64,000 nucleotides of DNA, taken from contig JAGLGM010000003.1 of assembly GCA_023144035.1 (NCBI GenBank), positions 15,876-79,875 on the forward strand, in the 5' to 3' direction. The notes under the pieces are model-generated. The model ran no database searches, had not been told where the DNA came from, and saw nothing but the letters and a program-made list of their open reading frames with translations. The position numbers and the translations under genes are program-made. Shown here in pieces: positions 1-64,000 of this stretch (positions are counted from its first letter, which is position 1; every line of letters begins with the position of its first letter). The DNA comes from Candidatus Pacearchaeota archaeon (lineage in GTDB: Archaea; Nanobdellota; Nanobdellia; Pacearchaeales; GW2011-AR1).

Positions 1-613
1 ATGAAACTTTTACAGAATCTTTATTTTCTTCAAAATGTCCAAATAACTTTTCGTAAAGTTCTTTTATTTTATCTTTAATACTAAAATTCTTTTTTGGAAG
101 TGAAATTCCTACTTCTCTAAGTGCATTTTTATTTATAATTTCTTTCTTAATTCTTCTATTTTCTGTCACAATTGCTTTATTTAATGCTTCCATTAATTCT
201 TGAAGTGTGACTTTTTTAACTCTTGACATAGGGGTTTTAGGAACTAAAATGGGGATTTCTTCATCTAATTCAATTCTTTCTAAAACATGTTTTTTTTGTT
301 CTTTTGCACCAAACAAGATTTCATCTATGCTCTTCAAATGTTTGTTTAAAAGAATTTCTGACTTAATTCTTAATAAAAGTGCAGCTGCTAATAATACTTT
401 ACTAGATACAAAAAAATCTGCTTCTTCTAAATTTTGTATTTTTTCTAAATATCTTTCTGTTAAAATAGTAATATTTATGTTCCAAGGGTCTAATTGTTCT
501 GTATTTATGAGATCATAGATTATTTCTTGCCAACCTATTTCTCTATTAAATAATAAATCATGAACTTGGTCTTGTTTTATACTATTTTTTGAAGGATCAA
601 CCTCTTTTTCCAT
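1..613 (-). CDS. scpA: Segregation and condensation protein A (ScpA kleisin), N-terminal part; gene runs off the window start
   Basis: Minus-strand frame from ATG (complement of 611-613) reads MEKEVDPSKNSIKQDQVHDLLFNREIGWQEIIYDLINTEQLDPWNINITILTERYLEKIQNLEEADFFVSSKVLLAAALLLRIKSEIL..., the ScpA N-terminal motif (LDPW-I-I). Absent from the ORF track only because no stop lies inside the window. Confidence 0.6.
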   Translation of the reverse strand, partial: MEKEVDPSKNSIKQDQVHDLLFNREIGWQEIIYDLINTEQLDPWNINITILTERYLEKIQNLEEADFFVSSKVLLAAALLLRIKSEILLNKHLKSIDEILFGAKEQKKHVLERIELDEEIPILVPKTPMSRVKKVTLQELMEALNKAIVTENRRIKKEIINKNALREVGISLPKKNFSIKDKIKELYEKLFGHFEENKDSVKVS

Positions 614-645
614 TTAATATATAGAATTTTAGATTTTATAAATAT

Positions 646-682
646 GTGTAGTGGATAAAGATTAAAGATGTAGTGGATAAAT
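646..682. repeat. Two direct copies of tgtagtggataaa spaced about 22 bp, in the scpA upstream spacer
   Basis: gtgtagtggataaag at 646-660 and atgtagtggataaat at 668-682. Confidence 0.3.
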
Positions 683-859
683 AGATAACTGATGTGTTTT
701 AAAAGGAGTTACCTGCATTACTACTTTGGGTTAAGTACTGCCTGTCATTCTATAAGGGTAACATGATAGAAAGGTTTAAATAGTTCATGAGACTCTATTT
801 TATATCACCTCTTTTTGCCCAGGAGACGCTTCAGATCAGCTTTTTGTCGATTTGAAGAT

Positions 860-874
860 TCTCCCAGGGTTATA
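860..874. repeat. attL-like 15-bp direct repeat
   Basis: Exact match to 9051-9065. Confidence 0.55.
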
Positions 875-905
875 TGTTTTACTTTAAAACTCTATGAATA
901 TAATA

Positions 906-1145
906 TTATTTTTCGTTATTTTTTAACGTAATTAACCTCCTTCTAATTGTATGTTTTTGACCAAATAAATCGAATGTATACTCTTTTTTAACATCATCTG
1001 GAAACGCCTTTTCTAATTTTGCTTGAATCCATTTACCTAATGGTGCAATTAACTTATTTCTAAAATCTTCTAAATCTACATCTTTAAAATCTTTATCGGA
1101 TAAAAATTCAATTTCAATTCTATATGCTTTTGTTTTATTTTTCAT
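906..1145 (-). CDS. Hypothetical small protein, possible partner of the upstream RHH protein; start at 1145 (MKNKTKAYRIEIEF...) or 1163
   Basis: ORF track 906..1163. The internal ATG at 1145 overlaps the TGA of the upstream small ORF as ATGA (translational coupling). Confidence 0.45.
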   Translation of the reverse strand: MKNKTKAYRIEIEFLSDKDFKDVDLEDFRNKLIAPLGKWIQAKLEKAFPDDVKKEYTFDLFGQKHTIRRRLITLKNNEK

Positions 1146-1279
1146 TTTTGTTTCTTCTTCCAAAAATCTATTAATCTTACAACAACATCATCATATGTTT
1201 CTCTTCTAGATTGTTTCAACTTATCTAATTTTATTTTAGTTTTCTCTTCTAAACCGACTAACTTAAGTGGTTTTTTCAT
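1142..1279 (-). CDS. Ribbon-helix-helix (CopG/Arc-like) small DNA-binding protein, 45 aa
   Basis: Hand translation MKKPLKLVGLEEKTKIKLDKLKQSRRETYDDVVVRLIDFWKKKQK* gives a beta-strand then two helices typical of RHH. Below the ORF-track size cutoff. Confidence 0.4.
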   Translation of the reverse strand: MKKPLKLVGLEEKTKIKLDKLKQSRRETYDDVVVRLIDFWKKKQK

Positions 1280-1320
1280 ATATTTTAATAGATTTTAATG
1301 TATTTAAATCTTTATATGAT

Positions 1321-1468
1321 ATAGAATGTGTGTTTTTCCGTCGCTGTTATATAAAATAGATTATATATAATTTATTATAAGAGTGTTTATATACGATAAA
1401 ACATTAAAATATATATAAGTCAAAAAAATAAGATAACTAAATGTCCATTTTGCGACGCTGTTTATAAT
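1321..1468. promoter_or_regulatory. Iteron-like repeated motif cg(t/a)cgctgtt(t)ata(t)aaat upstream of the Rep operon; possible origin or operator
   Basis: tttccgtcgctgttatataaaat (about 1326-1348) and ttttgcgacgctgtttataataaat (about 1447-1471) in an AT-rich spacer. Confidence 0.3.
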
Positions 1469-1540
1469 AAATTGAAAGACTTCTGATAGATAATAAATAC
1501 CTTTGATATTTTACAGAATTGAAAAAGGAGGTAAAAGAAG

Positions 1541-1747
1541 ATGGACATAAAACAAATAAAAAAATATGAAAATAAAAAAGTAAGAGTATTTCTTAATACT
1601 AACGATTATACTTATATTCTTGATAGTTTACAAATTATTGACGATGAAGTAGAAGGATTTGATATTAAAAATAGGAAGATAACATTATCTCCTGAAATAA
1701 TTATAGGGATTATTCCATTATCGGGAATAAGCGATGGTCAACACTGA
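1541..1747 (+). CDS. Hypothetical protein (element)
   Basis: ORF track. Overlaps Rep start by 14 nt. N-terminus (KQIKKY) echoes the N-terminus of the next ORF (EQIKKY). Confidence 0.4.
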   Translation: MDIKQIKKYENKKVRVFLNTNDYTYILDSLQIIDDEVEGFDIKNRKITLSPEIIIGIIPLSGISDGQH

Positions 1748-3320
1748 ACAAATTAAAAAGTATGGATCTCTTAATGAAATTGAAAGAGTTATTTATAAAA
1801 TACAGGAAAGAGGATATGAAGATTCTAATAAAAAAGAACATGAGTGGGATTTCTTTAGTGATGCTGGATTAAATGACGAAGTAATATTTGATAAATTTTC
1901 TATTAGTTCAAATATTACTGATAATGAAAGAAAAACATTTTTCAATCTTAAACAAGAAGACCAATATAAATTTATAGATAATGCTCGACAATGTTTTTGT
2001 GAAAAAAATGGAAAATATAGTGAATATTTATTAATGAAACAAAGAGAAGAATTAGAAAAAAATAATTTAATTGTTCCTGAAGAAATAAAAAATATTGAGG
2101 AATTTATACAAAATAATTCAGTTAGTAAATTGAAAAGGATGAAAGATAAAATTTTAATTGATATATCTAATATAGATGATGAAGTTACACAAACTTATTT
2201 TATTAGAATGTTAGCTGAAAAGACAAAATTAGTATATAAATCATTATATAAAAAAATAATTGAATTAAAAGATGAATATAAAGTGAGAGTTACAACATCT
2301 GTATCTGATTTATTAGGTATGAATGTTCCAGAAGTAGATTATTATATTGAAAATTTAATTCCAAAAGGATGTTTAATTTTATTCGGTGGAAAACCAGGAC
2401 AAGCTAAAAGTTTAACAACTCAGCATATGTTTTTGAGTTTATTTACAGATAGTTATTTAGATAAGTTTAAAGTAAATAATAACAATAACAATATAAAATT
2501 ATTAGTATATGATTTAGAAAATAATTTAGAACATGTTTTAGCGCCAAGACTTCAATATATTGCTAAAGGTTTAGGATTAACACAAGACGATTTAAAAGAT
2601 AAATTTGATGTTTATGCTGATTTTAATAAGAATAATATGAAATTTGAACTAGAAAGAACTAAAGATTTTGATATAATTATCTTTGATAGTTATAAGAGAT
2701 TTTTAAGAGGAACTGAAAATGATTCTACAGTAACAGATAAATTTTATCAAGAATTCTTGAAACCTTTAACAGATGCAGGAAAAACAATAGTAATAATTCA
2801 TCATTTTAAGAAATCTAATATGGAAGACTTAAGTGAAGAGTTTTTATTAGATTTGTTTCGTGGTTCATCAGATATTGCTTCACAAATTGATTTAGGTTTT
2901 GGAGTATTTAGAACTCCAGAAATTATTAGTGATGATTGTAAAACTACTAGATTTGAAACTTTTATTACTAAAATTAAAAATCGGAGAGGTTTGCCTGTTA
3001 AATCTTTTACATATAAAGTATTAAAAGATGATAATGAAAAGAAAACTACATTTGAATTTGGTGAATTTGGACATATTACATCACCAAAAGAAAGAAATAA
3101 GATATTAATTTGTAAGTTTATTGAAAGTAAAAATGATAAAGTTCCAAGACAGAATATAATTGATTATATGAAAAATGAAACTAATGGTCAGTTATCAGAT
3201 ATATCTGTCATTAATTATTTAAAGGAATTAGTTTCGGAACAGATATTAAGTCAACCGAACCATGGATTTTACAAGTCAAAACAATTTCAGAACATAGAGT
3301 TGGAAGAGGTAAAGAAGTAG
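1734..3320 (+). CDS. RecA-like P-loop NTPase, replication-associated (DnaB/RepA-like helicase of mobile elements)
   Basis: Walker A GGKPGQAKS, Walker B IIIFDSY; element context. Confidence 0.6.
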   Translation: MVNTEQIKKYGSLNEIERVIYKIQERGYEDSNKKEHEWDFFSDAGLNDEVIFDKFSISSNITDNERKTFFNLKQEDQYKFIDNARQCFCEKNGKYSEYLLMKQREELEKNNLIVPEEIKNIEEFIQNNSVSKLKRMKDKILIDISNIDDEVTQTYFIRMLAEKTKLVYKSLYKKIIELKDEYKVRVTTSVSDLLGMNVPEVDYYIENLIPKGCLILFGGKPGQAKSLTTQHMFLSLFTDSYLDKFKVNNNNNNIKLLVYDLENNLEHVLAPRLQYIAKGLGLTQDDLKDKFDVYADFNKNNMKFELERTKDFDIIIFDSYKRFLRGTENDSTVTDKFYQEFLKPLTDAGKTIVIIHHFKKSNMEDLSEEFLLDLFRGSSDIASQIDLGFGVFRTPEIISDDCKTTRFETFITKIKNRRGLPVKSFTYKVLKDDNEKKTTFEFGEFGHITSPKERNKILICKFIESKNDKVPRQNIIDYMKNETNGQLSDISVINYLKELVSEQILSQPNHGFYKSKQFQNIELEEVKK

Positions 3321-3535
3321 TATAATATGTCTATATTATATATATTTATTATTTTATTTATATTTTATATATAATTAGAATCAAACATATAGAGAATCTA
3401 TATAATATAGGCAATGTGTTGGCGCAAAAAACAATCTAATAGGTGGTTAAAACGCAGAAATTCAACTAAAAACTAAAAATATATTTTAATATATTTATAT
3501 AAATAAAAAGGGAATAGAGTATTTAAATTTTTAAA

Positions 3536-3772
3536 ATGGAAGAAAAAAAGAAAATATCGACAACATTCGCGAGAATTGGAAGTATGGGTAAATCAAAAAT
3601 AATTACAATCCCAAAATCTATAAAAGATATGAATGCAGGGGACGAAGTTTTAATTATCAAAATGAATATGGAATTAATTGACTATCTTAAAAAATTAGTT
3701 GAAAAAGATTTTGTCAAACATAATATAAAACTTGAGTGGATTGATTATTTAAGGCGAAAAAGATTTAGTTAA
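3536..3772 (+). CDS. AbrB/SpoVT/MazE-type swapped-hairpin DNA-binding protein
   Basis: RIGSMGKSKIITIPKSIKDMNAGDEVLI motif. Confidence 0.5.
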   Translation: MEEKKKISTTFARIGSMGKSKIITIPKSIKDMNAGDEVLIIKMNMELIDYLKKLVEKDFVKHNIKLEWIDYLRRKRFS

Positions 3773-4329
3773 TACCCAACAGCTTCCACACCATATTCGG
3801 CTTGCTCTCTTGTAAACCCCCCATATTCTAATTGTTCAATTAATCCCTCTCGTGAAAATGGCATAATATCTAAATAAGATTGAGCCGTTAATGTAGCTTG
3901 TTCATTCCAATCAGCCCCACAATTATCTACTCCATATAATGCTTGTTCATGAGTGTATCCCTCATATTCTAATTGTTCAATTAATCCATTATAAGAGAAA
4001 GACATAACGTTCAGATAAGATAATGCACTGTCCAATGCATTCTTTTCACCTATTGTTGTTTCATCAGATTCTTTTACAGCTGGTGTTGTTGTTTGTGTTG
4101 GTGTTGTTGTTTGAGTATTTGAATTATCTGTTGATACAAGATTTTCTGAATTATAATTATCTGAAATTGTATTGGTCTCTTGGGTTTCCTCTTCAAAAGT
4201 CTTCACAACATTAGCAGTTTGAGAAAATGAATCAGATATAACATTGACTACACCCAAAAACATGAAACCTACAATTACCCAAAACCACCATTTTTGATAG
4301 AAGGTTTTATCCTTTTTTTGTTTTTCCAT
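3769..4329 (-). CDS. Ltp-family (prophage superinfection-exclusion lipoprotein-like) membrane protein with two Ltp repeats
   Basis: N-terminal TM helix, Thr/Pro-rich linker (TQTTTPTQTTTP), then two repeats: SALSYLNVMSFSYNGLIEQLEYEGYTHEQALYGVDNCGADWNEQA and AQSYLDIMPFSREGLIEQLEYGGFTREQAEYGVEA. Confidence 0.6.
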   Translation of the reverse strand: MEKQKKDKTFYQKWWFWVIVGFMFLGVVNVISDSFSQTANVVKTFEEETQETNTISDNYNSENLVSTDNSNTQTTTPTQTTTPAVKESDETTIGEKNALDSALSYLNVMSFSYNGLIEQLEYEGYTHEQALYGVDNCGADWNEQATLTAQSYLDIMPFSREGLIEQLEYGGFTREQAEYGVEAVGY

Positions 4330-4330
4330 T

Positions 4331-4882
4331 TTAATAATAATTTACCTCAATTTCATCTTCTCCATATCCTGTAATAATGCAATCAGATATTTTTTTATCA
4401 GATTCTTTAATATAAATTTCTATAATGGCTTTAGTTAATTCATAATCTTCTAATCCATTTTCATTTACTTCAACATCTTCTACTTTTTCCCCTTCTTCAT
4501 CTTTTACTGTAAATTCCATTTCATTCCATTCTTCAACTAAATTGTTAAAATCTTCTGACGCAGTATCATTAAAACCTAATGAAGCCACCCCACACATTAT
4601 CTCAGTCATTAATTCAGTCGCATCTCCAAAAAAATCATTATAAATTATTTCTTCTTCAAAATAAAGTCTCATATCCAGTGAAACTTCTTTTGTTAATGAA
4701 TTTTTAGTAAGGATCACTGTACTATTTTCATCCGAGTATTCTATAATTTCTATGTTAGATTTATTTGATTGTTTATTAAACAAGAAAAAAGATAAAACTA
4801 TAATCAAAATAATAACTGCAACTCCTCCTATGATTAAACTTTTATTTTTTATATTTAATTTAGATGTCATTAATTGCCCCAA
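4331..4882 (-). CDS. Membrane-anchored hypothetical protein (N-terminal TM, acidic C-terminal domain)
   Basis: ORF track; hydrophobic segment IIGGVAVIILIIVLSFFLF. Confidence 0.45.
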   Translation of the reverse strand: MGQLMTSKLNIKNKSLIIGGVAVIILIIVLSFFLFNKQSNKSNIEIIEYSDENSTVILTKNSLTKEVSLDMRLYFEEEIIYNDFFGDATELMTEIMCGVASLGFNDTASEDFNNLVEEWNEMEFTVKDEEGEKVEDVEVNENGLEDYELTKAIIEIYIKESDKKISDCIITGYGEDEIEVNYY

Positions 4883-5631
4883 TTCTTAATCAAACCTTTA
4901 GGAAGATTTTCAATAAAAGTAACAATTTTATCAACAATAGATTCGAGCCAAGAAGTTCTATTTTCTAATTCTACATTTTGTTCTTCTAATTCTTCAACTT
5001 TTTGTTCAAGTTCAGCAACTCTTAATTCTAATTCGTTTGGTTGTGGAGGTTCTTCAGATTCTTCTTGTTCTGTGCAAATTATAAAATTATCATAATCCAT
5101 ATGACCTATTCCATTATGACCAAAAACTGTACCAATATAAACTTCATGTTCAACATTATTATTTATTGTATGTGTAGTTACTTCATTAAATGTGATTTGT
5201 CCTTCTCCAAATTCTATTTTATTATGATATTTTTCAAAAGGACGACAAACTCCATCCCAACATCCTCCTAATCCAAATCGGTATTGATTATCCACTAAGA
5301 ACATATTCACTGAATTTCCTTCTGCATAAATAAAATTAATATCATATTCCAACATATCTCCTGCTTTGAATTTATATTTTGGGACTAAATATGTTCTATG
5401 GTCTCCGAGAATTGAATCCTGTCTTGTATGAAAATTTTCTAAATCAGCATCTAATCCAGAATCAGCTATAAATGGTTGTCCTTCATAATCTTTCCTAATT
5501 TCCCATTTACTTGTATCTAAAGTATCAGATGAAAAATCATCATAAACTTCACAAACTTGCACAGCACTAATTAAACTAATCAATAAAATTGGTAGAATTA
5601 AAGTTAATACAATTTTGCTCTGTTTTCTCAT
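4870..5631 (-). CDS. Secreted hypothetical protein with signal peptide and C-terminal coiled coil
   Basis: N-terminal signal KIVLTLILPILLISLISA; heptad-like ELELRVAELEQKVEELEEQNVELENR. Confidence 0.45.
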   Translation of the reverse strand: MRKQSKIVLTLILPILLISLISAVQVCEVYDDFSSDTLDTSKWEIRKDYEGQPFIADSGLDADLENFHTRQDSILGDHRTYLVPKYKFKAGDMLEYDINFIYAEGNSVNMFLVDNQYRFGLGGCWDGVCRPFEKYHNKIEFGEGQITFNEVTTHTINNNVEHEVYIGTVFGHNGIGHMDYDNFIICTEQEESEEPPQPNELELRVAELEQKVEELEEQNVELENRTSWLESIVDKIVTFIENLPKGLIKNWGN

Positions 5632-5703
5632 GTATTTATATTTTATTTAGATTATTTAAATCTTTTTATCTGTTACGCTTCTGTCACTCTTTCTTTTTAA
5701 GAA

Positions 5704-5943
5704 TTGTTACGCTATTGTTTCATGAAAAAAGAGTTAAAATTGGAGATATTCTTAAAGAAAAGTGAATTAAGAAGAAATGTTTGGAAACAATTAGATAAAT
5801 CAAAAACTGCTTCTGAAATTTCTAACGAAGTAGATAAGCATAGAAGTGCTGTAAGCAGAGTTCTTTTAGACATGCAAAAAGCAGGATTTGTGAAATGTAT
5901 TAATCCAGAAGATAAGAGTTTCAGGTGTTATGTGAAGAGATAG
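5704..5943 (+). CDS. Winged-helix transcription regulator (ArsR/MarR-like); start may be the internal MKKELK
   Basis: TASEISNEVDKHRSAVSRVLLDMQKAGFV HTH. Confidence 0.5.
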   Translation: MLRYCFMKKELKLEIFLKKSELRRNVWKQLDKSKTASEISNEVDKHRSAVSRVLLDMQKAGFVKCINPEDKSFRCYVKR

Positions 5944-6135
5944 AAAAATTACAAATAATAGAGCTTTTATTTTGTTATAATTTTCCCTCTATAAAAACAC
6001 CAAAAAACAGGCAAATACTTGATATAACGAGAGAAAAAGAGGTTACCTATACTATTTATCAACTAAGAGAAGTTGTTATGTTTTTAGAGTTGTTATATAA
6101 TTATAAAAATTGTACTTTAATAGTTATTTTAGAAA

Positions 6136-6495
6136 ATGGCAAATGAAACTAAGGCAATTAAAAATATAAAAGTAACAAAAAGGGAATGGAATAATGTTGG
6201 AAACCTTATTGATTTCTTAAAATTTAGATATAAAAAGGAAGATGATTTTGTTAAATGGTTAATAGGAATCGCTTTAGTATTTTTATTTTCTTCTAGTGTG
6301 ACAAATGTTCTAGAGAGTCAAACAGATTGGATTAGAACCACTGGAGTTGTTATTTTTATTGCTTCTATAGTATTTATTGTTCTATTACTTATTATTCAAC
6401 ATTATATTGATAAAGCTCAAATAGAAGTTATGAAATATCTCTACAAACAAAAAGATAAAAAGAAAAAGGTAAAAGGAAAAACTAAGAAGAAATAG
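6136..6495 (+). CDS. Small membrane protein with Lys-rich tail
   Basis: Two hydrophobic helices, KKKKVKGKTKKK tail. Confidence 0.4.
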   Translation: MANETKAIKNIKVTKREWNNVGNLIDFLKFRYKKEDDFVKWLIGIALVFLFSSSVTNVLESQTDWIRTTGVVIFIASIVFIVLLLIIQHYIDKAQIEVMKYLYKQKDKKKKVKGKTKKK

Positions 6496-6709
6496 AAAAT
6501 TAATGACCTATTGGGCCCCTGAATATTTCTTTAAACATTAATATCAAAAAAGTTAATAATATTGCCGAAAAAATTATCTCAAACCATTTTCTCTTTATAA
6601 ATTTTAAAAACTTATTCATAAAGATTCTACGAATTTATTATATTTAAATATGGGCGTTTCTAAAAAGAAAAGTATAAAATTGTTGGATTCTTAATTATCT
6701 TGATTAAAA

Positions 6710-7726
6710 ATGCCTAGTTTTGAAGAAATATTTGGATTAGCAACATATTTGAAAGAAATAGAAAATTTAAAAATTAATTTAAGAGTTAATTTTAATGGAG
6801 TATTATTAACTGCTTTGTATTTTAAAAATAAGTCTGAAGAAAAAGAAAGAAAAGATAAATTTTTTAATAGAAATAAAGAGATAATTGAAGAAATAAATAA
6901 AGAGATAAATAAATTTAATTTAAAATTAAAGGAAAAATACAAGTTTTTGCCTCTAAAGTCTCTTGAAATAATTAATCTTGAATATATTAAAAAAATAATT
7001 TATGAACATCAAGGAAAAGATTCAACTTCAAGAAAATACACTCTTCTCCAACTAAATAATTGTTTATTAGATTTTGAAAATTCGATTAAGAATTTTCTTG
7101 ACTCCTTTGAAATCCAATTGATACCATTTAAAGGGAGAGACGTTACAGATTTTCTTAATGAAGAAAATGGAATAATGGTAAAAGAAGCTTTTGATATTTA
7201 TAGTATTGGATATTTCGGAACTGCTGTTTTCTTAATGGGAAAATGTCTTGAAAAAAACATCACAGATTTTCTTAAAAAGAATGTTAATAAAAATAAAATA
7301 AAATATCCTTTAAATGAAATTGAGAAATGTACTTTCCATCAAAAAATAAACATCTTAAAAAATGAAACTTTTATTTCTGAATCAGATTATTCTAAGATTA
7401 TGTCTATCAAATGGGAGAGAAATATTGCAGTTCATCCTTCTAAAAAAGAAGAAATAGAAAAATTGATGGCAGATTCTAGTGGGACAATAACTCTCTGTAT
7501 TAATCAGATTATTAATTTCCAAAAGAAAATAGAAGAAGTGAAAAGTGAGGCTGAAATCCAAGAAGAAAAAGCAAGAGAATTGCTTGGGGGAACGTCGGGA
7601 GGAGGAATTCCAATATTATATGGAAAAACTCCAGAAGAAAATTTAGAATTGCTTAAAAGCTATGGTGGGAAAAGAATAGAAGAAATGAGGGAAAAATTAA
7701 GAAAAGAAATTGAAGAAACAAAATAA
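6710..7726 (+). CDS. Hypothetical protein with HEPN-like Rx4H motif (possible RNase / abortive-infection-type)
   Basis: KWERNIAVHP (R-x4-H) in the C-terminal half; coiled-coil-rich; adjacent to integrase. Confidence 0.4.
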   Translation: MPSFEEIFGLATYLKEIENLKINLRVNFNGVLLTALYFKNKSEEKERKDKFFNRNKEIIEEINKEINKFNLKLKEKYKFLPLKSLEIINLEYIKKIIYEHQGKDSTSRKYTLLQLNNCLLDFENSIKNFLDSFEIQLIPFKGRDVTDFLNEENGIMVKEAFDIYSIGYFGTAVFLMGKCLEKNITDFLKKNVNKNKIKYPLNEIEKCTFHQKINILKNETFISESDYSKIMSIKWERNIAVHPSKKEEIEKLMADSSGTITLCINQIINFQKKIEEVKSEAEIQEEKARELLGGTSGGGIPILYGKTPEENLELLKSYGGKRIEEMREKLRKEIEETK

Positions 7727-7739
7727 AAAATAAATTTGT

Positions 7740-8900
7740 TTATACCCCTAACTGACTTTCAATACTCTCTAAGATTTCACCTTCTTCTGTGATTTCAAAG
7801 ACTTCTGGATTTTCCTTCATTCTTCTATGTAATTTTTCATTAAACTTTATAATATCTCTTATTTTTTCTTCAAACCTTTTCTCCATATCTTCCATCTTGA
7901 TTTCTAACTCATGCTTTTTTTCTTCCGAGATTTCTTCAACATGATACACTTGTGATAAAACTGCATCACGCATATCATCATTATCTATATGAGTGTATCT
8001 TGCACCAATATTTGAATTTGGTGAATGTCCTGAAAACTTTTTTGCTAATGGGTTCGAAATTGTCTTATACATTTGAGTTAACTTTGTATGTCTAAATAGA
8101 TAAGGAAATATCGGTTTAGTTATTCCTGCTTTCTTTCCAAGTTCTTTAAAATACATAGACATGCCTGAACTACTAACTGGCTTACTTCTATTTCTTGGAG
8201 TCGGAAAGATAAAATCATTGTCTGAAACATTGGGAAAAGGAAACTCTTGTTTATATCTCTTCAAATGAATTATAGATTCATTCAAAGGAATTGTTCTTCC
8301 TCTACTTGTTTTAGAACTAAATAAAGACATTTCTTTACTTTCAAGATTTATAGAACTCCATTTTGCTGTTCTAACTTCTTCTGTTCTTGCCCCAGTTTCA
8401 GAAAGTAGACTAATTAATGCCTTATATCTTAGTTTTTCGGCTGTTCTAATTAATAATTCAAGCTCTTCAGCAGTAACTAAACTATTTTTGTTTATTTTTC
8501 TGTCTATCTCTTCTCTCTTTTTCTTAATATCTATTAGTTCTTTAAATCTTGATGACCAATCGTCATAATGAAACTTCAAAAACCTCTTTAGAACCTTCTT
8601 AATATCGTTTTGAGTAGGCACAGATATTGAAGAATTGTTAAGAATTACTAAAAATTCTCTCAAATCTTTTAATTCCAGATTGTAAAGAGATTTTTCCATA
8701 ACATCATAAATTTGATACATTTTCCTTTCAATCATATCAAGAGCGTGTGAACAAGCTGACATGCCACAATAATCTACAAAAGATTCTATAGTTTCTTTAT
8801 CTTTATCAGACATAGATTTACCAATTGTCTCTTTCAGAGTTATAATCTTACCATTAACTCTTCTCTTTTTTAAGTTATAATTTGGAAATTCTTTTTTCAT
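7740..8900 (-). CDS. Tyrosine recombinase / phage-type integrase
   Basis: LLSETGARTEEV (Arg box I), FRHT (box II), GHSPNSNIGARYTHI (catalytic Tyr region). Confidence 0.8.
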   Translation of the reverse strand: MKKEFPNYNLKKRRVNGKIITLKETIGKSMSDKDKETIESFVDYCGMSACSHALDMIERKMYQIYDVMEKSLYNLELKDLREFLVILNNSSISVPTQNDIKKVLKRFLKFHYDDWSSRFKELIDIKKKREEIDRKINKNSLVTAEELELLIRTAEKLRYKALISLLSETGARTEEVRTAKWSSINLESKEMSLFSSKTSRGRTIPLNESIIHLKRYKQEFPFPNVSDNDFIFPTPRNRSKPVSSSGMSMYFKELGKKAGITKPIFPYLFRHTKLTQMYKTISNPLAKKFSGHSPNSNIGARYTHIDNDDMRDAVLSQVYHVEEISEEKKHELEIKMEDMEKRFEEKIRDIIKFNEKLHRRMKENPEVFEITEEGEILESIESQLGV

Positions 8901-9050
8901 TTTATCCTCATTGTTTATTAAAATTTTGAAAAATATTTATTATAAATAAAACGATTTTTTCGTTTAAAAATACATTTAAAATACTTTATAAATAATCTAT
9001 TATATATAATAAATTATAATTCATAGAGTTTTTTAAGTAAATCTTAATAA

Positions 9051-9065
9051 TCTCCCAGGGTTATA
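9051..9065. repeat. attR-like 15-bp direct repeat
   Basis: Exact match to 860-874. Confidence 0.55.
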
Positions 9066-9178
9066 ATCACTTTAAATCATATTTAATAGAAAAGTCGTGG
9101 ATTAAGTATTTAGTTTTTATTATATGCTCCCACGCATCACATTCTTAAGAAATTAATTTATAAAATAAATAGAAATTA

Positions 9179-9622
9179 TTAGTCTTTAAACTTTTCTAAA
9201 TAAAATTCTTTCTTCTCAAAATTCATAACTAAATTATATTTTCTTTCTCTTAAAAAATCAGTTCCTATTATTATTGGAAAATGTCCCAATTCGCTTTCTT
9301 TCTTTTTAGAAGTAGGTTTTAAAACTACACAAGGAAAAGGTTCTATAACCATTTCTTCTTTTTCATTTATAATTATAAACTCAAAATTATTTACTTCATA
9401 AGCATTATATTTCATACCTCCTAAACAAACTATTTTAGAAAACTTTTTATTAAAAGGAGTTTGTAATCTCAAAGCTTTATCATATGGAATAACTGTTTTT
9501 GGACTTCCAGTATCTATTACAAAAGTATCAGGAATCATATTTTTTCTATAGCTTCTTAAAAGAGCAACATTTCCATATTGTTCTTCATTATCATTACCTA
9601 TGTTTATTAAAGGTATTCTCAT
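9179..9622 (-). CDS. Retropepsin-like (clan AA) aspartic protease
   Basis: FVIDTGSPKTVIP, the D-T/S-G active-site signature. Confidence 0.55.
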   Translation of the reverse strand: MRIPLINIGNDNEEQYGNVALLRSYRKNMIPDTFVIDTGSPKTVIPYDKALRLQTPFNKKFSKIVCLGGMKYNAYEVNNFEFIIINEKEEMVIEPFPCVVLKPTSKKKESELGHFPIIIGTDFLRERKYNLVMNFEKKEFYLEKFKD

Positions 9623-9858
9623 TAGAAAATAACAATTTCTTTACCAGAACTAACTTGTTTAATTAAAAGATTGTTACTATCAATCTTTTTATATTTAAGA
9701 GAAGAAAGCAACTCATTCATATTTTTCCCATTAGCAACTACCTTTTGACTTTTAATTGCTACCACATCTCCTAAAAACTTCTCTTTTATTTTATTTAAAT
9801 TAAGAATAAACCATTTAAGATCTTCTGAAGAATCTTTGAGAATTTGTAATTCTTCCAT
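9622..9858 (-). CDS. Hypothetical small protein, translationally coupled (TAATG) to the aspartic protease
   Basis: ORF track; its stop overlaps the protease start. Confidence 0.4.
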   Translation of the reverse strand: MEELQILKDSSEDLKWFILNLNKIKEKFLGDVVAIKSQKVVANGKNMNELLSSLKYKKIDSNNLLIKQVSSGKEIVIF

Positions 9859-9895
9859 ATAAATTATATGTGAAAAATATTTATAAACCTATTCA

Positions 9896-10177
9896 TTATT
9901 CTTTCTTTTCTTCTTTAACTTCAGGTGTTTCTGTTTGTACTTCAACTGCTTTACCTTCTCCGGAGGAGACCCCGTTGGGGCCAAATTCAGAATAATGACA
10001 TTTACCGCAGTATTTTCTGTCTTTAGCATTCATTAAAAAGATACCAGGACCACATCTTGGACAATTTCTCTCACGTGTAATCTTGTCACCTTCAATTTTA
10101 TACTTAGTATATTTTTTACTAGTTGGCTTATTTTTGTGAGGTTTCTTTCCTTTTTTTACTGATTTTTTTACTCCCAT
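9896..10177 (-). CDS. rps27ae: Ribosomal protein S27ae
   Basis: C4 zinc motif CPRCGPGIFLMNAKDRKYCGKCHY; Lys-rich N-terminus. Confidence 0.75.
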   Translation of the reverse strand: MGVKKSVKKGKKPHKNKPTSKKYTKYKIEGDKITRERNCPRCGPGIFLMNAKDRKYCGKCHYSEFGPNGVSSGEGKAVEVQTETPEVKEEKKE

Positions 10178-10710
10178 TATTCTGTTTTCTCCTCTGGTTT
10201 AGATTCTTCTTTATTTTTAGAAACAGGTTCTTCAGGTTTTGTTGATTCTGAGTTACTCTTATCTTGAGAAACATTAGCATCCTCTTGTGGAACTTCTACA
10301 GGTTGTTCTGCTGGTTTTTCTTCAGGAACTTTAGCAGGTTCTGGTTGAGCTTCAGGTGCTGGTTGCTCTACTGGTTTTGGTTCTTCAACAGATACAGCTT
10401 CTTCAACTGGTTTAGGTTCTTCAGCAGGTTTTTCAGGTTCTTTAATTGCGTCTTTTTTTGATTGTCCTTCTGTACTTAATTTATCTTGTTCAGAATTATA
10501 AATGTGTGCAGATATTGTAAAACTCTTTGATCCAAATTTACCTAATATTTTTTTTATTCTTATATTTTCTTTAGCTGTAGAAAATTTTTCAGTAATAATC
10601 TTTCTTGCATCTGAATGACTTGGAGTAATTTCTGCATTAATTGTAAATTTAACTTCTCTTCTTTTAAACAAAGAGTTTTTCTTTTCTTCAATTATATTAA
10701 AATTTTCCAT
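10177..10710 (-). CDS. rps24e: Ribosomal protein S24e with Pro/Glu/Lys-rich C-terminal low-complexity extension
   Basis: LFKRREVKFTINAEITPSHSDARKIITEKF is S24e-like; PEPKPVEE repeats in the tail. Confidence 0.7.
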   Translation of the reverse strand: MENFNIIEEKKNSLFKRREVKFTINAEITPSHSDARKIITEKFSTAKENIRIKKILGKFGSKSFTISAHIYNSEQDKLSTEGQSKKDAIKEPEKPAEEPKPVEEAVSVEEPKPVEQPAPEAQPEPAKVPEEKPAEQPVEVPQEDANVSQDKSNSESTKPEEPVSKNKEESKPEEKTE

Positions 10711-10715
10711 AAGAA

Positions 10716-10907
10716 TTACCTAGTTTTAATTGCAAAATTTCCTTTTTTATTAATATTTAATTTTTGTGCTATCTCTGACTTTTCAGGATTTAAGATTACA
10801 ATCCTTCCCTTGAACCCTTCTGTATTTTCCTTTGATTCACATTCAGGACATTTTTCTCCTGTTTCAAAGATTCTATTACAAACTTTGCATGCTTTATCTT
10901 TTGCCAT
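10716..10907 (-). CDS. spt4: Transcription elongation factor Spt4 (RpoE'')
   Basis: MAKDKACKVCNRIFETGEKCPECES zinc ribbon; position between rpoE and S24e. Confidence 0.75.
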   Translation of the reverse strand: MAKDKACKVCNRIFETGEKCPECESKENTEGFKGRIVILNPEKSEIAQKLNINKKGNFAIKTR

Positions 10908-11512
10908 TATTTTTTCCCTCCTTTACCTTTAACTGCTTTTTCTTCTGCTTTAGCAATTTTTTCAGCGTCTTTTTGTTTTTTAATTTTATCTTCTTGAACC
11001 CATTCTGTTTTTCCTAAACCTGGTTGCCTCATTGTTAAACCTAATTTTGGTTCATCACCTTTGTGACTTATTGCAACTATTCTTGCCATACATAAATCTC
11101 CTGATTTTAAACCTCTCTTACTTGCTTTTCCAAGTAAAGAATTTGCTTTACTAAAACTTACAAAATCATTCATTGTTTGACTTATATGAATCATTCCTCT
11201 CATCATTCCCATATCAATGAAAGCTCCAAAATTTGTAATCTCTGCAATGATTCCATAAACAAGTTCTTGTAATTCTGGTTTCCAAGCAAGTAATTTAAAT
11301 TTTGAATTATAATAAGCTGCCCCATCTCCTGGAATTATTACTCCTTCTCCGACTTCTGTAACCTCGATAACAGCTACAACTCTTCCTAATTCTTTATCAT
11401 AATAATCTGTGTAAGTTTCTCTAAGTTGTTTATCAACAGCTTCTGCAGTAGGCAAACCAAACCACTTTGGCTCTACTCTTACATAGTCTTCGACATCAGT
11501 TAAATAAAACAT
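10907..11512 (-). CDS. rpoE: RNA polymerase subunit E' (Rpb7 homolog, S1 domain)
   Basis: N-terminal Rpb7-like fold plus S1 domain (GDLCMARIVAISHKGDEPKLGLTMRQPGLGK). Confidence 0.8.
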   Translation of the reverse strand: MFYLTDVEDYVRVEPKWFGLPTAEAVDKQLRETYTDYYDKELGRVVAVIEVTEVGEGVIIPGDGAAYYNSKFKLLAWKPELQELVYGIIAEITNFGAFIDMGMMRGMIHISQTMNDFVSFSKANSLLGKASKRGLKSGDLCMARIVAISHKGDEPKLGLTMRQPGLGKTEWVQEDKIKKQKDAEKIAKAEEKAVKGKGGKK

Positions 11513-11591
11513 AAAAATTATAGTAGAAATTGGTTTAAAAAGGTTGTCCTGTATAAAATAAATCTTTTTAAGGGAAAAAACGATTCATTAA

Positions 11592-11937
11592 TCATGGGAA
11601 ATTTTAGCAAGTGATCATGATGCAGCAATAATATTAATTATAGAAGAATATAAGAAATTACAATCTCACAATCCTAACCATGAATTATTAAAATATATTA
11701 CCAATATAAATAGCAATGGTTTTGATTATGTTCAAAAAGAATATGAAGAATTTGTTGATAGGTTTGAAACACCAGAAGATAAAAAAGAGGAATATATTAA
11801 GGTAGCAAAAGTTATGGCTTTATATTTTGTTGGTTTAAAAAAGGCTGTCGATAAAATAGAAGGAATTAATCATTCTCCAAAACCAAAAGAAACAGATACT
11901 AAACCTGTAAAATCATTAGATGATTTGCCTTTTTAAT
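11592..11937 (+). pseudogene. Possible decayed/frameshifted gene (long open frames with no start codon and a +1 shift near 11817-11822)
   Basis: An 85-codon stop-free frame (…EEYKKLQSHNPNHELLKYITNINSNGFDYVQKEYEEFVDRFETPEDKKEEYIKVAKVMA) continues in the +1 frame (LYFVGLKKAVDKIEGINHSPKPKETDTKPVKSLDDLPF*) after a T-run. No in-frame ATG/GTG/TTG. Confidence 0.3.
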
Positions 11938-12309
11938 TTATTGAAGCTCTAATTTCTTTTTTCCTCTTATTATTAATTTAGAATTGTCTAATTTATCTTT
12001 AATTTCCTTATCTAATGTAGCAATGACAAGTCTTGGATGTTCCTTTGCATATTTAATTAAACCTTTATCAACATATTTTCCTCGAATATCTATTTCTTTA
12101 AACTTGTTTTTTTCTAAAATTACTTGAGATAATCTTGCATCATCTCTAAACTTAAGTTTCTTTGTGGAATTTGCAACTCTTTTAATCTCTTCTATAACTT
12201 GTGTTGGAATTAAAATAGTTAAGCCCATATTAGGAATGTCTCTAAAGAAATCTATCTTTTGTTTTACACATGTCATAATAAAATTAGTATCTAAAATTAC
12301 TTGTTTCAT
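11938..12309 (-). CDS. PIN-domain protein (Fcf1/VapC-like ribonuclease) upstream of rpoE
   Basis: VILDTNFIM N-terminal acidic motif; size about 120 aa as in archaeal Fcf1-like PIN proteins. Confidence 0.6.
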   Translation of the reverse strand: MKQVILDTNFIMTCVKQKIDFFRDIPNMGLTILIPTQVIEEIKRVANSTKKLKFRDDARLSQVILEKNKFKEIDIRGKYVDKGLIKYAKEHPRLVIATLDKEIKDKLDNSKLIIRGKKKLELQ

Positions 12310-12359
12310 AATTATATTAAAAGATTAACCTTTAAATAATCTTTTTTCTTCATCTTCGT

Positions 12360-12923
12360 ATGCAAGAAAAAGAGAACATACTTAAAATTCTTGAAGGAAC
12401 AAAAACTTCTATTCAAAAAGGAGATGTTGTGACTATTAAAAATCTAAGCAATCAAACAACAAATACTGCTGCTTTAACACATGATCCAGATAATATTGCT
12501 ATTGCTGTTATTGTTTATACTATAAGTAAACTTTTTGAAAGACAAGATTATCAAAAATTACCTGGGTGGCAAGAATTTTATAATACTATTTTCAAATGTA
12601 TAGATAATTCAATAATTTCTATTAAAAATAATGATGATGCACAAATAAAAACAAATTTAGATTGCTTAAGAACCTCACTTGTAAAAGTTTCTGGAAATTT
12701 GAAAAAACATATTCAAGATGTTTTTAGAAAAGCTAGTATAAATAAAGCATCTAAGATTTATGAACACGGTATTTCTATGGAGAAAACAGCAAAACTTCTT
12801 GGAATTACAATGTTTGAACTTGCAAGTTATTCTGGTCAAAGAGAACAAGTTTCAGAAACCCCAATTATTAAAGGAGTTGATGTTAAATCAAGAATTAATC
12901 TTGCAATGGAGATGTTTAAATGA
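12360..12923 (+). CDS. Hypothetical protein with C-terminal HTH-like segment
   Basis: ORF track; ISMEKTAKLLGITMFEL. Confidence 0.4.
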   Translation: MQEKENILKILEGTKTSIQKGDVVTIKNLSNQTTNTAALTHDPDNIAIAVIVYTISKLFERQDYQKLPGWQEFYNTIFKCIDNSIISIKNNDDAQIKTNLDCLRTSLVKVSGNLKKHIQDVFRKASINKASKIYEHGISMEKTAKLLGITMFELASYSGQREQVSETPIIKGVDVKSRINLAMEMFK

Positions 12924-13600
12924 ATCCAGTAATTATCTTCGACGCAAGCACATTAATAAGTTTTTCAATGGCTGGGTTAATTCCTGAAATAAGAGAATTA
13001 AAAAAAATATTCAAAGGCAAATTTATTATTAGTGAAGATGTAAAAAAAGAAGCAATAGACACTCCGCTTAAAATAAAAAGATTTCAACTTGAAGCTTTAA
13101 AAATAAAGCAATTATTAGATGAAAATATTTTGGAATTACCTATTTCATTAGGATTAGATGATAAACTTATTAAAACAAAAACTCAAGAAATTTTAGATAT
13201 GGCAAATACCACTATTTATGGAGCTGATAAAGATATACATTTAATTGACTTAGGTGAATCTTCTGCTCTTGCAATAAGTAAAATATTAAATGATAAAAAA
13301 ATAGAGAATGTTATTGCAATTGATGAGAGAACTACTCGTAGTCTTGCTGAAACTCCAAATGAATTAAAAAAATACTTAGAAGGAAAATTGCATGCAAAAA
13401 TGACTGTTAAACAAGAGAAAGTAGATTTTTTTAAACAATTTAAATTTATTAGATCAGTAGAACTTATTTATGTTGCATATAAAAAAGGTATTTTAAAATT
13501 AAAAGGTTCTGAAAATCTTAGTGCTATTCTTTATGCTTTAAAATATAAAGGGTGTGCTGTTTCTGGGAAGGAGATTCAAGAGATAAGGAATTTGGCATAG
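12920..13600 (+). CDS. Hypothetical protein, possible PIN-like N-terminal domain
   Basis: VIIFDASTLISF N-terminus, later acidic residues; overlaps upstream ORF by 4 nt (operon). Confidence 0.4.
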   Translation: MNPVIIFDASTLISFSMAGLIPEIRELKKIFKGKFIISEDVKKEAIDTPLKIKRFQLEALKIKQLLDENILELPISLGLDDKLIKTKTQEILDMANTTIYGADKDIHLIDLGESSALAISKILNDKKIENVIAIDERTTRSLAETPNELKKYLEGKLHAKMTVKQEKVDFFKQFKFIRSVELIYVAYKKGILKLKGSENLSAILYALKYKGCAVSGKEIQEIRNLA

Positions 13601-13637
13601 ATAAAGCTTAAAAATTAGATATTTCTTGTAATAATAT

Positions 13638-13726
13638 GGATGCGTAAGTTAATGTTAGACTATGTGGCTCCAGAATTTTTAACATGGAGTTACCACAAAG
13701 CGAGGGTTAGATTCCCTCCGTGTCCA
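13638..13726 (+). tRNA. tRNA-Trp (anticodon CCA at 13670-13672) with 18-nt intron (13674-13691) after position 37
   Basis: Acceptor ggatgcg/cgtgtcc (two G-U), discriminator A, D-stem agtt/gact, anticodon stem tgtgg/ccaca, loop ctCCAg, T-arm gaggg-ttagatt-ccctc. Intron atggag pairs with anticodon-loop ctcca (BHB-like). Confidence 0.6.
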
Positions 13727-13785
13727 TTGTATCTATTATTTTGCAAGACAATAATTCTTATAAAAGATTTTGAAAGTTTATCTCT

Positions 13786-14022
13786 ATGGGAATTTCAAAA
13801 CTTGTTGGACTAATTAGAAAAAATATAACGAGTGTAGATATTCGTCCTAGAAATAAACAATATGCTTTTGTTCTTAACCAAAATTCTAAAGAAATATTGG
13901 TTTCACATTTTCAATATAATTCCTCTCAAGAAGCAAAAGAAGAAGGAAACCAATTTATTAAAGAAATGAGGAGTGGAAATTTTAAAGAAATTCCTTCGGA
14001 CATTGCATCGGAATATTTATAA
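13786..14022 (+). CDS. Hypothetical small protein
   Basis: ORF track only. Confidence 0.3.
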   Translation: MGISKLVGLIRKNITSVDIRPRNKQYAFVLNQNSKEILVSHFQYNSSQEAKEEGNQFIKEMRSGNFKEIPSDIASEYL

Positions 14023-14044
14023 ACACATATGAATATATCTTCAT

Positions 14045-14338
14045 ATGAATTGTAACACATATCATGTATTTTTTAGAAATCTTGCAAATCCTATTAAGAC
14101 AAAGATAATCACTGCATTAAAAGAAAAAGAAAGTTCTGTTAGTGAATTATCTAAAAAATTAAAGATAGAACAAAGTAAATTATCTCATGCTTTATCTTCT
14201 TTAAGATGTTGTAATTTAGTTCTTGTGAAACAAAAAGGAAAAAATAGAATATATAGTTTAAATAAAAAAACAATAATTCCTATTCTTAAAATAATCGATA
14301 AACATAAATGTAATTATTGTAAGGCTTGTGGAAAATAA
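14045..14338 (+). CDS. ArsR/SmtB-family transcription regulator
   Basis: LANPIKTKIITALKEKESSVSELSKKLKIEQSKLSHALSSLRCCNLV; overlaps next gene. Confidence 0.65.
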   Translation: MNCNTYHVFFRNLANPIKTKIITALKEKESSVSELSKKLKIEQSKLSHALSSLRCCNLVLVKQKGKNRIYSLNKKTIIPILKIIDKHKCNYCKACGK

Positions 14339-15497
14339 AATGAAACAAATATATTTAGATAATGCTGCGACTACAAAGATGGATGGAAAAGTAGTTGGTG
14401 CTATGCTTCCTTATTTTGAAGGAAAATATGGGAATGCCTCATCACAACATCTTATAGGGCAAGAAGCAAAAAATGCTTTAAATAAATCTAGAAGAATAAT
14501 TGCAAGAGCAATTTCTGCTCGTAGTGATGAAATTATTTTTACTTCTGGAGGAACAGAATCAAATAATCTTGCGTTAAAAGGATTATTTTTAGAAAATTAT
14601 CCTGAAAAAAATCACATTATTACAACAAAAATAGAACATGATTGTACATTAAACACTTGTAAGTGGCTTGAAAAACAAGGGGCAAAAGTAACTTATTTAG
14701 ATGTTGATAAAGAAGGCTTTGTAAATGTAAAAGATATTGAAAAAGTAATAACAGATAAAACTTTTTTAGTAACAATAATTCATGCAAACAATGAAATAGG
14801 AACAATTCAAAATTTAGAAGAAATTGGAAAAATTTGTAAATCAAAAGAAGTTTTATTTCATACAGATGCTTGTCAAAGTTTCACAAAAGTTAATATTAAT
14901 GTTAAAAAACAAAATCTAGATTTAGTAACTTTAAATGCACATAAAATTCATGGTCCAAAAGGAGTGGGTGTTTTATATATTAAAAGAGGAATTAAAATTG
15001 CGCCTTTATCACATGGAGGAGGACATGAACAAGGATTTAGAAGTGGAACTGAAAATATCCCTGGAATAATTGGTTTTGTAAAAGCTGTAGAAATTGTAAA
15101 ATCAAAAGATGTTAAAAAAATGGAAATGCTTAGAGATAGATTAATTAGAGGATTATTAAAAATTCCAAATGTAACTTTAAATGGACCTATAAAAAATAGG
15201 TTATGTAATAATGTAAATGTATCTTTTAATAATATTGAAGGAGAAGCCATAGGAGGTTATTTAGAAAATCAAGGAATTTATACTTCTACAGGATCTGCAT
15301 GCATGTCTCATTCTTTAGAAACAAGTCATGTCTTAAAAGCATTAGGTCTACCTCCTTTAAAATCAAATAGTTCAATTAGATTAAGTTTGAGTAAATTTAC
15401 AACAGAACAAGATATTGATTATGTATTAGATAAAATTCCTAAAATAGTAAATAAATTGAGGAAAATAAGTCCTTTAGTTGGAGGTAATAGATGGTAA
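14328..15497 (+). CDS. iscS: Cysteine desulfurase (NifS/IscS family, PLP-dependent)
   Basis: IYLDNAATT, SGGTESNN, HKIHGPKGVG (PLP-Lys), SACMS active-site Cys. Confidence 0.85.
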   Translation: MENKMKQIYLDNAATTKMDGKVVGAMLPYFEGKYGNASSQHLIGQEAKNALNKSRRIIARAISARSDEIIFTSGGTESNNLALKGLFLENYPEKNHIITTKIEHDCTLNTCKWLEKQGAKVTYLDVDKEGFVNVKDIEKVITDKTFLVTIIHANNEIGTIQNLEEIGKICKSKEVLFHTDACQSFTKVNINVKKQNLDLVTLNAHKIHGPKGVGVLYIKRGIKIAPLSHGGGHEQGFRSGTENIPGIIGFVKAVEIVKSKDVKKMEMLRDRLIRGLLKIPNVTLNGPIKNRLCNNVNVSFNNIEGEAIGGYLENQGIYTSTGSACMSHSLETSHVLKALGLPPLKSNSSIRLSLSKFTTEQDIDYVLDKIPKIVNKLRKISPLVGGNRW

Positions 15498-16236
15498 AAT
15501 GGAAGACAAAGAAATAAAAAAAATAGTTAAAAATGCTTATTCAGAAATAGCTTCAAAAAAATGCGGTTGCCAATGTGGATGTGATTCTTCTGAAAAAGAA
15601 ATCGCAGAACAAATTGGTTATTCAAAAAAAGAAATAAATAATTTCTCAGATGCAAATTTAGGATTAGGTTGTGGAAATCCTGTTGCATTATCTAAAATAA
15701 AAAAAGGAGAAATTGTTTTAGATTTAGGAAGTGGAGCAGGTTTTGATGCTTTTCTTGCTGTTCAAAAAGTTGGAAAAACAGGAAAAGTTATTGGCGTGGA
15801 TATAACTGAAAAAATGATTGAAAAAGCAAAAGCTAATGCTAAAAGATATGGATATGAAAATGTTGAATTTAAATTAGGAGATATTGAAAGTTTACCTTTA
15901 GAAGATAATTCAGTTGATGTTATAATTAGTAATTGCGTTATTAATCTTGTTCCAGATAAAGAAAAAGTTTTTTCAGAAAGCTACAGAGTTTTAAAAAAAG
16001 GCGGAAAAATTTATGTTTCAGATATTGTTTTATTAAAAGAACTTTCTGAAGAACAAAAAAAAGATGAAAAATTATTGTCTGGGTGTGTTGCAGGAGCTTT
16101 GCAAAAAGAAGATTATATTGAAAAAATAAAAAAAGTAGGTTTTAAAGTTAAAATTCTTGGTGAAGATAAAGAAATAAGTAAAACTCAATATCAAGGAATT
16201 GATTTAGAAAGTTTGAAATTAGAGGGAATAAAATGA
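15478..16236 (+). CDS. SAM-dependent methyltransferase, ArsM/UbiE-like, with N-terminal Cys cluster
   Basis: VLDLGSGAGFDAFLA (motif I), GVDITEKM, DVIISNCVINLVPDKEKVF; CGCQCGCDS near N-terminus. Confidence 0.6.
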   Translation: MEVIDGKMEDKEIKKIVKNAYSEIASKKCGCQCGCDSSEKEIAEQIGYSKKEINNFSDANLGLGCGNPVALSKIKKGEIVLDLGSGAGFDAFLAVQKVGKTGKVIGVDITEKMIEKAKANAKRYGYENVEFKLGDIESLPLEDNSVDVIISNCVINLVPDKEKVFSESYRVLKKGGKIYVSDIVLLKELSEEQKKDEKLLSGCVAGALQKEDYIEKIKKVGFKVKILGEDKEISKTQYQGIDLESLKLEGIK

Positions 16237-16430
16237 AAATCACAAATAAAACAAAAATAAACAAATTGCTTGAAAAAAATCCTGAAGCAGCTGAAATTTT
16301 ATTTGAAGCTGGTATGGGTTGTGTGGGTTGTTCTATGGCTATGCATGAAACAATTGAACAAGGTTGTTTAGCACATGGAATGACAAAAAAACAAATTGAA
16401 AAATTAATTAAGGAGTTAAATAAGAAATGA
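16233..16430 (+). CDS. DUF1858-type redox disulfide small protein
   Basis: GMGCVGCSMAMHETIEQGCLAHG. Confidence 0.5.
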   Translation: MKITNKTKINKLLEKNPEAAEILFEAGMGCVGCSMAMHETIEQGCLAHGMTKKQIEKLIKELNKK

Positions 16431-18004
16431 TGAAATATTCTAAAAAAGTTATGTGTGAATTTCTCAAACCTAAAAACATGGGAGAAATAAAAAATCCAGA
16501 TGGAGTTGGAAAAATTGGAAATCCTACTTGTTTACTTCCAGATGAAAAAATTTGGTTAAATGAAAGTTTTGAAGCAATTAAAAAAACAAATAAAGGAGAT
16601 ATGGTTTTATCACATGATTCTACTGAAAATAAGATTTTAGGAAAATTTTCTAGAGAATATAAAGGAGAAATAATCAGACTAAAAAATGCGCTTGGGAATA
16701 TTTTTCTTACTCCAGAACATCTTGTTTTTGCAATGCGTATTCCAAAAGGAGATAAATTTAAAAGAAATAAAGGTAAAAAACAATTGATTCCTTCATGGTA
16801 TCATGCTGAATATTTGAAAAAAGGGGACATAATATTATATCCTTTTTCAAGAAAAGAAAAAAATATTAAATATTTGACAATAGATATCCCAAAACCCAAA
16901 TATGATTTTAGGAGCAAAAATATTCCAAGTAAAATCTCTCTTAACATGGATCTTTTGAGGCTTTTTGGTTACTTTCTCTCGGAAGGAAATATTCAAGATA
17001 AACCATCTAAAACATATATTTCTTTTGCGTTGCATATTAAGGAGAAAGAAATTGTCGAAGACATAAGAAAGATTGTTAAAAGATTATTTGATTTAGAAAT
17101 AAAATCCAAAGAAAGAATAAAGGAAAATGGGGTCGTTGTTTATATTTACCATGCTCAATTAGCAAGATGGTTTAAAAAATTATTTGGAAATGGTACTCAA
17201 AATAAATATTTACCTGAATTTATAATGCAATTACCCATATCAAAACAAAAAGCATTGATAAAAGGTTTGTGGAAAGGAGATGGATGCATCAATGTGAATC
17301 GTATTGGACCAAGAGCAGGCTATGTTACAATTTCATATAGATTATCTCAACAAATAAAAATCCTTTTACTAAGGCAAAAAATAATCTCTTCATTTTATAT
17401 TGAAAAAGAAAAAAAATCCAAATGGGCTAATCATAAAGAAGCTTATAGAATTCATGTGGGACAAAGAGATTCTCTAAAAAAATTATGTAAAATTTTAAAT
17501 TTAAAACATTGCTCAAAATCTTATGAGTCTATTAGTTCTTGGATTAACAATAATTTTTTATATACCCCTATAACTAAAATAGAAAGAAAAAATTATAAAG
17601 GAAAAGTATATAATTTAGAAGTTGAAAAGACCCATTCATTTATTTCAGAAAGTTTTTGTCTTCATAATTGTGGCGATGTTATGTGGGTTTATATTAAAGT
17701 TAAAAATGATAAAATTACAAAAATCAAATTTAAAACATTTGGATGTGCTGCTGCAATTGCAACATCTTCTATGGTTACTCAACTTGCTAAAGGAAAAACA
17801 ACTAAAGATGCTAAAAAAATTAAAATAAAAGATGTGGCATCTTCTTTAAAAGGATTACCTCCTCTAAAAATGCATTGTAGTGAACTTGCAACAGATGCTT
17901 TAAAATTAGCAATTAAAGATTATGAAAAAAAGAAAACTAATAAAAAGAAAAATGAAAATAGAACAAAAAGTAAAACAAACTTTGAAAAAGATAAAGTTAA
18001 ATAA
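16427..18004 (+). CDS. iscU: Fe-S cluster scaffold IscU/NifU-N, interrupted by an intein; Lys-rich C-terminal tail overlaps the next gene
   Basis: N-extein YSKKVMCEFLKPKNMGEIKNPDGVGKIGNPT; C-extein CGDVMWVYIKVKNDKITKIKFKTFGCAAAIATSSM…LPPLKMHCSELATDALKLAIKDY. Confidence 0.8.
   Translation: MMKYSKKVMCEFLKPKNMGEIKNPDGVGKIGNPTCLLPDEKIWLNESFEAIKKTNKGDMVLSHDSTENKILGKFSREYKGEIIRLKNALGNIFLTPEHLVFAMRIPKGDKFKRNKGKKQLIPSWYHAEYLKKGDIILYPFSRKEKNIKYLTIDIPKPKYDFRSKNIPSKISLNMDLLRLFGYFLSEGNIQDKPSKTYISFALHIKEKEIVEDIRKIVKRLFDLEIKSKERIKENGVVVYIYHAQLARWFKKLFGNGTQNKYLPEFIMQLPISKQKALIKGLWKGDGCINVNRIGPRAGYVTISYRLSQQIKILLLRQKIISSFYIEKEKKSKWANHKEAYRIHVGQRDSLKKLCKILNLKHCSKSYESISSWINNNFLYTPITKIERKNYKGKVYNLEVEKTHSFISESFCLHNCGDVMWVYIKVKNDKITKIKFKTFGCAAAIATSSMVTQLAKGKTTKDAKKIKIKDVASSLKGLPPLKMHCSELATDALKLAIKDYEKKKTNKKKNENRTKSKTNFEKDKVK
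16529..17668 (+). other. Intein (380 aa) with LAGLIDADG homing-endonuclease domain, inserted in IscU between GNPT and CGD
   Basis: Starts CLLPDEKIWLN (block A), LTPEHLVFA (block B TxxH), LFGYFLSEGNI and LIKGLWKGDGC (LAGLIDADG blocks). Ends …VYNLEVEKTHSFISESFCLHN followed by extein Cys. Confidence 0.75.
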
Positions 18005-18770
18005 AAAAGAAAAAATCATAGTTGCACTTTCTGGTGGAAAAGACTCAACTGTAACTGCTTATCTTTTAAAGAAATTAGGATATAATATTGAAGGATTTCA
18101 TATTAATTTAAGAATTGGAAAATATAGTGAAGATTGCTTAGAAGCTATAGAGAAATTATGTAAAGACCTTAAGATTAAACTTCATGTCTATGATATGAAA
18201 AATGAAATGGGAAGTGGAATGTGTTATCTCAGAACATCTATTCAATCAAGCCCAGGCAAAGGTAGACTAAAAAATTGTGCTATTTGCGGAGTTATTAAAA
18301 AATGGATTTTAAATAGAGAAGTGAGAAAATTAAAAGCTGATAAAATTGCGACAGGTCATAATTTAGATGATGAAGCTCAAACATTTTTAATGAATATCTT
18401 TAAAGGAAGTCCAAAATTAAGTGTAAACTCAGGTCCAATAACATTAAATATGCATGACGAAAAATTTATTCCAAGAATAAAACCTTTATTTTATGTTGCT
18501 GAAAATGATATTAGAGAATATTCAAAAAAAAATAAACTTCCTGTAAATTATGGGGCTTGTCCGTGTGCATTAGATTCTTATAGAATTCAAGTTAGGAAAT
18601 TCCTTGACACTTTATCTAAAAAAGATAAAGAAAACATTGTAAAAAACTTTGATAAATTACTTAAAAAAATTTCAAAATCAAAAGATGACAAAATAACTTA
18701 TTGTGAAATGTGTGGTGAACCTTCTAGAAATAATATCTGTAAAAAATGTGAATTAATGAAGATCGTCTAA
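17922..18770 (+). CDS. tRNA 2-thiolation PP-loop ATPase (TtuA/NcsA/Ncs6 family); true start probably internal, around 17952
   Basis: SGGKDS PP-loop, CAICG and C-terminal CEMCGEPSRNNICKKC zinc fingers. Confidence 0.7.
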   Translation: MKKRKLIKRKMKIEQKVKQTLKKIKLNKKEKIIVALSGGKDSTVTAYLLKKLGYNIEGFHINLRIGKYSEDCLEAIEKLCKDLKIKLHVYDMKNEMGSGMCYLRTSIQSSPGKGRLKNCAICGVIKKWILNREVRKLKADKIATGHNLDDEAQTFLMNIFKGSPKLSVNSGPITLNMHDEKFIPRIKPLFYVAENDIREYSKKNKLPVNYGACPCALDSYRIQVRKFLDTLSKKDKENIVKNFDKLLKKISKSKDDKITYCEMCGEPSRNNICKKCELMKIV

Positions 18771-19856
18771 CCAAATTGCATCTTTTTTTAATCTTCTTTT
18801 GAAAAAAGATTCAAAATCATTTTGATTTTTGTTTTGATGCCATTTAAAATAAATATCTTTTCCAATAATTCCTATAATTTCTGCCTTTCCTTCTGCATGA
18901 GACATACAATATTTTATTCTTCTACAAATTATATTTCCATGTGTTTTCTTTTTTGCATCAGAGAAAATTTTTACTCCTTTTTCTAATGAAACTGAGAAAT
19001 GTTTTTTTACTCTTTTAACAGGTCTACATTGAAATAAATAATAAGGAAGAACTCCAACTTCAATTAATTTATTCCACAACTCTGCAAGAATATCTGCTTT
19101 ATCATTTACTCCTTTTAATAAAACAGTTTGGTTATATGCTGTTGCTCCTGCATCTAAAAATCTTTTAACTGCTCTAACAGATTCTTTTGTGATTTCTCTT
19201 GGATGATTAAAATGAGTTACAAGACAAATTCTTTTTTTCTTTGTAAATTTTTTAACCATTTTTATTAATTTATGACCTTTATTTATTCTTTCAGGAAATA
19301 CAACTGGCACTCTAGAAGCAATTCTGATATATTTTACATGAGGAATAGTTGAAATTTCTTCGAAAAACTTTTCTAAAACTTCTGATGTTAAAGCTAATGC
19401 ATCTCCTCCACTTAAAATAATATTATCAATTTCTTTATGATTTCTTACATAATCAATTGATTCTTTAAATCTTCTAACAACTTCATTACTAGGTAAACCT
19501 GCAAGTCTTTTTCTAAAACAGTGTCTACAATAAGCAGTACATCTATTTGTAGTTAATATTAAAGCAGTTTGAGGATATTTATGTTGTAAACCTACAGTTT
19601 TAACATTAGAGGATTCACAACTTGCATCATAATCTCCTTCTAAATCTAATTCTCCTTTTGAAGGAATAATCATTTTTTTAATTGGATCTTTTTCATCTTT
19701 AGGATTAATAAGAGAAAGATAATATTTAGTAATCTTCATAGGATGAATTTTATGAATCTCTTTTATTACTTTTTCTTCGTCTTTAGAAAGAGGAAGATAT
19801 TGTTTTAACTCCTCTATTGTTGTTATAAAATGGTGATTTTTAAACTTAAAACTCAT
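18753..19856 (-). CDS. Radical SAM enzyme, lysine 2,3-aminomutase (KamA/EpmB) family
   Basis: TNRCTAYCRHCFRKR CxxxCxxC; KamA-like length. Confidence 0.7.
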   Translation of the reverse strand: MSFKFKNHHFITTIEELKQYLPLSKDEEKVIKEIHKIHPMKITKYYLSLINPKDEKDPIKKMIIPSKGELDLEGDYDASCESSNVKTVGLQHKYPQTALILTTNRCTAYCRHCFRKRLAGLPSNEVVRRFKESIDYVRNHKEIDNIILSGGDALALTSEVLEKFFEEISTIPHVKYIRIASRVPVVFPERINKGHKLIKMVKKFTKKKRICLVTHFNHPREITKESVRAVKRFLDAGATAYNQTVLLKGVNDKADILAELWNKLIEVGVLPYYLFQCRPVKRVKKHFSVSLEKGVKIFSDAKKKTHGNIICRRIKYCMSHAEGKAEIIGIIGKDIYFKWHQNKNQNDFESFFKRRLKKDAIWLDDLH

Positions 19857-19925
19857 AAATTAAAAAAGTAAAAATCGTTTATAACTCTTCTTATTTTAAG
19901 AAATATAAATTATAAAAATAAAAAA

Positions 19926-20186
19926 TTATTTCTTTTTCTTAACTGATTTCTTTGCTTTTTTTGGTTTAACAGCTTTGTATTTTAGTTTTGAAAATACAAA
20001 AATATACAATATTGGCAAGATACCTACACTATTAATTACAGCTATTACAATAAACCAAATTAAATTATTATTTCTTGCTGATTTCCATAGAGCTAATAAT
20101 TTCCATACAGCACTCCAAAGAAGAATTATTATAAGTAACCAAGTAGCAATTCCAACTTGAGCAGCAATTGTTTCTAAATATTCCAT
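19926..20186 (-). CDS. Small membrane protein with Lys-rich tail
   Basis: Two TM helices, KPKKAKKSVKKKK. Confidence 0.4.
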   Translation of the reverse strand: MEYLETIAAQVGIATWLLIIILLWSAVWKLLALWKSARNNNLIWFIVIAVINSVGILPILYIFVFSKLKYKAVKPKKAKKSVKKKK

Positions 20187-20326
20187 TTTTACCTCCTAAT
20201 TATCTCAAAGATAGTTTAATTTAAAAAATTATCTTGTTGGGCAAGAGAGTGGTTACTAACCTTTAAATACTATTTGGCTTTAATAATATTCCACTATACA
20301 AGTTATAGTAATAAAAAGAATGTGAT

Positions 20327-20342
20327 ATACAATATATTGTAT
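20327..20342. promoter_or_regulatory. NrdR-box-like perfect 16-bp palindrome atacaatatattgtat upstream of nrdR-nrdJ, nested in an outer inverted repeat ctatacaag/cttgtatag (20294-20358)
   Basis: Perfect palindrome about 50 nt upstream of nrdR ATG; resembles the bacterial NrdR box consensus acaC-AtATaT-Gtgt. Confidence 0.5.
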
Positions 20343-20391
20343 GTTATATCTTGTATAGAAATAAAAGAGGAAACTGTATACTAAATAAAAA

Positions 20392-20829
20392 ATGGATTGT
20401 CCATATTGTTCACACATAAATTCAAAAGTAACAGATAAAAGAAAATCTCCACAAGGGGTAAGAAGAAGGAGAGAATGTCTCAAATGTAAAAAGAGGTTTA
20501 CTACATATGAGAAAACAGAAAAAGGAGACCTCTATGTAATAAAAAAACAAGGACAAAGAGAAAAATTTAATAGAGATAAATTAGAATCTGGAATTGAAAG
20601 AGCATTTGAAAAAAGACCTGTTTCAAGAGATAAAGTTCAAAAGATGATTAATGAAATAGAAGAACAAATAAGAAAAAGAGGTAAAAAAGAAATAAAGAGT
20701 TCAATTATAGGTGATTTAGTATCTAAAAAGATAAAAAGACTAGATAAGGTTGCTTATATTAGGTTTGCTTCAGTCTATAGAGACTTTGAAGATATTAAAG
20801 ATTTTAAAAAGGAGTTAAAAGAATTATAA
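20392..20829 (+). CDS. nrdR: Transcriptional repressor NrdR (zinc ribbon plus ATP-cone)
   Basis: MDCPYCSHINSKVTDKRKSPQGVRRRRECLKCKKRFTTYE. Confidence 0.85.
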   Translation: MDCPYCSHINSKVTDKRKSPQGVRRRRECLKCKKRFTTYEKTEKGDLYVIKKQGQREKFNRDKLESGIERAFEKRPVSRDKVQKMINEIEEQIRKRGKKEIKSSIIGDLVSKKIKRLDKVAYIRFASVYRDFEDIKDFKKELKEL

Positions 20830-20831
20830 AA

Positions 20832-23800
20832 ATGATTGAAAAAATAAGTGGTTTAGAAAATAAAACATTTACTCCTGAATATTCTGTTATAAAATTCACA
20901 GACAATCCTTTAAAATATTCTCCAAGAGAATTAAAATCATATGATGAAGATAGGCATATAAAAATTGATGATGCTTATAGTCTTGTTGATTCTCAAAAAA
21001 TAGATAGTTTAAGTTCTGAAAAATTAAGAGAAGCTGTAAATTCCGGAGACATAAGAATTTATGATTTTAAAGAAGAAAAATGTTTAGATAGATTAGATTT
21101 AGGAAAAGTTTACAATAATCCAATTAAAGAAAAACAAGGACTTGAAATTAATAGATATTTTACTCAAGAAGGTGAAAACCCTTTTGATTCAGTTGAATTT
21201 AAAAAAAGAGATTTTCAAATAGTAGATAAAGATACAAAAAAAATTATTTTCGAGATGAAAAATACAGAGTTTCCAGAATGGATAGATGAAACTTCAGCCA
21301 CCATTGTTGCAAATAAATATTTTTTTAATCCAGATAAAAAAGAATGGAAACAAAAAATAAAAAATAAGCTTGGAAGAGATCATGAATATTCTCTTAAACA
21401 TCTTAATAGTAGAGTTACTGATTTTATTACAGGAGAAGGTTGGAAATTAGGTTATTTTAAATCAGAAAAAGATAGAGAAATATTTAGAGACGAACTTAAC
21501 TTCATACAAATTAATGGAATAGGTTCTTTTAATTCCCCAGTACAATTTAATGCAGGATTATTTAATTCATATGGTATTCAAGGAAGTTCTGGAATAAATT
21601 ATTGGAATGATCCTGAAACAGGAGAGGTGAAAAAAGTTGTTAATGGAGAATATATACACCCTCAATTACATGCTTGTTTTATTAAAGGACCAAATGATGA
21701 TTTAGAAAGTATTTTACAACATGGAATTGATGAAGGAGCTATTTTTGCTTCTGGTTCTGGAATAGGTCAAGACATTGGAGTTTTAAGAGAAGGAGGAGGA
21801 ACTCTTTCAGGAGGAGGAAAAGCTTCTGGTCCAAAAAGTTTTACTATTTGGTATGATAAAGGAGCAGGAACAATTAAATCAGGAGGTAAAACAAGAAGAG
21901 CTGCTAGAATGACAATTATGAGGCAAGATCATCCAGATATTCAAGAATTTGTTGGAATGAAAATTGCTGAAGATAAAAAAGCTTTAACCTTAATACAAAA
22001 TGGATATGAGAATGGAATGGATGGTGAAGCTTATACAACTGTTTCCCTTCAAAATACTAATTTTTCAGTTAGATTAGATGATTATTTCTTTAAAACTCTT
22101 GATCAAGGAGGAAAAATTGAATTAAGAGGAATAAAAGATAAAAAAGTAAAGGGGAAAGTTTCTGCTGATTCTCTTTTAAAAGAAATTTCTTTTGGAAGTT
22201 GGAGAATTGGAGATCCAGCAGTTCAATATGATAGTCAAATTCAAAAAATGCATACTTCTAAAAATTCAGGGAAAATAAAATCAAGTAATCCTTGTGGAGA
22301 ATTTATGAATATTGATAATACTTCTTGTAATCTTTATGCTAATAGGTTAACAGCATTTATAGATGAAAATGGAAATTTTGATGTTGAAAAATATAAATAT
22401 TCTGTAAGAATTGCTGCAATTGCTCAAGATATTGCTAATAAAGCAGCTTCTTATCCTGTTAAAGATATAGCGTCTATAAGTCCAGAATTTAGTTCAATTG
22501 GTCAAGGATTTGCTGATTTAGGTTCTTTATTAATGAGAAAAGGATTAGCTTATGATTCTGACGAAGCAAGATCATTAACTGCAGCTATTTCTGCTTTAAT
22601 GACTGGTACTGTTTATGAGACTTCAATTGAAATGGCTGAAAAATTAGGAACTTTTGAACATTATGAATTTAATCAACAACCTATGCTAAATGTAATGAAA
22701 AAACATAAAAAAAATCTTAAAGATGTTGATTGGGAAAAAATGGAAGATCCTAATTTGAAAAGAGCAGCTTATAAATCTTGGAACAATATCCTTAAAGAAG
22801 GAAAAGAACATGGTTTTAGAAATTCTCAAACAACTGTTTTAGCTCCAACTGGAACAACCTCTTTTTTAATGGGCTGTAGCACCACAGGTATTGAACCTGC
22901 ATTTTCTTTGAGTACTACAAAAAATCTTGCTGGAGGAGGCCATGTAACAATTACAAATAAAGATGTTAAATTTTCATTAAATAATTTAGGATATTCTGAA
23001 GAAAACATAAAAGATATTTCAAAATTTGTTGAAAAATATAATACTTTAATTGATGCACCTCATTTAAATCCAGAACATTATCCTATATTTGACACTGCTA
23101 TAGGGAATAATGGAAAAGGAAGTATTAGTTTAGAAGGACATATGAAAATGATGGGAGCTGCACAACCTTTTATTTCTGGAGCTATTTCAAAAACAAATAA
23201 CCTTCCAAAAGAATCAACTGTTAAAGATATTTATGATGGCTATCTTTTAGGAGATGAACTTGATTTAAAAGGAGTTACAATCTTTAGGAGTAGTAGTAAA
23301 CCTGTTGCTGCATATGGAGATTCTGAAGTAGGTGTTAAATTAAAAAGAGGAGAAAAAGAAGAATTACCTTTTAGTGGAGATAGTTTTAGACAAGAAATTA
23401 AAATAAATCAAGCTCCTTTTTTAATAAACATTGGAGAATATGAAGATGGAAGACCAGGAGAAATTGTTATTAATTCATATACTTCTGATTCAACATTAGG
23501 AGCTGTTTTAAGAACAGCAGGAATTTCTGCATCTAGTGCCCTTAAGAGAGGGTCTGATCTAGAAGATGTTTTTAAAGGATGGATAGGCCATGGTTTTGAA
23601 CCTCGTGGTCTTGTAAAAATTGAAAATTCAAAAGGAGTAATAAAACCCCACCCTTATATAAAAGAAGCTTCTTCTCCATTAGATTTTGCAGGAAGATTAG
23701 CCCTTTTACATTATAAAGGTGAAAAAGATTTTGCAACAGAACCAGATCAAGTTAATTTAGGTGATTTAAGAGGTGCAAAGAATGGGGCATTTAAAACATA

Positions 23801-24029
23801 TCAAAGAATGGAAGTAGATGAATGGAATATTGATGATGTTTTAAAAGATGCTGAAACAGGAGGTTTTGTTAATGAGAGTGAGTTTTCAAATGGAAATAAA
23901 AAGAAAAAAAATGGGAATAATAAAGGACTTCTTTGCACTACCGGTTGTGGAGGATTAATGGTTCAAACAGGACCTAATTGCTTCCAATGTAATAGTTGTG
24001 GAGAAAAACGTGGAGGATGTGGAGGATAG
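20832..24029 (+). CDS. nrdJ: Ribonucleotide reductase, class II (B12-dependent, NrdJ-type) with C-terminal Cys-rich tail
   Basis: NPCGEF active site; C-terminal CTTGCGGLMVQTGPNCFQCNSCGEKRGGCGG; 3 nt downstream of nrdR (operon). Confidence 0.8.
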   Translation: MIEKISGLENKTFTPEYSVIKFTDNPLKYSPRELKSYDEDRHIKIDDAYSLVDSQKIDSLSSEKLREAVNSGDIRIYDFKEEKCLDRLDLGKVYNNPIKEKQGLEINRYFTQEGENPFDSVEFKKRDFQIVDKDTKKIIFEMKNTEFPEWIDETSATIVANKYFFNPDKKEWKQKIKNKLGRDHEYSLKHLNSRVTDFITGEGWKLGYFKSEKDREIFRDELNFIQINGIGSFNSPVQFNAGLFNSYGIQGSSGINYWNDPETGEVKKVVNGEYIHPQLHACFIKGPNDDLESILQHGIDEGAIFASGSGIGQDIGVLREGGGTLSGGGKASGPKSFTIWYDKGAGTIKSGGKTRRAARMTIMRQDHPDIQEFVGMKIAEDKKALTLIQNGYENGMDGEAYTTVSLQNTNFSVRLDDYFFKTLDQGGKIELRGIKDKKVKGKVSADSLLKEISFGSWRIGDPAVQYDSQIQKMHTSKNSGKIKSSNPCGEFMNIDNTSCNLYANRLTAFIDENGNFDVEKYKYSVRIAAIAQDIANKAASYPVKDIASISPEFSSIGQGFADLGSLLMRKGLAYDSDEARSLTAAISALMTGTVYETSIEMAEKLGTFEHYEFNQQPMLNVMKKHKKNLKDVDWEKMEDPNLKRAAYKSWNNILKEGKEHGFRNSQTTVLAPTGTTSFLMGCSTTGIEPAFSLSTTKNLAGGGHVTITNKDVKFSLNNLGYSEENIKDISKFVEKYNTLIDAPHLNPEHYPIFDTAIGNNGKGSISLEGHMKMMGAAQPFISGAISKTNNLPKESTVKDIYDGYLLGDELDLKGVTIFRSSSKPVAAYGDSEVGVKLKRGEKEELPFSGDSFRQEIKINQAPFLINIGEYEDGRPGEIVINSYTSDSTLGAVLRTAGISASSALKRGSDLEDVFKGWIGHGFEPRGLVKIENSKGVIKPHPYIKEASSPLDFAGRLALLHYKGEKDFATEPDQVNLGDLRGAKNGAFKTYQRMEVDEWNIDDVLKDAETGGFVNESEFSNGNKKKKNGNNKGLLCTTGCGGLMVQTGPNCFQCNSCGEKRGGCGG

Positions 24030-24107
24030 GTAAGTGCGAATAATTCTTTCTTAAAGTATATTTCAAATTACAATTATTCTTAAAAAGCGTTAAAGGAATT
24101 TAATTTT

Positions 24108-24614
24108 ATGAAAAAAAGAAAGATTCCTAATTGGGATGATTATTTTATGTCAATGGTTTATCTTGTTGCATCAAAAAGTAAAGATGAAAGAACTCATATT
24201 GGAGCAATTATTGTAGGTGAAAATAAAGAAGTTGTTTCTTTAGGTTACAATAGTTTTCCTAGAGGGCTTAATGATAATATTTCTAAAAGGCAAGAAAAAC
24301 CAGAAAAAGATTATTGGTTTGAACATGCTGAAAGAAATGCTATTTACAATGCAACTTTAATTGGAACTTCTTTAAATGGATGTAAAATGTATACAAATGG
24401 TATTCCTTGCATGGATTGTGCAAGAGGTATTGTTCAATCGGGAATTCTTGAAGTTATTGTAGATAAAAAATGGAATGAAAGTAATACAGGAGATGATTTA
24501 GAACATTCAAAAAGAACAATTCAAATGTTTAAAGAAACAGGTGTTAAATTAAGATATTGGAAAGGAAAACTTTTGAAGATTGAAAAGTTTCGAGGAAAAA
24601 AGGCCTTGAAATAA
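24108..24614 (+). CDS. dCMP deaminase (ComEB-type)
   Basis: HAERNAI and PCMDCARGI zinc-binding motifs. Confidence 0.8.
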   Translation: MKKRKIPNWDDYFMSMVYLVASKSKDERTHIGAIIVGENKEVVSLGYNSFPRGLNDNISKRQEKPEKDYWFEHAERNAIYNATLIGTSLNGCKMYTNGIPCMDCARGIVQSGILEVIVDKKWNESNTGDDLEHSKRTIQMFKETGVKLRYWKGKLLKIEKFRGKKALK

Positions 24615-24686
24615 AACATCTATCACAATTAAACTTAAAAAGAAACTTATCTCAGAGATAAGATAAAAAAGGAGATTAATAAAAAA

Positions 24687-25262
24687 ATGCCAATTTCAGC
24701 TTTAAAATTATTAGAATTAAATGAAAAATATAATTTAATTGAAAATCTTTCTGAAAGAGAATTATTAAATCCAGAAGGTGTTGGAACAGATCTTAGAGTT
24801 GGTGAAGTTTACAAAATAATAGAGCCAGGATTCTTAGGAATTGACGAAAGACACACTCCAGCAATTAAAAAAGTAGCAGATATAAATGAAGGAGATAAAA
24901 AAGTAGTTTTAAATCCTGGAGCATATGTTTTAGTTAAAACAATGGAAAGACTTAATGTTCCAGCTGAAAAAATCTCTCTTGAAACATGGAAAGCGTCTAG
25001 ATATCTTATGCCTGTTGTTTATCCTAGGAGCACTTTACAAAGATGTGGAATTGCTTTATTTAGAACAAAAACAGACCCAGGATATTCAGGAGAATTAACT
25101 TTTGGTTTAACAAATTTAGGAAACCAGAAATTCACATTTGAATTAGGTGCTAGAATGTTTAATGTTGTGTTTGAACCTGTAATAGGTGATATAAACAGAG
25201 CTTATAGTGGACAACACAATCAAGGCAGAGTTAGTGGCGGAGTAACTGAATTTCAGAATTGA
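24687..25262 (+). CDS. dCTP deaminase / dUTPase-family protein
   Basis: DPGYSGELTFGLTNLGNQKFTFELGARMFNVVF resembles the dCTP deaminase C-terminal motif. Confidence 0.55.
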   Translation: MPISALKLLELNEKYNLIENLSERELLNPEGVGTDLRVGEVYKIIEPGFLGIDERHTPAIKKVADINEGDKKVVLNPGAYVLVKTMERLNVPAEKISLETWKASRYLMPVVYPRSTLQRCGIALFRTKTDPGYSGELTFGLTNLGNQKFTFELGARMFNVVFEPVIGDINRAYSGQHNQGRVSGGVTEFQN

Positions 25263-25335
25263 TTTTTTTATAAAATTTAAATAATTCTTAAAATATATTT
25301 TAGATTGCTATTATATTTATAAAAGAAACTTAGTT

Positions 25336-27033
25336 ATGAATAAGATGACAATAAAACACGGTGATCAAACCTATATGACTGATAATGATCTTACAATAAA
25401 GATTATGGGTCTTTGGCCAAGTTTTAATATATCTAATCCTGAGTTAAAAAAAGAATTTGAAAAGAAATTTGGAAGAGGATTTTTAGGAGGAGATGATTTG
25501 GTTTCTTATGCACAACCTCTTGTTTCGAGTGGAATGGATTTTGAAAAATTAGAAGAAACAATCTTTGGAGACATGTATAATGAAGAAGGAAAAAATTTTG
25601 AAGATATTTTATTTAATAAAACTGCAACAGGAATTGGAAGAGGACATTCTTTAGGAGGGTTATCTGGAGTTGTTCTAGGAGTTCATGGAACAAAAATGAT
25701 TGATTCTGGATTAACAGGATTATGTTCTTCAAGATCTTTAGTTACAAGTAGCAGAAGAAGGGAAACTGGAACAGCAGATATTGCAATCCCAGAAAGCTTA
25801 CAAAAACATCCAAAATTACTCAAAAAATATATGCAAATTTCTGAGGAAGTTTTCAACTTAGGAAAAGAATTTAAAGAAAAATTTGGAAAAATGGGAGGAG
25901 TTGAAACTTTCAATAAAGTTATTCCTTATAATAATCCTGCTGATTTATTTATTGTTTTACCCTTAGATACAATGGCTACCATTACTGCAGAAGTTAGAGA
26001 AGATGCTTTGAATCCAAATGGAACTTTTCTTCCTAGAGAAATACATGCATTATCTGCAATGTTTCCAGAAATAACAAAAGAAATTGGTCAAAGTACTATG
26101 TATAAACAAAGAATTGAAGTTCCAAGAGATAATTATATGCATTATAATGTTTTCAAAGACCCTGGTTTTCCGAACCATGCACTTGAACTTGGAACGGAAT
26201 TAGGTTTGGAAAATATTGATCCTCTTGTTGTAAATACTTTTTTTGACAACACTAAAGGATTTCGTGTTGCTGCAAATTATGCTTTAGAAGCAATTAAACA
26301 AGCACAAAAAAGTGATAATCCAAAAGAACTTCATGAAAAATCATTAGAAGCAATGTATGCTTTGAGAAAATTTGCTAATGAATACAATGAATCAGTAAGA
26401 ATTCAAATAGGAGACACTTTGTCTTGGAGAGTCTGGTCTGAACAAAAAAGACATTCAACCTTAAGACAAACTGTTGAATCTGTTTATTCTGGAGCTGAAA
26501 GAGCTTTAAAAGGAATTACTCCTCTTTGGCCAACTATTGAAGTAGCATATAATGAAAACGATTTTGAAAAATTAAATGGGGTATTGAGTGAATTAGAAAA
26601 AAATATTATTATTGATAATAGGCTAAAAAGAAAACCTGAAGTTATAATTCCTTATGCTTATCACACTGCAAAACAATTAATGCTTTATCAAGAATTTTTA
26701 GATGCAGGTATTCCTGCAAGGGATGCTTTATTTGCTGTTCCAAAAAATATTAGATTAAGAACTTCTGAGAATTATGATTTAACTAATTTAATTGATTTAG
26801 AATTTCCTTTAAGACTTTGTAATACTTGTGAACCTGAAAGAAAAGCTAGTTCTTGGAAAAAAAGAGAAATTATCGTTGAAGAACTTCCTGATTTAGAGCC
26901 TTTCTTAAAATCAAAATGTAATGTTGGTTTTTGTACTGAAGGAAAATATTGTAATCAAATTACAGATATGAGAGAGTATGATGAAGGATTACATAAGGCA
27001 ACTAAACAATATATGTTAGATAAAGCTAAATAA
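25336..27033 (+). CDS. Hypothetical 565-aa protein inside the dNTP-metabolism block; C-terminal Cys cluster
   Basis: ORF track; CNTCEPERK…CNVGFCTEGKYCNQ. Confidence 0.45.
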   Translation: MNKMTIKHGDQTYMTDNDLTIKIMGLWPSFNISNPELKKEFEKKFGRGFLGGDDLVSYAQPLVSSGMDFEKLEETIFGDMYNEEGKNFEDILFNKTATGIGRGHSLGGLSGVVLGVHGTKMIDSGLTGLCSSRSLVTSSRRRETGTADIAIPESLQKHPKLLKKYMQISEEVFNLGKEFKEKFGKMGGVETFNKVIPYNNPADLFIVLPLDTMATITAEVREDALNPNGTFLPREIHALSAMFPEITKEIGQSTMYKQRIEVPRDNYMHYNVFKDPGFPNHALELGTELGLENIDPLVVNTFFDNTKGFRVAANYALEAIKQAQKSDNPKELHEKSLEAMYALRKFANEYNESVRIQIGDTLSWRVWSEQKRHSTLRQTVESVYSGAERALKGITPLWPTIEVAYNENDFEKLNGVLSELEKNIIIDNRLKRKPEVIIPYAYHTAKQLMLYQEFLDAGIPARDALFAVPKNIRLRTSENYDLTNLIDLEFPLRLCNTCEPERKASSWKKREIIVEELPDLEPFLKSKCNVGFCTEGKYCNQITDMREYDEGLHKATKQYMLDKAK

Positions 27034-27058
27034 AAACGTTTATAAAAATTATTAATAA

Positions 27059-27994
27059 TTATAGCAACCTCACCAACCATTTCTTATCTAAATATTTTTT
27101 TGTTATAGTTTCTTTCAAATTTATTCCTGCACTCATATCAATTGAAGAAGGCATTAACAGATTTTTCTTATAATCTGGAGGAGAGATAGTTAGTTGCATT
27201 CCTTTTGCCCAATAAAATTTTCTAAATAAAAAACCTTCTGAATCTTTTGAGGTTGGATCTTCTTCAAGAATGTAAGATATTTCATCTTTTTCAAATAATT
27301 CTTTAAAACTAAATCCTATATTATTTAAAGATTTTAAAATAGATTTTTTAATAATTTTATTTACCTCTTCTTTGTTCTTATTTGAAAAAAGAGTAATTAA
27401 ATCAATATCTAAATAAGATTTTCCCATTATTTCTTTTGCTAAAAGTGGTTTCGGGCTTCCCCTTTTACAAGCAGATCCTGTTAAATAAATTTCATTACAC
27501 ATTGATTTAATTTGGTTGACAAATTCAAGAATGAACTTTTGATCTATCTCTGTTAAATATCCCTTAAAATACTTGTCAAAGCGTTTACTATCTGAAATTA
27601 AAGGAATTTCGTTAAAAGAAGTGTATGCATTTATTATATTACTAAGATTTAATGAATATGTTTTTTTTGAATCATCAAAAAAATAAAAAACTGCTTTAAA
27701 ATCTTCTTGAGAATGGGGTTGCAAAATTTTTGAACAATTTTCACAAGGAATAGCTCTTTTTACATTCTCTGGTTTTCCATTTGCCATAAGATGTATTTCT
27801 TTTATCTTAAAATCTTCTTTATCTTTTCTAGCTTTACTAACTGCTATATCTTCGGCATGCAAAATCCTCTCTTCTTTTTCAACATTATATCCTTCATATA
27901 ATTTATTTTCTTTTGTTATTAAGATACATCCAACTTTTCTACTTGTTAATGGAGCTTGTGCTTTTTTTATAAGTTTTATTAGTTGCTCGTGCAT
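27059..27994 (-). CDS. Fusion protein: N-terminal cytidine/deoxycytidylate-deaminase-fold domain plus C-terminal minimal nucleotidyltransferase (Pol-beta superfamily) domain
   Basis: HAEDIAV … PCENCSKIL (CDA zinc motifs); LTGSACKRGS…SYLDIDLI (GS-x-DxD NTase motif). Confidence 0.55.
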   Translation of the reverse strand: MHEQLIKLIKKAQAPLTSRKVGCILITKENKLYEGYNVEKEERILHAEDIAVSKARKDKEDFKIKEIHLMANGKPENVKRAIPCENCSKILQPHSQEDFKAVFYFFDDSKKTYSLNLSNIINAYTSFNEIPLISDSKRFDKYFKGYLTEIDQKFILEFVNQIKSMCNEIYLTGSACKRGSPKPLLAKEIMGKSYLDIDLITLFSNKNKEEVNKIIKKSILKSLNNIGFSFKELFEKDEISYILEEDPTSKDSEGFLFRKFYWAKGMQLTISPPDYKKNLLMPSSIDMSAGINLKETITKKYLDKKWLVRLL

Positions 27995-28099
27995 ATATGA
28001 TTGAGCTAAATTTTCTTTTTAAACAATTATGTTTTCAGAAACATATATTCATCTTTTCAAATAAAAACTTTTATAAATCACCTTATTCTACAGAAAACT

Positions 28100-28417
28100 A
28101 TGGAACATGTAAAAGAATTGACAAATGGTATGTTTGATGACTTTATTAAAGAGGGATTAGTATTAATCGACTTTTTTGCTGATTGGTGTATGCCTTGTTT
28201 AATGATGGTTCCAATATTAGAAGAAGTAGGAGAAAAACTTGGTGAAAAAGTTAAGATAGGTAAAGTTGATGTTGGAGAAAATCAAGATATTGCTAGCAAG
28301 TTTGGAGTTAGTTCTATTCCTAATTTTGTATTATTTAAAGATGGTGAAGTAATTGAACAATTTACAGGTTCAATATCTGCAGAAGAACTTGAAGAGAAAC
28401 TAAATAAACATCTCTAA
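28100..28417 (+). CDS. Thioredoxin
   Basis: WCMPC active site in a thioredoxin-fold-length protein. Confidence 0.75.
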   Translation: MEHVKELTNGMFDDFIKEGLVLIDFFADWCMPCLMMVPILEEVGEKLGEKVKIGKVDVGENQDIASKFGVSSIPNFVLFKDGEVIEQFTGSISAEELEEKLNKHL

Positions 28418-28427
28418 GTTAATTCTA

Positions 28428-29003
28428 TTAAAATACTTCTTTAAACACTTCGTTCATATATTTAATAGCCCAGTTTCTTAAAAATAATGCTCCTGGAAGA
28501 GAATCTATATTGTGGGAAGAATATGTAAAATATTTTGAATGTCCTTCAATTAGTGCTTTAAATTCTTCTGTTTTTTCTTCTGTGAATTTTATATAGGAGT
28601 TAGGAACAAGTGTTTCGCAATTGTAATCCTCTTTATTAAAATATAAACTTCCCCCTCCATCTCTGCTTATTGAAAATCCACTTACAAATCCATTTTCTTG
28701 AACCATAATATTATCTTCCCAACCTCTAAAAATTTGATATCCTGTCCTCTGAATTATTTTTGGCTTTTCTTTAAGAAATACTTCTTCAAACCATTCTTTT
28801 TTATCTTGATCTTTTTCTATTTTTACATATTCTTTTAGATCAGCATACCATTCTTCTGCTACTTGTGGGAAAATCTTTTTTGCAATTAAAGGATCTAAAT
28901 TTATACTTTCATCTAAAAGTTTTGAATGAATAGGTATTTGAAAACAAGATCCATATAAAATAGGCAATTCTTCTTTTTTTAGAAAGAGTTGTTCAAGTTT
29001 CAT
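28428..29003 (-). CDS. Hypothetical protein
   Basis: ORF track only. Confidence 0.4.
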   Translation of the reverse strand: MKLEQLFLKKEELPILYGSCFQIPIHSKLLDESINLDPLIAKKIFPQVAEEWYADLKEYVKIEKDQDKKEWFEEVFLKEKPKIIQRTGYQIFRGWEDNIMVQENGFVSGFSISRDGGGSLYFNKEDYNCETLVPNSYIKFTEEKTEEFKALIEGHSKYFTYSSHNIDSLPGALFLRNWAIKYMNEVFKEVF

Positions 29004-29171
29004 ATAAAAATCGTTATTTTTTAAGATTATAAAGATAATTATGCTGAAGAATAATTTTATAAAGCAAATTCCTCTAAATTAATCATGGCTCTGTAGCTTC
29101 CCAAGGGATGACTTACATTTTATGTAAGCCTCAGCCTCTAAGTTGCTTCGCACTCGCCATAAACAAAATAC

Positions 29172-29264
29172 GGCTCCGTAGCTCAGCCTGGCAGAGCACT
29201 GGACTTTTAGTTGGTAAAACAAGAAGTTATCCAGGTGTCGAGGGTTCAAATCCCCCCGGGGCCA
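29172..29264 (+). tRNA. tRNA-Lys (anticodon TTT at 29206-29208) with 19-nt intron (about 29210/11 to 29228/29)
   Basis: Acceptor ggctccg/cggggcc, discriminator A, D-arm gctc-agcctggca-gagc, anticodon stem ctgga/tccag, loop cTTTTag, T-arm gaggg-ttcaaat-ccccc (one A-C mismatch). Intron aagaagt pairs with actttt. Confidence 0.7.
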
Positions 29265-29319
29265 TTTTTCTAAACAAAAATCTATTAAAGGAATTTTCAC
29301 CCCAAGGGGTTTCCCAATA

Positions 29320-29391
29320 GGATGACTCTGGTGAGCCTTCCACAAAGGATGACTCTGGTGAGCCTTCCTCACAGGATGACTCTGGTGAGCC
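29320..29391. repeat. 27-nt tandem repeat, 2.7 copies (ggatgactctggtgagccttcc-caca-)
   Basis: ggat starts at 29320, 29347, 29374; copies differ only in the last about 6 nt. Confidence 0.7.
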
Positions 29392-29413
29392 TCAAATCCC
29401 CCCGGGGCCATTT
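29392..29413. repeat. 22-bp exact duplicate of the tRNA-Lys 3' end (tcaaatccccccggggccattt), att-like scar
   Basis: Identical to 29246-29267. Confidence 0.7.
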
Positions 29414-29528
29414 ATCAATTAATAAGGAATTAACAGAAAGATTTAAAAACTAAATTTAAGTATCTTTTATTATTATAAAGTTGTTAAATTGTTAGGTAAA
29501 ACTATGCAATTTCACTTAAAAATCCCTC

Positions 29529-29735
29529 ATGCACATCTTACAACCCAAACATTCTAAACTTAATGAAAAAGAAATTCAAGAATTGTTAACAGATTTAAAT
29601 CTTTCTAAAGCACAATTACCTAAAATTCTATTTACAGATGCTGGTTTACCAGAAGGATGTGAAATAGGAGATGTGCTTAAAATAGAAAGAAAAGAAGGAG
29701 ATAAAGTTAATATATACTTTAGAGTGGTTGTTTAA
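29529..29735 (+). CDS. rpoH: RNA polymerase subunit H (Rpb5 homolog)
   Basis: MHILQPKHSKLNEKEIQELLTDLNLSKAQLPKI…; directly precedes rpoB. Confidence 0.8.
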   Translation: MHILQPKHSKLNEKEIQELLTDLNLSKAQLPKILFTDAGLPEGCEIGDVLKIERKEGDKVNIYFRVVV

Positions 29736-32700
29736 ATGGTAAAAGACAGTCAACATTTAATTGTTAAAAAATACTTGAAAGGTCATTCTCTAGTTGAATC
29801 TAATATAAAATCATTTAATAATTTTATAGAAAAAAGAATACAAGAGATTGTTAATGAAATCTCTGAAGGAATAGAAAGTGATGATTTTGAAATTAATTTA
29901 GGAAAGATAAAAGTTGGTAGTCCAAAAGTTATTGAAGCTGATGGAAGTTCTTCATTAATTATGCCTTCTGAAGCAAGATTAAGAAATTTAACTTATTCTG
30001 CTCCTATTACATTAGAAATTACAGTTAGAAAAGATGATCAAGTTGATTCTGAAACTGTTGAAATTGGAAGAATACCTATAATGGTAAAGAGTAAAGTTTG
30101 TAATACTGCTGGAATGAGTCAAGAAGAATTAATTGCAAATTATAATGATGGTATGGACCCTGGAGGATATTTTATAATTAAAGGTAATGAAAGAGTTATG
30201 GTTATGGCAGAAGATCTTGCAGAAAACCAACCATTTGTAGAAACAAATAAAAAAGATATATTAATTTTAAAAATGTTTTCTTCAAAAGGAACATACAGAA
30301 TCCCTGTTAATTTAATTGAAAATAAAGAAGGTATTTTTGAATTATCATTTAGTAGATTTAGAGATTTGCCAGCAATTGTAATCTTAAAAGCTTTAGGTTT
30401 AACAAAAGAATCAGATATTGCAAAATATATTGGAAAGGAAACAGACAGTGTTATTGTTAACTTATATGAATTTGTTAATTTAGCAACTAGGGAAGATGCA
30501 ATTATGTATATTGCTGAAAAAACAAATCTTCAAGGTACAAAAAAAGAAATTTTAGATAGAGCAAAACAAAGAATTGATTCTTATCTTTTTCCACATATTG
30601 GAAATAAAAAAGAAGATAGGATGAAAAAAGCAGTAACTCTTTGTAAATTAATTAAACAGTTTTTAATTGCTAAAGAAAATCCTCAATTAAGAACAGATAA
30701 AGATCATTATGCTAATAAAAGAGTTAGACTTTCAGGTGATTTATTATCAACATTATTTAGAGTAAATTTAGGTATTTTAATTAGAGATATTCAATATTCG
30801 TTGCAAAAATCAGCAAAAAGAAAAAAATTCTTTTCAATTAAGGTTCTTGCTAAATCTACTTTATTTTCACATAGAGTTGAATCTGCAATTGCTACAGGAA
30901 GTTGGACTGGTGAAAGAAGTGGAATTACACAAAATATGGATAAGACAAATTATCTTGCGACAATTTCTCAACTACAAAGAGTTTCAAGTATGCTTCCAAG
31001 TGATCAAGAAAATTTTATGGCAAGAACATTACATCCAACTCATTATGGAAGATTCTGTCCAATAGAAACTCCAGAAGGAACAGAAATTGGATTAAGAAAA
31101 AATCTTGCATTATTAAGTCAAGTATCAACAAGAACTGATTTAAATGAAGATAAATTTTTAAAAGAATTAGAATCTTTAGGATTAAATAAAGAAGGTGTTA
31201 AAGGACGTGAAGTTTTCTTTAATGGAAGATTTGTTGGAAGTATTGAAAACCACAATGACTTTGTTCAAGAAATTAGGGAAAAAAGAAGAAATAATGAACT
31301 GCCTCTTCAAATGAGTATAAGAGATGATGAAAGTTTTCAAACTATTTCAATTTCAACAGAACCTGGAAGGGTTTTAAGACCATTAATAATTTTAGAAAAT
31401 GGAGCTCCAAGATTAAAAAATGAACATTTAATTCAATTAGAACAAAATGAAATACAATGGGAAGATTTAATTAAAAAAGGTATTATTGAATATCTTGATG
31501 CTGCCGAGGAAGAAAATACTTTAGTTGCATTATATGAAGAAGAATTAACTCCTAAACATACACATCTTGAAATAGACAATATTGCTTTATTTGGTGTTGT
31601 TACTGGATTAGTTCCATATGGAAATCATGATCAAAGTTCAAGATTAAATAGAGGAAGTAAAACACAAAAACAAGCTTTAGGTTTATATTCTGCTAATTAT
31701 TTGTGTAGAACTGATACAGATGTAAGTATTTTACAATATCCTCAAAAACCGATTGTAAGAAGTTTCATATATGATACATTAAATACTTATCCTGCTGGAC
31801 AAAATCTTACTGTTGCTATAATGACTTATGAAGGTTATAACATGGAAGATGCTTTAGTATTTAATAAAGGAAGTGTTGATAGAGGTGTTGGAAGAAGTTT
31901 TTATTATAGGCCTTATTCTGCAGTTGAAATGAATTATGCTGGTGGATTAAAAGATGAAATTGCAATTCCTGAAAAAGATGCTTCTGGTTATAAAATGGAA
32001 TCAAGTTATAGATTTTTAGAAAATGATGGTGTTATTTTCCCTGAAGCAGAAATAAAAGAAGGAGAAGTTTTAATTGGAAAAATGTCTCCTCCAAAATTCC
32101 TATCAGAAGCGAGAGAAATTTCAGTTAGAACAAAAAAAGAATCAAGTGTAACAATGAGACAAGAAGAAAAAGGAATTGTTGATGCTGTTTTTGTTACAGA
32201 AGATTCTGAAGGAAATAAAATTGTTCAAGTTAAAACAAGAGATCAAAGAGTTCCTGAATTAGGTGATAAATTTGCAACTTCTCACGGTCAAAAAGGTGTT
32301 ATAGGTATGATTATTCCTGAAAATGATATTCCTTTTACATCAAATGGTATTAAACCAGATGTTATGTTTAATCCTCATGGTCTTCCAAGCCGTATGACTG
32401 TCGGTTATTTATTAGAATTATTAGCGGGTAAAGTTGGTTGTCTAAAAGGTGAAGTTATAGACGGTACTTCTTTCTCAGGTACAAGTAAAAAAGAATTAGG
32501 AAAACAATTAGAACAATTAGGATTTAGATTTGATGGAAAAGAAACAATGTATAATGGTATTACTGGAAAAAAAATGGAAGCAAAAATATTTGTTGGAAAT
32601 TTATATTATCTTAAACTTAAATATATGGTTGGAAATAAAATTCACGGTAGAGCTTCTGGAAAAGTTGCATTATTAACTAGACAACCTATTGAAGGTAGAT

Positions 32701-32993
32701 CAAGAGGAGGAGCTTTAAGATTAGGTGAAATGGAACAGCAAGCTTTAGTTGCTCATGGTGCTTCTTTATTATTAAAAGAAAGATATGATTCTGATAAAGT
32801 TGTATTACCAATTTGTACAAAGTGTGGTTCAATCGGTATTGATGACAATATACGAAATAAAATTATTTGTCCTATGTGTGGAAGTGAAGAAATTGAGCCT
32901 GTTGAAGTTTCTTATGCTTTCAAATTATTATTAGAAGAATTACAAGGTTTACATATTCATAGTAAATTTGACTTAAAAAATAAATACGAATAG
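29736..32993 (+). CDS. rpoB: RNA polymerase subunit B (unsplit B''+B')
   Basis: Full-length beta-like subunit with C-terminal zinc motif CTKCGS…CPMCGS. Confidence 0.95.
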   Translation: MVKDSQHLIVKKYLKGHSLVESNIKSFNNFIEKRIQEIVNEISEGIESDDFEINLGKIKVGSPKVIEADGSSSLIMPSEARLRNLTYSAPITLEITVRKDDQVDSETVEIGRIPIMVKSKVCNTAGMSQEELIANYNDGMDPGGYFIIKGNERVMVMAEDLAENQPFVETNKKDILILKMFSSKGTYRIPVNLIENKEGIFELSFSRFRDLPAIVILKALGLTKESDIAKYIGKETDSVIVNLYEFVNLATREDAIMYIAEKTNLQGTKKEILDRAKQRIDSYLFPHIGNKKEDRMKKAVTLCKLIKQFLIAKENPQLRTDKDHYANKRVRLSGDLLSTLFRVNLGILIRDIQYSLQKSAKRKKFFSIKVLAKSTLFSHRVESAIATGSWTGERSGITQNMDKTNYLATISQLQRVSSMLPSDQENFMARTLHPTHYGRFCPIETPEGTEIGLRKNLALLSQVSTRTDLNEDKFLKELESLGLNKEGVKGREVFFNGRFVGSIENHNDFVQEIREKRRNNELPLQMSIRDDESFQTISISTEPGRVLRPLIILENGAPRLKNEHLIQLEQNEIQWEDLIKKGIIEYLDAAEEENTLVALYEEELTPKHTHLEIDNIALFGVVTGLVPYGNHDQSSRLNRGSKTQKQALGLYSANYLCRTDTDVSILQYPQKPIVRSFIYDTLNTYPAGQNLTVAIMTYEGYNMEDALVFNKGSVDRGVGRSFYYRPYSAVEMNYAGGLKDEIAIPEKDASGYKMESSYRFLENDGVIFPEAEIKEGEVLIGKMSPPKFLSEAREISVRTKKESSVTMRQEEKGIVDAVFVTEDSEGNKIVQVKTRDQRVPELGDKFATSHGQKGVIGMIIPENDIPFTSNGIKPDVMFNPHGLPSRMTVGYLLELLAGKVGCLKGEVIDGTSFSGTSKKELGKQLEQLGFRFDGKETMYNGITGKKMEAKIFVGNLYYLKLKYMVGNKIHGRASGKVALLTRQPIEGRSRGGALRLGEMEQQALVAHGASLLLKERYDSDKVVLPICTKCGSIGIDDNIRNKIICPMCGSEEIEPVEVSYAFKLLLEELQGLHIHSKFDLKNKYE

Positions 32994-32996
32994 CGA

Positions 32997-33037
32997 AGGA
33001 CACCTCGCGGTTTCCTACCGCACTACCTTCCCTTAAA
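32997..33037 (+). other. 41-nt conserved element in the rpoB-rpoA spacer; second copy inside the tRNA-Ser intron
   Basis: aggacacctcgcggtttcctaccgcactaccttcccttaa vs 61964-62004 aggacacctcaacggtttcctaccgcactaccttcccttaa (2 mismatches); relatively GC-rich. Confidence 0.5.
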
Positions 33038-33062
33038 AATAAAAAACCAAAAAACAAATAAA

Positions 33063-36000
33063 ATGGCAAAAGCAGTTAGAAAAAAAATAGGAGAAATTAA
33101 ATTTTCTTTAATTAGTCCTGACCAAATCAAAAAAATATCTTCTGCTAAAATTGTAACTCCTGAACTTTATGATATTGACGGTTATCCTGTTGATGGTGGT
33201 TTAATGGATTTAAGATTAGGTGCTATTGATCCTGGTGTAAGATGTAGAACTTGTGGGGGAAGATTAAAAGAATGTTTAGGACACCCAGGAAGTATTGATT
33301 TAGCTAGACCAGTTATTCACTTAAAATATATTCCTTTAATTGAAATGTGTTTAAGATGTTTTTGTCATGATTGTGGTAAATTAATGTTAGAAGATAAAAA
33401 TTTAGAAAAATTAGCTCCAAGTCAAAGAGCTAAAAAAGCAAAAGATTCTAAAAAATGTCCTCATTGTCAAGCAACTCAAACTAAAACTAAGTTAGATAAA
33501 CCTACAAATTTCTTTAAAGGAAAAACAAGAATATTTCCAACAGAAGTTAGAGAACTTTTAGTGAATATTTCTAATGACGAATTAAAAAAAATTGGAGTTG
33601 ATCCAGATAATTGTAGGCCTGAATGGGCTGTTTTAACTGCATTATTAGTTCCACCTGTAACAGTAAGACCAAGTATTATTTTAGAATCAGGTGAAAGAAG
33701 TGAAGATGATTTAACACATAAACTTTCAGATATTATTAGGGCTAATCAAAGACTATGGGAAAATTTAAATGCAGGTGCTCCTGAAGTTATTATTGAGGAT
33801 TTATGGGATTTGTTACAATTTCATATAACAACTTTCTTTGATAATACAACAACAAGAATTCCTCCTGCAAGACATAGAAGCGGTCAACCTTTAAAGACAA
33901 TTACAGAAAGAATAAAAGGTAAAGAAGGAAGAATTAGAAAAAATATTGCAGGTAAAAGAGTGAATTATTCTGGTAGAACTGTTATTTCTCCTGACCCTTA
34001 TATTAATATAAATGAAGTAGGAATTCCACATGAAATTGCAAGAATTGTTACTGTTTCTGAAATAGTTAATGATCTTAATCTTGAGAAATTAAAGGATTTA
34101 GTAAGGCAAGGAGAAACATATCCTGGTGCAAATTATGTTATACGTCCTGATGGAAAAAGAAAAAAAATAACAGAAGAATTAAGAGAAGAAATTATTAGTG
34201 AACTTTCTCCAGGTTATCAAGTTGAAAGGCATTTACAAAATGGAGATATTGTATTATTTAATAGACATCCAAGTCTTCACAGGGGAAGTCTTATGGCTCA
34301 CTATGTAAAAGTATTGCCTGGAAGAACATTTAGATTACATCCTGCTGCTGCTACTCCTTATAATGCTGATTTTGATGGTGATGAAATGAACATACACTCT
34401 CCACAAACAGAAGAAGCAAGAGCAGAAGCAAAAATACTTTTAGATGTTAAAAGAAATCTTATGTCTCCTAAAAATAATACAAATTTAGTTGGGTGTATTG
34501 GAGATGCTATTACTGGAAATTATTTATTAGGTTTTAATGAACTTTCTAAAGAAGATACAAATCAACTTTTATACAAATCAGGATTAGATTATTCTGTTTC
34601 AAAAAAAATGGTTTCTGGACTTGAAATCTTCTCGAAAATATTACCTAAAGTTAATTTTTCAAATGATTCTATAACAATTAAAGATGGAGAAATTACTAAA
34701 GGAGTTATAGATAAAACTACTTTTGGTGATGAAGATGGAGACTTAGTTAAAGAACTTGATAAAACTGTAGGTAGAACTGAAACTTTTGAAACTATTAAAC
34801 GAGCTTTTAATTTAGGTAAAAATTATCTTACTGATCATGGAATTACAACTTCTGTTGAAGATTTAGATTTAGATGAAAAAGTAATTGAAGCTGGTGAAGA
34901 AATAATTAAAAAAGCTGAGAAAAAAACAAATGAATTAATTTTATCTTATAATGAAGGAACTTTAGAAAGTATTCCTGGAAAAACAAAGGAAGAATCAAGA
35001 GAAATAAAAATCTTACAATCTTTAAATGAAGTAAGAACAAAAATTGGAGAAATTGTTAAACGAGAATTCCCTGCTTCAAATCCAGTTAACCATATGATTA
35101 AATCTGGAGGAGGAGGAAATATTCTTAATATTACTCAAATGGCTTCATGTGTTGGTCAACAAGCTTTAGGAAATCGTAGAGTTGATTTTGGTTATACAGG
35201 AAGAACACTTTCATTTTTCCAAAAAGGAGATTTATCTCCAAAATCAAGAGGTTTTATTAGAAATTCTTTTATTAAAGGTTTAAGGCCAGATGAATTCTTT
35301 TTCCAAGCAATTACAGGAAGAGATTCGCTTATGGATACTGGTTTGAGAACACCTAAATCAGGTTATTTATATAGAAGATTAGCAAATGCTTTACAAGATT
35401 TGAGAAAAGAATATGATGGAACAATTAGAGATAGTAATAATAATATTATTCAATTTAAATATGGAGATGATGGATTAGATGTTACCAAACTCCATATTAA
35501 AGGAGAATTAGATTCTGGAGAAGCAATAGGAATTGTTACTGCACAATCATTTGGAGAAGCTTCAACACAAATGGTTTTAAGAACATTCCATATGGCAGGT
35601 GTAGCAGAGATGCAAGTTACCCAAGGTTTACCAAGAATTATAGAAATTTTTGATGCAAGAAAAAAACCTTCTTCACCTAAAATGGAAGTTTATCTAAATA
35701 AAGAATTTAACAATGAAAAAAATGCAAAAATCTTTGCTGAAAAAATTAAAGAAGTTAAATTACAAGAAATTTCTTCTGAAATTATATTGGATTTTGGAAA
35801 TAAAAAAATTGAAATAAAAATTGATGATAAAGGATTAAAACAAACTCATGCTTCTATAAATAAAATTGTTGAAAGATTAAATGAAGCTGGATTTAAAGTT
35901 AAAGAAAAATCAAATTCAATAATTTTAAACGTTGCTGAATTTGAATTTAGAGAAATATATAAACTTAAAGAAAAATTAAAAGAAACTATAATTTCAGGCA

Positions 36001-36551
36001 TTAAAGATATTAAACAAGTTTTAATTGTAAAAAAAGATAGAGATTTTGTTGTAACTACTTTAGGAACAAATCTAAAAGAAATGATAAATATGAAAGAAGT
36101 TAATAAAGATAAATTAATTTCAAATGATTTTTATGAAATGGCTGATGTGTTTGGAATTGAATCTGCTCGTCAATTAATAATTAATGAAATTTCAGAAGTT
36201 CTTAAAAGTCAAGGATTAGATATTGATATAAGACATCTTAAATTAGTTGCAGATGCTATGACTAATTCTGGTGGAGTTAAAGGAGTTACAAGAATGGGTA
36301 TTATTGCTCTAAAATCTTCAATATTAGCAAGAGCTACTTTCGAAACTCCTGTTAAGCAATTTGTGAATGCTACTCTAAAAGGAAGCGGAGATAAATTAGC
36401 AAGTGTTATTGAAAATATTTTACTTAATCAACCAGTGCCAATTGGAACTGGTCTACCTGGACTTCTTGTTAAAGTTGTTGGACCTTTAATAAAAAAAGAG
36501 GAAGATAAGAAAAAAGCTAAAACAAAGGTTGTTGAAGAGGTCAACAAATAA
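33063..36551 (+). CDS. rpoA: RNA polymerase subunit A, apparently unsplit (A' and A'' regions in one 1162-aa ORF)
   Basis: Zinc motifs at N-terminus, NADFDGDEMN catalytic loop, then trigger-loop/A''-type region (AQSFGEASTQMVLRTFHMAGVA) in the same frame. Confidence 0.9.
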   Translation: MAKAVRKKIGEIKFSLISPDQIKKISSAKIVTPELYDIDGYPVDGGLMDLRLGAIDPGVRCRTCGGRLKECLGHPGSIDLARPVIHLKYIPLIEMCLRCFCHDCGKLMLEDKNLEKLAPSQRAKKAKDSKKCPHCQATQTKTKLDKPTNFFKGKTRIFPTEVRELLVNISNDELKKIGVDPDNCRPEWAVLTALLVPPVTVRPSIILESGERSEDDLTHKLSDIIRANQRLWENLNAGAPEVIIEDLWDLLQFHITTFFDNTTTRIPPARHRSGQPLKTITERIKGKEGRIRKNIAGKRVNYSGRTVISPDPYININEVGIPHEIARIVTVSEIVNDLNLEKLKDLVRQGETYPGANYVIRPDGKRKKITEELREEIISELSPGYQVERHLQNGDIVLFNRHPSLHRGSLMAHYVKVLPGRTFRLHPAAATPYNADFDGDEMNIHSPQTEEARAEAKILLDVKRNLMSPKNNTNLVGCIGDAITGNYLLGFNELSKEDTNQLLYKSGLDYSVSKKMVSGLEIFSKILPKVNFSNDSITIKDGEITKGVIDKTTFGDEDGDLVKELDKTVGRTETFETIKRAFNLGKNYLTDHGITTSVEDLDLDEKVIEAGEEIIKKAEKKTNELILSYNEGTLESIPGKTKEESREIKILQSLNEVRTKIGEIVKREFPASNPVNHMIKSGGGGNILNITQMASCVGQQALGNRRVDFGYTGRTLSFFQKGDLSPKSRGFIRNSFIKGLRPDEFFFQAITGRDSLMDTGLRTPKSGYLYRRLANALQDLRKEYDGTIRDSNNNIIQFKYGDDGLDVTKLHIKGELDSGEAIGIVTAQSFGEASTQMVLRTFHMAGVAEMQVTQGLPRIIEIFDARKKPSSPKMEVYLNKEFNNEKNAKIFAEKIKEVKLQEISSEIILDFGNKKIEIKIDDKGLKQTHASINKIVERLNEAGFKVKEKSNSIILNVAEFEFREIYKLKEKLKETIISGIKDIKQVLIVKKDRDFVVTTLGTNLKEMINMKEVNKDKLISNDFYEMADVFGIESARQLIINEISEVLKSQGLDIDIRHLKLVADAMTNSGGVKGVTRMGIIALKSSILARATFETPVKQFVNATLKGSGDKLASVIENILLNQPVPIGTGLPGLLVKVVGPLIKKEEDKKKAKTKVVEEVNK

Positions 36552-36598
36552 TTATTTACTATATAAATCTTTAAAAAGTATAAATAGAAATTTATTCT

Positions 36599-36799
36599 AT
36601 GGAAGATTTTATTATAAATCCTATTAAGGTAGATTTTAATCCTGAAAAAATTACTGACTTGGAAGTTAGAGAAGTTTTTGCTGATGAGAGGGCAAGAACT
36701 CTTTGGTTAGCAATTAAACCACGGCATTTAACAGACCAATATTTTAATAGAAATTGTTTAAGTGCTGGAAAAAGTATTAAAAAAGGAATTGATAATTAA
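36599..36799 (+). CDS. Hypothetical small protein at the position where L30e normally sits (not L30e-like)
   Basis: ORF track only. Confidence 0.3.
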   Translation: MEDFIINPIKVDFNPEKITDLEVREVFADERARTLWLAIKPRHLTDQYFNRNCLSAGKSIKKGIDN

Positions 36800-36967
36800 A
36801 CTCAATTAGAAACTCTTCTTCTTTTTAATTTTGAACATAACTATAGTAAAGAATTTATAAATGAATTATTCCCCTATGTTACTGGGCAAAAAACTTTAGA
36901 ATATGAAGTTATTCAGAAATAATCGACGATAAAAAGGTTTAAAAACTAACCACTTCTAATCAGAATA

Positions 36968-37390
36968 TTGAAAATGGTGAACACTATTGATATGCAAGAT
37001 ATGAGATATTTAAATCTCTTCGGTAAAATTACAAGAATTAGTACAAGATATTGTTTCAAATATAATGAAGCTCTTATTTTTTGTGTTCCTAAAAGATTAA
37101 TTTCTCAAGCATTTGGTGAAAATGCAAAAAATGCAAAGCAAATGAGCCAAATATTAAATAAAAGAATAAAAATTATTGGTCTTCCAAAAGATGTAAAAGA
37201 TGCTAAATCATTTATTGCCGCTATTGTTAGCCCTGTTAGATTCAAAGAATTAGAAATTACTCCAAATGAAATAATCTTAACTGCAGGAAGTCAAAGTAAA
37301 GCAGCTTTAATTGGAAGAAATAAAAGAAGACTTCTAGAAATGCAAAAGATAATTAAAGATTTCTTCAAAAGAGACTTTAGAATAGTATAA
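36968..37390 (+). CDS. nusA: Archaeal NusA-like KH-domain protein
   Basis: KH motifs …[15 protein letters not shown]…; conserved position before rps12. Confidence 0.7.
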
Positions 37391-37431
37391 GAAATGTTTA
37401 TAAATCAATTTTCTCTCGATTAATTATTAAC

Positions 37432-37854
37432 ATGGGACTTAAATCAGCAACAAAAAGTATAAAAAATAGAAAAAAATTCCGATGGAAAGATCGGAAATAT
37501 AAAGTTAGAACTCTAAATCTTTATGCTAAATCAGATCCTTTAGAAGGAGCTAACCAAGCAAAAGGAATTGTTTTACAAAAAGTTCAGAAAGAAGCAAAGC
37601 AACCAAACTCAGCAATGAGAAAATGTTGCAAAGTTCAACTAAAGAAAAATGGTAAGCAAGTTACTGCTTTTATTCCTGGAAACTTAGCGCAAAAATTTGT
37701 TGATGAACACGACGAAGTTATGATTGAAAGAATTGGGGGAAAGCAAGGAAGAAGTAAAGGAGATATTCCAGGTGTTCGATTTCAAGTTATTCAAGTAAAT
37801 GATCAACCTTTAGCACGATTAGTTCGTGGTAAGATTGAAAAAGGTAGAAGATAA
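37432..37854 (+). CDS. rps12: Ribosomal protein S12
   Basis: [28 protein letters not shown]. Confidence 0.9.
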
Positions 37855-38179
37855 AATGGCTAAGAAATTATATATTCCAGAAGATAAAAGAATTGCTAAT
37901 TTAAATGAAATAAATAATACTCGTGAAAGATATAAATTAAAGAGTGAAAAATATTTGGAAATATTAGAATATGTTAAAGGAATTAAAGGATTAACTATTA
38001 ATGAAGGAGAAATTCTTTCTACTTTTGAAGGTGTAGAAGGTCAAGGAAGAATAGATTTTGTAAGACTTCCTAAAAATACAAATGGAAATATAGGTTATGA
38101 TAAAAACATGAAATTTTCTGAAGATAATAAATTAAATGAGGAAATCCATAAAGGTCTTGTGGATTTATTAAATGAATAA
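37826..38179 (+). CDS. Hypothetical protein inserted between rps12 and rps7; start probably at 37856 (MAKKL…)
   Basis: ORF track; no recognisable motif. Confidence 0.4.
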
Positions 38180-38810
38180 AATGGAAGAGCAAATTCAAAC
38201 ATTAAAATCAGAAAAAATAAATTTTAAAATATTTGATTTATATGATATCACTGAAATAAAAGTAGAAGATCCTGGGTTAAAAAATACAATTAATCTTGAA
38301 CCTAAATTAGTTTTGAAAGATTATGGAAGAAATTTTCAAAAGTTTGGGCAATTAAAAGTAAATATTGTTGAAAGATTGATGAATCGAGTTGCTGTTGCAG
38401 GACATAGAGGGAAAAAACATAAAATAATTGTTGGAAGAGCAACAGGAAAATATACAAGGAATATGAATATTGTTCTTAAAGCATTTAAATTAGTTGAAAA
38501 AAGAACAAATCAAAATCCTGTTAAAGTATTTGTTAAAGCAATTGAAAACTCTGCTCCAAAAGATGAAGTTACTGTTATTGAATATGGAGGAGCAAGATAT
38601 CCTCAAGCAGTTGATGTATCGCCTTTAAGAAGAGTTAACTTAGCTTTAAAGCATATTGTTCATGGATCTTCAGATAAATCTTTTAATAAAAAGAAAAGTT
38701 ATTCTCAAGCATTAGCAGAAGAAATTATTATGGCTTCTGAAGAAAATGGTGAAAGCTTTGCAATTAAAAAGAAAAAAGAAAGCGAGGCTCAAGCTGACTC
38801 AGCGCGATAA
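38172..38810 (+). CDS. rps7: Ribosomal protein S7
   Basis: …RVAVAGHRGKKHKIIVGRATGKYTRNM…AIENSAPKDEV… is S7-like. Confidence 0.85.
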   Translation: MNKMEEQIQTLKSEKINFKIFDLYDITEIKVEDPGLKNTINLEPKLVLKDYGRNFQKFGQLKVNIVERLMNRVAVAGHRGKKHKIIVGRATGKYTRNMNIVLKAFKLVEKRTNQNPVKVFVKAIENSAPKDEVTVIEYGGARYPQAVDVSPLRRVNLALKHIVHGSSDKSFNKKKSYSQALAEEIIMASEENGESFAIKKKKESEAQADSAR

Positions 38811-38862
38811 TAACTTTTAGAAAACAATAATTCTTATAAATCTTATTTTAACTTATTCTTAT

Positions 38863-39168
38863 ATGTCAAAAGAAAAATCAAGAGAAACTACAAAAATTTA
38901 TAATAAAAAACATAGTATTCCAAAGTGTATGGTTCCTTTTTTAGATGCTTTAGAATTTATAAAATATGTTGAAAGAATTGGTCTTGGTTCTTATAGAAAA
39001 ATAAAATCAAATGAATCAACTTTAGATTTGAAAGGATATGATGAATTAAAACATTCTTATAAAGTAATTATAAGACATAATCATTTTCAGCAGGAATTTA
39101 TTTTAAGTGTAAATAAAGATAAAAAAGATATCTTCAAAAAAGTGTTGGAAAATTACCTCGGAGATTAA
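38863..39168 (+). CDS. Hypothetical protein between rps7 and aEF-2
   Basis: ORF track only. Confidence 0.4.
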   Translation: MSKEKSRETTKIYNKKHSIPKCMVPFLDALEFIKYVERIGLGSYRKIKSNESTLDLKGYDELKHSYKVIIRHNHFQQEFILSVNKDKKDIFKKVLENYLGD

Positions 39169-39213
39169 CTCCTGCAAAACTTTATAAACTATTTTTTAAA
39201 TTAACTTATATAC

Positions 39214-41394
39214 ATGGCAACAGAAGAAGATTTTGTAAAATTAATGAAAGAACAAGACAAAATTAGAAATATAGCAATTGCTGCACATATTGATCATGGT
39301 AAAACTACTTTCTCTGATAATTTGCTTTTAGGAGCAGGAATGATGTCACAAGAAGAAGCTGGAAAAGCTTTGAAACTTGATTTTCACGAGGATGAATCTT
39401 CAAGAGGAATTACTATTGATTCTGCATCTGTAAGTATGATTCATAATGTTGGTGGAGAAGATCATTTAATTAATTTAATTGATACGCCAGGGCATGTTGA
39501 TTTTGGTGGAGATGTTACAAGAGCTATGAGGGCTGTTGATGGTTGTATTGTTTTATCATGTGCTGTAGAAGGTGTAATGCCTCAAACAGAAACAGTTTTA
39601 AGACAAGCTTTAAAAGAATTAGTAAAACCTGTTTTATTCATAAATAAAGTTGACAGATTAATCAAAGAAGTTAAACTAACTCCTCAAGAAATGGAAAAAA
39701 AATTCCTTTCTATTATTGAACATATTAATGAATTAATTGAAAACATTGCTCCTGAAGGATATAAAGAAAAATGGAAAGTAGGTGTTGGAGAAGGAAGTGT
39801 TGCTTTTGGTTCTGCATTTCATAATTGGGCTTTGAGTTTCCCATATATGAAGAAAAAAGGATTAACTTTCAAAGATATAATTGATGCTTACAGTGAAGAA
39901 GATGAAAATAAACTAAAACAAAATATTAAAGAATTAGCTGAAAAAGCACCATTACATGAAGTTGTTTTAGAGATGAGTGTTAAACATCATCCAAATCCTG
40001 TTGATGCTCAAAAATATAGAATCCCTAAACTATGGCATGGAGAACATGATTCTGAAGTTGGAAAATCATTAATAAATTGTAATCCTAACGGACCTCCTGT
40101 TTTTATGCCTATTAAAATTGTAGTTGATAAACATGCAGGTGAAGTTGCTGCAGGAAGATTATTTTCAGGAACTATAAAACAAGGTGACGAAGTTTATATG
40201 AATCTTGCAAAAAGAAATGTTAGAGCACAGCAAGTTTCTGTTTACAAAGGTGCACAAAGAATGATTGTTAATGAAGTTAGTGCTGGAAATATTGTTGGAA
40301 TTGTTGGATTAAAAGATACTTTTGCAGGTGAAACAGTTAGTAAAGAACCAATGGAACCTTTAGAAGCAATTAAACATTTGTTTGATCCTGTTGTTACAAA
40401 ATCAATTGAAGCTAAAAAAGCAGCTGACCTTCCTAGATTAGTTGAAGTCTTAAAACAAGTTGGAAAAGAAGACCCTTCTATTAAAATTGAAATTAATGAA
40501 CAAACAGGAGAAAGTTTAATGTCTGGTATGGGAGAATTACACTTAGAAATTATAGAAAATAGAATTAAAACTGAAAAAGGTTTAGATGTTAAAACTTCTG
40601 CTCCTATTATTGTATATAGAGAAACAGTTACAAAAGCTTCTGAAACAAAAGAAGGAAGAAGTCCAAATAAACATAATAGTTTCTATATTAAACTTGAACC
40701 TTTAGAAGATAATATTTATGAAGCAATTAGAAGCGGAGTTTTGCCAGAAGGAAGAGTAAAGAAAAAAAGTACTGCTGTTGCAGAAGTTTTATCAGGACTA
40801 GGTTGGAGTGGAGATCAAATTAGAAATGTTAGAAATGTTTACAAAGGAAATGTTTTCTTAGATGAAACACGAGGAGAAGTTCATATTGGGGAAGTTATTG
40901 AAATGGTTTTAGATGCTTTTGAAATGGTTATGGATGCTGGTCCTTTAGCACGTGAACCATGTATGAAAGTAAAAGCTTCATTAATGGATATTAGACTTCA
41001 CGAAGATGCTATTCACAGAGGTCCTGCACAAGTTTATCCTGCTGTAAGAGAAGGTGTAACAGAAGCTATTAAAACTGCTGGTGCTGCTCTTTTTGAACCA
41101 TTACAAGTTCATGTTATTGAAGCTCCTGATAAATTTACAGGAGTAATGACAAAATTAGTTGGAAGTAAAAGAGGACAAATGATTGATATGTCACAAGAAG
41201 GAACACTTTCAAAAGTAAAGGCAAAGATTCCTGTGGCTGAAATGCTTGGATGGTCAAATGATCTTAGGTCTGCAACAGAAGGTAGAGGAACATCTTCAAT
41301 CTTAGAACAAGATTTTGAAAGAATTCCAACAAATCTACAAGCAACTGTTATAAAGAAAATAAGAGATAGAAAAGGTTTAGCTGTTAATCAGTAA
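39214..41394 (+). CDS. fusA: Translation elongation factor 2 (aEF-2)
   Basis: AHIDHGKTT, DTPGHVDF, NKVDR G-motifs; diphthamide-region HRGPAQ. Confidence 0.95.
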   Translation: MATEEDFVKLMKEQDKIRNIAIAAHIDHGKTTFSDNLLLGAGMMSQEEAGKALKLDFHEDESSRGITIDSASVSMIHNVGGEDHLINLIDTPGHVDFGGDVTRAMRAVDGCIVLSCAVEGVMPQTETVLRQALKELVKPVLFINKVDRLIKEVKLTPQEMEKKFLSIIEHINELIENIAPEGYKEKWKVGVGEGSVAFGSAFHNWALSFPYMKKKGLTFKDIIDAYSEEDENKLKQNIKELAEKAPLHEVVLEMSVKHHPNPVDAQKYRIPKLWHGEHDSEVGKSLINCNPNGPPVFMPIKIVVDKHAGEVAAGRLFSGTIKQGDEVYMNLAKRNVRAQQVSVYKGAQRMIVNEVSAGNIVGIVGLKDTFAGETVSKEPMEPLEAIKHLFDPVVTKSIEAKKAADLPRLVEVLKQVGKEDPSIKIEINEQTGESLMSGMGELHLEIIENRIKTEKGLDVKTSAPIIVYRETVTKASETKEGRSPNKHNSFYIKLEPLEDNIYEAIRSGVLPEGRVKKKSTAVAEVLSGLGWSGDQIRNVRNVYKGNVFLDETRGEVHIGEVIEMVLDAFEMVMDAGPLAREPCMKVKASLMDIRLHEDAIHRGPAQVYPAVREGVTEAIKTAGAALFEPLQVHVIEAPDKFTGVMTKLVGSKRGQMIDMSQEGTLSKVKAKIPVAEMLGWSNDLRSATEGRGTSSILEQDFERIPTNLQATVIKKIRDRKGLAVNQ

Positions 41395-42304
41395 ATCCAA
41401 AGCTTTCTAAATTATCTTTTAATGTTTTAATTAAAAAAGGAAAAATTAATGAATAATCTTCATCATTTGATTTTCTTACTGCCTTTAAATATTGTTGACG
41501 TTGTTTTTTATAGATATTAATCCAAGGATAATCTTTTTTATTTAATAAAAAGTTCATAATAAGTCGTGAAACCCTTCCATTACCATCAATAAAAGGATGA
41601 ATTGTAACAAATTTCAGAGATACTAAAGTTGCTAATTCTAATGAGTGATATTTTGTTTTATTTTTTTTATACCAATAAACTAAATTCTTAATTAATTGAG
41701 GAACTTTTTCTGAAGTAGGAAATCTAACATTGCTTCCAAAAATTTTAACTTGTGTTTCTCTATATCTTCCTGCAAATCTTTCAGATATTTCTTTTAAAAT
41801 AATTAAATGTAATTTTAAAATAAAATTCTCACTAAAATCTCCTTTATAATTTTTAATAAATTCTAATGCTTTTATGTGGTTTTTTGCTTCATAAATTTCT
41901 CTTAATGTTTTTCCTTCAGGTGAAAGATTCTCATTTACTACTAATGAAGTTTCTTCTAAAGATAAAGAATTACCTTCAATTGCGTTACTATTATAAGTTA
42001 ATTCAGTAAAGAAAGAATTTTCAAGTCTTTCGAATTCTTCTTGGTTTAATTTTTTTATTTTCTCATTAAAAACTTTCTTATTTTTTTCTATCTCTTTTAT
42101 CTGTTCTTTAGTTAAGAAGAGATACTTTTTTTCTGTAATTAATTCTTCTTCAAATTTTTCTTTTAATTCTGAAACTTTGCTTTTTGATATATTTCCTACC
42201 CCTATAAACTTGCTTTTTTTTGACCATTTATTTTTTTCCCTTCTATTATAAATAAGATAATTCTTTTTATTCCCTTTAATATTTCTTATTTCATGATATA
42301 CCAT
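41384..42304 (-). CDS. Fic-family protein (AMPylator type) with intrinsic inhibitory motif
   Basis: HPFIDGNGRVSRL Fic motif; SNAIEGN matches the (S/T)xxxE(G/N) inhibitory helix; convergent with fusA, overlapping by 11 nt. Confidence 0.8.
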   Translation of the reverse strand: MVYHEIRNIKGNKKNYLIYNRREKNKWSKKSKFIGVGNISKSKVSELKEKFEEELITEKKYLFLTKEQIKEIEKNKKVFNEKIKKLNQEEFERLENSFFTELTYNSNAIEGNSLSLEETSLVVNENLSPEGKTLREIYEAKNHIKALEFIKNYKGDFSENFILKLHLIILKEISERFAGRYRETQVKIFGSNVRFPTSEKVPQLIKNLVYWYKKNKTKYHSLELATLVSLKFVTIHPFIDGNGRVSRLIMNFLLNKKDYPWINIYKKQRQQYLKAVRKSNDEDYSLIFPFLIKTLKDNLESFGFTD

Positions 42305-42388
42305 AAAAGATTATGTGGGCACATCTTTATAAACCTTTTTATTTGTGCCCATATTGATTTCTTAAAAATTACTAATAAACAAATTAAT

Positions 42389-43192
42389 CTAAATCAAAAC
42401 ACTAACCATCATTAAAATTGCAAAGATTAATACAAACCATCCAAAATTAATCTTCTTTGATAACTTCATTAAAATTGCTATTGTCAAAAGTCCAAAAACA
42501 AATGAAGCTAAAATTCCAAAGATTGCTGTGCTTGAGAAAACAACATCTCCTACATTAAGAAAAAGATTCCCTAATAAAATAATTGGAAGACTTAATAAAA
42601 AACTTAAACGAAGGGCAGTTGTGTCATCAAACTTTTTTAATAATAAAGTTGAAACAGTTATTCCTGAACGAGAGATTCCTGGAAGTGCTGAAACTCCTTG
42701 AACAAATCCAAGCAAAATAGAATCTTTATTTTTAATCTCTCTTTCTTTTCTCAATCCTTTTGATTTTGCTTTTAATTGTAAAATTCCTGTAAATAATAAA
42801 AGAAGTCCTATTGCAAAAGTAATTGTTTTTCCTGTGATTACTAATTGGTCTTGAAAGTTTTTTAACCCTATTAAGATTCCTAAACCAACTATTCCACTAA
42901 TTATCGTCGCTATTAATAAAAATTTAAATATTTCTTGATTTTCTGGACTTGCTTTTTTAAATTTAAACAAGGTTTTTATTAGAGCATAAACATCTTTTCT
43001 AAAATAAATTAATGCTGCAAAGAAAGTTCCTATATGAAAAAATAATGCTGTTTCAATTAAAACTCCTATATTAGTAATTCCAAAAAAGTTTGCCATAATT
43101 AATGTCAAAAAAGCACTTGAACTTACAGGTAACCATTCTGTTATTCCTTGAACTATTCCTAAAATTAATTGTTGAATTATTGTTAATTCCAT
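42389..43192 (-). CDS. uppP: Undecaprenyl-diphosphatase (UppP/BacA)
   Basis: Eight-TM profile; PGISRSGITVS motif. Confidence 0.85.
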   Translation of the reverse strand: MELTIIQQLILGIVQGITEWLPVSSSAFLTLIMANFFGITNIGVLIETALFFHIGTFFAALIYFRKDVYALIKTLFKFKKASPENQEIFKFLLIATIISGIVGLGILIGLKNFQDQLVITGKTITFAIGLLLLFTGILQLKAKSKGLRKEREIKNKDSILLGFVQGVSALPGISRSGITVSTLLLKKFDDTTALRLSFLLSLPIILLGNLFLNVGDVVFSSTAIFGILASFVFGLLTIAILMKLSKKINFGWFVLIFAILMMVSVLI

Positions 43193-43294
43193 AAAGATAG
43201 AAAGTTTGGTAATTAATAAATTTAACTTAAAAACTATGGCGCTTACGCCGCCGTCTAGGATAGTAATGAATATTCTTGGGGGGAATTTTTAAAA

Positions 43295-44485
43295 TTAAAA
43301 AAGAATATCAAGTCCATTCTCTTTTCTTTCATTCTCTTCTTTCTTCAACCTTATTGTATTTTTTCTCCTTTCAATTCCTCTTTGTTTATTTTCTTCTTTT
43401 AACATCTTTAGAATATTGTTATGAGGAACTTGATTTCTATGGGTAATTCTTGTATTATATTCCCTTAAAAATTCAAAATTTGTCCAACCTTTTTTTTGGG
43501 CTTCAACTATAAGTTCTGTTTCTAAAACTGCACGTTCATATCTCTTAAAAGTTTTTTCATTTTTATAAATAAAATTTTCATTATTTCCAAAAAAAGCATT
43601 ATAGTCTAATTTTCTCCAATTTCTTCTTCTTATAGCTTCAGAAGTTAAGATTACATCGGTTAGGGAATATGTTGATTTTTTTTCTTGTTCTGGATGCTTC
43701 CAGCATTTTTTCCCAAAATAGTTATTAGGATTTAATATTCTTGAGAAATGTTCAAAATCTAAAAAGTATTTTTCTCCTTTTTTAATCCACCTAAAAGAAG
43801 GATTTTTAGAATGGATTCTGTATGCTTCATGGGGATATAAAAAACCCTTTTCTTGATTAAAATTGCGTGTATTTTCAGGATGATATTCTGGATAAGCTTT
43901 CCATAAATCTTCAAAGGAATCAAATTTAAAATTTTGTGAATCGAATTGAACAACTTCTACTTCCAAAATTTCATTCACTTTTGTACAATTAAAATCTTCT
44001 TTTGTAACTTCTTTATTTAGAATTTTTCTAATAATAAAAGAATTTTTTTTGTTTTTGTATTTATCTGGGATTTGAATCTCTGTAAAATGGCCTTGCCAAA
44101 CATATTCTCCCACGTTATGCCCTTTAAAAAGATTTTCTTCAAATTCAGATAAATCTATCGATTCATATTGCATTTCAGTTTTTCCTACACTCTGATGAGA
44201 TTTTTCAATAACATTATAAAAATTTTTCCGAATTAATTCTCTTTTTGAAGAATATTTATATTCTTCATCCCAATATTTTTCCTTATTTTCTAAATATTGT
44301 TTGGTATGTTCCAAATTAAATAATCTTGAAAACCCATGAAGTCCAGAATTTAACTCCTCTCCGATTCCTAATGGGCCTCTTAATTTTATTTTATCAAATT
44401 TGTCTAAGACTTCTTCTTTTGTAAGTCCTTTTGGATTTTCATACATTGTTGCAACAACAACAAGCATGTCAGTTGGAGCCCCCAT
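43295..44485 (-). CDS. Hypothetical protein (396 aa)
   Basis: ORF track only. Confidence 0.45.
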   Translation of the reverse strand: MGAPTDMLVVVATMYENPKGLTKEEVLDKFDKIKLRGPLGIGEELNSGLHGFSRLFNLEHTKQYLENKEKYWDEEYKYSSKRELIRKNFYNVIEKSHQSVGKTEMQYESIDLSEFEENLFKGHNVGEYVWQGHFTEIQIPDKYKNKKNSFIIRKILNKEVTKEDFNCTKVNEILEVEVVQFDSQNFKFDSFEDLWKAYPEYHPENTRNFNQEKGFLYPHEAYRIHSKNPSFRWIKKGEKYFLDFEHFSRILNPNNYFGKKCWKHPEQEKKSTYSLTDVILTSEAIRRRNWRKLDYNAFFGNNENFIYKNEKTFKRYERAVLETELIVEAQKKGWTNFEFLREYNTRITHRNQVPHNNILKMLKEENKQRGIERRKNTIRLKKEENERKENGLDILF

Positions 44486-44596
44486 AAAAAATCTATAAAG
44501 TGATAGCTTAAAAAGATTATTGTGATTAATTTAAAAATTCCAGATGTTCTGTAATAGGAGAACCCCCACTCCAGAAGATTAAAAATATTTTTATAA

Positions 44597-44857
44597 TTAT
44601 CTATATTTCAAAGTTAGAAATAAAACTGTTGTTGTTCCAAAACATGCTATTAAAAAACTTATAATCACAGGCCATTCTTGTAAAATTAATCCATAAGCTA
44701 ACCAAACATATGCTCCGATTGTAAAAACTAAAATAAATATCAAGCTAATATCTTTAGCACTTTTTCTTTTGTAAATTTTATAGGCTTGAGAAAAATGACT
44801 AAGACTCATAATTATCCCTGTAATACTTGCTAAAATACTTACAATTGTTAATAACAT
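44597..44857 (-). CDS. PQ-loop / SemiSWEET-like 3-TM membrane protein
   Basis: SQAYKIYKRKSAKDISL (PQ-loop-like) between TM helices; about 86 aa. Confidence 0.45.
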   Translation of the reverse strand: MLLTIVSILASITGIIMSLSHFSQAYKIYKRKSAKDISLIFILVFTIGAYVWLAYGLILQEWPVIISFLIACFGTTTVLFLTLKYR

Positions 44858-44934
44858 AATTGGTAAAATAAAACTAAGTTATTAAATATTTTGAATTTCA
44901 TTAAATTTATAAGTAGTCTAAGTATTGAAATTTT

Positions 44935-45369
44935 ATGGACTTACAAACCAATGAATATAGGAAAAAATTAGAATTAATGGTTTCTGAAAAATATGGTTGT
45001 GATAGTAAATTAGAAGGGTTAGAAGGAATTGAACTCATTGAAAAAAGAGATTTTCAGAAAGATTCGATGAAAGGTTTTAATTGCTTTGTTTATTTCTTTG
45101 GACTTGGAAATAATATTCCTTTTGATTTAGAAACATATTCATTTTGGTCACCTACAAAAGGATATTCTGAAGTTGAAATTCCAGAAAGAAAGGATATGGT
45201 TTTGTATATTGATACTAAATTAGAAAAAGAACCTTCTCACATTGGATTTTATGAGGGTGAAAATAAAGTTAGGTCAAAATGGGCTTTTGGAAATATCTAC
45301 ATGCATGAATTAAATTTGGTTCCAGAATGTTACGGCGATACTATTAAATTTTTTAAAAAAGATAATTGA
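44935..45369 (+). CDS. Hypothetical protein, possible NlpC/P60-like Cys-His fold
   Basis: Cys (GFNCFVYF) then His (SHIGFY, YMHEL) in order. Confidence 0.3.
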   Translation: MDLQTNEYRKKLELMVSEKYGCDSKLEGLEGIELIEKRDFQKDSMKGFNCFVYFFGLGNNIPFDLETYSFWSPTKGYSEVEIPERKDMVLYIDTKLEKEPSHIGFYEGENKVRSKWAFGNIYMHELNLVPECYGDTIKFFKKDN

Positions 45370-45441
45370 AATTCTGAACAAATTTTTTTTAAAAATTCCT
45401 TAAGCAAAAAGTTTATAAAGTAAATTTTAGTAAAGTTAATT

Positions 45442-46725
45442 ATGGCAAAAGAAAAACCAAATATGAATACTGTTTTTGTTGGACATGTTGATGCAGGAAA
45501 ATCAACAATAGTTGGACAAACAATGTTTCAATCAGGAGTTGTTCCTGAACAAGAAATGAAAAAATTAAGAGAAGAAGCTGAAAAACATGGTAAAATTGGT
45601 TTTGAATTCGCATATATTATGGATAAAATTAAAGAGGAAAGAGAAAGAGGAGTTACTATTGATTTAGCATATAAGAAACTTATGACTCCAAAAAGACAAA
45701 TTACAATCATTGACGCACCTGGACACAGAGACTTTGTTAAGAACATGATTACTGGTGCTTCGCAAGCAGATGCTGCTTTCTTGGTTATTGCTGCTCCTGC
45801 AGGTGTTCAACCACAAACAACTGAACATTTATGGTTATTACGAACAATGGGTGTTAAGAACTTATGTATTGCTGTAAATAAAATGGATGCTGTTGATTAT
45901 AAAGAAGATAAATTTAATGAAGTTAAAAAAGGTGTTGGAGAATTATTAACACAAGTAGGTATTAATGCTGAACAAACTACTTTTATTGCATGTTCTGGAT
46001 TAAAAGGAGATAATATTGTTGAAAAATCAAAAAATATGGATTGGTATAAAGGACCAACAATATTTGAACAATTTGATTTATTCCCTAGTGTTGAATTACC
46101 AACTAATTTACCAATGAGAATGCCTGTTCAAGATGTTTATGAAATTACAGGTATTGGTACTGTTCCTGTTGGAAAAATTGAAACAGGAGTTATGACTCTT
46201 GGTCAAAAAGTTAAAGTGTTGCCTGGACGAACTGGAGATGGTATTGACGGTGAAGTTAAAACTATAGAAATGCATCATGAACAAATGCAAGAAGCTCAAG
46301 CAGGAGATAATGTAGGTATTAATGTTAGAGGAGTAGGTAAAAAAGATATTGCAAGAGGGGATGTTATTTGTGAAGCTGCAAACCCAATTCCAATTGTTGA
46401 AGAATTTATTGCACAAATTGCAGTTATTAATCACCAAACTGTATTAGCTAAAGGATACACGCCTGTATTCCATATACACACAGCTCAAGTACCTTGTCAA
46501 TTTATAGAATTAATAGAACAAATTGATCCTAAAACTGGTGAAGTTATTAAAGAAAATCCTGATTTCTTAAAAAATGGAGATGTTGCTAAAGTTAGAGTTA
46601 AGCCTCAAGGAAGATTAGCTTTAGAAACTCAAAAAGACAACCCATATACTTCAAGATTTGCAGTTAGAGATGCAGGTGCAACTGTTGCTGCTGGTATGTG
46701 TATTGAAATTACTAAGAAGAAATAA
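45442..46725 (+). CDS. tuf: Translation elongation factor 1-alpha (aEF-1alpha)
   Basis: GHVDAGKST, DAPGHRDF, NKMD. Confidence 0.95.
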   Translation: MAKEKPNMNTVFVGHVDAGKSTIVGQTMFQSGVVPEQEMKKLREEAEKHGKIGFEFAYIMDKIKEERERGVTIDLAYKKLMTPKRQITIIDAPGHRDFVKNMITGASQADAAFLVIAAPAGVQPQTTEHLWLLRTMGVKNLCIAVNKMDAVDYKEDKFNEVKKGVGELLTQVGINAEQTTFIACSGLKGDNIVEKSKNMDWYKGPTIFEQFDLFPSVELPTNLPMRMPVQDVYEITGIGTVPVGKIETGVMTLGQKVKVLPGRTGDGIDGEVKTIEMHHEQMQEAQAGDNVGINVRGVGKKDIARGDVICEAANPIPIVEEFIAQIAVINHQTVLAKGYTPVFHIHTAQVPCQFIELIEQIDPKTGEVIKENPDFLKNGDVAKVRVKPQGRLALETQKDNPYTSRFAVRDAGATVAAGMCIEITKKK

Positions 46726-46771
46726 GTCTAAAAAAATGATTGACTTTAGAGAATAGTTCTAAAAAATTAAG

Positions 46772-47026
46772 ATGACAAATGAACAAAATATGTCTGATGT
46801 CTTTTCTAGAAATAAGATTAAATTAGAAAGATTACTTAAAGAAGTTAATTTAACCCCTCAAATGAAAGAAGTTATCCAAGTATCACTAGATTTTGCATAT
46901 GCTGCTGCATATTCTTTAAAAACTTGTGAGAAGGATGAATCTGATTGTAATGCTCAAATATATATTCAAGGTTATGAATCTGTGAAAAGGTTAATTGATG
47001 AAAAGAAGACTTCTGAACCTCAATAA
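46772..47026 (+). CDS. Hypothetical small protein
   Basis: ORF track only. Confidence 0.35.
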   Translation: MTNEQNMSDVFSRNKIKLERLLKEVNLTPQMKEVIQVSLDFAYAAAYSLKTCEKDESDCNAQIYIQGYESVKRLIDEKKTSEPQ

Positions 47027-47057
47027 TTCTTAAATACCTATTATAATTTAATAATTC

Positions 47058-47636
47058 ATGTTAGGAAGTGAATTATCTAAATCAGATGTTGAATCAAAAT
47101 TAATTGGAAAAGGAGATTTTGTGAACATTGATTATTTAAGCAAACTTTTGAATGAAAAACTTCATAGAGATACTAAAAAATTTGTTTATTTGAAATTAAT
47201 AGAGATTTATGATAGGAAAAAAATGTTTAATGATGTTGCAAAAATGTATGAAGGAATTGCAAAAATATCAATTGCTTTTTCAGAACAAATAAAAAACCAC
47301 TTAAATGCTACTCAATATTATATTAAGGCTGGATTTTTTGATAAAGCAAATTATTCTATGAGAAATGCTTTAAATGAAGCTAATTCTGTTGAAAGAGAAG
47401 AAATTAACTTTTCTGTTAAAGAATTTTATAAAAAACAAGCAGAAGAACATGAAAGAGAACTAAAAAGAAATCATGCTGCAAAAATATACGAGAAACTACT
47501 TGAAATGAATATAACAGACCAAGAAAGAAAAGAAATCAAAGAAAAATTAATGGAATTATATGAAAAATTAGGAAGATTAAAAGAATTTTATGCTATGAAA
47601 AAGTTTGAGGAAAAAGAATTTAGACTAAGTCCTTAA
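47058..47636 (+). CDS. Hypothetical helical protein
   Basis: ORF track only. Confidence 0.4.
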   Translation: MLGSELSKSDVESKLIGKGDFVNIDYLSKLLNEKLHRDTKKFVYLKLIEIYDRKKMFNDVAKMYEGIAKISIAFSEQIKNHLNATQYYIKAGFFDKANYSMRNALNEANSVEREEINFSVKEFYKKQAEEHERELKRNHAAKIYEKLLEMNITDQERKEIKEKLMELYEKLGRLKEFYAMKKFEEKEFRLSP

Positions 47637-47707
47637 AGTAAATTTTTGTCCATAAACCGTCTATAAACTTTTCTAATCAAATAAACAACAGGAGGTAAAT
47701 TTAAAAA

Positions 47708-47911
47708 ATGAAAAAACCTAATAAAGATATAAAAAAAGAGGATGAAATGGCTAAGAGAAACAATGTAATTGATGGATGGGGTTTAATAATTTTGATTATT
47801 GGATTGGCAATGAAATTTTTAAGTCAAGATAATAATATTGCTAATGTGGGATTATTACTTATAATTGTAGGAGTTATAAGAATCTTTTATGTCTTAATTA
47901 AACATGGATAA
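47708..47911 (+). CDS. Small membrane protein
   Basis: Two hydrophobic helices. Confidence 0.35.
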   Translation: MKKPNKDIKKEDEMAKRNNVIDGWGLIILIIGLAMKFLSQDNNIANVGLLLIIVGVIRIFYVLIKHG

Positions 47912-48098
47912 AAAATTAACTTGGAGCGTTGTTGTATTTTTATATGTAAGAGCTATTGCTGGACTCATAATTATCTTTTATCCTTTTCAGCCGACATACT
48001 TAAACGCTATCTTATCTACAATAGGGGCGTTAATTTTATTTACTTCGGGTTTAGAGATAAAATTCTCACACATACTTAAATCAGTAACCAAATCGTAA
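47904..48098 (+). CDS. Small membrane protein
   Basis: Two hydrophobic helices; overlaps previous by 8 nt. Confidence 0.35.
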   Translation: MDKKLTWSVVVFLYVRAIAGLIIIFYPFQPTYLNAILSTIGALILFTSGLEIKFSHILKSVTKS

Positions 48099-48100
48099 AA

Positions 48101-49126
48101 TTAATTAGAATATCTCCCAATCACAGTCAAATTATAACACAAAGATTTTAATAACATTTCATTATCCTTTGCTGTGTCGGTTTTTGTTCGCAACCAATTA
48201 GTAAGTTTCTTTTTCATAACTGAAAAAACAGATTCAACTAAAACCCTATAACGATACGATTCATGCCAAATTTCCTCTTCATTTTTATACAGATGGAAAG
48301 CATCACTCCATGCTTTACTCTTTGGATGTTTACCTGTTATATTTGATTTGAAATCAATAAAAACTTCCTTTATTCCAAGTTCCTGACATAAAGAATAATT
48401 ATCTTTGCTTAAATAACCTGCATCAGCGAGACATTTTTCGATAAGAAAACCATTTTTACAAACATTAGAAACAATCTCATTAAACATAGGACAATCATGT
48501 TGAGTTCCATGAGTTGGAATAGCATAAGCAATTATTTTGCTGTTTGTTAAACAACCAATATGTAACTTTTTAGTTTTGGTTAATGAGGGGGCAGAAGGAT
48601 TAGATTTTGGTTTATTTGAATAACCCCCAACATACATTTTAAGTCCGAACCAAGTTGAGTCTATAGCCAAAGTATTTTCCTGATTAAGAAAAGGCATAGC
48701 AGAAATTTGTATTAATTTGCTTAACTTTTTTGTTAAGGTCTTGTCATTCATATATTTACTTAAAGTGCTTCGTTTGGGTATTGATGAAATTACACCTAAA
48801 CTTTTTGCTAAAAGTAAGTCTGATTGAACTCTACGATAAGAAAGACCATTCAAAGATAGGATTAATAATGATTTGAAAATATCATTTAAATTGAATCTTG
48901 GTCTTCCTTCATATTGAGGCATGTTCAAAACAGCATTATCAATAAATTCAGAGCAAATTTTTAGAAATCTTGCTCTTTCAGTTTCAAGGTAATTTTCTTG
49001 TTTTTTAAGCACAGGAAGTGTAGTAGTCATTGTCATTTTATATATATTTAGACTGAATATTATTAAATAATAATGATATAAAGGTATATAAATGTATCTA
49101 TTTTTGATAATATATAGTCTGAACAT
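48101..49126 (-). CDS. DDE transposase (IS4/IS5-like, DDE_Tnp_1 type); true start probably internal (MTMTTTLPVL…)
   Basis: LAIDSTWF (D), CLADAGYLSKDN (D), YRYRVLVESVFSVMKKKL (E, Y-R-E-K). Confidence 0.65.
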   Translation of the reverse strand: MFRLYIIKNRYIYIPLYHYYLIIFSLNIYKMTMTTTLPVLKKQENYLETERARFLKICSEFIDNAVLNMPQYEGRPRFNLNDIFKSLLILSLNGLSYRRVQSDLLLAKSLGVISSIPKRSTLSKYMNDKTLTKKLSKLIQISAMPFLNQENTLAIDSTWFGLKMYVGGYSNKPKSNPSAPSLTKTKKLHIGCLTNSKIIAYAIPTHGTQHDCPMFNEIVSNVCKNGFLIEKCLADAGYLSKDNYSLCQELGIKEVFIDFKSNITGKHPKSKAWSDAFHLYKNEEEIWHESYRYRVLVESVFSVMKKKLTNWLRTKTDTAKDNEMLLKSLCYNLTVIGRYSN

Positions 49127-49150
49127 TATATTAATTAATAATAAAAAGAC
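48101..49150. mobile_element. Putative IS element; ends not defined
   Basis: Transposase ORF; AT-rich ends with ttaatta-containing imperfect inverted sequence and two agactgaa(t/c)att repeats at 49059-49125. Confidence 0.4.
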
Positions 49151-49155
49151 TGAAA

Positions 49156-49518
49156 ATGATTAAAAAAACCAAAAGTTTATATAATAAAAAGTCTAAGTAT
49201 TATAGACTAATAATGAAAATGAAAGAAAAAATCAATCCAGATGAGAGTATAATGTTTCTTAAAAAAAAGATAATAGACGCTTTAGGAGAGAGCAAAGAAG
49301 TAAGAGAATCTAAGAAAGTATTTTTCGACAAAAAAGCAAATCAATTTTCAATCAAAATCCCAAAATCTTTAGCATTAAAATCAGGTCTTAATGATTCCAG
49401 TATTTTTGATTTAGTACTTAAAACAAAAAAAGATGAAACATTAGACAAAATTAAGAAGTCAAAATTAGTAATTTTCTTAAAAGAAAATGATAACAAACAA
49501 AGAGAAAATAGTAGTTAA
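49156..49518 (+). CDS. Hypothetical protein
   Basis: ORF track only. Confidence 0.35.
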   Translation: MIKKTKSLYNKKSKYYRLIMKMKEKINPDESIMFLKKKIIDALGESKEVRESKKVFFDKKANQFSIKIPKSLALKSGLNDSSIFDLVLKTKKDETLDKIKKSKLVIFLKENDNKQRENSS

Positions 49519-49756
49519 TAAAAAAGCTATGGAAATACTTAAAAGTATTCATAATAGCGAAGGGTCTATGACTGCTAATAAGATATCAGAAAAAACAGGT
49601 ATTGCTTATGTTACTGTTCAAAAATATCTTAAAGCATTAAAAGAGACGAAGTTAGTTGTTCAAAAAGAAAAGGGAGCAAAGAAAAAGAAAGGACAAAAGA
49701 GTAAGAGTATCCATTATAGTTTGAATTATAATTATCTTCATTCAAAAGAAATTTAA
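49487..49756 (+). CDS. Winged-HTH DNA-binding protein
   Basis: ANKISEKTGIAYVTVQKYLKALKETKLV. Confidence 0.45.
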   Translation: MITNKEKIVVNKKAMEILKSIHNSEGSMTANKISEKTGIAYVTVQKYLKALKETKLVVQKEKGAKKKKGQKSKSIHYSLNYNYLHSKEI

Positions 49757-49776
49757 AAATAAAAATTAATTTGGAT

Positions 49777-50232
49777 TTATTCAACTTGGTCTATGGTTGT
49801 TGTTACTGTATAAGTTCCAGTTTCCAACATACTATCTAATTCATATGAAACATAAAGTCTTACCCAATTCTGAGAGGTAGCATTCTCATATTTTCCTGAG
49901 AGAGTTATTGTTTCACCTTCTAATAAAATATTGTAAAAAAGGTTAGGTTCATATTCATATTCATAAACTACATTTATTCCGTCAGGAGCATCATTAGATA
50001 CTGTAATAGTTATAGGAAAGTTTGCATCATTTTGTATTAAAACATTTTCCCCTGTTCCAACAGTTTCTCCCGCCATTGCATCAAAAGTATATGATAAATC
50101 TCCTGTAACTGTAATTGGTTGAATTACTTCAATATCTGCTGTTATTTGTGCATAATAAAGCATTAATCCTGCCTCAACTACTGTTAAAATAACTCCAACA
50201 ATAATAATTGCTATTAAAAATTTCTTATTCAT
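49777..50232 (-). CDS. Secreted/membrane-anchored hypothetical protein
   Basis: N-terminal hydrophobic anchor LIAIIIVGVILTVVEAGLMLYYA. Confidence 0.4.
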   Translation of the reverse strand: MNKKFLIAIIIVGVILTVVEAGLMLYYAQITADIEVIQPITVTGDLSYTFDAMAGETVGTGENVLIQNDANFPITITVSNDAPDGINVVYEYEYEPNLFYNILLEGETITLSGKYENATSQNWVRLYVSYELDSMLETGTYTVTTTIDQVE

Positions 50233-50264
50233 TTTCGCTTATTTAACCTCCCTTTCAACTTTAT

Positions 50265-50573
50265 TCATTTTAAGAATGTAATCAGTTTAGTTAATGGGGA
50301 AATCCCCCCTCTTACAATGCCTTTTAAGAAAGGTTTATCTCTAATAAAATCTGCAATTGGAGGACTATTATTATAATAGAAATTAACAAATCCTTTTCCA
50401 AAAGAATTTTTTAGCAAGTTGTTATCTCTCCAATATCTTAAAACCCTGACTTGTTCGCTATCTTTACCATAACAAGCAGTTGCTATAAAACAGCCTTTAG
50501 TCTTAATCCTCCTCGTATGCCCTCTCACTTTCACATATTTATATCCCATTTTATACCTTGTCAAATATGACAA
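50265..50573 (-). CDS. Hypothetical protein with CFIATAxYG motif
   Basis: KGCFIATACYGKDSEQVRVLRYWRDN. Confidence 0.35.
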   Translation of the reverse strand: MSYLTRYKMGYKYVKVRGHTRRIKTKGCFIATACYGKDSEQVRVLRYWRDNNLLKNSFGKGFVNFYYNNSPPIADFIRDKPFLKGIVRGGISPLTKLITFLK

Positions 50574-50878
50574 TCTGTATATTTAAATATTTCGGTAATA
50601 TAAACAATATGACAAAGATTGACATACTCAAATTAAAGAATGTCTTTTCTGCATTAGCTAATGAAAAAAGAATTAGGATAATTGAATTATGTTCTCAAAA
50701 AGGAAGAACGGTAACAGAATTAAGTAAGTTATTGAAACTAAATTATAGTATAACTGTTGAATATACAAGTATGTTAGCTAAGGTAAATCTTGTAGAAAAG
50801 AAGCGTAATAAAGATAGAACAGTCAGTGTAAAGTCTTTAATTAAACTGAATAATTGTGGAGAGATTAAAAAAATTTAA
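50558..50878 (+). CDS. ArsR-type HTH regulator; start probably 50609 (MTKIDIL…)
   Basis: VFSALANEKRIRIIELCSQKGRTVTELSKLLKLNYSITVEYTSMLAKVNLV. Confidence 0.55.
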   Translation: MSNMTICIFKYFGNINNMTKIDILKLKNVFSALANEKRIRIIELCSQKGRTVTELSKLLKLNYSITVEYTSMLAKVNLVEKKRNKDRTVSVKSLIKLNNCGEIKKI

Positions 50879-51090
50879 TAGACAGTTTATGGACAGAAAA
50901 GACTTTGTGGACTTAGTCAAGAATTTAGTAAGCTTTAAAAACCTACTCCGGTTCTAATTTATATTAGAAAGATACAATAGATTATTATTAATCACGATCA
51001 CAATTAATTTCAGATTTATACTTTGTCTTTGAGGGTGAACTGACATAAGTCAGTTATTTTTCTAATAAATTAAATTAAATAGGAGAAAAA

Positions 51091-52251
51091 ATGGCAAAAA
51101 TAAGTCCAGTATCGATAAAATACATGATACATTTAACTTTTATAGCCGAAGGTGCATTAGAAAAACCAGATGTAATTGGTGCTTTATTTGGTCAAACAGA
51201 AGGTTTACTTGGTGCTGATTTAGAAATGAGGGAATTACAAAAAGAAGGAAAAATTGGTAGAATTGAAGTTGATTTAGAAAGAAAAGATAGAAAAACAACT
51301 GGAAAAATCAAAATTCCTACTGCCTTAGATCAATCAGAAACAACTTTAATTGCAGCTGCTGTTGAAACTATTGAAAGAATTGGACCATGTGACTCTCAAA
51401 TTGAAGTTGAAAGAGTTGAAGATATTAGAGGGAGTAAGAGAGATTACATTGTTGAAAGAGCTAAAAAATTAATGCAAGAAATTGAAGGCTCAACAGATTC
51501 TAGAGAAATTTCAAATGAAATTAAAGATTCTAAAAAAATTGCTGGAGTTTCAGAATATGGAGATGATAAACTTCCTTGTGGAGATCTTTCTGGAAAAGAA
51601 GTAATTGTTGTTGAAGGTAGAGCAGATGTTATTAATTTATTAAGAAATGGCATTAAGAATGTAATTGCTATGAATGGTACAAAACTTCCTGATTCTATTA
51701 AGCAATTAAGTGAAGAAAAAGAGATAACTCTTTTTATTGATGGAGATAGAGGGGGAAAATTAATTGCTCAAAATGTTATGGATAATGCAAAAATAGTTTA
51801 CATTGCAGTAGCACCTGACGGAAAAGAAGTTGAAGAATTAACTGGAAAAGAAATCATCGCAAACTTAAGAAAGAAAGTTCCTGCAAAAGATTTCTTTTCT
51901 AAGGTTTCTTTTAAAGCAAGGAATGCTCCTTTACAAAACTCTGATACAAAAAAAGTTGAAAAGTTTGAACTAAATGAAGATGATAAAAATAAACTTAAAG
52001 AAATTTCTAAAAAAAATCAAGGTTCTGGAAAAGCAATTCTTTTAAATGATAAATTAGAAGAAATAAAATTAATTTCAACAAGAAGTTTAACTAGTTTTTT
52101 AAGAAGAAATAGATTAAATCCTTTAGCAATAGTAATTGACGGTCTTGTTACAAATTCGATTATTCAAGTTGCAGAAGAAATTAATTGTAAAGTTTTAGTT
52201 GCTAGTAACTTTGCAACAACTGATACAAATATTCAATTATTAAGTTTATGA
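51091..52251 (+). CDS. dnaG: Archaeal DnaG-type primase (TOPRIM)
   Basis: N-terminal MAKISPVSIKYMIHLTFIAEG…; TOPRIM EVIVVEGRADVINL … FIDGDRGG. Confidence 0.8.
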   Translation: MAKISPVSIKYMIHLTFIAEGALEKPDVIGALFGQTEGLLGADLEMRELQKEGKIGRIEVDLERKDRKTTGKIKIPTALDQSETTLIAAAVETIERIGPCDSQIEVERVEDIRGSKRDYIVERAKKLMQEIEGSTDSREISNEIKDSKKIAGVSEYGDDKLPCGDLSGKEVIVVEGRADVINLLRNGIKNVIAMNGTKLPDSIKQLSEEKEITLFIDGDRGGKLIAQNVMDNAKIVYIAVAPDGKEVEELTGKEIIANLRKKVPAKDFFSKVSFKARNAPLQNSDTKKVEKFELNEDDKNKLKEISKKNQGSGKAILLNDKLEEIKLISTRSLTSFLRRNRLNPLAIVIDGLVTNSIIQVAEEINCKVLVASNFATTDTNIQLLSL

Positions 52252-52292
52252 TTTTTAGAAAGATTTTTATATGAATTATTTATCTGGAAAGA

Positions 52293-52661
52293 ATGGTAAA
52301 CAAAAATAATGAAGAATCTGTAAGTGATAATTTCAAAGAAGCAAGAGGATTTGTTAAGAAGTGGTATGATTTAAATCTCACATTAATTGAACAAGTTGAA
52401 TTAAAAAAAATTGTTGAACACACAACCAACATTTATATTAATGATAAAAAAGAATATGGAAAAAAATATAGTAAATGGCAAATAAGACCTTCTCTAGAAG
52501 CTATGTATATTTTTATGAACAAAAACTATGGTACTCAAATTACAGATTATGGTAGTTTATATGAAATTAACTATAAAAGGAATCAAGATATGAATGAAAA
52601 AGGATATGACTCTTTTCCAGAATTTTTTAAAAAGATGCAAGAAGAAATGCACTTCCCTTAA
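52293..52661 (+). CDS. Hypothetical protein
   Basis: ORF track only. Confidence 0.4.
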   Translation: MVNKNNEESVSDNFKEARGFVKKWYDLNLTLIEQVELKKIVEHTTNIYINDKKEYGKKYSKWQIRPSLEAMYIFMNKNYGTQITDYGSLYEINYKRNQDMNEKGYDSFPEFFKKMQEEMHFP

Positions 52662-52804
52662 TTCTTTTTTACAAACAAGTCACTACATGTAACTAACAAT
52701 TAGGTATTTAGTAGTAACTATTAAATTACAACAGATAGTAAGATTTATAAATCAGAATATATGAATATAAATACAGAAAAAAATTCTGTATTAATTAAAT
52801 AAAA

Positions 52805-54010
52805 ATGAACACAAAAATGAACACAAAGAACCTTATGGTTTCTTTCTGTACTATTGCAATTGTTTTATTCTTAGTAGCTTTTGTTAGTGCTGCTGAGATA
52901 GCCACAATTGATTCTGTAGAAGTTAATGGTGTTGATACAAACGGATATAATGTTGCTGTTATTGCTGGTAATACTTTAAATATTGAAGTATTATTCACTG
53001 CTCTGTCAGATAATTCTAATGTAAGAATTGAAGCAGAACTTACAGGAACTAAAGTTGATGTTAGTGAAAAAACTGCATTCTTTGATGTTGAAGCTGACAA
53101 GACCTATCCAAAATCTCTTGAGTTAACTCTTCCTTACGAACTTAAAGATGTTCAAAGTGGAGATTTTAATCTTAATGTAAGAATTTGGAATAGTGAAACT
53201 GAGTCAGAATATAGCACTATTTTAAGAATTCAAAGACCTTCATTCAATGCAGATGTTATGTCTATAGAAGTTAGTCAAACTGTTGTTGCTGGTGAAATGC
53301 TACCAGTTGATGTTGTATTAAAGAACATTGGTTACAATGATCTTGATGATACATATGTTACTGTAAGTATTCCTGCACTTGGTATTGAAAAAACTTCTTA
53401 TTTTGGAGATATTGTATCTTTAGAAGATAATGACAATGATGATTTTGCTAAAGGAAGATTTTATTTAAGAGTTCCATACGAAGCTCTTGAAGGAATCTAT
53501 ACTATTGAAGTAGAAGTATCAAATGATGACTTAAACGTAATTGAATCTGAAGAAATTATTGTTAAAAATGATTTCTCAGCTGGAAACTTAATTGTAAATA
53601 GTTTTAGAAAAATTGTAGCAACTGGTCAAGATGCTGAATATAGTTTCATGATTGTAAACCCAACTAATCAGTTAAAGGTTTATCAAATCGTTACTGAATC
53701 TAACAGTAATCTTTATACAAATGCTAACACTGCTGTTATTGCTGTTCCTGCTGGAACAAGTAAGACAGTTACTGTAACTGCAAATGCTGTTGAAGAAGGT
53801 GAACACACTTTTAATGTGAATGTGCTTTCTGGAAACAACCTTGAAGGAGTTATTACATTTAGCCTTAATGCTGAAGGTAAACAATCAAACTCTATCGCAG
53901 TTTTAACAGTTATTTTAGCAATAGTATTTTTAGTATTACTAGTTGTTTTAATTGTATTACTAGGAAAGAAACCCCAAAAAACTGAAGAATTCGGAGAAAG
54001 TTATTACTAA
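52805..54010 (+). CDS. Cell-surface protein: signal peptide, Ig-like beta-rich body, C-terminal TM anchor
   Basis: Signal LMVSFCTIAIVLFLVAFVSA; C-terminal IAVLTVILAIVFLVLLVVLIVLLGKK. Confidence 0.55.
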   Translation: MNTKMNTKNLMVSFCTIAIVLFLVAFVSAAEIATIDSVEVNGVDTNGYNVAVIAGNTLNIEVLFTALSDNSNVRIEAELTGTKVDVSEKTAFFDVEADKTYPKSLELTLPYELKDVQSGDFNLNVRIWNSETESEYSTILRIQRPSFNADVMSIEVSQTVVAGEMLPVDVVLKNIGYNDLDDTYVTVSIPALGIEKTSYFGDIVSLEDNDNDDFAKGRFYLRVPYEALEGIYTIEVEVSNDDLNVIESEEIIVKNDFSAGNLIVNSFRKIVATGQDAEYSFMIVNPTNQLKVYQIVTESNSNLYTNANTAVIAVPAGTSKTVTVTANAVEEGEHTFNVNVLSGNNLEGVITFSLNAEGKQSNSIAVLTVILAIVFLVLLVVLIVLLGKKPQKTEEFGESYY

Positions 54011-54087
54011 TTCCTTTTTTATTTTTACTTTTTTTTAGTACTTTCTCCCTTTTTTATATTAATAAAATAAATATAATTTATAATAAA

Positions 54088-54264
54088 ATGACAAACGAAA
54101 ACTACAACGAAAAACAACCAGAATATAATCCTAAAATTGATTATGAAGATGATAATACTTTAGAACAAGTAATTAATTCTTCTAATTCTTTTCCAATGAC
54201 TGAGGAAGTAAAAGATTGTATAAGAATGGTTGATAGAGAAGCTAAGAGAATGAGACAAGAATAA
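54088..54264 (+). CDS. Possible small protein (58 aa)
   Basis: Hand-translated ATG…TAA frame MTNENYNEKQPEYNPKIDYEDDNTLEQVINSSNSFPMTEEVKDCIRMVDREAKRMRQE. Confidence 0.25.
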   Translation: MTNENYNEKQPEYNPKIDYEDDNTLEQVINSSNSFPMTEEVKDCIRMVDREAKRMRQE

Positions 54265-54276
54265 TTTTTAAGCTAA

Positions 54277-54885
54277 TCAAACAAATGGGACAAATATAAA
54301 GCCTTTTTTAGATCTCTTTATCTTAAAACCACCTCTTTTTCTTTCTATAATAACTAAATTTTGATTATATCTTGGACCAACAGGAGCTACAATTAATCCT
54401 TTATCTTTTAATTGAGATAAAACCTTTTTAGGAATAATTTCACAAGCAGCACTTATTAATATTTTATCAAATGGTGCTTTTTCTTTAAGTCCTTGCTTTC
54501 CATCTTTATTATAAACTTTTATATTTTTGTAATTTTTAGTATTTTCTTTTGATTTTTCTGCTAATTCAGGTATAATCTCTATCCCATAGATTTTTCCTTT
54601 CTTGCCTACAATTTCAGATATTAGAGCTAAAACATAACCACTTCCAGAACCAAGTTCTAGAACTTTTTGACCTAATTTTAAATCTAACATCTCTAACATA
54701 ACTGCTATTGTATATGGTTGAGAAATTGTCTGTGCTTTTCCTATTGAAAGAGGTGCATCTTCATATGCTCTATCTTTTAATTGATTTGAAATAAAATTCT
54801 CTCTTTTAACTTTTGAAAAAGCATCTAAGATATTCTCTGGGAAATTCTCTTGTTTTAGATGTTCTATAAGTTGGGGTTTGTTCAT
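54277..54885 (-). CDS. pcm: Protein-L-isoaspartate O-methyltransferase
   Basis: SQPYTIAVMLEML, VLELGSGSGY. Confidence 0.85.
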   Translation of the reverse strand: MNKPQLIEHLKQENFPENILDAFSKVKRENFISNQLKDRAYEDAPLSIGKAQTISQPYTIAVMLEMLDLKLGQKVLELGSGSGYVLALISEIVGKKGKIYGIEIIPELAEKSKENTKNYKNIKVYNKDGKQGLKEKAPFDKILISAACEIIPKKVLSQLKDKGLIVAPVGPRYNQNLVIIERKRGGFKIKRSKKGFIFVPFV

Positions 54886-55158
54886 TTTAAATCTTTAAAC
54901 TAATTATTTTCATTGCAAATTTTTATCTTTTGAAACATTTATTACACTCCAAATATTCTATTTGTTTTTCTTTTCTATTCCACTTAACCACATTAACTTT
55001 TTTTACCTAACAAATTTGTCTTTCCTACTTTAATATATCTTCCTTTGCCAATTGGAAATTTCATCTTTCCAAAATAATTTGCTCCAACATAGGTTTTATC
55101 TTTATTTAATTTTATTTTAAGATTCTCTCCACAAATTACACAATCTCTTTTAATAACA

Positions 55159-55539
55159 TTATTCAATATCTAAACTTATTTTAATTGCCAAATCAACTTG
55201 AGACATCAGATAAGGATTTAGCTTTGAAATTCTTTTTTTAATCATAGATTTATCAACTGTTCTTAATTGATTTAATAAAATATTTGAATCTAATTTGAGT
55301 TTTGAATCTTTTTTAGATAAAAAAACATTTGTGGGAAAGTTTTTTGTAAAATTTCTTGAAGTTATGGCAGCAACAATTATCACAGGACTATATTTATTAT
55401 AAAGATTATTTTGTATAACAATGGCTGGTCGAATCCCTCCTTGCTCTGAGCCTCTAACTGGTTCAAAATCAACAATAACTATGTCTCCTCTAGAGATCAC
55501 CTTCCCACTCCCACTTCGAAAGATCTTCCATTGCTTCAA
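55159..55539 (-). CDS. mazF: MazF/PemK-family endoribonuclease toxin
   Basis: GDIVIVDFEPVRGSEQGGIRPAIVIQNN. Confidence 0.75.
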   Translation of the reverse strand: MKQWKIFRSGSGKVISRGDIVIVDFEPVRGSEQGGIRPAIVIQNNLYNKYSPVIIVAAITSRNFTKNFPTNVFLSKKDSKLKLDSNILLNQLRTVDKSMIKKRISKLNPYLMSQVDLAIKISLDIE

Positions 55540-55750
55540 ATTCTTTTGTTATCTTTAAATTTTCTTCAGCCATTTCTTTACATCCTTCAATCATTAATTC
55601 TTTTCTCTCTTCTTTCTGAATTTTTACTGACTTTATTAAATTAAGAATTACTTCTTCATAACTTTGTCTTGGAGATTTTTTGTAAGAGTTAAGTGTTTCT
55701 TTTACTTGATTACTTAATTGAATTGTAGATATCATAATTCTATAGAACAA
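55490..55750 (-). CDS. Putative antitoxin partner of MazF
   Basis: Small acidic protein immediately upstream, overlapping mazF by 50 nt. Confidence 0.45.
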   Translation of the reverse strand: MFYRIMISTIQLSNQVKETLNSYKKSPRQSYEEVILNLIKSVKIQKEERKELMIEGCKEMAEENLKITKEFEAMEDLSKWEWEGDL

Positions 55751-55823
55751 CTATAGTATATAAATTTTTAGTTTGAAAATTAAATCTTTAAACTAATTAC
55801 TTTACTAATACCATCATGCATTA

Positions 55824-55942
55824 TGCGAAATATGGTTTATGAGCATTCGTGAAACGATTCTGAAAGAACTATGCGAAGCGACTATGTCTGCGAGCATCCT
55901 ATGAAATAGGTGCATGAAACAATTATATTTTAAGACTTATAA
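55824..55942. other. 119-bp relatively GC-rich insert with internal ~50-nt tandem duplication, flanked by a ~45-bp imperfect duplication of the SMC gene 3' end
   Basis: ttt(t)actaataccatcatgcatt at 55943-55965 (codes the SMC C-terminus) and again at 55802-55823. Between them tatgcgaa…gagcattc and tatgcgaa…gagcatcc units. Confidence 0.4.
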
Positions 55943-58796
55943 TTTTACTAATACCATCATGCATTGAGACTCCATAAAGATTTGTTGCGTTTGATATTAC
56001 CTCATCATTGTGTGTAATTACAATATATTGTCCTTTTTTCATATATTTTTGGAGAAGATTTGCTAAACGTTCTGAGTTTCTTTTATCTAATGCTGCGTCA
56101 ATTTCATCAAGAATATAAAAACAATAAGGATTTAATTCTTGAATTGCGAAAATTAATGACAAAGCTACTAACACTTGCTCCCCTCCTGAAAGAGACCTAA
56201 CATCAAAGTATTTTCCATGACCTGTTTTAACAATTATATTAACCCCTCCATCAAAAGGATCTTTTCTATTTTCTAAATCTAATGAAACTTGTCCTTTTGT
56301 GCTTAATAAAGTAAAATTGCTTGAAAACTTTTCATTTAATTCATCTAATGTTTTCAAAAAAACCTTTTTCTTTTTAATATCTATTTCATGAATTATTTTT
56401 AAAATTCCTTCTTTTTCTTTTGTAATAATTTCTGATTTATCTCTAACAGAATCATATTCTCTTTTTACAGAATCATAAACTTCCAAAGAACGCATATTAA
56501 TAGATCCTATTCTAGCCAACATGTCTTGTGTTTTTACTAATCTTTCTACAAGATTCTCTCTTTTTGATTTTATAACTTGAATATTTTTAAATTCTAATAA
56601 TTCTGTTTCGTGATTTTCAACAATCGCGTCTACTCTTGCTTTATCAATTTTAAAATTGTTTATATCTTGTTCAATATTATAAATAATATTTTTTTTATCT
56701 GATAATTCATATTCATTTTCTCTTATCTTTTTCTGAAAATTATCTTTTTCTGAAATTAATTGTTGAAACTTTTTACTTAATTCTTCTTCTTGTTTATTTT
56801 TTTTCTCGAGAATTTTTTCTTTTTCATCTATAACATTTTGAACTGCTTTTATTTCTTCATGTAAATCTTCTTGTTCCCTTAATAATTGCTTTAAGGATAT
56901 TTTTGACCTATCTAATTCTCTTTGTTTAAAAGATATTTCAGAATCAACATCTTCCTCGTTTCTTAAAGAAATTTCTTGAACTTCTACTCTTGTAGTTTCA
57001 TATTTTTGCTCAATATTTTGATTATCTTCAAAATTCCTTTCAAGCCTCTTTTTTATTTTATCTAATTCTGTAAACTCTTCTTTTGTCTTTTGAACTCTTT
57101 CTTGAATTTCTTTAAGTTGTTGTTTCTTTTCTCCTATATTTAAAAGTTTCATTAAATCAGATTCTCTTTTTGAGATTTCAGAAGTTAGTTGATCTATATC
57201 TTGTTTTATTAAATCTTTTTTATTATGAATATTTACTAATTCTTTATCTGATTTTTCAATATCTAAATTTAAATTATTTAACCTTGGTAAAGTGTCTTGA
57301 TTTATTTCATGAACATGTGCTTCTGTTATTTTGCTCTTACATATTGGACAAACATCCATTTTAGAAATATTTTCAATTAATTTGTTTTCTTTGTCAATTT
57401 CATTTTCATTTGCAGAAGATATTCTTTCTAATTCTATTTCTCTTTTATTTATAGAATCTAAAATTTCTTTTCTTTGTGCTAAAGATAATCTTAGAGATTC
57501 TACTTTTGTTTTATTAGTATTTTTATCAAATAATTCTTCATAAAGAATTTTCATTTGTCTTAATAAAAATTCAGATTCATTTTCATAATTCTTAAGGAGA
57601 GATGTTTTATCTTGAAATCTTTCTTTAATTGATTTTAATTCAGATTTAGCCATATAAAATTTTTTTCTTTGTTCTTCTAATTTTTCTAATTCTTGTTTTT
57701 TTAATTCAACTTCTTTATCTTTAAGTGTTTTTTTAGAGCTTGAACTTTTTGATACAGTTTTTTTTAAATCTTGAATATACTCTTCGGTTTCTTTAATAGT
57801 TTCTTCAAATTCTTGTTTTTGTTTTAATAGAACTGAATGTTTACTTCCATAATTCTCAGACCTTACACTTAATCCTGCAAGTTCTGCCCTAATATTTGCA
57901 ATTTCTTGATTAAGTTTTTCTTGTTCTAATCCAGTTGATTCTTGAATAGTTTTATTTATGTAATTAATTTTTGATTCAAAATTTTCTATATTTGTTCTTA
58001 AAATTATTATTGACTTCTTAATTTTATCAATTTCTTTATTCTTTTTAGCAATCTCTTCATTTATCTTTTCTATTTCTTTTTTATTTTTATTTATATCATA
58101 TGAAATTACACTTGCTTTCAATATCTTCACATCTTTCTCAAGTTTCTTAAATCTTAATGCTTGTTGCCTTTCTTTTTCTAAATTATTTAAATAAGCTGTC
58201 CTTTCTCTTAATATTGCTGCAACTTCTTTTAGTTTTTCCTCAGTTTTATTTAATTCTTTTAGTGATTTTTCTTTTCTTGATTCATAAATAGATATTCCTG
58301 AAACTTCTTCAAGTATCTTTCTTCTATCATCAGGATACATTCTTACAAAATTTTGAATTTCGCCTTGAAGAATTATATTAAAACCATTAGGATCAATTCC
58401 TGCTTGAGCAAGTAATCCTAAAACTTGCTGTCTTGTTTTTGTTTCATTATTTATCTTGTAAATGCTTTGCCCATTTTTTCTGACTATTCTTTTTATAGAA
58501 ACTTCATTTTTATCTATTGAAAAAGTTCTATTAGAATTATCAAAAACCATTTCAACACTTGCTTCTTTTGCAGGACTAGCTGCTTTTGTTCCTAAGAATA
58601 TTAAATTCCTTGCTTTTGCTGCTCTCATAGATTTTATACTTAATCTTCCTAAAACAAAACAAAGAGCGTCTGAGACATTTGATTTTCCGCTTCCATTTGG
58701 ACCTAAGATTACATTTATACCCTCTGTAAAAGGTATTTCTGTTTTTCTTGGAAAACTTTTAAATCCATGCATCACCAGTTTTTTTATATGAGCCAT
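55923..58796 (-). CDS. SMC-family ATPase with SMC-type heads and a central Rad50-like CPxC zinc-hook motif in place of a hinge (957 aa)
   Basis: N-terminal GPNGSGKSNVSDALCFVLG; C-terminal LSGGEQVLVALSLIFAI…LDEIDAALD; mid-protein MDVCPICKSKITEAHVHEI inside coiled coil. Confidence 0.8.
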   Translation of the reverse strand: MAHIKKLVMHGFKSFPRKTEIPFTEGINVILGPNGSGKSNVSDALCFVLGRLSIKSMRAAKARNLIFLGTKAASPAKEASVEMVFDNSNRTFSIDKNEVSIKRIVRKNGQSIYKINNETKTRQQVLGLLAQAGIDPNGFNIILQGEIQNFVRMYPDDRRKILEEVSGISIYESRKEKSLKELNKTEEKLKEVAAILRERTAYLNNLEKERQQALRFKKLEKDVKILKASVISYDINKNKKEIEKINEEIAKKNKEIDKIKKSIIILRTNIENFESKINYINKTIQESTGLEQEKLNQEIANIRAELAGLSVRSENYGSKHSVLLKQKQEFEETIKETEEYIQDLKKTVSKSSSSKKTLKDKEVELKKQELEKLEEQRKKFYMAKSELKSIKERFQDKTSLLKNYENESEFLLRQMKILYEELFDKNTNKTKVESLRLSLAQRKEILDSINKREIELERISSANENEIDKENKLIENISKMDVCPICKSKITEAHVHEINQDTLPRLNNLNLDIEKSDKELVNIHNKKDLIKQDIDQLTSEISKRESDLMKLLNIGEKKQQLKEIQERVQKTKEEFTELDKIKKRLERNFEDNQNIEQKYETTRVEVQEISLRNEEDVDSEISFKQRELDRSKISLKQLLREQEDLHEEIKAVQNVIDEKEKILEKKNKQEEELSKKFQQLISEKDNFQKKIRENEYELSDKKNIIYNIEQDINNFKIDKARVDAIVENHETELLEFKNIQVIKSKRENLVERLVKTQDMLARIGSINMRSLEVYDSVKREYDSVRDKSEIITKEKEGILKIIHEIDIKKKKVFLKTLDELNEKFSSNFTLLSTKGQVSLDLENRKDPFDGGVNIIVKTGHGKYFDVRSLSGGEQVLVALSLIFAIQELNPYCFYILDEIDAALDKRNSERLANLLQKYMKKGQYIVITHNDEVISNATNLYGVSMHDGISKIISLKI

Positions 58797-58835
58797 AAGG
58801 AAAAGAAAGAAGCTGGATTTTTAAAGATTAGGATA

Positions 58836-59528
58836 TTAAAAATCTAATTTTTTTTGCTCTGATTTTGCTTGAGCTTTTTTCCAAGTAATCCAATTTTTCC
58901 TAAATATTCCACTATCTTTATGTTTGCTTACATTTTTTGTTAAAAACTTTGAAGTTGAAGGATCAGAAGTATAACCAGAACCTATTTCTTCTCCATACTT
59001 TTTCTTAAGTTTATCCATTTCTTTTTCCCTTGTACTTTTAGCAAGGATAGAAGCAGCTGAAACAGAAACATGGTTTTTATCTGCTTTATGTTCACATACA
59101 ATATCTAAATTTGATAAATCTTTTACTTTTGTCATTAAAAAATCTCTCCACTTAATTATGCTTGTAGAAGGACAATCTACAACTACTTTTATTTTACAAG
59201 CTTCAGATTTATCTTTTAAAGATATTTCTTTATTTATTTTATTGATTATTTTAGCTGTCTTTATAGCTTCTAACATATTAAGATTTGTTCCTGAATCTTG
59301 TTTTTTATTTATTTCGTCTGCATCAGCTAATACAATTTCAAAACTTATTACTTCTTCTTTTATTTTTTGGGTTAAAAACTCCCTTCTTTTAGAAGTTAAT
59401 TGTTTAGAATCTCTTACACCTAATTTCTTAAATTTTCTTGCAGTTTTTTCGTCAATTAAACAACCTGCTAAAACCATTGGACCAATTACTGGACCCCTTC
59501 CTGCATCATCAATTCCTAACTCTAACAT
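58836..59528 (-). CDS. rnhB: Ribonuclease HII
   Basis: LGIDDAGRGPVIGPMVLAG. Confidence 0.85.
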   Translation of the reverse strand: MLELGIDDAGRGPVIGPMVLAGCLIDEKTARKFKKLGVRDSKQLTSKRREFLTQKIKEEVISFEIVLADADEINKKQDSGTNLNMLEAIKTAKIINKINKEISLKDKSEACKIKVVVDCPSTSIIKWRDFLMTKVKDLSNLDIVCEHKADKNHVSVSAASILAKSTREKEMDKLKKKYGEEIGSGYTSDPSTSKFLTKNVSKHKDSGIFRKNWITWKKAQAKSEQKKLDF

Positions 59529-59613
59529 GTGCTATAGAAAAACCTTTAGTTTTTTAAATTATTGTGTTATGTATTTGTTTTTGCTTATATTTAGGTAACT
59601 TGCGCATATTTCT

Positions 59614-60182
59614 TTAATTACAAACCCAAATATTATAAAAATTATAAACTCCTTTTATTTGCTCAACTAAATTCAAATCAGAATTTTTTATTAGTTTATC
59701 CATTCCTTTTTCAATATATTTTTTATATTTAGAATAATGTCCTGCTAGTATTTCATCAAACATAATTAAAGTTTTCTCAAGTTTGGAATTTGACGAAATA
59801 AAATCTATAAGAAAGGTCTTGTCAGAGATTTTTGAAATAATATTTAAGGTGTTTATTTGATCAAAGTAGTTCATAGTATGGATGCTAAACATTGCAACAG
59901 AATAATCAAAATGATTATCTTGATTAAATTGAGCCAAATGGATGGCTTCAAAGTCTAAATTAGAATAAATTCTTTTTTATTAGATTTTATCTTTTGATTA
60001 TTAATATCTATTCCTAAACCAGAGTTTATCTTAGAGGATAATTCAAAAAGTAATCCTCCATTACCACAACCAATATCAATCACTTTAGAATTTTCAGAAA
60101 TTAAATTATAAACTTGCGATATAATTTTTTGCTTCATATTTAAAAAATTAAGAATTAAAAATTTATTTTTCCTTATTATCAA
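59614..60182 (-). pseudogene. Class I SAM-methyltransferase apparently split by a stop and frameshift into 75-aa (59955-60182) and 107-aa (59614-59937) ORFs
   Basis: Upstream piece carries motif I VIDIGCGNGGLLFEL and GIDIN; the downstream piece is in another frame, 17 nt away. Confidence 0.35.
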
Positions 60183-60465
60183 TTAATGTTCTTGGGACTT
60201 CAATCAATACTTCATCTTCACCAATTTTCTTCTCCAAATCACCAAGCCCAACATTATTCAATGATTCTTTTGGTAATAATTTCCCAATAATTAAATAAAC
60301 ATCTTTGTCTTTTTTTGATTCAAAGATAGAAGGACAAGCACCTATAACACAATGATTATTACTTGGAGTTATTTCTTTAAATCCTTCATAAATTGCAGGA
60401 CAGGAAAGTATACCACACTTGTTTTCTTCAGGAGTTTTATCTTGGTAAATATAATTTATTTTCAT
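60163..60465 (-). CDS. Small protein with duplicated C-x4-CP-x-I-(Y/F)-E motif
   Basis: CGILSCPAIYE and CVIGACPSIFE. Confidence 0.4.
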   Translation of the reverse strand: MKINYIYQDKTPEENKCGILSCPAIYEGFKEITPSNNHCVIGACPSIFESKKDKDVYLIIGKLLPKESLNNVGLGDLEKKIGEDEVLIEVPRTLIDNKEK

Positions 60466-60561
60466 TGTAATAATTAAATGATAACCAATTATCTAAATCT
60501 TCCCATTAAAAAGTCCTAAATTATTCAAAATAATCACAAATTATTTAAAGTAATATGGGTT

Positions 60562-61527
60562 TTGATTAATATGGAATTAAAAGAAATTGACTTCAAATTA
60601 CTCAACTATTTATATCACAATTATAATGAACCTACATCAAAAATAGCGAAAAACACAAAAATATCAAGAGATAAAGTAGAATATCGTTTAAACAAATACA
60701 TTCAAACAAAACTCATAAAACAATTTGTCCCAATAATCAATTATTCTGAATTAGGATTTGAAAAACAAGTTATTTTATTCTTGAAATTTGAAACGCCAAA
60801 ACTAGCAGAAAAATTCGCCAAAACATTATCAAAAAACAAGAATTGTATCTCCTACGGAAAAATTCTGGAGAAATTTGACTTATATGTAAATGCAATTTTC
60901 AAGGACAATAATGAATTAGAGCAATTTATTTCACAATTATTTGAAGCAGAAAATAGATTGGCAAATTATCTTCTGATAAATCCTTCCTTTGCGGAGCTTT
61001 ATCCTTTAAAATTCATCGACAATAAAGAAAAAGAAAATTATGAACTTTTAAATATTTCAAGTAAAAAAATAAATTTTGATAAATTAGATTTTAAAATATT
61101 AAAAGAAATTTCAATTAACGGAAGAATAAAACTTTTAGACCTCTCCTTAAAATTAAAGGTTAATACAACAACAATTTTTTACAGATTAAAAAAATTAAAA
61201 GAAAACAAGATAATCTTAGGAAATCGGATACAATTCAGTAATAAAATTTTGGGTTATAATTATGGAGCAATCATTTTAAATATAAAAAAATTTTCAGAAG
61301 AAAACAAGCAAAAAATAAAACAATTCACAAGAAACTCAAAAAACACTAACTCTCTAATTTTGAATTTGCAAAAACCAAATTCAATAATACAATTTTTCTA
61401 CAAAGAAGAAAATGAAATAAAAAATGAAATAAGTAAAATAAAAAAACTATTTGAAAACGAGCAAATAGAAATAGAGTTAATTCATCTTGACGAAGAAGAA
61501 TACATAAATGTCTTGCCTTTTCTTTGA
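60562..61527 (+). CDS. Tandem Lrp/AsnC-family regulator (two HTH plus RAM-like units)
   Basis: IDFKLLNYLYHNYNEPTSKIAKNTKISRDKVEYRL and repeat LDFKILKEISINGRIKLLDLSLKLKVNTTTIFYRL. Confidence 0.55.
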   Translation: MINMELKEIDFKLLNYLYHNYNEPTSKIAKNTKISRDKVEYRLNKYIQTKLIKQFVPIINYSELGFEKQVILFLKFETPKLAEKFAKTLSKNKNCISYGKILEKFDLYVNAIFKDNNELEQFISQLFEAENRLANYLLINPSFAELYPLKFIDNKEKENYELLNISSKKINFDKLDFKILKEISINGRIKLLDLSLKLKVNTTTIFYRLKKLKENKIILGNRIQFSNKILGYNYGAIILNIKKFSEENKQKIKQFTRNSKNTNSLILNLQKPNSIIQFFYKEENEIKNEISKIKKLFENEQIEIELIHLDEEEYINVLPFL

Positions 61528-61641
61528 ATAATTTTCTTATTGAAAAATTAAATGGTTATTCACATTTTCAAAATCTTCTTTAAACTCACTTTGTTCGTTT
61601 ATTAGAAAGCTTTAAAAGTTGATTCACATATGATTTATTAT

Positions 61642-61772
61642 AGCGAGGTGGAGCAGTCTGGAGTGCTCGTCGGGCCCATAAGTAAATCCTTGCAGGATTT
61701 TTCATTCCTGCATAATCTTAGGATTATACGAGGAAACCCGGAGGTCGCGTGGTTCAAATCCCGCCCTCGCTA
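61642..61772 (+). tRNA. Initiator-type tRNA-Met (anticodon CAT at 61677-61679) with about 55-nt intron (61682-61736)
   Basis: A1:T72 acceptor agcgagg/cctcgct, discriminator A, D-arm gagc-agtctggagt-gctc, anticodon stem tcggg/cccgg (three G-C), loop ccCATaa, T-arm gcg[t]gg-ttcaaat-cccgc (single-nt bulge). Confidence 0.55.
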
Positions 61773-61921
61773 TTATATTCTTGCAAAATTTGAACAATTC
61801 CTTATTCAGCCATTGAAAAGCTTTTATTAATAATCTTTAAAATTATACTTCTCAATAAATTCACCCTCTCAAACTTTCTTAATAATTAACCTTAAATACT
61901 ATTAATTTATTCTATAATTAT

Positions 61922-62073
61922 GCCCAGATCGCATAGTGGTTATTGCACCGGATTGCTAAGCACAGGACACCTCAACGGTTTCCTACCGCACTACCTTCCC
62001 TTAATGGATTGTAGAAGTTAACGCAAAGATCCGGACCCTTCGGGGTGCGTAGGTTCGACTCCTACTCTGGGCG
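61922..62073 (+). tRNA. tRNA-Ser (anticodon GCT at 61955-61957) with about 70-nt intron (61960-62029) and long variable arm
   Basis: Acceptor gcccaga/tctgggc, discriminator G, D-loop with GG, anticodon stem ccgga/tccgg, loop ttGCTaa, variable arm acccttcggggtgc, T-arm gtagg-ttcgact-cctac. Intron 3' end gcaa pairs with ttgc (BHB-like). Confidence 0.65.
61964..62004 (+). other. Second copy of the 41-nt element, inside the tRNA-Ser intron
   Basis: See 32997-33037. Confidence 0.5.
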
Positions 62074-62173
62074 TTTATATTTTTCACTATTTGTATTGTG
62101 ACTCCTTTAGGCGTTTGTTTTTTCTTAAAAACAAAGGATTATAAATAATCCTTTATTAGATTTTTTATAAAAG

Positions 62174-63802
62174 ATGGTGAATGCTATATGGGTTGCTTTG
62201 ATTGGTATTATCTTCTTAATTGCAAATTACTTTTTATATGGAAAATATGTAGAAAATAAAATAAAACCTACTAACAAGAAAACTCCTGCTCATATAAATA
62301 AAGACAAAACAGACTTTTATCCTGCAAATAAATTCTTTTTATTTGGTCATCACTTTGCATCAATTGCAGGTGCAGGACCTATTATTGGACCTATCTTAGC
62401 TATTTCATATTTTGGATGGTTTTTTGTTGCTATTTGGATTGTATTAGGTACTGTTTTTATTGGAGCTGTTCATGATTATCTTAGTTTAATGATTTCTGTT
62501 AGAAATAAAGCAAAAGGAATATCACAAATAACTTCTAAAACTTTAAACAAAAAATCTGGAAAGGTTTTTGCAATAATGATTTATCTAACACTTTTATTAC
62601 TTGTAACTGTATTTTCTGTCTCTGCTGCAGATAGTATAATTGCACAACCAAGCTTAGTTATTCCTATAATTGCCATATCATTTATTGCTGTTTTTTTAGG
62701 TTTAGCAGTATATAAATTTAAAAAAAATGTTTTAATCTCAAGTTTAATTGCATTGGTTCTTGTTTTCTTTTTTATGTGGGTAGGATATAAAATTCCTCTT
62801 GCTTTACCATTTACACTTCAATTTCAAAAATTATTTTGGATAACAATTTTATTAGGTTATGGTGCAATTGCTTCTTTATTGCCTGTTTGGGTTTTCTTGC
62901 AACCTAGAGATTATTTAAGTTCTATTCAATTAATTTTATTTTTATTTCTTGGGTTTGTATCAATATTTGTTGTTAGACCAGAAATGGCTGTTCCAATGAT
63001 AATTAAAGGAAACCTTCCAATGTGGCCTATATTATTTATTACTGTTGCTTGTGGTGCAATCTCTGGATTTCATTCCCTTGTAGCTACTGGTACAACTTCT
63101 AAACAATTATCAAAAGAAAAACAAGGAAGATTTATTGGGTATGGTGGAATGATTGCAGAAGGTTTGTTAGCCCTATTAGTATTATTATTTGTTTCTACTC
63201 TTGCTTGGGATTCTGGGCCTTTAAACTTTTTGAATTCTTTAGATCAAGGGTGGATAATTGCATTTGGTAATGGTATAGGGAATATTGTTGGAAGCATAGG
63301 AATTCCTTTCTTAGGATTTGCAATTGCAAGTTTAATTGGTGTATTTATGGTAAATCAATTTATCTTAACTTCTTTAGATACTTCGACAAGATTATCAAGA
63401 TTAGTAGTTGCAAGCACTTTTAAGAAAAAGATATTTCAGAAAAAATGGTTTGGAGTATTAATCACAATTATTCCTGCTTATATTTTAGCTGTTACAAATT
63501 CTTATACAAACATATGGAGATTATTTGGAAGTGCCAATCAATTAATTGCAGCAATAGCATTGATAACAATCTCTGCTTATTTTATTGAACATAAAAAACA
63601 TATAAGATTCTTAATTATCCCTACAACCTTTATGGTGATTACTACAATTGCTGCATTAATTTATAGTTTATTTAATAAATCAGGATATCTTTTCACAGGG
63701 AGTTGGTTATTAGCCACTATCTCTATAATATTCCTTATATTAGCTGTAATTATTTCTTATGAGGGTTTTGAAATTATTAAGAAATATAAAAAGAGAATTT
63801 GA
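62174..63802 (+). CDS. cstA: Carbon starvation protein A (CstA-family peptide/pyruvate transporter)
   Basis: FGHHFASIAGAGPIIGPILAISYFGW…GAVHDY. Confidence 0.85.
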   Translation: MVNAIWVALIGIIFLIANYFLYGKYVENKIKPTNKKTPAHINKDKTDFYPANKFFLFGHHFASIAGAGPIIGPILAISYFGWFFVAIWIVLGTVFIGAVHDYLSLMISVRNKAKGISQITSKTLNKKSGKVFAIMIYLTLLLLVTVFSVSAADSIIAQPSLVIPIIAISFIAVFLGLAVYKFKKNVLISSLIALVLVFFFMWVGYKIPLALPFTLQFQKLFWITILLGYGAIASLLPVWVFLQPRDYLSSIQLILFLFLGFVSIFVVRPEMAVPMIIKGNLPMWPILFITVACGAISGFHSLVATGTTSKQLSKEKQGRFIGYGGMIAEGLLALLVLLFVSTLAWDSGPLNFLNSLDQGWIIAFGNGIGNIVGSIGIPFLGFAIASLIGVFMVNQFILTSLDTSTRLSRLVVASTFKKKIFQKKWFGVLITIIPAYILAVTNSYTNIWRLFGSANQLIAAIALITISAYFIEHKKHIRFLIIPTTFMVITTIAALIYSLFNKSGYLFTGSWLLATISIIFLILAVIISYEGFEIIKKYKKRI

Positions 63803-63825
63803 ATTAAAAAATATAAAAAATTTAA

Positions 63826-64000
63826 TTACTTACCTATTTCACTTGTTCTCTTATAACTAATATATAATTTATCTAAAATTTCTAAAGCTTTGTCTCTTTG
63901 TTCTGCTTTGCCCATTCCTTTCCAATCAATAACAGCAAAATCTACTTCTTCTTCTGTTTTCTCAATTGCTTCTTCAACCATTTCTTTTGTTAAAGGAAAA
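63826..64000 (-). CDS. Hypothetical protein, C-terminal part (gene starts beyond window end)
   Basis: Minus frame …TKEMVEEAIEKTEEEVDFAVIDWKGMGKAEQRDKALEILDKLYISYKRTSEIGK* ending at TAA (63826-63828). Confidence 0.4.
   Translation of the reverse strand, partial: FPLTKEMVEEAIEKTEEEVDFAVIDWKGMGKAEQRDKALEILDKLYISYKRTSEIGK

Follow-up and report, generated by a model that had tools for sequence, protein, structure and literature searches.

In a 64,000-nt stretch of DNA from Candidatus Pacearchaeota archaeon (GCA_023144035.1, contig JAGLGM010000003.1, positions 15,876-79,875; hereafter the window), a gene was identified that joins a cytidine deaminase (CDA)-clade zinc deaminase to a predicted nucleotidyltransferase (NTase)-like domain. 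The fusion protein probably functions in pyrimidine-pool metabolism, as opposed to editing or defence. The reading favoured here, to which we give a slightly better than even chance, is an enzyme with two domains that works on pyrimidine (deoxy)nucleosides or nucleotides, in which the deaminase and a probable NTase would feed dUMP/dTMP synthesis or serve pool cleaning. The gene and its two domains are located as follows:

27059..27994, minus strand: whole open reading frame (ORF) of the CDA-like and NTase-like fusion, ATG start, 311 aa plus stop (ORF list)
27620..27994, minus strand: N-terminal CDA-clade zinc deaminase domain, aa 1-125
27062..27619, minus strand: C-terminal Pol-beta-superfamily NTase-like domain, aa 126-311

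The fusion ORF at 27059..27994 was confirmed as a real gene. The coordinates and motifs quoted in the first-pass annotation of this DNA all match the raw sequence and the ORF list. The nearest full-length homologues are 57-61% identical to the window protein, one of them originating from a Candidatus Pacearchaeota MAG, and the family alignment comprises 25 members with 22-62% identity to the window protein.

The deaminase assignment is, at the sequence level, far beyond chance. PF00383 matched the window protein with 44.1 bits (E=2.1e-11; cut-off 25) and 24 of the 25 family members at E≤1. The following motifs were found in this domain:

27851..27859, minus strand: H46-A47-E48, zinc ligand and catalytic Glu (read from the DNA)
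27734..27748, minus strand: P83-C84-E85-N86-C87, containing two Cys zinc ligands (read from the DNA)
27878..27886, minus strand: N37-V38-E39, counterpart of the B. subtilis CDA N-x-E (phmmer alignment to 1ux1/1jtk)

A47, E48, P83, C84 and C87 are each present in all 25 family members, and H46 in 24. In the phmmer alignment to 1ux1/1jtk, GYNVEKE of the window protein is paired with GCNIENA, so that N37 and E39 correspond to N42 and E44 of the B. subtilis CDA; both are invariant in the family. From established CDA structures, we take the role of this N-x-E pair to be the binding of the ribose 3'-OH.

The CDD/CDA division of the deaminases has been described as marked by an antiparallel hairpin of strands 4 and 5, with no intervening helix 4, and its zinc motifs as [CH]AE in helix 2 and PCxxCR in helix 3 (Iyer et al., 2011; PMC3239186). 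In the AlphaFold model of the fusion, strands are predicted at residues 95-105 and 108-116 with a two-residue turn between them (pLDDT 85-91), which corresponds to a β4-β5 hairpin of the CDD/CDA type. The residue after the second Cys of PCxxC varies and is never Arg among the 25 members; the next residue is Lys in 13 of them. The PF00383 match, the conserved motifs and the structural comparison thus bear out the CDA zinc ligands claimed for the N-terminal part at first pass, and the domain was shown to be a CDA-clade zinc deaminase with the full catalytic set, namely a His/Cys/Cys zinc site and the catalytic Glu.

The window protein scored below the cut-offs of the cytidine deaminase equivalogs TIGR01354 (39.5 vs. 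113.65 bits), NF004064 (26.5 vs. 74 bits) and TIGR01355 (21.1 vs. 275 bits). In addition, the base-stacking Phe of the B. subtilis CDA aligns with Arg19 of the window protein. Due to this exchange and to scores this far below the equivalog cut-offs, the substrate may be one other than plain cytidine.

For the C-terminal domain, three conserved motifs were identified:

27455..27484, minus strand: LTGSACKRGS (L171 to S180), hG[GS] NTP-phosphate motif, after predicted strand 168-172 (read from the DNA)
27395..27418, minus strand: SYLDIDLI (S193 to I200), D-h-D-h metal-binding motif on predicted strand 196-202 (read from the DNA)
27125..27148, minus strand: SSIDMSAG (S283 to G290), with D286 as candidate third carboxylate on predicted strand 284-290

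T172 was found in 23, G173 and S/T174 each in 24, and R178 in 17 of the 25 family members. Y194, D196 and D198 each recur in 24 members; P0020 is the sole exception at D196/D198, with G and N in their place. D286 is likewise present in 24 members and replaced by Glu in the other one. In a single sequence such short motifs could have arisen by chance, yet they are conserved in 24 of 25 diverged relatives (22-62% identity).

The model predicts the element order helix-strand-helix-strand-helix-strand-strand, in which strand 1 leads into G173-S174, strand 2 carries D196/D198, and D286 belongs to one of the later strands. This predicted fold agrees with the α-β-α-β-α-β core of Pol-beta-superfamily NTases. 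Two independent structure-comparison methods, applied to two separately predicted models, yielded almost exclusively NTase-fold proteins, although with modest Z and TM scores. LinB and ANT(4') were the structurally nearest small-molecule NTases, and CCA-adding enzymes, poly(A) polymerases and TENT5/TUT enzymes were also among the matches. At the sequence level, PF01909 and PF18765 did not match the window protein, and the best value among the 25 members was E=0.11 for one member. Pfam, NCBIfam and PHROGs gave no significant match for the domain in the window protein or in the 25 members, and the C-terminal profile found no match among all PDB sequences. Using hhalign against a 21-sequence MNT profile, only the D-x-D motif was aligned (probability 0.5%, E=0.11). 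The domain is therefore predicted to be a strongly diverged Pol-beta-superfamily NTase on the basis of a model of moderate confidence and of the motifs, since significant similarity to NTase families was not found by sequence.

The Pol-beta-type motif proposed earlier for the C-terminal part agrees with the predicted fold and with the family-wide conservation of G-S, D-x-D and D. The term minimal nucleotidyltransferase, in contrast, had to be abandoned, as PF01909 gave no significant match, the domain measures about 190 aa and no HEPN partner is conserved. Furthermore, 21 residues separate S174 from D196, including a predicted helix at 182-190, whereas the usual spacing between G[GS] and [DE]h[DE] in NTases is about 9-13 residues.

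The region could also be an unrelated α/β domain in which G-S and D-x-D are coincidental and AlphaFold was drawn to a common fold. The lack of statistical sequence similarity to any NTase would fit, as would the modest Z and TM scores and a model with two low-confidence stretches built from a shallow alignment. It is nevertheless quite unlikely, as both structure-comparison methods returned almost only NTase folds, and the conserved residues sit exactly on the secondary-structure elements that bear them in NTases.

A further explanation is that the deaminase is the sole catalyst and that the NTase-like domain is non-catalytic, either as an allosteric NTP-Mg sensor (for dCTP, dTTP or another nucleotide) or as a scaffold of the active site. 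In dCMP deaminases the activity responds to dCTP and dTTP, and in the dimeric CDA of E. coli an inactive second domain completes the active site. In NF45/NF90, RsfS and other NTase-fold modules without activity, however, the acidic and G-S residues are usually lost. In the fusion family, 24 of 25 members retain all three acidic residues together with the G-S loop across very deep divergence, which is typical of active NTases, and a non-catalytic domain is considered rather unlikely. Since the Gly-Ser loop and the three acidic residues are conserved, the sequence indicates that the C-terminal domain probably binds Mg-NTP and is active.

To determine the extent of the family, a profile of the C-terminal domain alone was searched against 1.84 billion representatives, resulting in 28 clusters (50% identity). 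In 24 of these, the proteins are about 283-339 aa long and carry the C-terminal domain in the same place. The remaining four consist of a 242-aa fragment that matches the window protein at 100% identity, a 141-aa piece, a 72-aa piece and one false positive. The 141-aa protein (P0023) may represent either the C-terminal domain occurring on its own or a gene call that was cut short. The false positive, P0032 (580 aa), is a repeat protein and was rejected as a family member. Since the C-terminal profile nearly always recovers the full fusion layout, the CDA-NTase architecture can be regarded as a unit.

The family is rare and was found only in ultra-small organisms, namely Pacearchaeota and CPR bacteria. 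Some of the CPR hosts read TGA as a sense codon. The cluster members are named only cytidine deaminase or hypothetical protein in the databases. As presumed in the first-pass annotation, no described family with this domain pairing could be found in Pfam, NCBIfam, PADLOC or PHROGs, and the fusion was not described in the searched literature on CPR/DPANN organisms or on deaminase classification.

In the window, the fusion gene is located at the end of a dNTP block and next to a thioredoxin gene, as noted at first pass and in agreement with the Pfam identities of the neighbours:

20392..24029, plus strand: NrdR and class II ribonucleotide reductase (Pfam)
24108..24614, plus strand: dCMP deaminase (PF00383, E=2.4e-21)
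24687..25262, plus strand: DCD/dUTPase-like gene (PF22769, E=5.6e-20)
25336..27033, plus strand: ThyX-like ORF of 565 aa, convergent with the fusion gene (PF02511 Thy1, 21.3 bits, under the cut-off of 24.8)
28100..28417, plus strand: thioredoxin, divergent from the fusion gene (PF00085, E=6.5e-27)

The ThyX-like ORF had no NCBIfam match. In the DCD/dUTPase-like gene, Gly replaces the Glu of the dCTP deaminase TLE motif, and orthologues with 45-46% identity adjoin the fusion gene in two CPR loci (L013 and L016). A perfect palindrome resembling an NrdR box is located upstream of nrdR (20327-20342). No such site with up to 3 mismatches was found in the intergenic region common to the fusion and thioredoxin genes (27995-28099), and regulation of the fusion gene by NrdR found no support.

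The neighbourhoods of homologues comprise 11 independent contexts, obtained mostly via exact-protein look-ups. Pattern scans of genomes and metagenomes gave 4 loci only, because few stretches of the fusion family are conserved enough to serve as queries. Genes of dNTP, folate or nucleotide house-cleaning metabolism were located at most 3 genes away in 7 of the 11 contexts, where they encode ThyA/ThyX, DHFR, FolD, dUTPase-like proteins, MazG, Maf and nucleoside deoxyribosyltransferase. The gene arrangements are:

Window: ribonucleotide reductase, dCMP deaminase, dUTPase-like, ThyX-like, fusion gene, thioredoxin
L008: fusion gene convergent with DHFR-ThyA
L009 and L012: SHMT-FolD and FolD-NUDIX
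L013/L014, on a single strand: dCMP deaminase, NUDIX, ThyA, HD, DHFR, fusion gene, DCD-like
L015: nucleoside 2-deoxyribosyltransferase
L016: MazG, DCD-like, fusion gene
L017: Maf, fusion gene

The context is not conserved in the two closest archaeal lineages or in P0016, which counts against the favoured reading. Of the two roles suggested at first pass, nucleotide-pool modification is strengthened by this recurrent dNTP/thymidylate context, whereas no support was found for nucleic-acid editing.

In one CPR context (L019) the surroundings are RNA-flavoured, with CYTH and a 2H/LigT-like phosphoesterase following the fusion gene and with RlmN and RlmL nearby. These neighbours, the basic nature of the protein (pI 9.1) and the CCA-adding enzymes, poly(A) polymerases and TENT5/TUT among the structural matches would be consistent with an RNA enzyme that deaminates C at a free 3' end of tRNA or other RNA and adds or repairs nucleotides there (editing and tailing). 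Such an enzyme is very unlikely, however, as the predicted fold has the CDA hairpin in place of the helix 4 found in TadA/ADAT and APOBEC, and as 7 of the 11 contexts favour dNTP metabolism. The RNA-binding domains THUMP, S4 and CCCH were not found in the window protein or in family members. The fusion accordingly has neither the helix-4 topology nor the RNA-binding accessory domain of the nucleic-acid editing deaminases TadA/ADAT, APOBEC/AID and CDAT8.

The combination of a blasticidin-S-deaminase-like and a lincosamide/aminoglycoside-nucleotidyltransferase-like module could also be read as a detoxification system for cytosine-type nucleoside antibiotics or analogues. This is highly improbable, since the invariant N-x-E implies that the substrate has the usual 3'-OH of a (deoxy)ribose, the gene is surrounded by housekeeping genes of dNTP metabolism and not by resistance genes or mobile elements, and no copy was present in the phage collections searched.

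The first-pass annotation had further proposed a check for HEPN partners and defence islands. A deaminase that depletes nucleotides, or a toxin or antitoxin of the MNT type, would fit known themes of defence and toxin-antitoxin systems, in which deaminase-based dCTP depletion and MNT-HEPN pairs occur. A HepT-MNT pair and a ParE/MazE pair were indeed located 0.5-2 kb downstream of one homologue (L001), but each of these pairs is complete in itself and was found in no other locus. In none of the 11 contexts, the window included, does a HEPN gene adjoin the fusion gene, and neither HEPN nor any other partner is conserved across them. Four diverse members had no PADLOC match at E≤1, and no copies of the family were found in IMG/VR or among GenBank phages. 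An anti-virus or toxin function is thus extremely improbable, and this reading was rejected.

Returning to the favoured role in pyrimidine metabolism, the N-terminal domain would convert a free cytosine (deoxy)riboside, or its 5'-phosphorylated form, into the uracil compound, a substrate that we infer from the full catalytic set and the kept N-x-E pair. The target would be the free nucleoside or nucleotide and not cytosine within a nucleic acid. Judging from the gene context, the product may enter the branch from dUMP to dTMP, or the reaction may serve cleaning of the pyrimidine pool, in these ultra-small organisms. The C-terminal domain would bind Mg-NTP and catalyze a reaction of its own. 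In the most speculative step, this domain would target a hydroxyl group on the sugar of the nucleoside or nucleotide handled by the deaminase, by analogy with the structurally nearest LinB and ANT(4'), which act on sugar hydroxyls. Alternatively, it would supply the deaminase site with a nucleoside triphosphate. The presence of a dCMP deaminase in the window and in L013 counts against the favoured reading, since the need for another route to uracil nucleotides is not obvious there.

A more specific and unlikely version is that of a bifunctional enzyme whose ANT/Lnu-like domain nucleotidylylates or activates the sugar hydroxyl of the pyrimidine (deoxy)nucleoside or nucleotide deaminated by the fused CDA. 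The two activities would make up a new reaction pair that serves dUMP/dTMP supply or the sanitation of the pool; it would be specific to nucleoside-scavenging CPR and DPANN organisms and exchanged between both domains of life together with the Glu-less DCD/dUTPase-like gene.

In CPR bacteria and DPANN archaea, de novo nucleotide synthesis is mostly missing, the cells depend on salvage and the proteome is largely unannotated. The two-domain fusion protein is compact and conserved, retains the catalytic residues of both halves and recurs inside thymidylate/dNTP operons. If the second domain is catalytic, it would extend pyrimidine metabolism by a new reaction and the Pol-beta nucleotidyltransferase superfamily by a new branch directed at small molecules or nucleotides; if it is regulatory, nucleotide levels would be coupled to a CDA-type deaminase in a new way. 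Small and apparently soluble, the protein lends itself to in vitro work. Its wider impact is moderate, since it is neither a defence nor an editing system.

Compared to known systems, a two-module organization is shared with the anti-phage dCTP deaminase, which combines a kinase-like and a CDA-fold domain, and with the bifunctional dCMP/dCTP deaminase of chloroviruses (7fh4). Both are of the dCMP deaminase (helix-4) type with a P-loop-like kinase partner, and the fusion has neither; NF041025 did not match the window protein. LinB/Lnu, ANT(4')/ANT(6)/ANT(9) and MNT (PF01909) show no significant sequence match to the fusion, in which the extra helix stretches the spacing between G-S and D-x-D to 21 residues and the helical C-terminal substrate domain of the ANT/Lnu type is absent. 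The MNT of HEPN-MNT pairs is a stand-alone protein of about 100-150 aa beside HEPN, whereas the domain described here is about 190 aa long, fused to a deaminase and without HEPN.

In the homotetrameric Cdd (B. subtilis 1jtk/1ux1, B. pseudomallei 3dmo), the first zinc ligand is Cys instead of His, PCxxC is followed by Arg, which the fusion does not have, and the base-stacking Phe takes the place of Arg19. The fusion is far under the TIGR01354 cut-off for these enzymes and carries a C-terminal domain of 190 aa that they do not possess. In the E. coli-type dimeric CDA (1af2) and the plant CDA (6l08), the second domain is a degenerate CDA fold, whereas the second domain of the fusion has a predicted Pol-beta-type NTase fold with conserved acidic residues.

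The fusion ORF comprises 311 codons with an ATG start and is listed at 27059..27994 on the minus strand, exactly the interval of the first-pass annotation. All four motif strings reported for it were recovered from the reverse-complemented DNA:

27851-27859 (-), HAE, aa 46-48
27734-27748 (-), PCENC, aa 83-87
27455-27484 (-), LTGSACKRGS, aa 171-180
27395-27418 (-), SYLDIDLI, aa 193-200

The annotated neighbours likewise agree with a position at a dNTP block and thioredoxin:

20392-20829 (+), NrdR
20832-24029 (+), class II ribonucleotide reductase
from 24108 (+), dCMP deaminase
24687-25262 (+), DCD/dUTPase-like gene
25336-27033 (+), ThyX-like ORF, 565 aa, converging on the fusion gene
from 28100, thioredoxin, diverging from the fusion gene

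RpoH and RpoB come next, at 29.5 kb; with the Pacearchaeota homologue described below, they make a DPANN archaeon the most likely source of the window. The ORF in the thymidylate-synthase position of the block matched PF02511 with 21.3 bits, under the cut-off of 24.8 and over its C-terminal 95 residues only, and had no NCBIfam match; it could be a ThyX that is extended or has diverged greatly.

Before the NrdR repressor gene of this archaeal window lie a perfect NrdR-box-like palindrome of 16 bp (ATACAATATATTGTAT, 20327-20342) and, some 30 bp farther upstream, another palindrome (region 20291-20342). At 16427-18004 (+), an intein with a LAGLIDADG homing-endonuclease domain splits a NifU/IscU-like scaffold protein (matches: Intein_splicing, LAGLIDADG_3, and NifU_N at aa 413-504). 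Neither Pfam nor NCBIfam gave a match for the 191-aa ORF at 28428-29003 (minus strand), which lies between thioredoxin and a tRNA. The tRNA itself (29172-29264, plus strand; 93 nt; Rfam 53.5 bits) probably contains an intron, since ARAGORN could not assign an anticodon. Downstream of it a 27-bp unit is repeated in tandem, three copies in all (29311-29392), and spurious ORFs with repeated 'AHQSHP'-type peptides overlap this repeat.

For the N-terminal domain, PF00383 was matched over residues 3-92 (44.1 bits, E=2.1e-11; Pfam cut-off 25). The best NCBIfam models were all cytidine deaminases, yet scores stayed far under the equivalog cut-offs (TIGR01354: 39.5 versus 113.65 bits). A phmmer search of the PDB matched B. 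subtilis and related tetrameric cytidine deaminases, aligning GYNVEKE with their GCNIENA and thus N37 and E39 with the N-x-E pair by which these enzymes hold the ribose 3'-OH. In the same alignment Arg19 falls at the position of the base-stacking Phe. All 25 aligned family members have N37, E39, A47, E48, P83, C84 and C87, and 24 have H46, which strongly supports an intact CDA-type zinc site and sugar-3'-OH-binding pair. In the AlphaFold model (pLDDT 76, pTM 0.74; N-terminal blocks mostly 80-95), strands 95-105 and 108-116 form a hairpin, the feature that defines the CDD/CDA/blasticidin-S-deaminase division (Iyer et al., 2011; PMC3239186). The domain thus belongs to the CDA clade as a derived member that appears competent for catalysis, and the protein is not orthologous to housekeeping Cdd. 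Since the 3'-OH-binding pair is invariant, the substrate would be a free molecule, either a (deoxy)riboside or a 5'-nucleotide, or at most the residue at a 3' end; the same pair argues against an internal nucleic-acid base. An RNA 3'-end enzyme is considered distinctly unlikely.

Residues 126-311 were not recognized by Pfam or NCBIfam in the window protein, nor by PHROGs or PADLOC. Across the 25 members the best Pfam result was PF01909 at E=0.11 in a single member, and a 22-sequence profile recognized nothing among all PDB sequences. Using hhalign against a 21-sequence profile of minimal nucleotidyltransferases (MNT), only Y-x-D-I-D-L-I and S-D-I-D-I-L were aligned (probability 0.5%). In a separately predicted domain-only model (pLDDT 71), the top 38 Foldseek matches in the PDB were all NTase-fold proteins (TENT5C, NF90, TdT, Pol beta and mu, CdnD, OAS), with a best E-value of 1.8e-3, probability up to 0.97 and TM about 0.3. 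Structure comparison of this model gave scores of 6.4 for LinB, 6.3 for the CCA-adding enzyme, 6.0 for TENT5C and 5.9 for Pol beta.

The predicted order is helix 149-162, strand 168-172, helix 182-190, strand 196-202, helix 208-225, strand 255-262 and strand 284-290, with low confidence in segments 232-252 and 263-282. G173-S174 follow the first strand, the second carries D196/D198, and D286, the candidate third carboxylate, is on a later one; NTases have the loop for the NTP phosphates and the metal-binding carboxylates at these places. All of these positions are kept in 24 of 25 members; one (P0020) has lost both aspartates of D-x-D. L147, D151, Y194 and Y301 are family-specific invariants, and, compared with usual NTases, 21 residues including an extra helix separate G-S from D-x-D. 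An NTase-like fold with conserved metal and phosphate residues is strongly supported. On the predicted model, the domain very probably has the NTase fold and is likely to be catalytically active; that it is no NTase at all, estimated separately, appears unlikely. The nucleotidyltransferase call in the first-pass annotation is supported by predicted fold and motifs, whereas no sequence-based test placed the domain among NTases, and the protein does not fit the MNT-HEPN definition of a minimal nucleotidyltransferase.

A word-indexed search of 5.8 billion proteins returned only 7 relatives, and the C-terminal profile alone matched 28 clusters among 1.84 billion representatives (exhaustive HMMER). 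In 24 clusters the domain keeps its position in proteins of 283-339 aa. Of the remaining four, one is a 242-aa fragment that matches the window protein with 100% identity, two are short pieces (141 and 72 aa) and one is a repeat-protein false positive. From these lengths and the constant position, the domain is essentially confined to the deaminase fusion. Pacearchaeota contribute the window protein and P0002-P0006; among named homologues, the closest belongs to a Candidatus Pacearchaeota MAG. More members come from bacteria, where the neighbouring genes are bacterial (RNase Y, HU, GreA, LGT, EF-P, RF-1, sigma-70). No copies were found in IMG/VR or GenBank phages.

On the bacterial contig L008 (CAZCYU010000092.1), in-frame TGA in the fusion gene and ThyA where relatives have Gly indicates that TGA is a sense codon (genetic code 25). 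This is unexpected for its MAG label, Candidatus Peribacteria, and may reflect mis-binning or mis-classification. Two database members have Trp at conserved Gly positions, the sign that TGA was wrongly translated as Trp.

Among eleven usefully long and mutually independent contexts, seven place the fusion gene ([X]) no more than three genes away from genes for dNTP or folate metabolism or nucleotide house-cleaning:

Window: dNTP block
L008: DHFR-ThyA, convergent with the fusion gene
L009 and L012: SHMT-FolD and FolD-NUDIX
L013/L014: dCMP deaminase, NUDIX, ThyA, HD, DHFR, [X], DCD-like, on one strand; further on, same strand, NUDIX and a (d)CMP-kinase-like gene
L015: nucleoside 2-deoxyribosyltransferase
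L016: MazG, DCD-like, [X]; 18-bp gap
L017: Maf, [X]

The contexts of L001, L004, L019 (neighbours CYTH and LigT-like) and P0016 have no gene of these kinds within that distance. Because they account for at most a few percent of the genes in a genome, 7 of 11 appears far above chance (about 1e-4 or less by a back-of-envelope estimate rather than a formal test), and association with dUMP/dTMP-forming and pool-cleaning genes is strongly supported. Neither a HEPN gene, as expected beside an MNT, nor any other protein partner is conserved across the eleven contexts. A role in defence or as a toxin seems hardly credible.

The DCD-like neighbour of the window (24687-25262) is 45-46% identical to those of the CPR loci L013 (6967-7515) and L016 (314-853), where it directly adjoins the fusion gene. 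All three proteins carry Gly (PGYSGxLTFG) for the Glu of the 'TLE' motif of solved dCTP deaminases, so this is probably a dUTPase-type enzyme. The similarity suggests joint transfer across the domains of life, with the fusion gene and its DCD-like neighbour perhaps moving as a pair between CPR and DPANN lineages.

On the CPR-like contig L017, a protein with the helical domain of 5-hydroxymethyl-dU DNA kinase (PF18723; 6373-7335) lies about 3.5 kb from the homologue P0018, beside Maf and NUDIX genes, which hints at modified-pyrimidine metabolism. In Pacearchaeota relatives, 1.3-1.6 kb directly downstream of the homologue is without a called gene (L004 8951-10281, L005 8951-10505, L006 3727-5281).

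The deaminase would turn free cytosine (deoxy)nucleosides or nucleotides into their uracil counterparts, either supplying thymidylate synthesis or clearing noncanonical cytosine compounds from the pool, while the NTase-like domain would bind Mg-NTP. As a second reaction, transfer of a nucleotidyl group to the nucleoside would be the most interesting option, since LinB and the ANTs, structurally the nearest enzymes, nucleotidylylate sugar hydroxyls of small molecules. Detoxification of nucleoside antibiotics is considered very unlikely. Alternatively, the NTase-like domain could present (d)CTP to the deaminase site or act in allosteric sensing; a regulatory or scaffold role is judged somewhat unlikely.

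The pairing, for which the first-pass annotation knew no described family, has no description in Pfam, NCBIfam, PADLOC, PHROGs or the literature searched, and members are named 'hypothetical protein' or 'cytidine deaminase'. The protein is a clean, testable, lineage-restricted enzyme, and a new type of system only if coupled chemistry proves real. Compared with cytidine deaminases, it belongs to the CDA clade and would work likewise, outside the Cdd equivalog thresholds; its C-terminal half resembles the Pol-beta NTases in predicted fold and motifs.

Follow-up and report, generated by a model that had tools for sequence, protein, structure and literature searches.

Copies of part of a tRNA beside the gene are a known kind of signature, by which integrated elements are normally recognised. 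Non-autonomous elements are known to accumulate in tandem at a single attachment site, as CIMEs do with ICEs and as in IMEX arrays at dif. Nanoarchaeum equitans is RNase P-free, and tRNA-Lys is a split tRNA in Nanoarchaeum. In archaea, partial tRNA copies arising from the integration of elements are well documented (PMC9897764, PMC3293823), and the att cases bracket integrase-bearing elements of 9-23 kb with repeats of ~44 bp (PMC9897764). The tRNA-Thr of Caldiarchaeum subterraneum has a 5' fragment upstream and gained an intron via an insertion-bearing attP, and Sugahara et al. (2012) propose a route to disrupted and split tRNA genes (PMC3293823). The tRNA-Lys locus described here shows the same signature without an element, on both sides of the gene, in a structured form and across a DPANN clade.

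The tRNA-Lys(UUU) locus

The window, that is the whole 64-kb stretch of DNA that was analysed, has a G+C content of ~27%. Its tRNA-Lys locus lies on the plus strand and is followed, ~270 nt downstream, by the start of the archaeal genes rpoH and rpoB. The functional tRNA-Lys(UUU) gene occupies 29172-29264. The original prediction of a tRNA-Lys(TTT) with an intron was confirmed by an Rfam match (53.5 bits) and by a BHB scan, which placed a canonical 19-nt BHB intron (29210-29228) at position 37/38, between the last exon base at 29209 and exon 2 from 29229, with flanking helices of 5 and 3 bp and the anticodon UUU. ARAGORN detects the gene without being able to name it. Two more intron-containing tRNA genes of the window (13638-13726 and 61922-62073), one of them 152 nt long with a very long insertion, were found by Rfam and not by ARAGORN; neither has end-copies.

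Upstream of the gene, a copy of nucleotides 1-12 of tRNA-Lys (GGCTCTGTAGCT, the 5' pseudo-exon) is present at 29087-29098. This 12-nt copy, overlooked in the original prediction, matches the gene at 11 of 12 positions, with U6 in place of C6, and a search with it gave two matches where 0.02 are expected by chance. A TATA-like box (TTTATAAA, 29056-29063) was read from the sequence 24-31 nt 5' of the fragment, and no comparable TATA-like box stands in front of the complete gene in the window. The fragment is followed by a hairpin cassette (29099-29130) made of TCCCAAGGGATGA, a perfect 7-bp hairpin (arms 29112-29118 and 29122-29128) and CC, in which we recognise the repeat-related word and hairpin previously noticed upstream of the tRNA. 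The remainder of the leader (29131-29171) holds TCAGCCT, which equals tRNA nucleotides 12-18, then AGTTGC (29141-29146) and an A-rich linker. AGTTGC is complementary to GTAGCT of the 5' fragment with two G-U pairs, and in L083 both sides of this pairing have changed in step (GTAACT/AGTTAC).

Downstream of the gene, a trailer with a T5 run (29265-29269) and an A-rich linker was read from the sequence at 29265-29289. The head of the 3' module (29290-29312) consists of GGAATTTTCACCCC, AA and GGGGTTT; GGAATTTTCACCCC is antisense-like to the T arm (GGGGTTCAAATCC), GGGGTTT equals the 5' strand of the T-stem plus UU, and ACCCC and GGGGT form a small hairpin. The 27-nt tandem repeat (29311-29392) corresponds to three hairpin cassettes of the form CCmAnnAGGATGA-CTC-TGGT-GAG-CC. 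TRF gave a period of 27 with 92% matches and 3.0 copies rather than the 2.7 predicted, with units starting at 29311, 29338 and 29365. The 18-mer core of the unit (GGATGACTCTGGTGAGCC) occurs in these three units only in 64 kb, against 0 expected. The 3' pseudo-exon (29392-29413) is an exact copy of tRNA nucleotides 55-73 plus the TTT that follows the gene. The predicted duplicate of the tRNA 3' end is thus exact over 22 nt (29246-29267 = 29392-29413) and holds for 24 of 25 nt when extended, with 0 expected. The non-coding DNA between copy and gene amounts to 73 nt on the 5' side and 127 nt on the 3' side, and no ORF lies between copy and gene. A direct repeat, TAAACAAAA(A)T, also flanks the complete tRNA gene (29160-29171 and 29272-29284) and could be a chance A-rich match or the trace of an insertion of the inner gene.

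An assembly error, considered from the start as a possible cause of the repeats, is excluded because three independent assemblies (ERZ23498471, ERZ23498528, and SRR13892602) agree over every base of the 525-nt intergenic region; a fourth, partial assembly (SRR13892604) has three repeat units as well. In public MAGs, 100-N scaffold gaps fall exactly inside the tRNA-Lys locus (L028, 1992-2091; L041, 1819-1917; L062; L064), where the assemblies are broken by the end-copies and tandem modules. Short-read unitigs of the same organism (the ends of L006, L008 and L009 and the start of L003) stop at tRNA position 38, the exon-intron border, which suggests an intron-less population variant or k-mers in common with the tRNA-Lys(CUU) gene.

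Several other readings of the flanks were tried. As predicted, the ORFs of both strands are spurious. The small ORF MTLVSLPQR x3, which starts from the ATG of GGATGA and has the 27-nt period in frame, was rejected since its frame is not conserved in relatives and is altered by changes in the hairpins. The minus-strand 110-aa ORF (29079-29411) traverses the tRNA and the repeats and has no Pfam family; it has been called protein-coding publicly (L002, 1434-1766) and is a spurious database protein. An Rfam 15 covariance search at E <= 10 matched only the tRNA, all else having E > 0.3. The GGGAUGA-hairpin-CC element could not be read as a K-turn or box C/D motif, because the motif is GGGAUGA...CCNCA, with CA and not GA on the 3' side and no CUGA, and no Rfam C/D match rose above noise. 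A hammerhead-like core (CUGAUGA...GAAA) was rejected as well, the key residues being absent and no Rfam ribozyme matching.

Recurrence in related genomes and structure of the cassettes

Eighty syntenic loci were found via the N-terminus of RpoB (77-92% identity) in MAGs labelled Pacearchaeota, Woesearchaeota or Nanoarchaeota, and a metagenome scan for the 3' arrangement gave eight further AT-rich loci. The counts rest on 64 loci with a complete tRNA-Lys gene, UUU and CUU genes both. Copies of the 5' end, one or two each, are present at 27 of these loci (about 40%) and lie 66-148 nt upstream in most of them and up to about 300 nt where they are stacked. Copies of the 3' end, one to three each, lie downstream at 16 loci (about 25%). 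Nine of the 64 loci have copies on both sides, and about 60% of the relatives have no flank copy. Polarity is strict: the 5' copies are upstream in 31 of 31 cases and the 3' copies downstream in 18 of 18, on the same strand as the gene, and no end-copies were found elsewhere or inverted among the 64 loci. The segments between copy and gene measure ~35-240 nt, most of them <130. The layout recurs in dozens of related genomes and is therefore a lineage-wide feature, not a one-off scar.

The copies follow the gene beside which they stand. Although acceptor/T-stem sequences vary among lineages (GGCTCC, GGCTTC, GGCCTC, GGCTCT, and GGCTTT), 24 of the 31 5' copies and 16 of the 18 3' copies are identical to their own gene. 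Where copy and gene mismatch in the acceptor stem, the Watson-Crick pair is kept by the complete gene in 5 of 6 cases, and the complete (inner) gene is therefore the functional one. Gene content beside tRNA-Lys is variable among relatives, and the neighbouring variable ORFs have no Pfam family or encode ordinary enzymes, with no integrase among them. The tRNA-Lys(CUU) genes of L110/L112 and L118 lie in a different gene neighbourhood and carry the same modules. The 5' module of the window is nearly identical, hairpin excepted, to that of the tRNA-Lys(CUU) gene in L110, where the U6 variant of the window's pseudo-exon is the 5' end of both gene and module. Certain module types keep to one clade, others are scattered patchily; the window and its sister L010 (92% RpoB identity) differ, with type A in the former and type D in the latter. 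Different cassettes, each with its own end-copy, stand in tandem in L062, L042, L116 and L118. In L118, promoter-bearing copies of the 5' half of tRNA-Lys(CUU), the gene and three 3' modules form an array directly behind a 473-aa ORF, the two together occupying 291-1712 and 1790-2520. The 5' half copy reaches the anticodon loop, and the ORF, recognised by eye, is presumably an RtcB-like tRNA ligase.

The 27-mer corresponds to a single ~30-nt cassette, in which T(T)CCCA-n-GGGATGA is followed by a hairpin and CC and which among all sequence examined is confined to tRNA-Lys flanks. It occurs in two contexts only, directly after tRNA position 12 in 5' modules and directly before C56 in 3' modules, and is inserted at a U^CA step in both. 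In the 5' module of L118, tRNA positions 12 to about 36 resume after the cassette, and in 3' modules an antisense-like copy of the T arm and GGGGTTT precede it. Because tRNA segments stand on either side of the cassette, the modules are partial tRNA-Lys copies with an insertion. The word GGGATGA is nearly invariant, and the hairpin arms covary: the 18 instances have 12 different stems between them, and pair 2 is formed by U-A in 9 instances and by C-G in 8. Hairpins with at least 4 bp are formed by 89% of the instances versus 21% when arms are combined across instances, and a double compensatory change separates the close relatives L110 (CTTC/GAAG) and L117 (CCTC/GAGG). The hairpins have triloops rich in U (TTC, TTT, and TAC), so that an appeal to UNCG tetraloops as proof of RNA was wrong. 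Cassettes of the two sides are alike in sense and not complementary, and their hairpins differ within one locus. The triplication in the window, a doubling in L120 and the 124-nt arrays of L118 have the appearance of ordinary slippage products.

Each end-copy is predicted to find its pairing partner inside the module to which it belongs. In the RNAalifold consensus of eight 3' modules, AGGGAU of the cassette pairs with AUCCCU of the 3' copy, and UCC pairs with GGG of the acceptor strand via a conserved U-G wobble. In a second type of 3' module, CAAAUCC of the copy is the predicted partner of the antisense T-arm piece, and compensatory changes are seen at 8 of the 23 predicted pairs. The conserved wobble and other G-U pairs form on the plus strand only. 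A covariance model built from eight other genomes had its sole match in the 64 kb at 29345-29410 (34.9 bits, E 1.9e-6). The folds of the modules are not more stable than those of shuffled sequences (MFE z-scores -1.4 to +0.7), and a global fold of 29087-29413 was uninformative (z = -1.26). The free 5' tail of the precursor (GGCUCYG) is complementary to its free 3' tail (CGGGGCC).

Origin and possible role of the flanks

All three tRNA genes of the window have a TATA-like box at about -30 to -23 of nucleotide 1 (13608-13615, 29056-29063, and 61892-61899), the box of tRNA-Lys preceding the 5' fragment. This is a leaderless-tRNA design like that of N. equitans, and most tRNA-Lys genes of the relatives have a TATA-like box at a comparable position. 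Among module-free genes, 24 of 35 have a TTTWWAW box starting at -38 to -27 of nucleotide 1. At module loci the same box precedes 16 of 25 outermost fragments versus 3 of 25 complete genes. Since the box precedes the fragment rather than the gene, transcription should start at the fragment, and the flanks are very probably co-transcribed with the tRNA-Lys gene. Terminator placement is weak evidence for this: T>=5 follows the last fragment at 5 of 16 loci versus the gene at 1 of 16, in a script count that starts one base past the discriminator, and in the window the T5 run adjoins the gene itself. An amplification of tandem promoters that would boost tRNA-Lys was rejected, a second TATA box before the gene being present at 3 of 25 module loci only.

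We tentatively favour the view that the flanks are by-products of recombination at the ends of the gene, kept identical to it by conversion, co-transcribed with it and paired with their own cassettes. Partial duplication or insertion would have taken place at the ends of tRNA-Lys, with an intact gene regenerated each time, as in att-type recombination; the enzyme could be a site-specific recombinase or the replication and repair machinery, using the U...CA microhomology. On the 3' side the cassette would have been triplicated by slippage, giving the 27-nt repeat. The modules would have been passed on by inheritance and exchanged among Pacearchaeota-like lineages, as well as between UUU and CUU genes, and gene conversion or repeated recombination would keep the copies identical to the resident gene. 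Transcription would then start from the 5' pseudo-exon, and the 85-nt leader and the trailer would fold on themselves, the tRNA-like ends pairing with their own cassettes, which would keep them out of competition with the genuine tRNA. The latter would be freed by RNase P and tRNase Z, and the splicing endonuclease would excise the 19-nt intron, with the flanks taking no part in decoding and having no independent function. Given co-transcription, the pairing of end-copy and cassette would prevent competition, which would explain selection on the stems.

The strict polarity is the pattern expected only if every event preserved an intact gene, and about 60% of the relatives have no flank copy, so the flanks are dispensable. 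Polarity, gene-tracking copies, stacking of cassettes, rapid turnover and dispensability together argue for one origin. The near-identical 5' modules at UUU and CUU genes in different contexts also support the by-product reading, as do the variable gene content beside the tRNA, the predicted pairing of end-copies within their module, the archaeal precedents (PMC3293823, PMC9897764) and an integrated island in the same window. Against it, neither a recombinase nor an element longer than ~240 nt was found between the repeats at about 75 loci, the viral contigs scanned gave no carrier or attP, and the integrase family of the window uses another site (TCTCCCAGGGTT). A length of 12-22 nt is unusually short for gene conversion. 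The compensatory changes in the stems and the near-invariant GGGATGA indicate selection on the cassette itself, and a promoter before the fragment means that the arrangement is not neutral for expression; both speak against the by-product reading.

These last two observations are in keeping with functional leaders and trailers of the pre-tRNA, selected as cis-acting RNA domains specific to tRNA-Lys, an explanation that we regard as rather unlikely but serious. Such domains might mimic and mask the tRNA ends and in this way guide or time folding, 5' and 3' processing or stability, or they might persist as small RNAs. The position of the promoter before the 5' fragment and not the gene, 3' modules that start 2-7 nt from the gene at several loci, the covarying arms (12 stems in 18 instances) with the 8 of 23 compensated pairs of the second 3' type, the wobble and G-U pairs that form on the plus strand only, the near-invariant GGGATGA and the complementary precursor tails all agree with it. 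However, about 60% of the relatives do without a module and only 9 of 64 loci have both sides, several unrelated module types swap between sister lineages, the MFE z-scores are unremarkable and no Rfam family matched, and the T5 run after the window gene means that the repeats are perhaps transcribed by read-through only. It is likewise doubtful, and a little more so, that the tRNA-Lys genes of Pacearchaeota-like DPANN archaea, in which tRNAs otherwise look leaderless, carry undescribed co-transcribed leader/trailer modules that copy the acceptor, D and T ends and mask them by covarying hairpins, and that act as a new cis-acting device in the folding or processing of pre-tRNA or represent living intermediates towards the split tRNA-Lys genes of Nanoarchaeota.

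The original prediction saw in the duplicated 3' end the scar of an integrase. In its classical form, a virus or plasmid would have entered a T-loop-to-3'-end att site of tRNA-Lys and decayed to ~125 nt, the repeats being junk; we consider this improbable. In polarity and extent the 3' duplicate does match a displaced att fragment, since the block of identity runs from the T-loop to the gene end plus 3 nt, an att sublocation that Williams in 2002 (cited in PMC9897764) reportedly described as typical for tyrosine integrases. It is not the remnant of a single decayed element, however, because a copy of the 5' end is present too, the layout is recurrent, and what fills the space is a hairpin cassette, conserved and with compensatory changes. 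Elements decaying independently would not end as identical kinds of short, conserved and covarying cassette in lineage after lineage, on both sides of the gene and at two tRNA-Lys loci, and no remnant of intermediate size was seen among the related loci. No larger element was found at this tRNA in related genomes: in about 75 loci there was no integrase and nothing of kb scale between the repeats, the longest segment being ~240 nt. Scans of IMG/VR with four DNA patterns and the window integrase gave unrelated tRNAs or chance matches and no module-bearing viral contig or attP. On its minus strand, an unrelated viral contig (L090) carries the 3' part of a tRNA twice, at 5792 and 6471 and thus 679 nt apart, a textbook case of att duplication.

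Elements of the classical kind are present in this genome. A tyrosine integrase (Pfam PF00589) is encoded on the minus strand at 7740-8900, next to AAA_25, Ltp-like (lipoprotein) and DUF4145 genes, and a 15-nt direct repeat (TCTCCCAGGGTTATA) at 860-874 and 9051-9065 brackets ~8.2 kb. The region 860-9065 is an integrated element of ~8.2 kb; classical integration therefore occurs in the genome and looks quite different from the tRNA-Lys flanks. Its target (806-880) is a GC-rich hairpin-forming stretch behind a TATA-like box, with the stems GGAGA/UCUCC and CUUCAGAUC/GAUUUGAAG, and the left copy of TCTCCCAGGGTTATA is the 3' end of this stretch. It has no Rfam match and may represent a small RNA gene that lacks annotation, with its 3' end serving as att site. 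The tail of the stretch (GATTTGAAG...CCCAGGGTTATA) loosely recalls the 3'-module head of tRNA-Lys loci. The same core (TCTCCCAGGGTT) recurs on element-like contigs (L209-L213), where it lies 60-110 nt upstream of the genes for homologous integrases. A link between the flanks and this integrase family was rejected, as the att core is absent from tRNA-Lys loci; CCCAAGGGGTTT of the modules resembles it loosely, which is a lead and no more. The window also contains a NifU-like gene into which an intein bearing a LAGLIDADG endonuclease domain is inserted (16427-18004) and, on the minus strand, a DDE transposase (PF01609, 48101-49126) that is probably an IS element.

Another reading would make the outer pieces part of a tRNA. 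That nucleotides 1-12 and 55/56-73 are true exons, spliced to the middle of the inner gene, is very improbable; the tRNA-Lys would then be proto-split or multi-intron, and the lineage one whose tRNA promoters are leaderless. The expected start falls exactly at the 5' fragment, as judged from the TATA at -30 to -23 of the other two tRNA genes, the outer ends could form a 7-bp acceptor stem, and tRNA-Lys is split in Nanoarchaeum. BHB splicing of the flanks was nonetheless rejected after scanning by hand and by script: the canonical intron was found, and there is no credible BHB motif by which 29098 could be joined to the gene or the gene to 29392, the remaining hits having 2-bp helices. No complementary leader and trailer were found between the pieces, the palindromic 4-mer rule required for duplicated exons does not hold, and acceptor pairing is better in the inner copy (5 of 6). 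The RNP form of RNase P is also reported to be near-universal in Archaea (PMC6380272). That the hairpins are folded single-strand DNA sites, integron attC-like or REP-like, on which a recombinase acts is hardly credible: they do vary in sequence while keeping structure and short conserved flanks and do form tandem arrays, and the second module type (GTTTAAC...GTTAGGT), alone, loosely resembles the attC boxes RYYYAAC/GTTRRRY, but these boxes lack conservation, R' often has A in place of its critical G, there are no cassette ORFs and no integron integrase (IntI) nearby, and the G-U asymmetry favours RNA.

Comparison with known systems

In the literature that was searched we found no description of a miniature, element-free, two-sided form of this signature or of its restriction to tRNA-Lys, nor of a dedicated hairpin cassette or of its spread through a DPANN clade. 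If the flanks are by-products of recombination, they would bear witness to a very active process that, on a small scale, remodels the tRNA genes of reduced genomes, and would provide raw material (promoter-bearing 5' halves, 3' pieces, and intron-like inserts) for models of the origin of split and multi-intron tRNAs. If they are functional, they would represent a new kind of pre-tRNA leader and trailer. In practice, such loci break assemblies (100-N gaps), defeat ARAGORN and yield a spurious 110-aa "protein" in public gene calls.

The split and tri-split tRNAs of N. equitans and Caldivirga maquilingensis resemble the present locus in having separate tRNA pieces with their own promoter, and also in the phylum and in the involvement of tRNA-Lys. 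Their halves, however, carry a complementary leader and trailer that form a BHB, and there is no intact gene, whereas here the gene is intact and neither feature was found. The accretion of CIMEs and IMEX shares with this locus the arrays of different cassettes that are bounded by copies of the same site and themselves lack a recombinase; in those systems the elements measure kilobases and have known recombinases, while here the cassettes are short and no recombinase was identified.

Like the tRNA-Thr of Caldiarchaeum, the locus has an upstream 5' fragment and, on one side, a tRNA-like sequence with an extra intron-like insertion. In Caldiarchaeum, unlike here, a 1.8-kb recombinase-encoding insert lies between fragment and gene (PMC3293823), and the functional gene gained a true BHB intron, whereas here the insertion is in the pseudo-copies only and has no BHB. 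With the displaced partial tRNA genes (attL/attR) of other archaea, the locus has in common a truncated end copy in direct orientation beside an intact gene, and a 3' block that runs from the T-loop past the 3' end and is identical or nearly identical to the gene. It differs from them in that the repeats are 12-26 nt long with ~35-240 nt of non-coding DNA between them, in that not one but both gene ends are involved, and in that many genomes have the layout conserved.

Follow-up and report, generated by a model that had tools for sequence, protein, structure and literature searches.

A family of about 45-nucleotide elements in tRNA introns, rRNA spacers and gene junctions of Pacearchaeota and related archaea

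A 64,000-nt stretch of DNA from a Candidatus Pacearchaeota archaeon (here called the window, part of a 142-kb metagenome scaffold with 27% G+C) contains, in the spacer between rpoB and rpoA and in the intron of a tRNA-Ser gene, two copies of an element of about 45 bases that belongs to a large family; the family is previously undescribed as judged from Rfam and from the literature searched, in which no description of it was found. Gain or loss of copies is seen at orthologous sites of three kinds (tRNA introns, an rRNA spacer and a gene junction). The RNA that the copies occupy is discarded or tolerated: they lie at intron starts, in the 23S leader, in the leaders and trailers of tRNAs, and in the one or two bases that are free where genes abut. 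On sequence comparison the family is best read, with a probability of about 0.55, as a small non-autonomous and strand-specific insertion element of DPANN archaea of the Pacearchaeota/Woesearchaeota/Nanoarchaeota group.

The origin, growth and spread of archaeal tRNA introns is an old question, for which the family offers before-and-after sites: one tRNA without intron, with a short intron and with this intron grown by a defined block of 50 nt; rRNA spacers contain the block as well, and it is found wedged in the stop codon between two essential genes. To our knowledge, similarity has been the sole ground for inferring "transposition" of archaeal tRNA introns, and no mechanism came with it; with such sites the question of intron spread becomes testable in metatranscriptomes, in complete DPANN genomes and by in-vitro splicing. 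In practical terms, the element hides tRNA genes from standard tRNA finders and breaks short-read assemblies, and in some lineages it uncouples rpoB from rpoA.

The two window copies and the anatomy of the family

The sequence-only reading that preceded this analysis described a 41-nt element that starts 4 nt after the rpoB stop and recurs inside a predicted 70-nt tRNA-Ser intron with identity at 39 of 41 positions. Direct reading of the sequence finds both copies at these places in the same orientation (both + strand), and the tRNA-Ser with its 70-nt intron is real, being recognised by Rfam (47 bits) and by ARAGORN with introns allowed. The count of 39 of 41 holds only with a gap, the differences being one substitution and one 1-nt indel (ctcGCgg versus ctcAACgg) that map to the loop of the family hairpin. 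In the window the 28-mer GGTTTCCTACCGCACTACCTTCCCTTAA has exactly two occurrences (+ strand in both cases: 33009-33036 and 61977-62004; chance expectation 0 in 100 shuffles), each preceded by AGGACACCTC; the copies have in common AGGACACC, an exact 29-mer and similar 5' ends, the hairpin loop being the sole difference in the element part so shared. By the family consensus the true start lies earlier than the 41-nt extent, at G32993 in the spacer, which is the last base of the rpoB TAG, and at G61960 in the intron, one base past the 5' splice site; these 5' ends were missed because GCGAAGG and GCACAGG differ at two positions. A gcgg/ccgc hairpin noted earlier is confined to the spacer copy and is not the conserved structure of the family, whose common hairpin pairs AGGACACC with GGTTTCCT (32997-33004 with 33009-33016; 61964-61971 with 61977-61984). 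The covariance model R1 scores the spacer copy at 70.3 bits over 32992-33045 and the intron copy at 65.2 bits over 61959-62013 (Table 1). A 3-mismatch search and a short-word BLAST returned no further degenerate copies in the window.

Table 1. Coordinates of the element copies and of their host and comparison genes in the window.
Feature	Position	Strand	Basis
rpoB, 1085 aa	29736..32993	+	Pfam Rpb2 domains 1-7, ORF list
Spacer copy, core GCGAAGGACACC-tcgc-GGTTTCCTACCGCACTACCTTCC	32993..33031	+	sequence, covariance model R1, family alignment A1
Spacer-copy hairpin, 8-bp inverted repeat AGGACACC + GGTTTCCT, one C.U mismatch, loop TCGC (33005-33008)	32997..33016	+	
Invariant pyrimidine-rich tail ACTACCTTCC of the spacer copy	33022..33031	+	
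A-rich rest of the rpoB-rpoA spacer, CTTAAAAATAAAAAACCAAAAAACAAATAAA	33032..33062	+	junction comparison
rpoA, fused A'+A'', 1162 aa	33063..36551	+	Pfam Rpb1 domains 1-5
tRNA-Lys(UUU), 19-nt intron without element	29172..29264	+	"empty" comparator for L075
tRNA-Ser(GCU) gene	61922..62073	+	Rfam tRNA 47 bits; ARAGORN tRNA-Ser(gct) i(39,70); fold
tRNA-Ser(GCU) exons	61922-61958 + 62029-62073		
tRNA-Ser(GCU) 70-nt intron, at canonical 37/38	61959-62028		
Intron copy, core GCACAGGACACC-tcaac-GGTTTCCTACCGCACTACCTTCC, begins 1 nt past the 5' splice site	61960..61999	+	
3' extension CTTAATGGATTGTAGAAGTT of the intron copy	62000..62019	+	by-eye comparison
tRNA-specific 3' end of the tRNA-Ser intron, AACGCAAAG	62020..62028	+	MFE fold + sequence

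The match between the window copies is confirmed as real and as one pair from a large family. That the two places resemble each other by chance or through an assembly artefact, for which the breaking of short-read contigs at the element sequence might be taken to speak, is refuted by the shuffles (0 matches expected), by the independent assemblies L003 and L004, which carry the identical intron and dispose of the assembly chimera raised earlier, and by more than 100 copies in unrelated samples. Two Logan contigs (L005, L006; positions 1-13) break inside the element, as expected at a repeat; they end there though the exact run shared in this genome is 29 nt only, which suggests more, slightly different copies in the same samples.

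The search for further copies, which the sequence-only reading had proposed, yielded 118, of which 102 are unique, in genomes of Pacearchaeota, Woesearchaeota and Nanoarchaeota and in metagenomes. A 20-mer core matched 31 stretches when one genome per species was searched; 30 of these belong to Pacearchaeota, Woesearchaeota or Nanoarchaeota MAGs, often with several per genome, and the single bacterial match has only the 20-mer in common. This first search held the tail constant, while a second pattern, in which only the 5' half and the hairpin were fixed, added 83 stretches in a metagenome scan. Up to about 7 copies were seen per genome, with at least 7 on one 856-kb contig. The flanks of the 20-mer matches gave the consensus (A)GCGAAGGAMACC-loop-GGTTTCCTACCGCACTACCTTCC, in which the core of about 45 nt consists of GCG, an 8-bp hairpin AGGAMACC/GGTTTCCT with free loop, CGC and a 10-nt pyrimidine-rich tail, and may be followed by variable 3' extensions.

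Conservation was counted only at positions not fixed by the search in question. On this basis 9 of 12 positions of the 5' half show 96-100% conservation; in the tail, which still reads GC(A/T)CTA(C/T)CTTCC in the copies found without constraining it, 10 of 12 positions reach 94-97%. Right after CCTTCC the values drop to 40-85%, which delimits the core sharply, as a unit of about 45 nt. Its loop comes in 28 different sequences, some with inserts of 35-55 nt. R1, built from 28 copies, recovered a few more diverged members, one of them with the compensated stem AGAAAACC/GGTTTTCT. In the covariation analysis, also suggested earlier, the hairpin is 94% paired, but it is nearly invariant, and the only doubly changed stem pair is equalled by 56 of 500 shuffles, so that formal covariation support is weak. 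No conserved pairing partner of the tail was found in tests of local and rRNA pairing. Base A is enriched at position -1 (78 of 102 copies). The clear 8-bp inverted repeat of the element is internal, not terminal, the terminal one being imperfect (AGCGAAGG/CCTTCCCT, 7/8 match), and "TA...TA" flanks are readable at three filled sites, where the 3' boundary is ambiguous and the DNA AT-rich, so that they could be due to chance.

The sequence that follows the core is of at least two types, since the core is followed in many copies by a further small hairpin with a conserved GGCTGAT (CTTGAG-loop-CTCARGG-CTGAT; L048, L053, L010, L072, L080, L106, L109, L113) and in others, including the tRNA-Ser intron of the window, by TTAATGGRTTG... 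The extension CTTAATGGATTGTAGAAGTT of the intron copy resembles, by eye only, CCCTTAAGGGATTGATGAGCGGTGTT of the rRNA-spacer copies (L067, L053, L063) and is missing from the rpoB spacer copy. Tandem or nested copies are found in L013, L018, L033 and L053; in L013:1845-1937 (minus strand), after the hjc stop codon, the tail region is tandem, with a 50-nt period and about three decaying copies.

Permissive Rfam scans (E <= 10) of both window loci and one spacer copy returned only chance-level matches, and no snoRNA family reached threshold. The suggested L7Ae site is not borne out, the core of both window copies having no K-turn, C box (RUGAUGA) or D box (CUGA); UGAUGA-like and CUGA strings occur only in some 3' extensions. 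A guide-RNA target or rRNA pairing gains no support either, as the tail pairs with 16S and 23S rRNA of element-bearing organisms no better than shuffled tails. Resemblance or pairing to the 16S 3' end was rejected as well (score against a generic 16S within the shuffle range), together with a second hairpin between the tail and the downstream intron (mean z = -0.34 versus shuffles) and a long-range GAAGG/CCUUC pairing or HDV-like P1; for the last two, the frequent A-to-C change of GCGMAGG is uncompensated, and in the variant L023:1795 compensation takes place inside the hairpin.

A new small self-cleaving ribozyme cutting its own 5' edge would account for the constant coincidence of the 5' boundary with a processing site, and the precision of this boundary with no upstream sequence requirement, the unpaired conserved nucleotides beside a stem whose loop takes 35-55-nt inserts and the dispersed, sense-oriented occurrence typical of ribozyme-bearing repeats agree with it. 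It is nevertheless extremely improbable: the stem sequences are invariant, with no covariation, one hairpin and a 3-bp helix make too simple a fold, no Rfam ribozyme matches, L023:1795 contradicts an HDV-like pairing between GCGAAGG and the tail, and cleavage at UA/G would destroy the stop codon of the host mRNA.

Positions of the copies in tRNA introns, rRNA spacers and stop codons

Copies were counted as intronic when they lay inside tRNAs called by ARAGORN with a canonical intron; 66 do, in more than 20 tRNA species and all in sense orientation, and in 40 of 41 well-called hosts the GCG is 0-3 nt from the 5' splice site. The remaining copies include those of the 16S-23S spacer, of tRNA ends and of the stop codons of unrelated genes. 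The sequence-only reading had regarded many dispersed copies with no positional conservation as the mark of a simple repeat family; the copies are indeed many and dispersed, but their positional rules are strict (5' splice site, stop codon, 23S leader).

In the predicted fold of the window tRNA-Ser, GCAA of the intron 3' end pairs with UUGC of the anticodon loop and forms the central helix of a relaxed bulge-helix-bulge, with 3-nt bulges and with an outer intron helix that is weak or missing. As part of the preferred explanation, and with the same better-than-even confidence, most of the 70-nt intron would be element sequence removed by the splicing endonuclease. The tRNA-Lys(UUU) genes form a series with no intron (L114), with a 19-nt intron (window) and with an enlarged intron (L075), the last having near-identical exons and the 3' part of the 19-nt intron placed after a block of about 52 nt that is the element; intron enlargement is visible directly because filled and empty versions of such sites exist.

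All four tRNA genes of the window have introns (13638-13726, roughly 15-20 nt; 29172-29264, 19 nt; 61643-61772, about 55 nt; 61922-62073, 70 nt), and only the tRNA-Ser intron holds the element. The gene at 61643-61772 (+), 150 nt upstream of the tRNA-Ser, is an initiator-like tRNA-Met(CAT) whose intron lacks the element; it is called neither by ARAGORN at default settings nor by Rfam even at E <= 10.

In the 16S-23S spacer, a copy is present in L067, L118, L087, L053 and L048, and L115, cut by a contig edge, fits the same layout; it lies after the spacer tRNA, 95-155 nt upstream of the 23S gene and just outside the predicted processing stem. The corresponding spacer of L096 is empty, with the sequence TTTGAGA/CAAATAGTCAATG (here and below a slash marks the insertion point), and at this site L067 has about 75 additional nt and L053 about 125, with a second partial copy. 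The 16S genes of L067 and L096 are 95% identical, and L115, at 89%, is filled. Another orthologous copy lies 0.9-1.6 kb upstream of 16S (L067:5842-5893, L096:5959-6010, L012, L093, L099, L119) and is preceded by ...GTGGATTACAAA; in L012 the copy overlaps a possibly over-called 156-aa ORF of the other strand. The 23S rRNA of L118 spans 4.1 kb (L118:2396-6521) versus the 2.99-kb model, corresponding to about 1.1 kb of insertions, presumably rRNA introns.

At tRNA ends, copies directly follow the discriminator base in L068, L078 and L094, and in L056 and L076, which are one orthologous pair, a copy abuts the 5' end of a tRNA-Thr on the other strand. In a further group the first 14-15 nt of a tRNA, to the conserved A14, are fused to the element (L030:6187-6238, L031:126-179, L055, L082, L100, L114; L059:44-97), and where this tRNA is a tRNA-Ser, the intact gene comes 60-75 nt further on, so that the 14-15 nt flank the insert as a direct repeat. 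Such duplication upstream of an intact tRNA-Ser (L030, L031, L055, L100, L114), the breakpoint of L059 at the same position (14/15), the lone tRNA 3' half of L022 and the layout of the L030 type, a miniature of the tRNA-fragment arrangement in PMC3293823, could be taken for the scar of site-specific integration, that is the attachment region left by a tRNA-targeting integrative plasmid or virus after deletion. This origin is very unlikely for the family: many sites are not tRNAs (rpoB, hjc, P1, rRNA spacer), no integrase or large insert adjoins any copy, the 29 kb that separate the window copies contain rpoA and other genes, on a single 142-kb scaffold, with no integrated element recognisable there, and a scar would not preserve a precise 45-nt core in more than 100 places. 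A viral vector was also rejected, the IMG/VR viral contigs containing no match, and the window copies were dismissed as att sites of a 29-kb island because the interval starts with rpoA and holds ordinary chromosomal genes.

The L022 locus (minus strand, around 6250-6304) consists of the 3' part of the element followed by the 3' half of a tRNA, where ARAGORN calls no tRNA; no 5' part of the element was found within 1.7 kb upstream. The locus may be a remnant, or else a split tRNA gene in which the element hairpin pairs the two halves. A gene hidden in the hairpin loop was rejected as a general explanation of copies with "no 5' part", three of the four cases being spurious pattern matches and only L022 real.

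At the rpoB-rpoA junction of the window, the first base of the element completes the rpoB TAG (32991-32993), and the distance from this stop to rpoA is 69 nt versus 1 nt in relatives. The junction was compared in eight relatives at 68-84% identity. It is empty, with the sequence "...GAA TAA A ATG", in L121, L124, L126, L127 and L128; L123 has the same GAA TAA A ATG string within frameshifted gene calls, the genes of L125 overlap and L122 has a 35-nt spacer without the element. The filled form "GAA TA/GCGAAGG..." is found in the window, in the 91%-identical relative L097 and in L021, and with an offset of 3 nt ("TAA AA/GCGAAGG") in L089; overall, the element is present at 4 of 12 rpoB-rpoA junctions. 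From the filled and empty forms it follows that the element sits inside the ancestral TAA (TA/A) and that its own G restores the stop as TAG. The A-rich remainder of the spacer probably arrived with or after the insertion, because the relatives with an empty junction lack it.

In 12 rows, representing about 8 genes, the G of GCG is the third base of the TAG ending an ORF of 97-1111 codons. The hosts are rpoB (three species), hjc, the acidic ribosomal protein P1, phosphoglycerate mutase, a TIM-barrel protein (twice), a zinc-ribbon protein and an unknown protein, and no common function was found among the genes compared. The operon junction of abutting genes is the only spot tolerating insertion, which explains the stop-codon rule.

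Several features of the rpo locus were recorded in addition. In the window the rpoB TAG and the rpoA ATG are in one frame, with no other stop across the 69 nt (32991-33065), and readthrough of one codon would fuse RpoB and RpoA; this is not so in L021, and the arrangement is therefore probably accidental. A coding or readthrough peptide was rejected, since the length differences of the loop do not keep the frame and L021 has an in-frame stop next. rpoB is a single gene in the window and in L097 (1085 aa in both) and in L021 (1103 aa), and is split in two (about 400-490 aa and 560-670 aa) in the relatives L121, L125, L127 and L128, at 68-83% identity; rpoA is one fused gene of 1151-1188 aa in the window, in L097 and in the five relatives with a full-length call. 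Between the element, a few bases away, and rpoA, L097:3680-3868 has about 175 extra nt with a 62-aa ORF that has no Pfam match, and L021 holds an unrelated 101-aa ORF at this place.

Sense orientation, constraint and proposed mode of spread

Orientation is strictly sense in introns (66 of 66) and in rRNA spacers. Among the dereplicated other contexts, the copies between co-directional genes are 8 sense and 0 antisense, a same-strand gene precedes the copy in 16, and only L056 is in a clearly antisense setting. At rpoB the copy has hardly changed between species with only 68% RpoB identity, and the elements of the window and L097 have only two differences, both in the 4-nt loop. Inert old insertions should decay, and each copy therefore seems to be under selection, or the site to be re-invaded repeatedly; the element sequence is constrained, either by the host or by the needs of its own propagation. 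Presence is patchy at every orthologous site examined (rpoB-rpoA, tRNA-Lys(UUU), rRNA spacer).

Constraint of this kind fits the main rival reading, a less probable but serious one, of a host-functional RNA module, whose hairpin and invariant tail would bind a conserved protein or RNA and of which each copy would be kept by host selection. Bacterial REPs protect the mRNA 3' end just after the stop codon. A similar protection is a candidate role of the module, along with marking or stabilising the excised spacer RNA, forming a helix by the 5' splice-site bulge or giving rise to an abundant small RNA from tRNA and rRNA processing. The 94-100% invariance of stems and tail around a free loop, the near-identity of the rpoB copies across 68% RpoB identity, the confinement of the window/L097 differences to that loop and the strict sense orientation are in line with it; moreover, at the tRNA-linked positions (intron 5' end, leader, trailer, 23S leader) normal processing would set the element free, and the GCG helix begins beside the 5' splice-site bulge. 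Against it, the patchy presence means that no single site needs the element, three other intron-bearing tRNAs of the window splice without it, tandem and nested copies resemble the behaviour of repeats, K-turn, C/D boxes, Rfam family and rRNA target are all lacking, and covariation gives no support for a selected RNA fold. If the invariant tail does bind a host factor, it would represent a new abundant RNA motif of DPANN archaea. The two readings, host module and insertion element, are not exclusive.

The insertion-element reading, one of the options named at the outset as a small mobile insertion, gains support from filled and empty orthologous sites in three contexts, and it is from such patterns that we infer mobility as a process, a mechanism for it and the existence of a partner. 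The element would spread by a strand-specific or RNA-linked mechanism, selection would purge copies everywhere but in discarded RNA, and the near-invariant stem and tail would be the putative recognition site of a trans-acting factor needed for spread. Ordinary DNA repeats insert in both orientations, and the sense-only occurrence of the element was counted against this reading, together with the imperfect terminal repeat, the lack of matches on viral contigs and the little decay of the rpoB copy. No transposase, reverse transcriptase or autonomous parent element was found next to any copy, and no presence/absence polymorphism was seen between very close strains.

Movement of the element as RNA is conceivable but improbable as the specific route. 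The excised intron, which begins with a 5'-OH at (A)GCG, could be joined by an RtcB-type ligase to the 2',3'-cyclic-phosphate ends left by endonucleases in other transcripts; such acceptor ends would come from the 5' exon of a different pre-tRNA, from cleavage in a D-loop or in a pre-rRNA loop, or from an mRNA cleaved behind the second stop-codon base in the ribosomal A site. The chimera would then become fixed in the genome through reverse transcription and recombination. Such a route would account for the sense-only orientation, for insertion exactly at RNA-processing positions, for the TA/G junction and for the intron-sized (about 65 nt), A-rich insert at rpoB-rpoA and, if true, it would provide a first mechanism by which archaeal bulge-helix-bulge introns are gained and spread.

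Comparison with known systems

Archaeal tRNA-Trp introns can encode a C/D box sRNA. Like this sRNA, the element is a conserved RNA in a tRNA intron, predicted to be released by splicing, but its core has no C/D box or K-turn and it occurs in more than 20 tRNA species instead of one; for the latter reason it cannot be a guide for its own host tRNA. Bacterial REP/BIME repeats and MITEs such as Correia are found in both orientations, usually with species-specific sequence, and we know of none in tRNA introns. The element shares with them the nature of a short palindromic, multi-copy, non-coding repeat that lies between genes and after stops, is co-transcribed and differs in presence between relatives; unlike them, it is sense-only, mostly intronic and conserved across Pacearchaeota, Woesearchaeota and Nanoarchaeota. 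In particular, presence/absence at orthologous sites is found as in MITEs but insertion in either orientation is not, and the extragenic hairpin after stops recalls REP/BIME but without their alternating orientation. In comparison with PATE of the IS200/IS605 type there is no constant 5' tetranucleotide, the 5' flanks being variable (anticodon loops, TA, CT, CA), and in comparison with attL/attR there are no direct repeats around a mobile gene set, the 29 kb starting with rpoA.

In Caldiarchaeum subterraneum, a mobile element disrupts a tRNA gene through a 1.8-kb insert encoding a recombinase, and an integration-deletion origin of intron gain was proposed (Sugahara et al. 2012, PMC3293823). 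A tRNA 5' fragment upstream of an intact tRNA (L030, L031) and an intron gain tied to insertion are common to both systems; unlike that of Caldiarchaeum (PMC3293823), the insert described here is of 60-70 nt and contains no gene, and most copies show no tRNA-fragment duplication. The closest likeness in intron distribution is to the transposed tRNA introns of Thermoproteales, which, as summarised in PMC4090602 (after Fujishima et al. 2010), are near-identical in tRNAs for different amino acids, implying spread after tRNA divergence. As in that family, highly similar intron sequence is found in non-orthologous tRNAs, here of more than 20 species. Relative to the Thermoproteales introns, the family differs in that only a discrete 5' module of about 45 nt is common, not the whole intron; in that this module was put into pre-existing canonical introns and also into rRNA spacers, tRNA flanks and stop codons; and in that it belongs to a DPANN lineage for which filled and empty orthologous sites are at hand.

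Follow-up and report, generated by a model that had tools for sequence, protein, structure and literature searches.

Genes and Repeats at the 3' End of the SMC Gene

The window, that is, the whole 64-kb stretch of DNA analyzed here, carries an SMC gene whose last codons occur three times (Table 1). Copy A is the functional end of the gene, copy B lies beyond a non-coding insert, hereafter X, and the partial copy C has its stop codon 1 nt upstream of the start of the PCMT gene. A repeat search delimits the direct repeat formed by copies A and B to 45 nt (55778-55822 and 55921-55965), with an identity of 84% and a spacing of 143 nt, and its exact 22-nt core is found twice in the window, for 0.00 occurrences expected by chance. 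Over the last 14 codons, stop included, the two copies differ by 7 substitutions, 6 of them synonymous and 1 amino-acid-changing. The duplication described in the initial annotation of this DNA is confirmed, with 7 substitutions instead of the "about 6" given there. Copy C (54910-54887), which was missed at that time, has 20 bases in common with copy B, for an expectation of 0.06 by chance.

Table 1. Features of the SMC-PCMT region, listed in the direction of transcription
Feature	Position	Strand	Basis or remark
SMC gene (957 aa)	55923..58796	-	ORF and translation; Pfam SMC_N recorded for the called gene
Tail copy A, functional last 13 codons and stop of SMC, MHDGISKIISLKI followed by the stop	55923..55964	-	Repeat search, codon comparison
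Insert X, 101 nt, non-coding, 40% GC	55822..55922	-	X motifs only beside SMC stops (window and 160 loci)
Inverted repeat (IR) TCATGCA at the start of X, complement of TGCATGA in the head of the SMC tail	55911..55917	-	Complementarity
Small hairpin CCTA-TTTCA-TAGG	55898..55910	-	Equivalent in L096, CCAAC-AA-GTTGG
Module alpha ATGCTCGCAGACATAGTCGCTTCGCATAG, core of tandem unit 1	55869..55897	-	Homologous modules in L092, L096, and L030
Linker, degenerate copy of the part formed by the IR and the hairpin (TCG-TTTCA-CGA)	55847..55868	-	Kept in L092
Module beta ATGCTCATAAACCATATTTCGCATA, core of tandem unit 2, abutting the ATG of copy B	55822..55846	-	Related module amplified at least four times in L114
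Tail copy B, displaced ancestral-type SMC end, MHDGISKVISLKI followed by the stop	55780..55821	-	39/42 bases as in the functional tail of L085
Antitoxin-like gene (81 aa)	55490..55735	-	Pfam DUF7557 1.4e-5 and VAPB_antitox 3.7e-5, both just under the family cut-offs
MazF/PemK-type toxin gene (113 aa)	55159..55500	-	Pfam PemK_toxin 5.4e-33
Zinc-ribbon ORF (CxxC...CxxC), frameshifted at an A-run	54923..55166	-	Intact homologue at the same position in L086
Tail copy C, partial ancestral SMC end, KIISLKI followed by the stop	54887..54910	-	Repeat search; TAA-A-ATG junction as in L085 and L087
PCMT (protein-L-isoaspartate O-methyltransferase) gene	54277..54885	-	Pfam PCMT 1.3e-57; ancestral downstream neighbor of SMC

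The interval between copies B and C is occupied by a mazEF-like cassette and by the frameshifted zinc-ribbon ORF. The antitoxin-like gene is located upstream of the toxin gene and overlaps it by 11 nt; genes of its family directly follow the SMC stop in many relatives. From the PemK/MazF domain and the small overlapping upstream gene, the pair is predicted to be a mazEF-like type II toxin-antitoxin system. The antitoxin start is preceded, in the 58-nt spacer after copy B, by a TATA-like motif, TTTATATA, and by CTATAG, which is repeated.

The Insert X

Counted from the SMC stop to the ATG of copy B, X measures 101 nt (55922-55822), and the 119 bp initially proposed for this spacer must be corrected. 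Its relative richness in GC was rightly noticed (0.40 vs. 0.27 for the window and 0.25 for the SMC gene), as were its two tandem units of roughly 50 nt, which align with 36 matches (~70%). The units also occur in relatives, once in L096, twice in L092, and as at least four perfect 49-nt copies in L114. The various classes of X have their two ends in common and differ in their middles.

No conserved ORF was found in X. A small protein was rejected on the grounds that the 33-aa ORF is devoid of a Pfam match and that the length of X varies among species. Across the 64-kb window and ~1 Mb of loci from relatives, X motifs are present only beside SMC stops. A MITE or another IS-derived miniature transposon was also rejected, given that dispersed copies of X are lacking and that the duplication consists of 42 nt of diverged coding sequence.

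A recombinase that could account for the insertion was searched for at several levels. ORF and Pfam analyses of the window cassette and its surroundings returned none, and no integrase was recognized within 3-4 kb of the SMC end among ORFs of at least 220 aa in the 160 loci of relatives (by eye, ten being scanned against Pfam). The only tyrosine integrase of the window (7740-8900) is encoded 47 kb from the SMC end and is without homologue in any SMC locus. Pattern scans of IMG/VR for a free element with an attP-like tail gave only chance matches in GC-rich phage contigs.

Empty and Occupied Sites in Related Archaea

About 160 related SMC loci from Pace-, Woese-, and Nanoarchaeota were compared. 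In this comparison of orthologous loci, recommended in the initial annotation, the SMC-PCMT junction is uninterrupted in the closest relatives and variants of X are present in ~20 loci. In L085 (91% at the amino acid level), the closest insert-free relative and the reference for the match of copy B, as well as in L087, the arrangement is SMC-TAA-A-ATG-PCMT with nothing between the two genes. The same TAA-A-ATG junction is found after copy C in the window and after copy 2, the second tail, in L096. More generally, PCMT follows SMC at a distance of 1 nt to ~2.5 kb in ~40 relatives.

The X variants (28-172 nt, in ~20/160 loci) all lie directly after the SMC stop. A second tail usually follows them, starting exactly at ATGCA, and the repeat-to-repeat distances range from 70 to 214 nt. 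In 17 of the 17 loci having a second tail that starts at ATG, a set defined by this very property, the ORF and the stop are intact; in L096, L092, and L002, the stop of this second tail is located 1 nt before the ATG of the next gene, as at the ancestral SMC-PCMT junction. Decayed second tails are found in L036, L029/L145, and L030. On the SMC tree, insert-bearing species are scattered beside insert-free neighbors.

Coding cargo of a selfish kind is also flanked by SMC tails: Fic in L023 (77-nt repeats with 97% identity), a PBECR2 pair resembling RelE in L016 (44/48 positions shared by the repeats), ParE in L026, and a reverse transcriptase in L003, and mazEF is present at the SMC end in more than 10 loci. 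The boundary of the repeat varies with the type of cassette, coding cassettes having longer repeats (77 nt in L023, at least 48 nt in L016), and this variation fits homology-driven recombination better than a single fixed att core. From these sequence comparisons, we conclude that insertions recur at the SMC gene end, a hot spot where toxin-antitoxin genes are collected as well.

Codon Types and History of the Tails

In insert-free relatives, the tail reads AAG ATA ATT AGT YTG AAG ATT TAA. This host type is also that of copies B and C in the window and of copy 2 in L092, L096, and L002. In the window, L096, and L002, copy 1 belongs to another, insert type, AAA ATT ATA AGY YTW AAA ATA TAR, and codons 8-13 of copy A (ATT ATA AGT CTT AAA ATA) are this insert-associated synonymous version. 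A correspondence such as that between copy B and the L085 tail is also seen between copy 2 of L117 and the tail of L009 (40/42 bases). Part of the sharing of insert-type codons could be due to convergence, an AT-rich genome using only two to three codons per amino acid.

The differences between the two tails are nearly all synonymous. Over codons 5-13 of 16 tail pairs, 108 nucleotide differences were counted, for only 5 amino-acid-changing codons; random mutation would give 67.5 +/- 3.6 such codons and, over 3000 simulations, never fewer than 54. In codons 2-4, by contrast with the tail body, 9/17 differing codons are amino-acid-changing and all 9 are in copy 2, a confinement that fits a crossover between head and body. 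The copies differ at up to 33% of synonymous sites and their flanks can be identical.

A before-and-after pair is provided by two contigs of one MAG, L052 (insert-free) and L054 (insert-bearing). Their identity is 100% over the 1.9 kb leading up to ATGCA and 99% after copy 2. Up to copy 2, the only differences are the insert, the copy 2 head, and, within 37 nt of tail 1, 9 synonymous changes, a pattern that point mutation cannot produce and that imported DNA can. The L054 cassette is only 76 bp long and looks recently acquired. The head of L052 differs from both L054 heads, so that L054 can be accounted for by a single crossover only with a recipient whose head was not that of L052. On the whole, codon types, the L052/L054 pair, and GC content indicate that the inserted DNA and one tail repeat are foreign and that the other repeat is the host's own; the close pair L015/L106 points in the opposite direction, its tail 1 resembling the tail of the relative.

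A conserved att core should place the tail under additional constraint at the nucleotide level. This was considered and rejected, synonymous conservation of the tail in insert-free loci being ordinary (0.48 vs. 0.47 upstream). Only in the closest relatives is it mildly raised (0.74 vs. 0.61).

Hairpins at the Ends of X

The IR at the start of X and the head of the tail form a Watson-Crick stem of 6-9 bp in 13/17 insert-bearing loci (~3.7 bp by chance), and the IR tracks the head of the functional tail in L070, L043, and L012. At the other end, a hairpin lies beside the second ATG in every X class. In the alignment of the long class, all cells of the IR stem pair, 90% of cells overall pair, and 9 pairs are changed on both sides, as compared with 3.9 +/- 1.2 in shuffles (0/500 reach 9) and 1-5 in slid controls. 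These compensatory changes, together with the tracking of the head by the IR, argue for continuing selection on X. The G-U wobbles of the long-class IR stem lie on the sense strand; over all classes, wobble pairs give no signal as to the folding strand (15 bp of extension with G-U vs. 23 bp with A-C).

The initial annotation had suggested a structured small RNA and proposed fold prediction as a check. Covarying hairpins in relatives speak for a structure, whereas X of the window folds no better than its shuffles (z = -0.51 and -0.01) and belongs to no Rfam family. Indeed, Rfam 15 detects only tRNAs above the gathering threshold in the window, the best local match being snR54 (E = 6.6), and only tRNAs at E<=1 in nine insert-bearing loci. 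Several known RNAs were discarded individually. For a miniature RNase P RNA, suggested by GAGGAAAGUC and ACAGAAA-like strings in L042 and L005, Rfam gives no RNase P match at E<=1 in the nine loci and a P4 pairing could not be drawn by hand. A box C/D sRNA or k-turn, in X or in the 27-mers of the tRNA-Lys locus described below, does not fit by inspection of box spacing and tandem G-A geometry, and snR54 at E = 6.6 is the sole C/D-family match. Core motifs of hammerhead or other self-cleaving ribozymes were not seen by inspection. As for an archaeal BHB intron or translational bypass, no BHB is seen at the junctions when 16 loci are folded by general minimum-free-energy prediction, and insert lengths are not in frame (distances of 70-214 nt); since copy A carries its own stop codon, neither splicing nor bypass is needed.

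A Model for Gene-End-Regenerating Insertion

From the above sequence evidence, we estimate at about 60% the probability that the SMC 3' end is an attachment-like site in this DPANN lineage, where small DNA cassettes recombine. The window carries two cassettes in tandem at the SMC end. The first, of 143 bp and non-coding, is composed of a synonymous replacement SMC tail, of X, and of a non-coding copy of the first codons of the tail. The second, of ~870 bp, carries the mazEF-like genes and the zinc-ribbon pseudogene. Each insertion has pushed the previous SMC end downstream; with such successive displacement, copy A is the working SMC end, copy B the displaced ancestral end, and copy C an older remnant fused to the PCMT start. 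That an insertion regenerated the gene end, as first proposed from the window only, is supported by the uninterrupted relatives, by copies B and C having the codon choices of these relatives, by the co-occurrence of the copy A version with the insert, and by the L052/L054 pair.

Entry would be a Campbell-type event, in which the chromosomal tail recombines with that of a tail-bearing, probably circular DNA through a crossover within the 42-nt tail, usually around codons 5-7. Excision would be the reverse reaction. The functional ends of the cassette would be two conserved features of X, the tail-head inverted repeat, just after the new stop, and the hairpin just before the displaced tail. These ends might serve as signals for recombination, recognized either in the form of folded single strands or by a recombinase acting in trans; another possibility is that they insulate the SMC transcript at its 3' end.

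A more specific proposal, which we put forward as a tentative possibility, is that X cassettes represent a class of mobile elements of DPANN archaea not described previously, miniature and non-coding, which swap gene ends. Such elements, of 70-215 bp, would consist of a synonymous SMC tail and two hairpin-forming ends, and would move between genomes to one codon-precise site. By analogy with integron attC and CTX-phage attP, they might have a folded single-strand attachment site and use a recombinase from the host or from another element.

Alternative Origins

X could also be a scar made up of the two ends of a larger integrase-carrying element, the interior of which has been lost, so that it would have neither present function nor mobility of its own. 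The decayed integrative element envisaged in the initial annotation is of this kind; it is compatible with the data, except that no integrase is found in X or adjoining it. attL/attR-like repeats without integration genes correspond to the published definition of a CIME, the second element in tandem at attR fits, and X classes share their ends and differ in their middles, as deletion derivatives would. The decayed second tails and the remnant-like parallel at tRNA-Lys, a classical integrase target, point the same way. However, no complete element combining X-like ends with a recombinase was seen in the 160 loci or in IMG/VR, and X is present in many diverged species, with the compensatory hairpin changes and head tracking described above. 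Moreover, the L054 cassette is very short and seems recent, and in L114 the modules have been amplified into perfect tandem arrays. We hold a scar to be rather unlikely.

Less likely still, X could be a conserved cis-acting structured RNA of the SMC 3' UTR (a stabilizer, a terminator, or a leader for a downstream mini-ORF or gene). The duplication would then be ancient and vertically inherited, and selection would retain the second tail where it is, perhaps as a small ORF that is translated and keeps translational coupling to the next gene. The covarying hairpins and the sense-strand wobbles of the long-class IR stem agree with this idea, as do the intact second tails in the 17/17 loci so defined and their stop 1 nt before the next ATG in L096, L092, and L002; the strong synonymous pattern could also result from selection in place. 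On the other hand, the dense synonymous differences of L052/L054 are confined to the tail, which indicates import rather than slow divergence. In the window, the TATA-like and CTATAG motifs of the 58-nt spacer between copy B and the antitoxin start imply that coupling is not needed. Amino acid changes accumulating in codons 2-4 of the second tail, the existence of decayed second tails, the lack of Rfam match and of thermodynamic signal for X of the window, and the absence of strand preference in the wobble test over all classes also disagree with it.

A purely local event appears very improbable. Replication slippage or unequal crossing-over, with a spacer arising in place and no foreign DNA, would typically leave direct repeats and internal tandem units, and copies are nearly identical in L043, L105, and L012. 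However, the spacer is unlike its flanks, GC-richer, and homologous between species; the copies may differ at 33% of synonymous sites next to identical flanks, and neutrally diverged copies of such an age would have lost their reading frame. Finally, an assembly artefact, which the initial annotation had itself raised, or a chance repeat can practically be dismissed: the sole argument for it is the origin of the window in a metagenome assembly, and against it, four contigs obtained from different samples and runs with two assembly pipelines agree at every base of a 233-nt region, the architecture recurs in L092 and in ~20 other species, and chance predicts 0.00 occurrences of the core and 0.06 of the third copy.

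Relationships with Known Insertion Systems

Integrase-type elements targeting the 3' ends of tRNA or protein genes and bringing a replacement end include prophages, ICEs and IMEs, archaeal pNOB8- and SSV-type elements, and tycheposons. As in these systems, a direct repeat of the target 3' end flanks the SMC insertion, the gene remains whole, the original end of the host is the copy that was displaced, the site is empty in close relatives, successive insertions push older ones outward, and the cargo is of toxin-antitoxin or defense type. In contrast, the 143-bp unit has no integrase and no gene at all, the target is SMC, the repeat is 42 nt of synonymously diverged coding sequence with a boundary varying by cassette, and no free form was found in the pattern scans of IMG/VR.

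In integrons (attC cassettes) and in the pdif modules of Acinetobacter, very small units, often toxin-antitoxin or single genes, are stacked at one fixed chromosomal position. SMC-end cassettes are likewise small, stacked, and delimited by repeated recombination sites, with a hairpin-forming inverted repeat at the boundary. However, IntI and attI are lacking, and it is an essential gene whose end is repeated, instead of an attC- or dif-like site. Indeed, no integrase was found beside SMC in the window or the loci, the repeated unit is the SMC tail itself, and an R-box motif of canonical attC type was not noticed. In addition, the hairpin pairs the cassette with host coding sequence and is seen only in the non-coding cassette.

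Translational-bypass inserts, such as T4 gene 60 and the mitochondrial "byp" elements, are also short, GC-richer, hairpin-forming inserts, with a stop codon at their start and matching sequence on both sides. At the SMC end, by contrast, the upstream copy already completes the gene, stop codon included, and neither insert length nor frame is constrained.

CIMEs have kept attL and attR, are devoid of integration and transfer genes, and accrete in tandem at att sites (PMC5704250). The SMC cassette resembles them in its attL-/attR-like repeats, in the lack of integration and transfer genes, and in the second element lying in tandem at the distal repeat. It differs in that CIMEs derive by decay from bacterial ICEs or IMEs, reach kilobase scale, and have known integrase partners, whereas SMC units are archaeal (DPANN), measure 70-215 bp, have conserved covarying hairpins, and are without a parent element in the loci examined.

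If the attachment-like reading is correct, the SMC end would be a reusable docking site where arrivals bring or regenerate the last codons, so that the gene is never broken; toxin-antitoxin, Fic, reverse-transcriptase, and similar genes have accumulated there in many species. Among the arrivals, the smallest ones have no coding sequence, are structured, and look recently exchanged, which makes the mobility mechanism directly testable in read data. X cassettes, if mobile, would rank with the smallest known units of site-specific insertion and might seed a hot spot for toxin-antitoxin and defense genes. DPANN archaea have tiny, streamlined genomes. To our knowledge, few of their mobile elements have been characterized, and the gain and loss of accessory genes in them is poorly understood; the SMC locus illustrates one concrete route. 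For annotation, a duplicated gene end with only synonymous differences should be read as an insertion boundary and not as a pseudogene.

A Parallel at the tRNA-Lys Locus

Two side observations on the tRNA-Lys locus were not retained. An 8-mer, GCTTCGCA, is common to X and to the tRNA-Lys flank (3 occurrences vs. 0.13 expected) with no further similarity, and the tRNA-Lys region does not behave as a single structured RNA (z = -0.76). The architectural resemblance of the two loci pointed out in the initial annotation is genuine: the 3' end of the tRNA is duplicated 146 nt downstream, and the two copies flank a 27-nt repeat present three times.

Organization of the SMC 3' region

The end of the SMC gene occurs three times in the window, as a working end (copy A) and as two downstream tails (copy B and the partial copy C). 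On the minus strand the order is SMC, tail A, a non-coding insert called X, tail B, a mazEF/Zn-ribbon cassette, tail C, and PCMT (see table). DNA has been inserted at the SMC end, its synonymous tail restoring the reading frame and the old tail being pushed downstream; an insertion that regenerated the gene end was one of the readings offered in the initial annotation. A second cassette stands in tandem at the same place, and such insertions have been repeated and recent in several lineages.

Copies A and B form a 45-nt direct repeat of 84% identity (repeat finder), the 22-nt exact core of which occurs twice in 64 kb, vs. 0.00 expected. They differ at 7 positions, 6 of them synonymous. The G+C content of X is 40%, vs. 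27% for the window and 25% for SMC, and the two tandem units previously described in it can be aligned with 36 matches (about 70%). An assembly artefact, the objection raised at the outset, is excluded, since four contigs, which come from different samples and assemblers, agree in all 233 nt of the region. Copy C had been overlooked; its stop codon lies 1 nt ahead of the ATG of the PCMT gene.

Features of the SMC 3' region, of a probable integrated element in the window, and of genes near SMC stops in related loci (L numbers)
Feature	Position	Strand	Remarks
SMC gene	58796 to 55923	minus	957 aa
Tail copy A	55964-55923	minus	last 13 SMC codons and stop, MHDGISKIISLKI*
X	55922-55822	minus	101 nt, between SMC stop and second ATG
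X, spacer		minus	ahead of inverted repeat
X, inverted repeat	55917-55911	minus	
X, small hairpin	55910-55898	minus	
X, module alpha	55897-55869	minus	
X, linker	55868-55847	minus	degenerate copy of inverted repeat and small hairpin
X, module beta	55846-55822	minus	
Tail copy B	55821-55780	minus	143 nt downstream of copy A, MHDGISKVISLKI*
Antitoxin-like gene	55735-55490	minus	between B and C
MazF/PemK toxin gene	55500-55159	minus	between B and C; Pfam 5.4e-33
Zinc-ribbon ORF	54923-55166	minus	between B and C; frameshift at A-run
Tail copy C (partial)	54910-54887	minus	...KIISLKI*; 893 nt beyond copy B
528-aa protein, several small ORFs	within 1734-8900		P-loop or primase-like look (protein)
DUF4145 protein	6710-7726		in 1734-8900 element
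Tyrosine integrase	7740-8900		in 1734-8900 element; 386 aa; Pfam Phage_integrase 2.4e-24
Reverse transcriptase; two sigma-70-like proteins; TnpB/Cas12f-like nuclease	L003 4855-6177; L143 4520-5302; L108 3933-4595; L162 2904-3737		near SMC stop

The zinc-ribbon ORF is broken at an A-run (about 55005-54999), a +1 shift reading on to the second CxxC, and its homologue in the relative L086 is unbroken; the window's copy is either a pseudogene or the product of a homopolymer sequencing error. The C-terminus of MazF (AIKISLDIE*; 55159-55190) resembles the SMC tail (ISKIISLKI*; 55923-55950) at both protein and DNA level, and ...TTAAAGATTTAA comes after the mazF end in L032 and L155. This likeness could be due to chance, or could be a microhomology aiding recombination.

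Empty, filled, and hybrid sites in relatives

The window is part of a 142-kb metagenome scaffold. The best 80 genome matches to the SMC C-terminus all belong to Pacearchaeota, Woesearchaeota, or Nanoarchaeota MAGs (67-84% identity), and a metagenome scan gave 80 further SMC loci (70-91%). In about 40 loci PCMT lies downstream of SMC, separated from it by as little as 1 nt or as much as about 2.5 kb. In the closest two insert-free relatives, L085 (91%) and L087 (89%), the arrangement is SMC-TAA-A-ATG-PCMT, the exact junction kept at copy C of the window. L086 (89%) carries a mazEF and Zn-ribbon cassette without X, at the far end of which only about 10 nt of tail are left before PCMT. L092 (87%) has an X of the same build as that of the window, followed by a second tail, and L096 has a one-unit X with a second tail abutting PCMT. 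In L114, the SMC stop is followed by a tandem array (3799-3994) of an X module, with at least four perfect 49-nt copies reaching the contig end; this array probably broke the assembly.

Altogether, X with an intact second tail is found at 17 loci, and an X-like start with a decayed or absent second tail at about 8 more. X measures 28-172 nt; its start is never more than a few bases from the SMC stop, and that of the second tail is in every case exactly at ATGCA. Away from SMC ends, neither the window nor the roughly 1 Mb of loci contained an X motif. In the SMC tree, insert-bearing species are scattered, with insert-free neighbours beside them. In L043 (4904-4990), a further partial tail end and X start (GTTTAG CTTCATACAC...) lie beyond the second tail, which suggests nested events.

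The upstream tail as the newcomer

The insert-free relatives of the window share the version AAG ATA ATT AGT YTG AAG ATT TAA of the tail end. The same version is found in copies B and C and in the second tails of L092, L096, and L002, whereas in the window, L096, and L002 the working tail is of another synonymous version, AAA ATT ATA AGY YTW AAA ATA TAR. Copy B matches the L085 tail at 39/42 positions, and the second tail of L117 matches the L009 tail at 40/42.

The clearest case is provided by L052 and L054, two contigs of one MAG. Their identity is 100% for the 1.9 kb leading up to ATGCA, and 99% beyond the second tail. Found only in L054 are 9 synonymous changes within a 37-nt stretch of tail 1 (the upstream tail), a 34-nt X, and an altered head, or first codons, of tail 2. 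Lying inside identical flanks, this dense patch of changes must be an import. A single crossover near codon 6/7 agrees with it, on condition that the recipient head was that of L054 tail 1. L052 itself has a head of a third type, a hint of earlier exchanges at this spot. In the L015/L106 pair the relation is opposite to that in the other pairs; thus the crossover position, or the direction of loss, varies.

The view that the second tail is a slowly decaying duplicate is contradicted by its coding history. Over codons 5-13, the 16 non-redundant tail pairs show 108 nucleotide differences but only 5 amino-acid-changing codons, all K/R or I/V, whereas random mutation of equal extent gives 67.5 +/- 3.6 changed codons (minimum 54 in 3000 trials). 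By this codon pattern, each tail has evolved as a working gene end. In codons 2-4, 9 of 17 differing codons alter the amino acid, always in the downstream copy, a split of the kind expected from recombination in which incoming DNA is linked to that of the host at a point between head and body (the remaining codons) of the tail.

Anatomy and folding of X

At its start, X carries the reverse complement of the tail head (GCATGATGG / CCATCATGC). This inverted-repeat stem has 6-9 Watson-Crick pairs in 13/17 loci; chance would give about 3.7, and insert-free loci have 3-4. Where the two heads are unlike, the stem fits the upstream working copy (9 vs. 4 in L070, 7 vs. 3 in L096), and it tracks head variants (CTTCAT with GAAGG in L043; CATCTTGC with a partial tail in L012).

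A hairpin stands 3-5 nt ahead of the second ATG in every class of X, with differing sequences. In the long class (n=6 sequences), 90% of cells pair, and 9 pairs are changed on both sides, vs. 3.9 +/- 1.2 in shuffles (0/500 reach 9) and 1-5 in slid controls. The X of the window, folded on both strands as the initial annotation had proposed, does no better than shuffles. No Rfam family matched X, and wobble pairs did not reveal its folding strand.

A hot spot for insertion

The SMC end is a general hot spot. Coding cassettes are likewise bracketed by SMC tails: a Fic gene between 77-nt repeats 97% identical (L023), a RelE-like PBECR2 toxin pair with repeats identical at 44/48 positions (L016), and a 126-aa gene followed by a ParE pair with tails on either side (L026). 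Cassettes of the mazEF type adjoin the SMC stop in more than 10 loci, and partial SMC tails are common. The repeat boundaries differ between coding cassettes, which speaks for homology, and not a single fixed core, having served in at least some of the insertions.

Near SMC stops, relatives also carry a 440-aa reverse transcriptase (directly beside the stop in L003), two bacterial-type sigma-70-like proteins (Pfam region 2 being confirmed only in that of L143), and a TnpB/Cas12f-like nuclease. In the window, a Fic/DOC gene (41384-42304) downstream of bacA is 37% identical to the tail-flanked Fic of L023; no bacA-tail duplication was seen there.

Possible mechanism and known systems

Entry would occur by Campbell-type recombination of a tail-bearing circle, with a preferred crossover around codons 5-7, and the hairpin ends may act as recombination or transcript-end signals. 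The cassette contains no integrase, and none was recognised in the flanks of the 160 loci, where ORFs of at least 220 aa within 3-4 kb were inspected by eye and ten of them scanned against Pfam. The tyrosine integrase of the window lies at a distance of 47 kb, the 160 SMC loci contain no homologue of it, and IMG/VR yielded no free tail-bearing element.

In how it works, the architecture is akin to integrase-mediated insertion at the 3' ends of genes. The array resembles CIME-plus-accretion arrays, in which a newcomer settles at the attR of a decayed att-flanked element (PMC5704250), and tycheposon islands with scattered partial tRNAs offer another parallel. It cannot be counted as a proven member of any of these systems, since neither the recombinase that defines them nor a free form turned up. 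With integron cassettes and pdif modules the likeness is one of function alone. Both the target (SMC) and the host group (DPANN) are unusual; most unusual is a tiny, non-coding, structured cassette that apparently moves together with its own gene end.

Other loci in the window

The tRNAs of the window carry introns. The likeness to the tRNA-Lys locus (29088-29416) noted earlier is borne out: the 3' 25 nt of the intron-containing tRNA (29172-29264) are repeated 146 nt downstream (29392-29416). Three 27-nt repeats, TTCCNNANAGGATGACTCTGGTGAGCC, lie between these copies. Upstream (29088-29130), a tRNA 5' fragment is fused to a repeat-like unit that shares the outer stem and AUGA bulge of the repeats and differs from them in its inner hairpin (CTTACAT/ATGTAAG). 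Taken as a whole, the locus resembles a remnant of att type that contains a structured repeat.

The region 1734-8900, beside ribosomal-protein genes, is a probable integrated element, and a DDE transposase gene (48101-49126; Pfam DDE_Tnp_1, 2.7e-15) presumably belongs to an IS element. An intron of about 80 nt interrupts the tRNA at 61922-62073. About 150 nt upstream of this tRNA, the segment 61740-61775 has the look of a T-arm plus acceptor 3' half; called by neither ARAGORN nor Rfam, it could be a split or otherwise unusual tRNA. Finally, a 96-nt repeat (3785-4021; 71% identity, spaced 141 nt) within one 186-aa ORF is an in-frame internal duplication of a protein segment, with no relation to the SMC finding.
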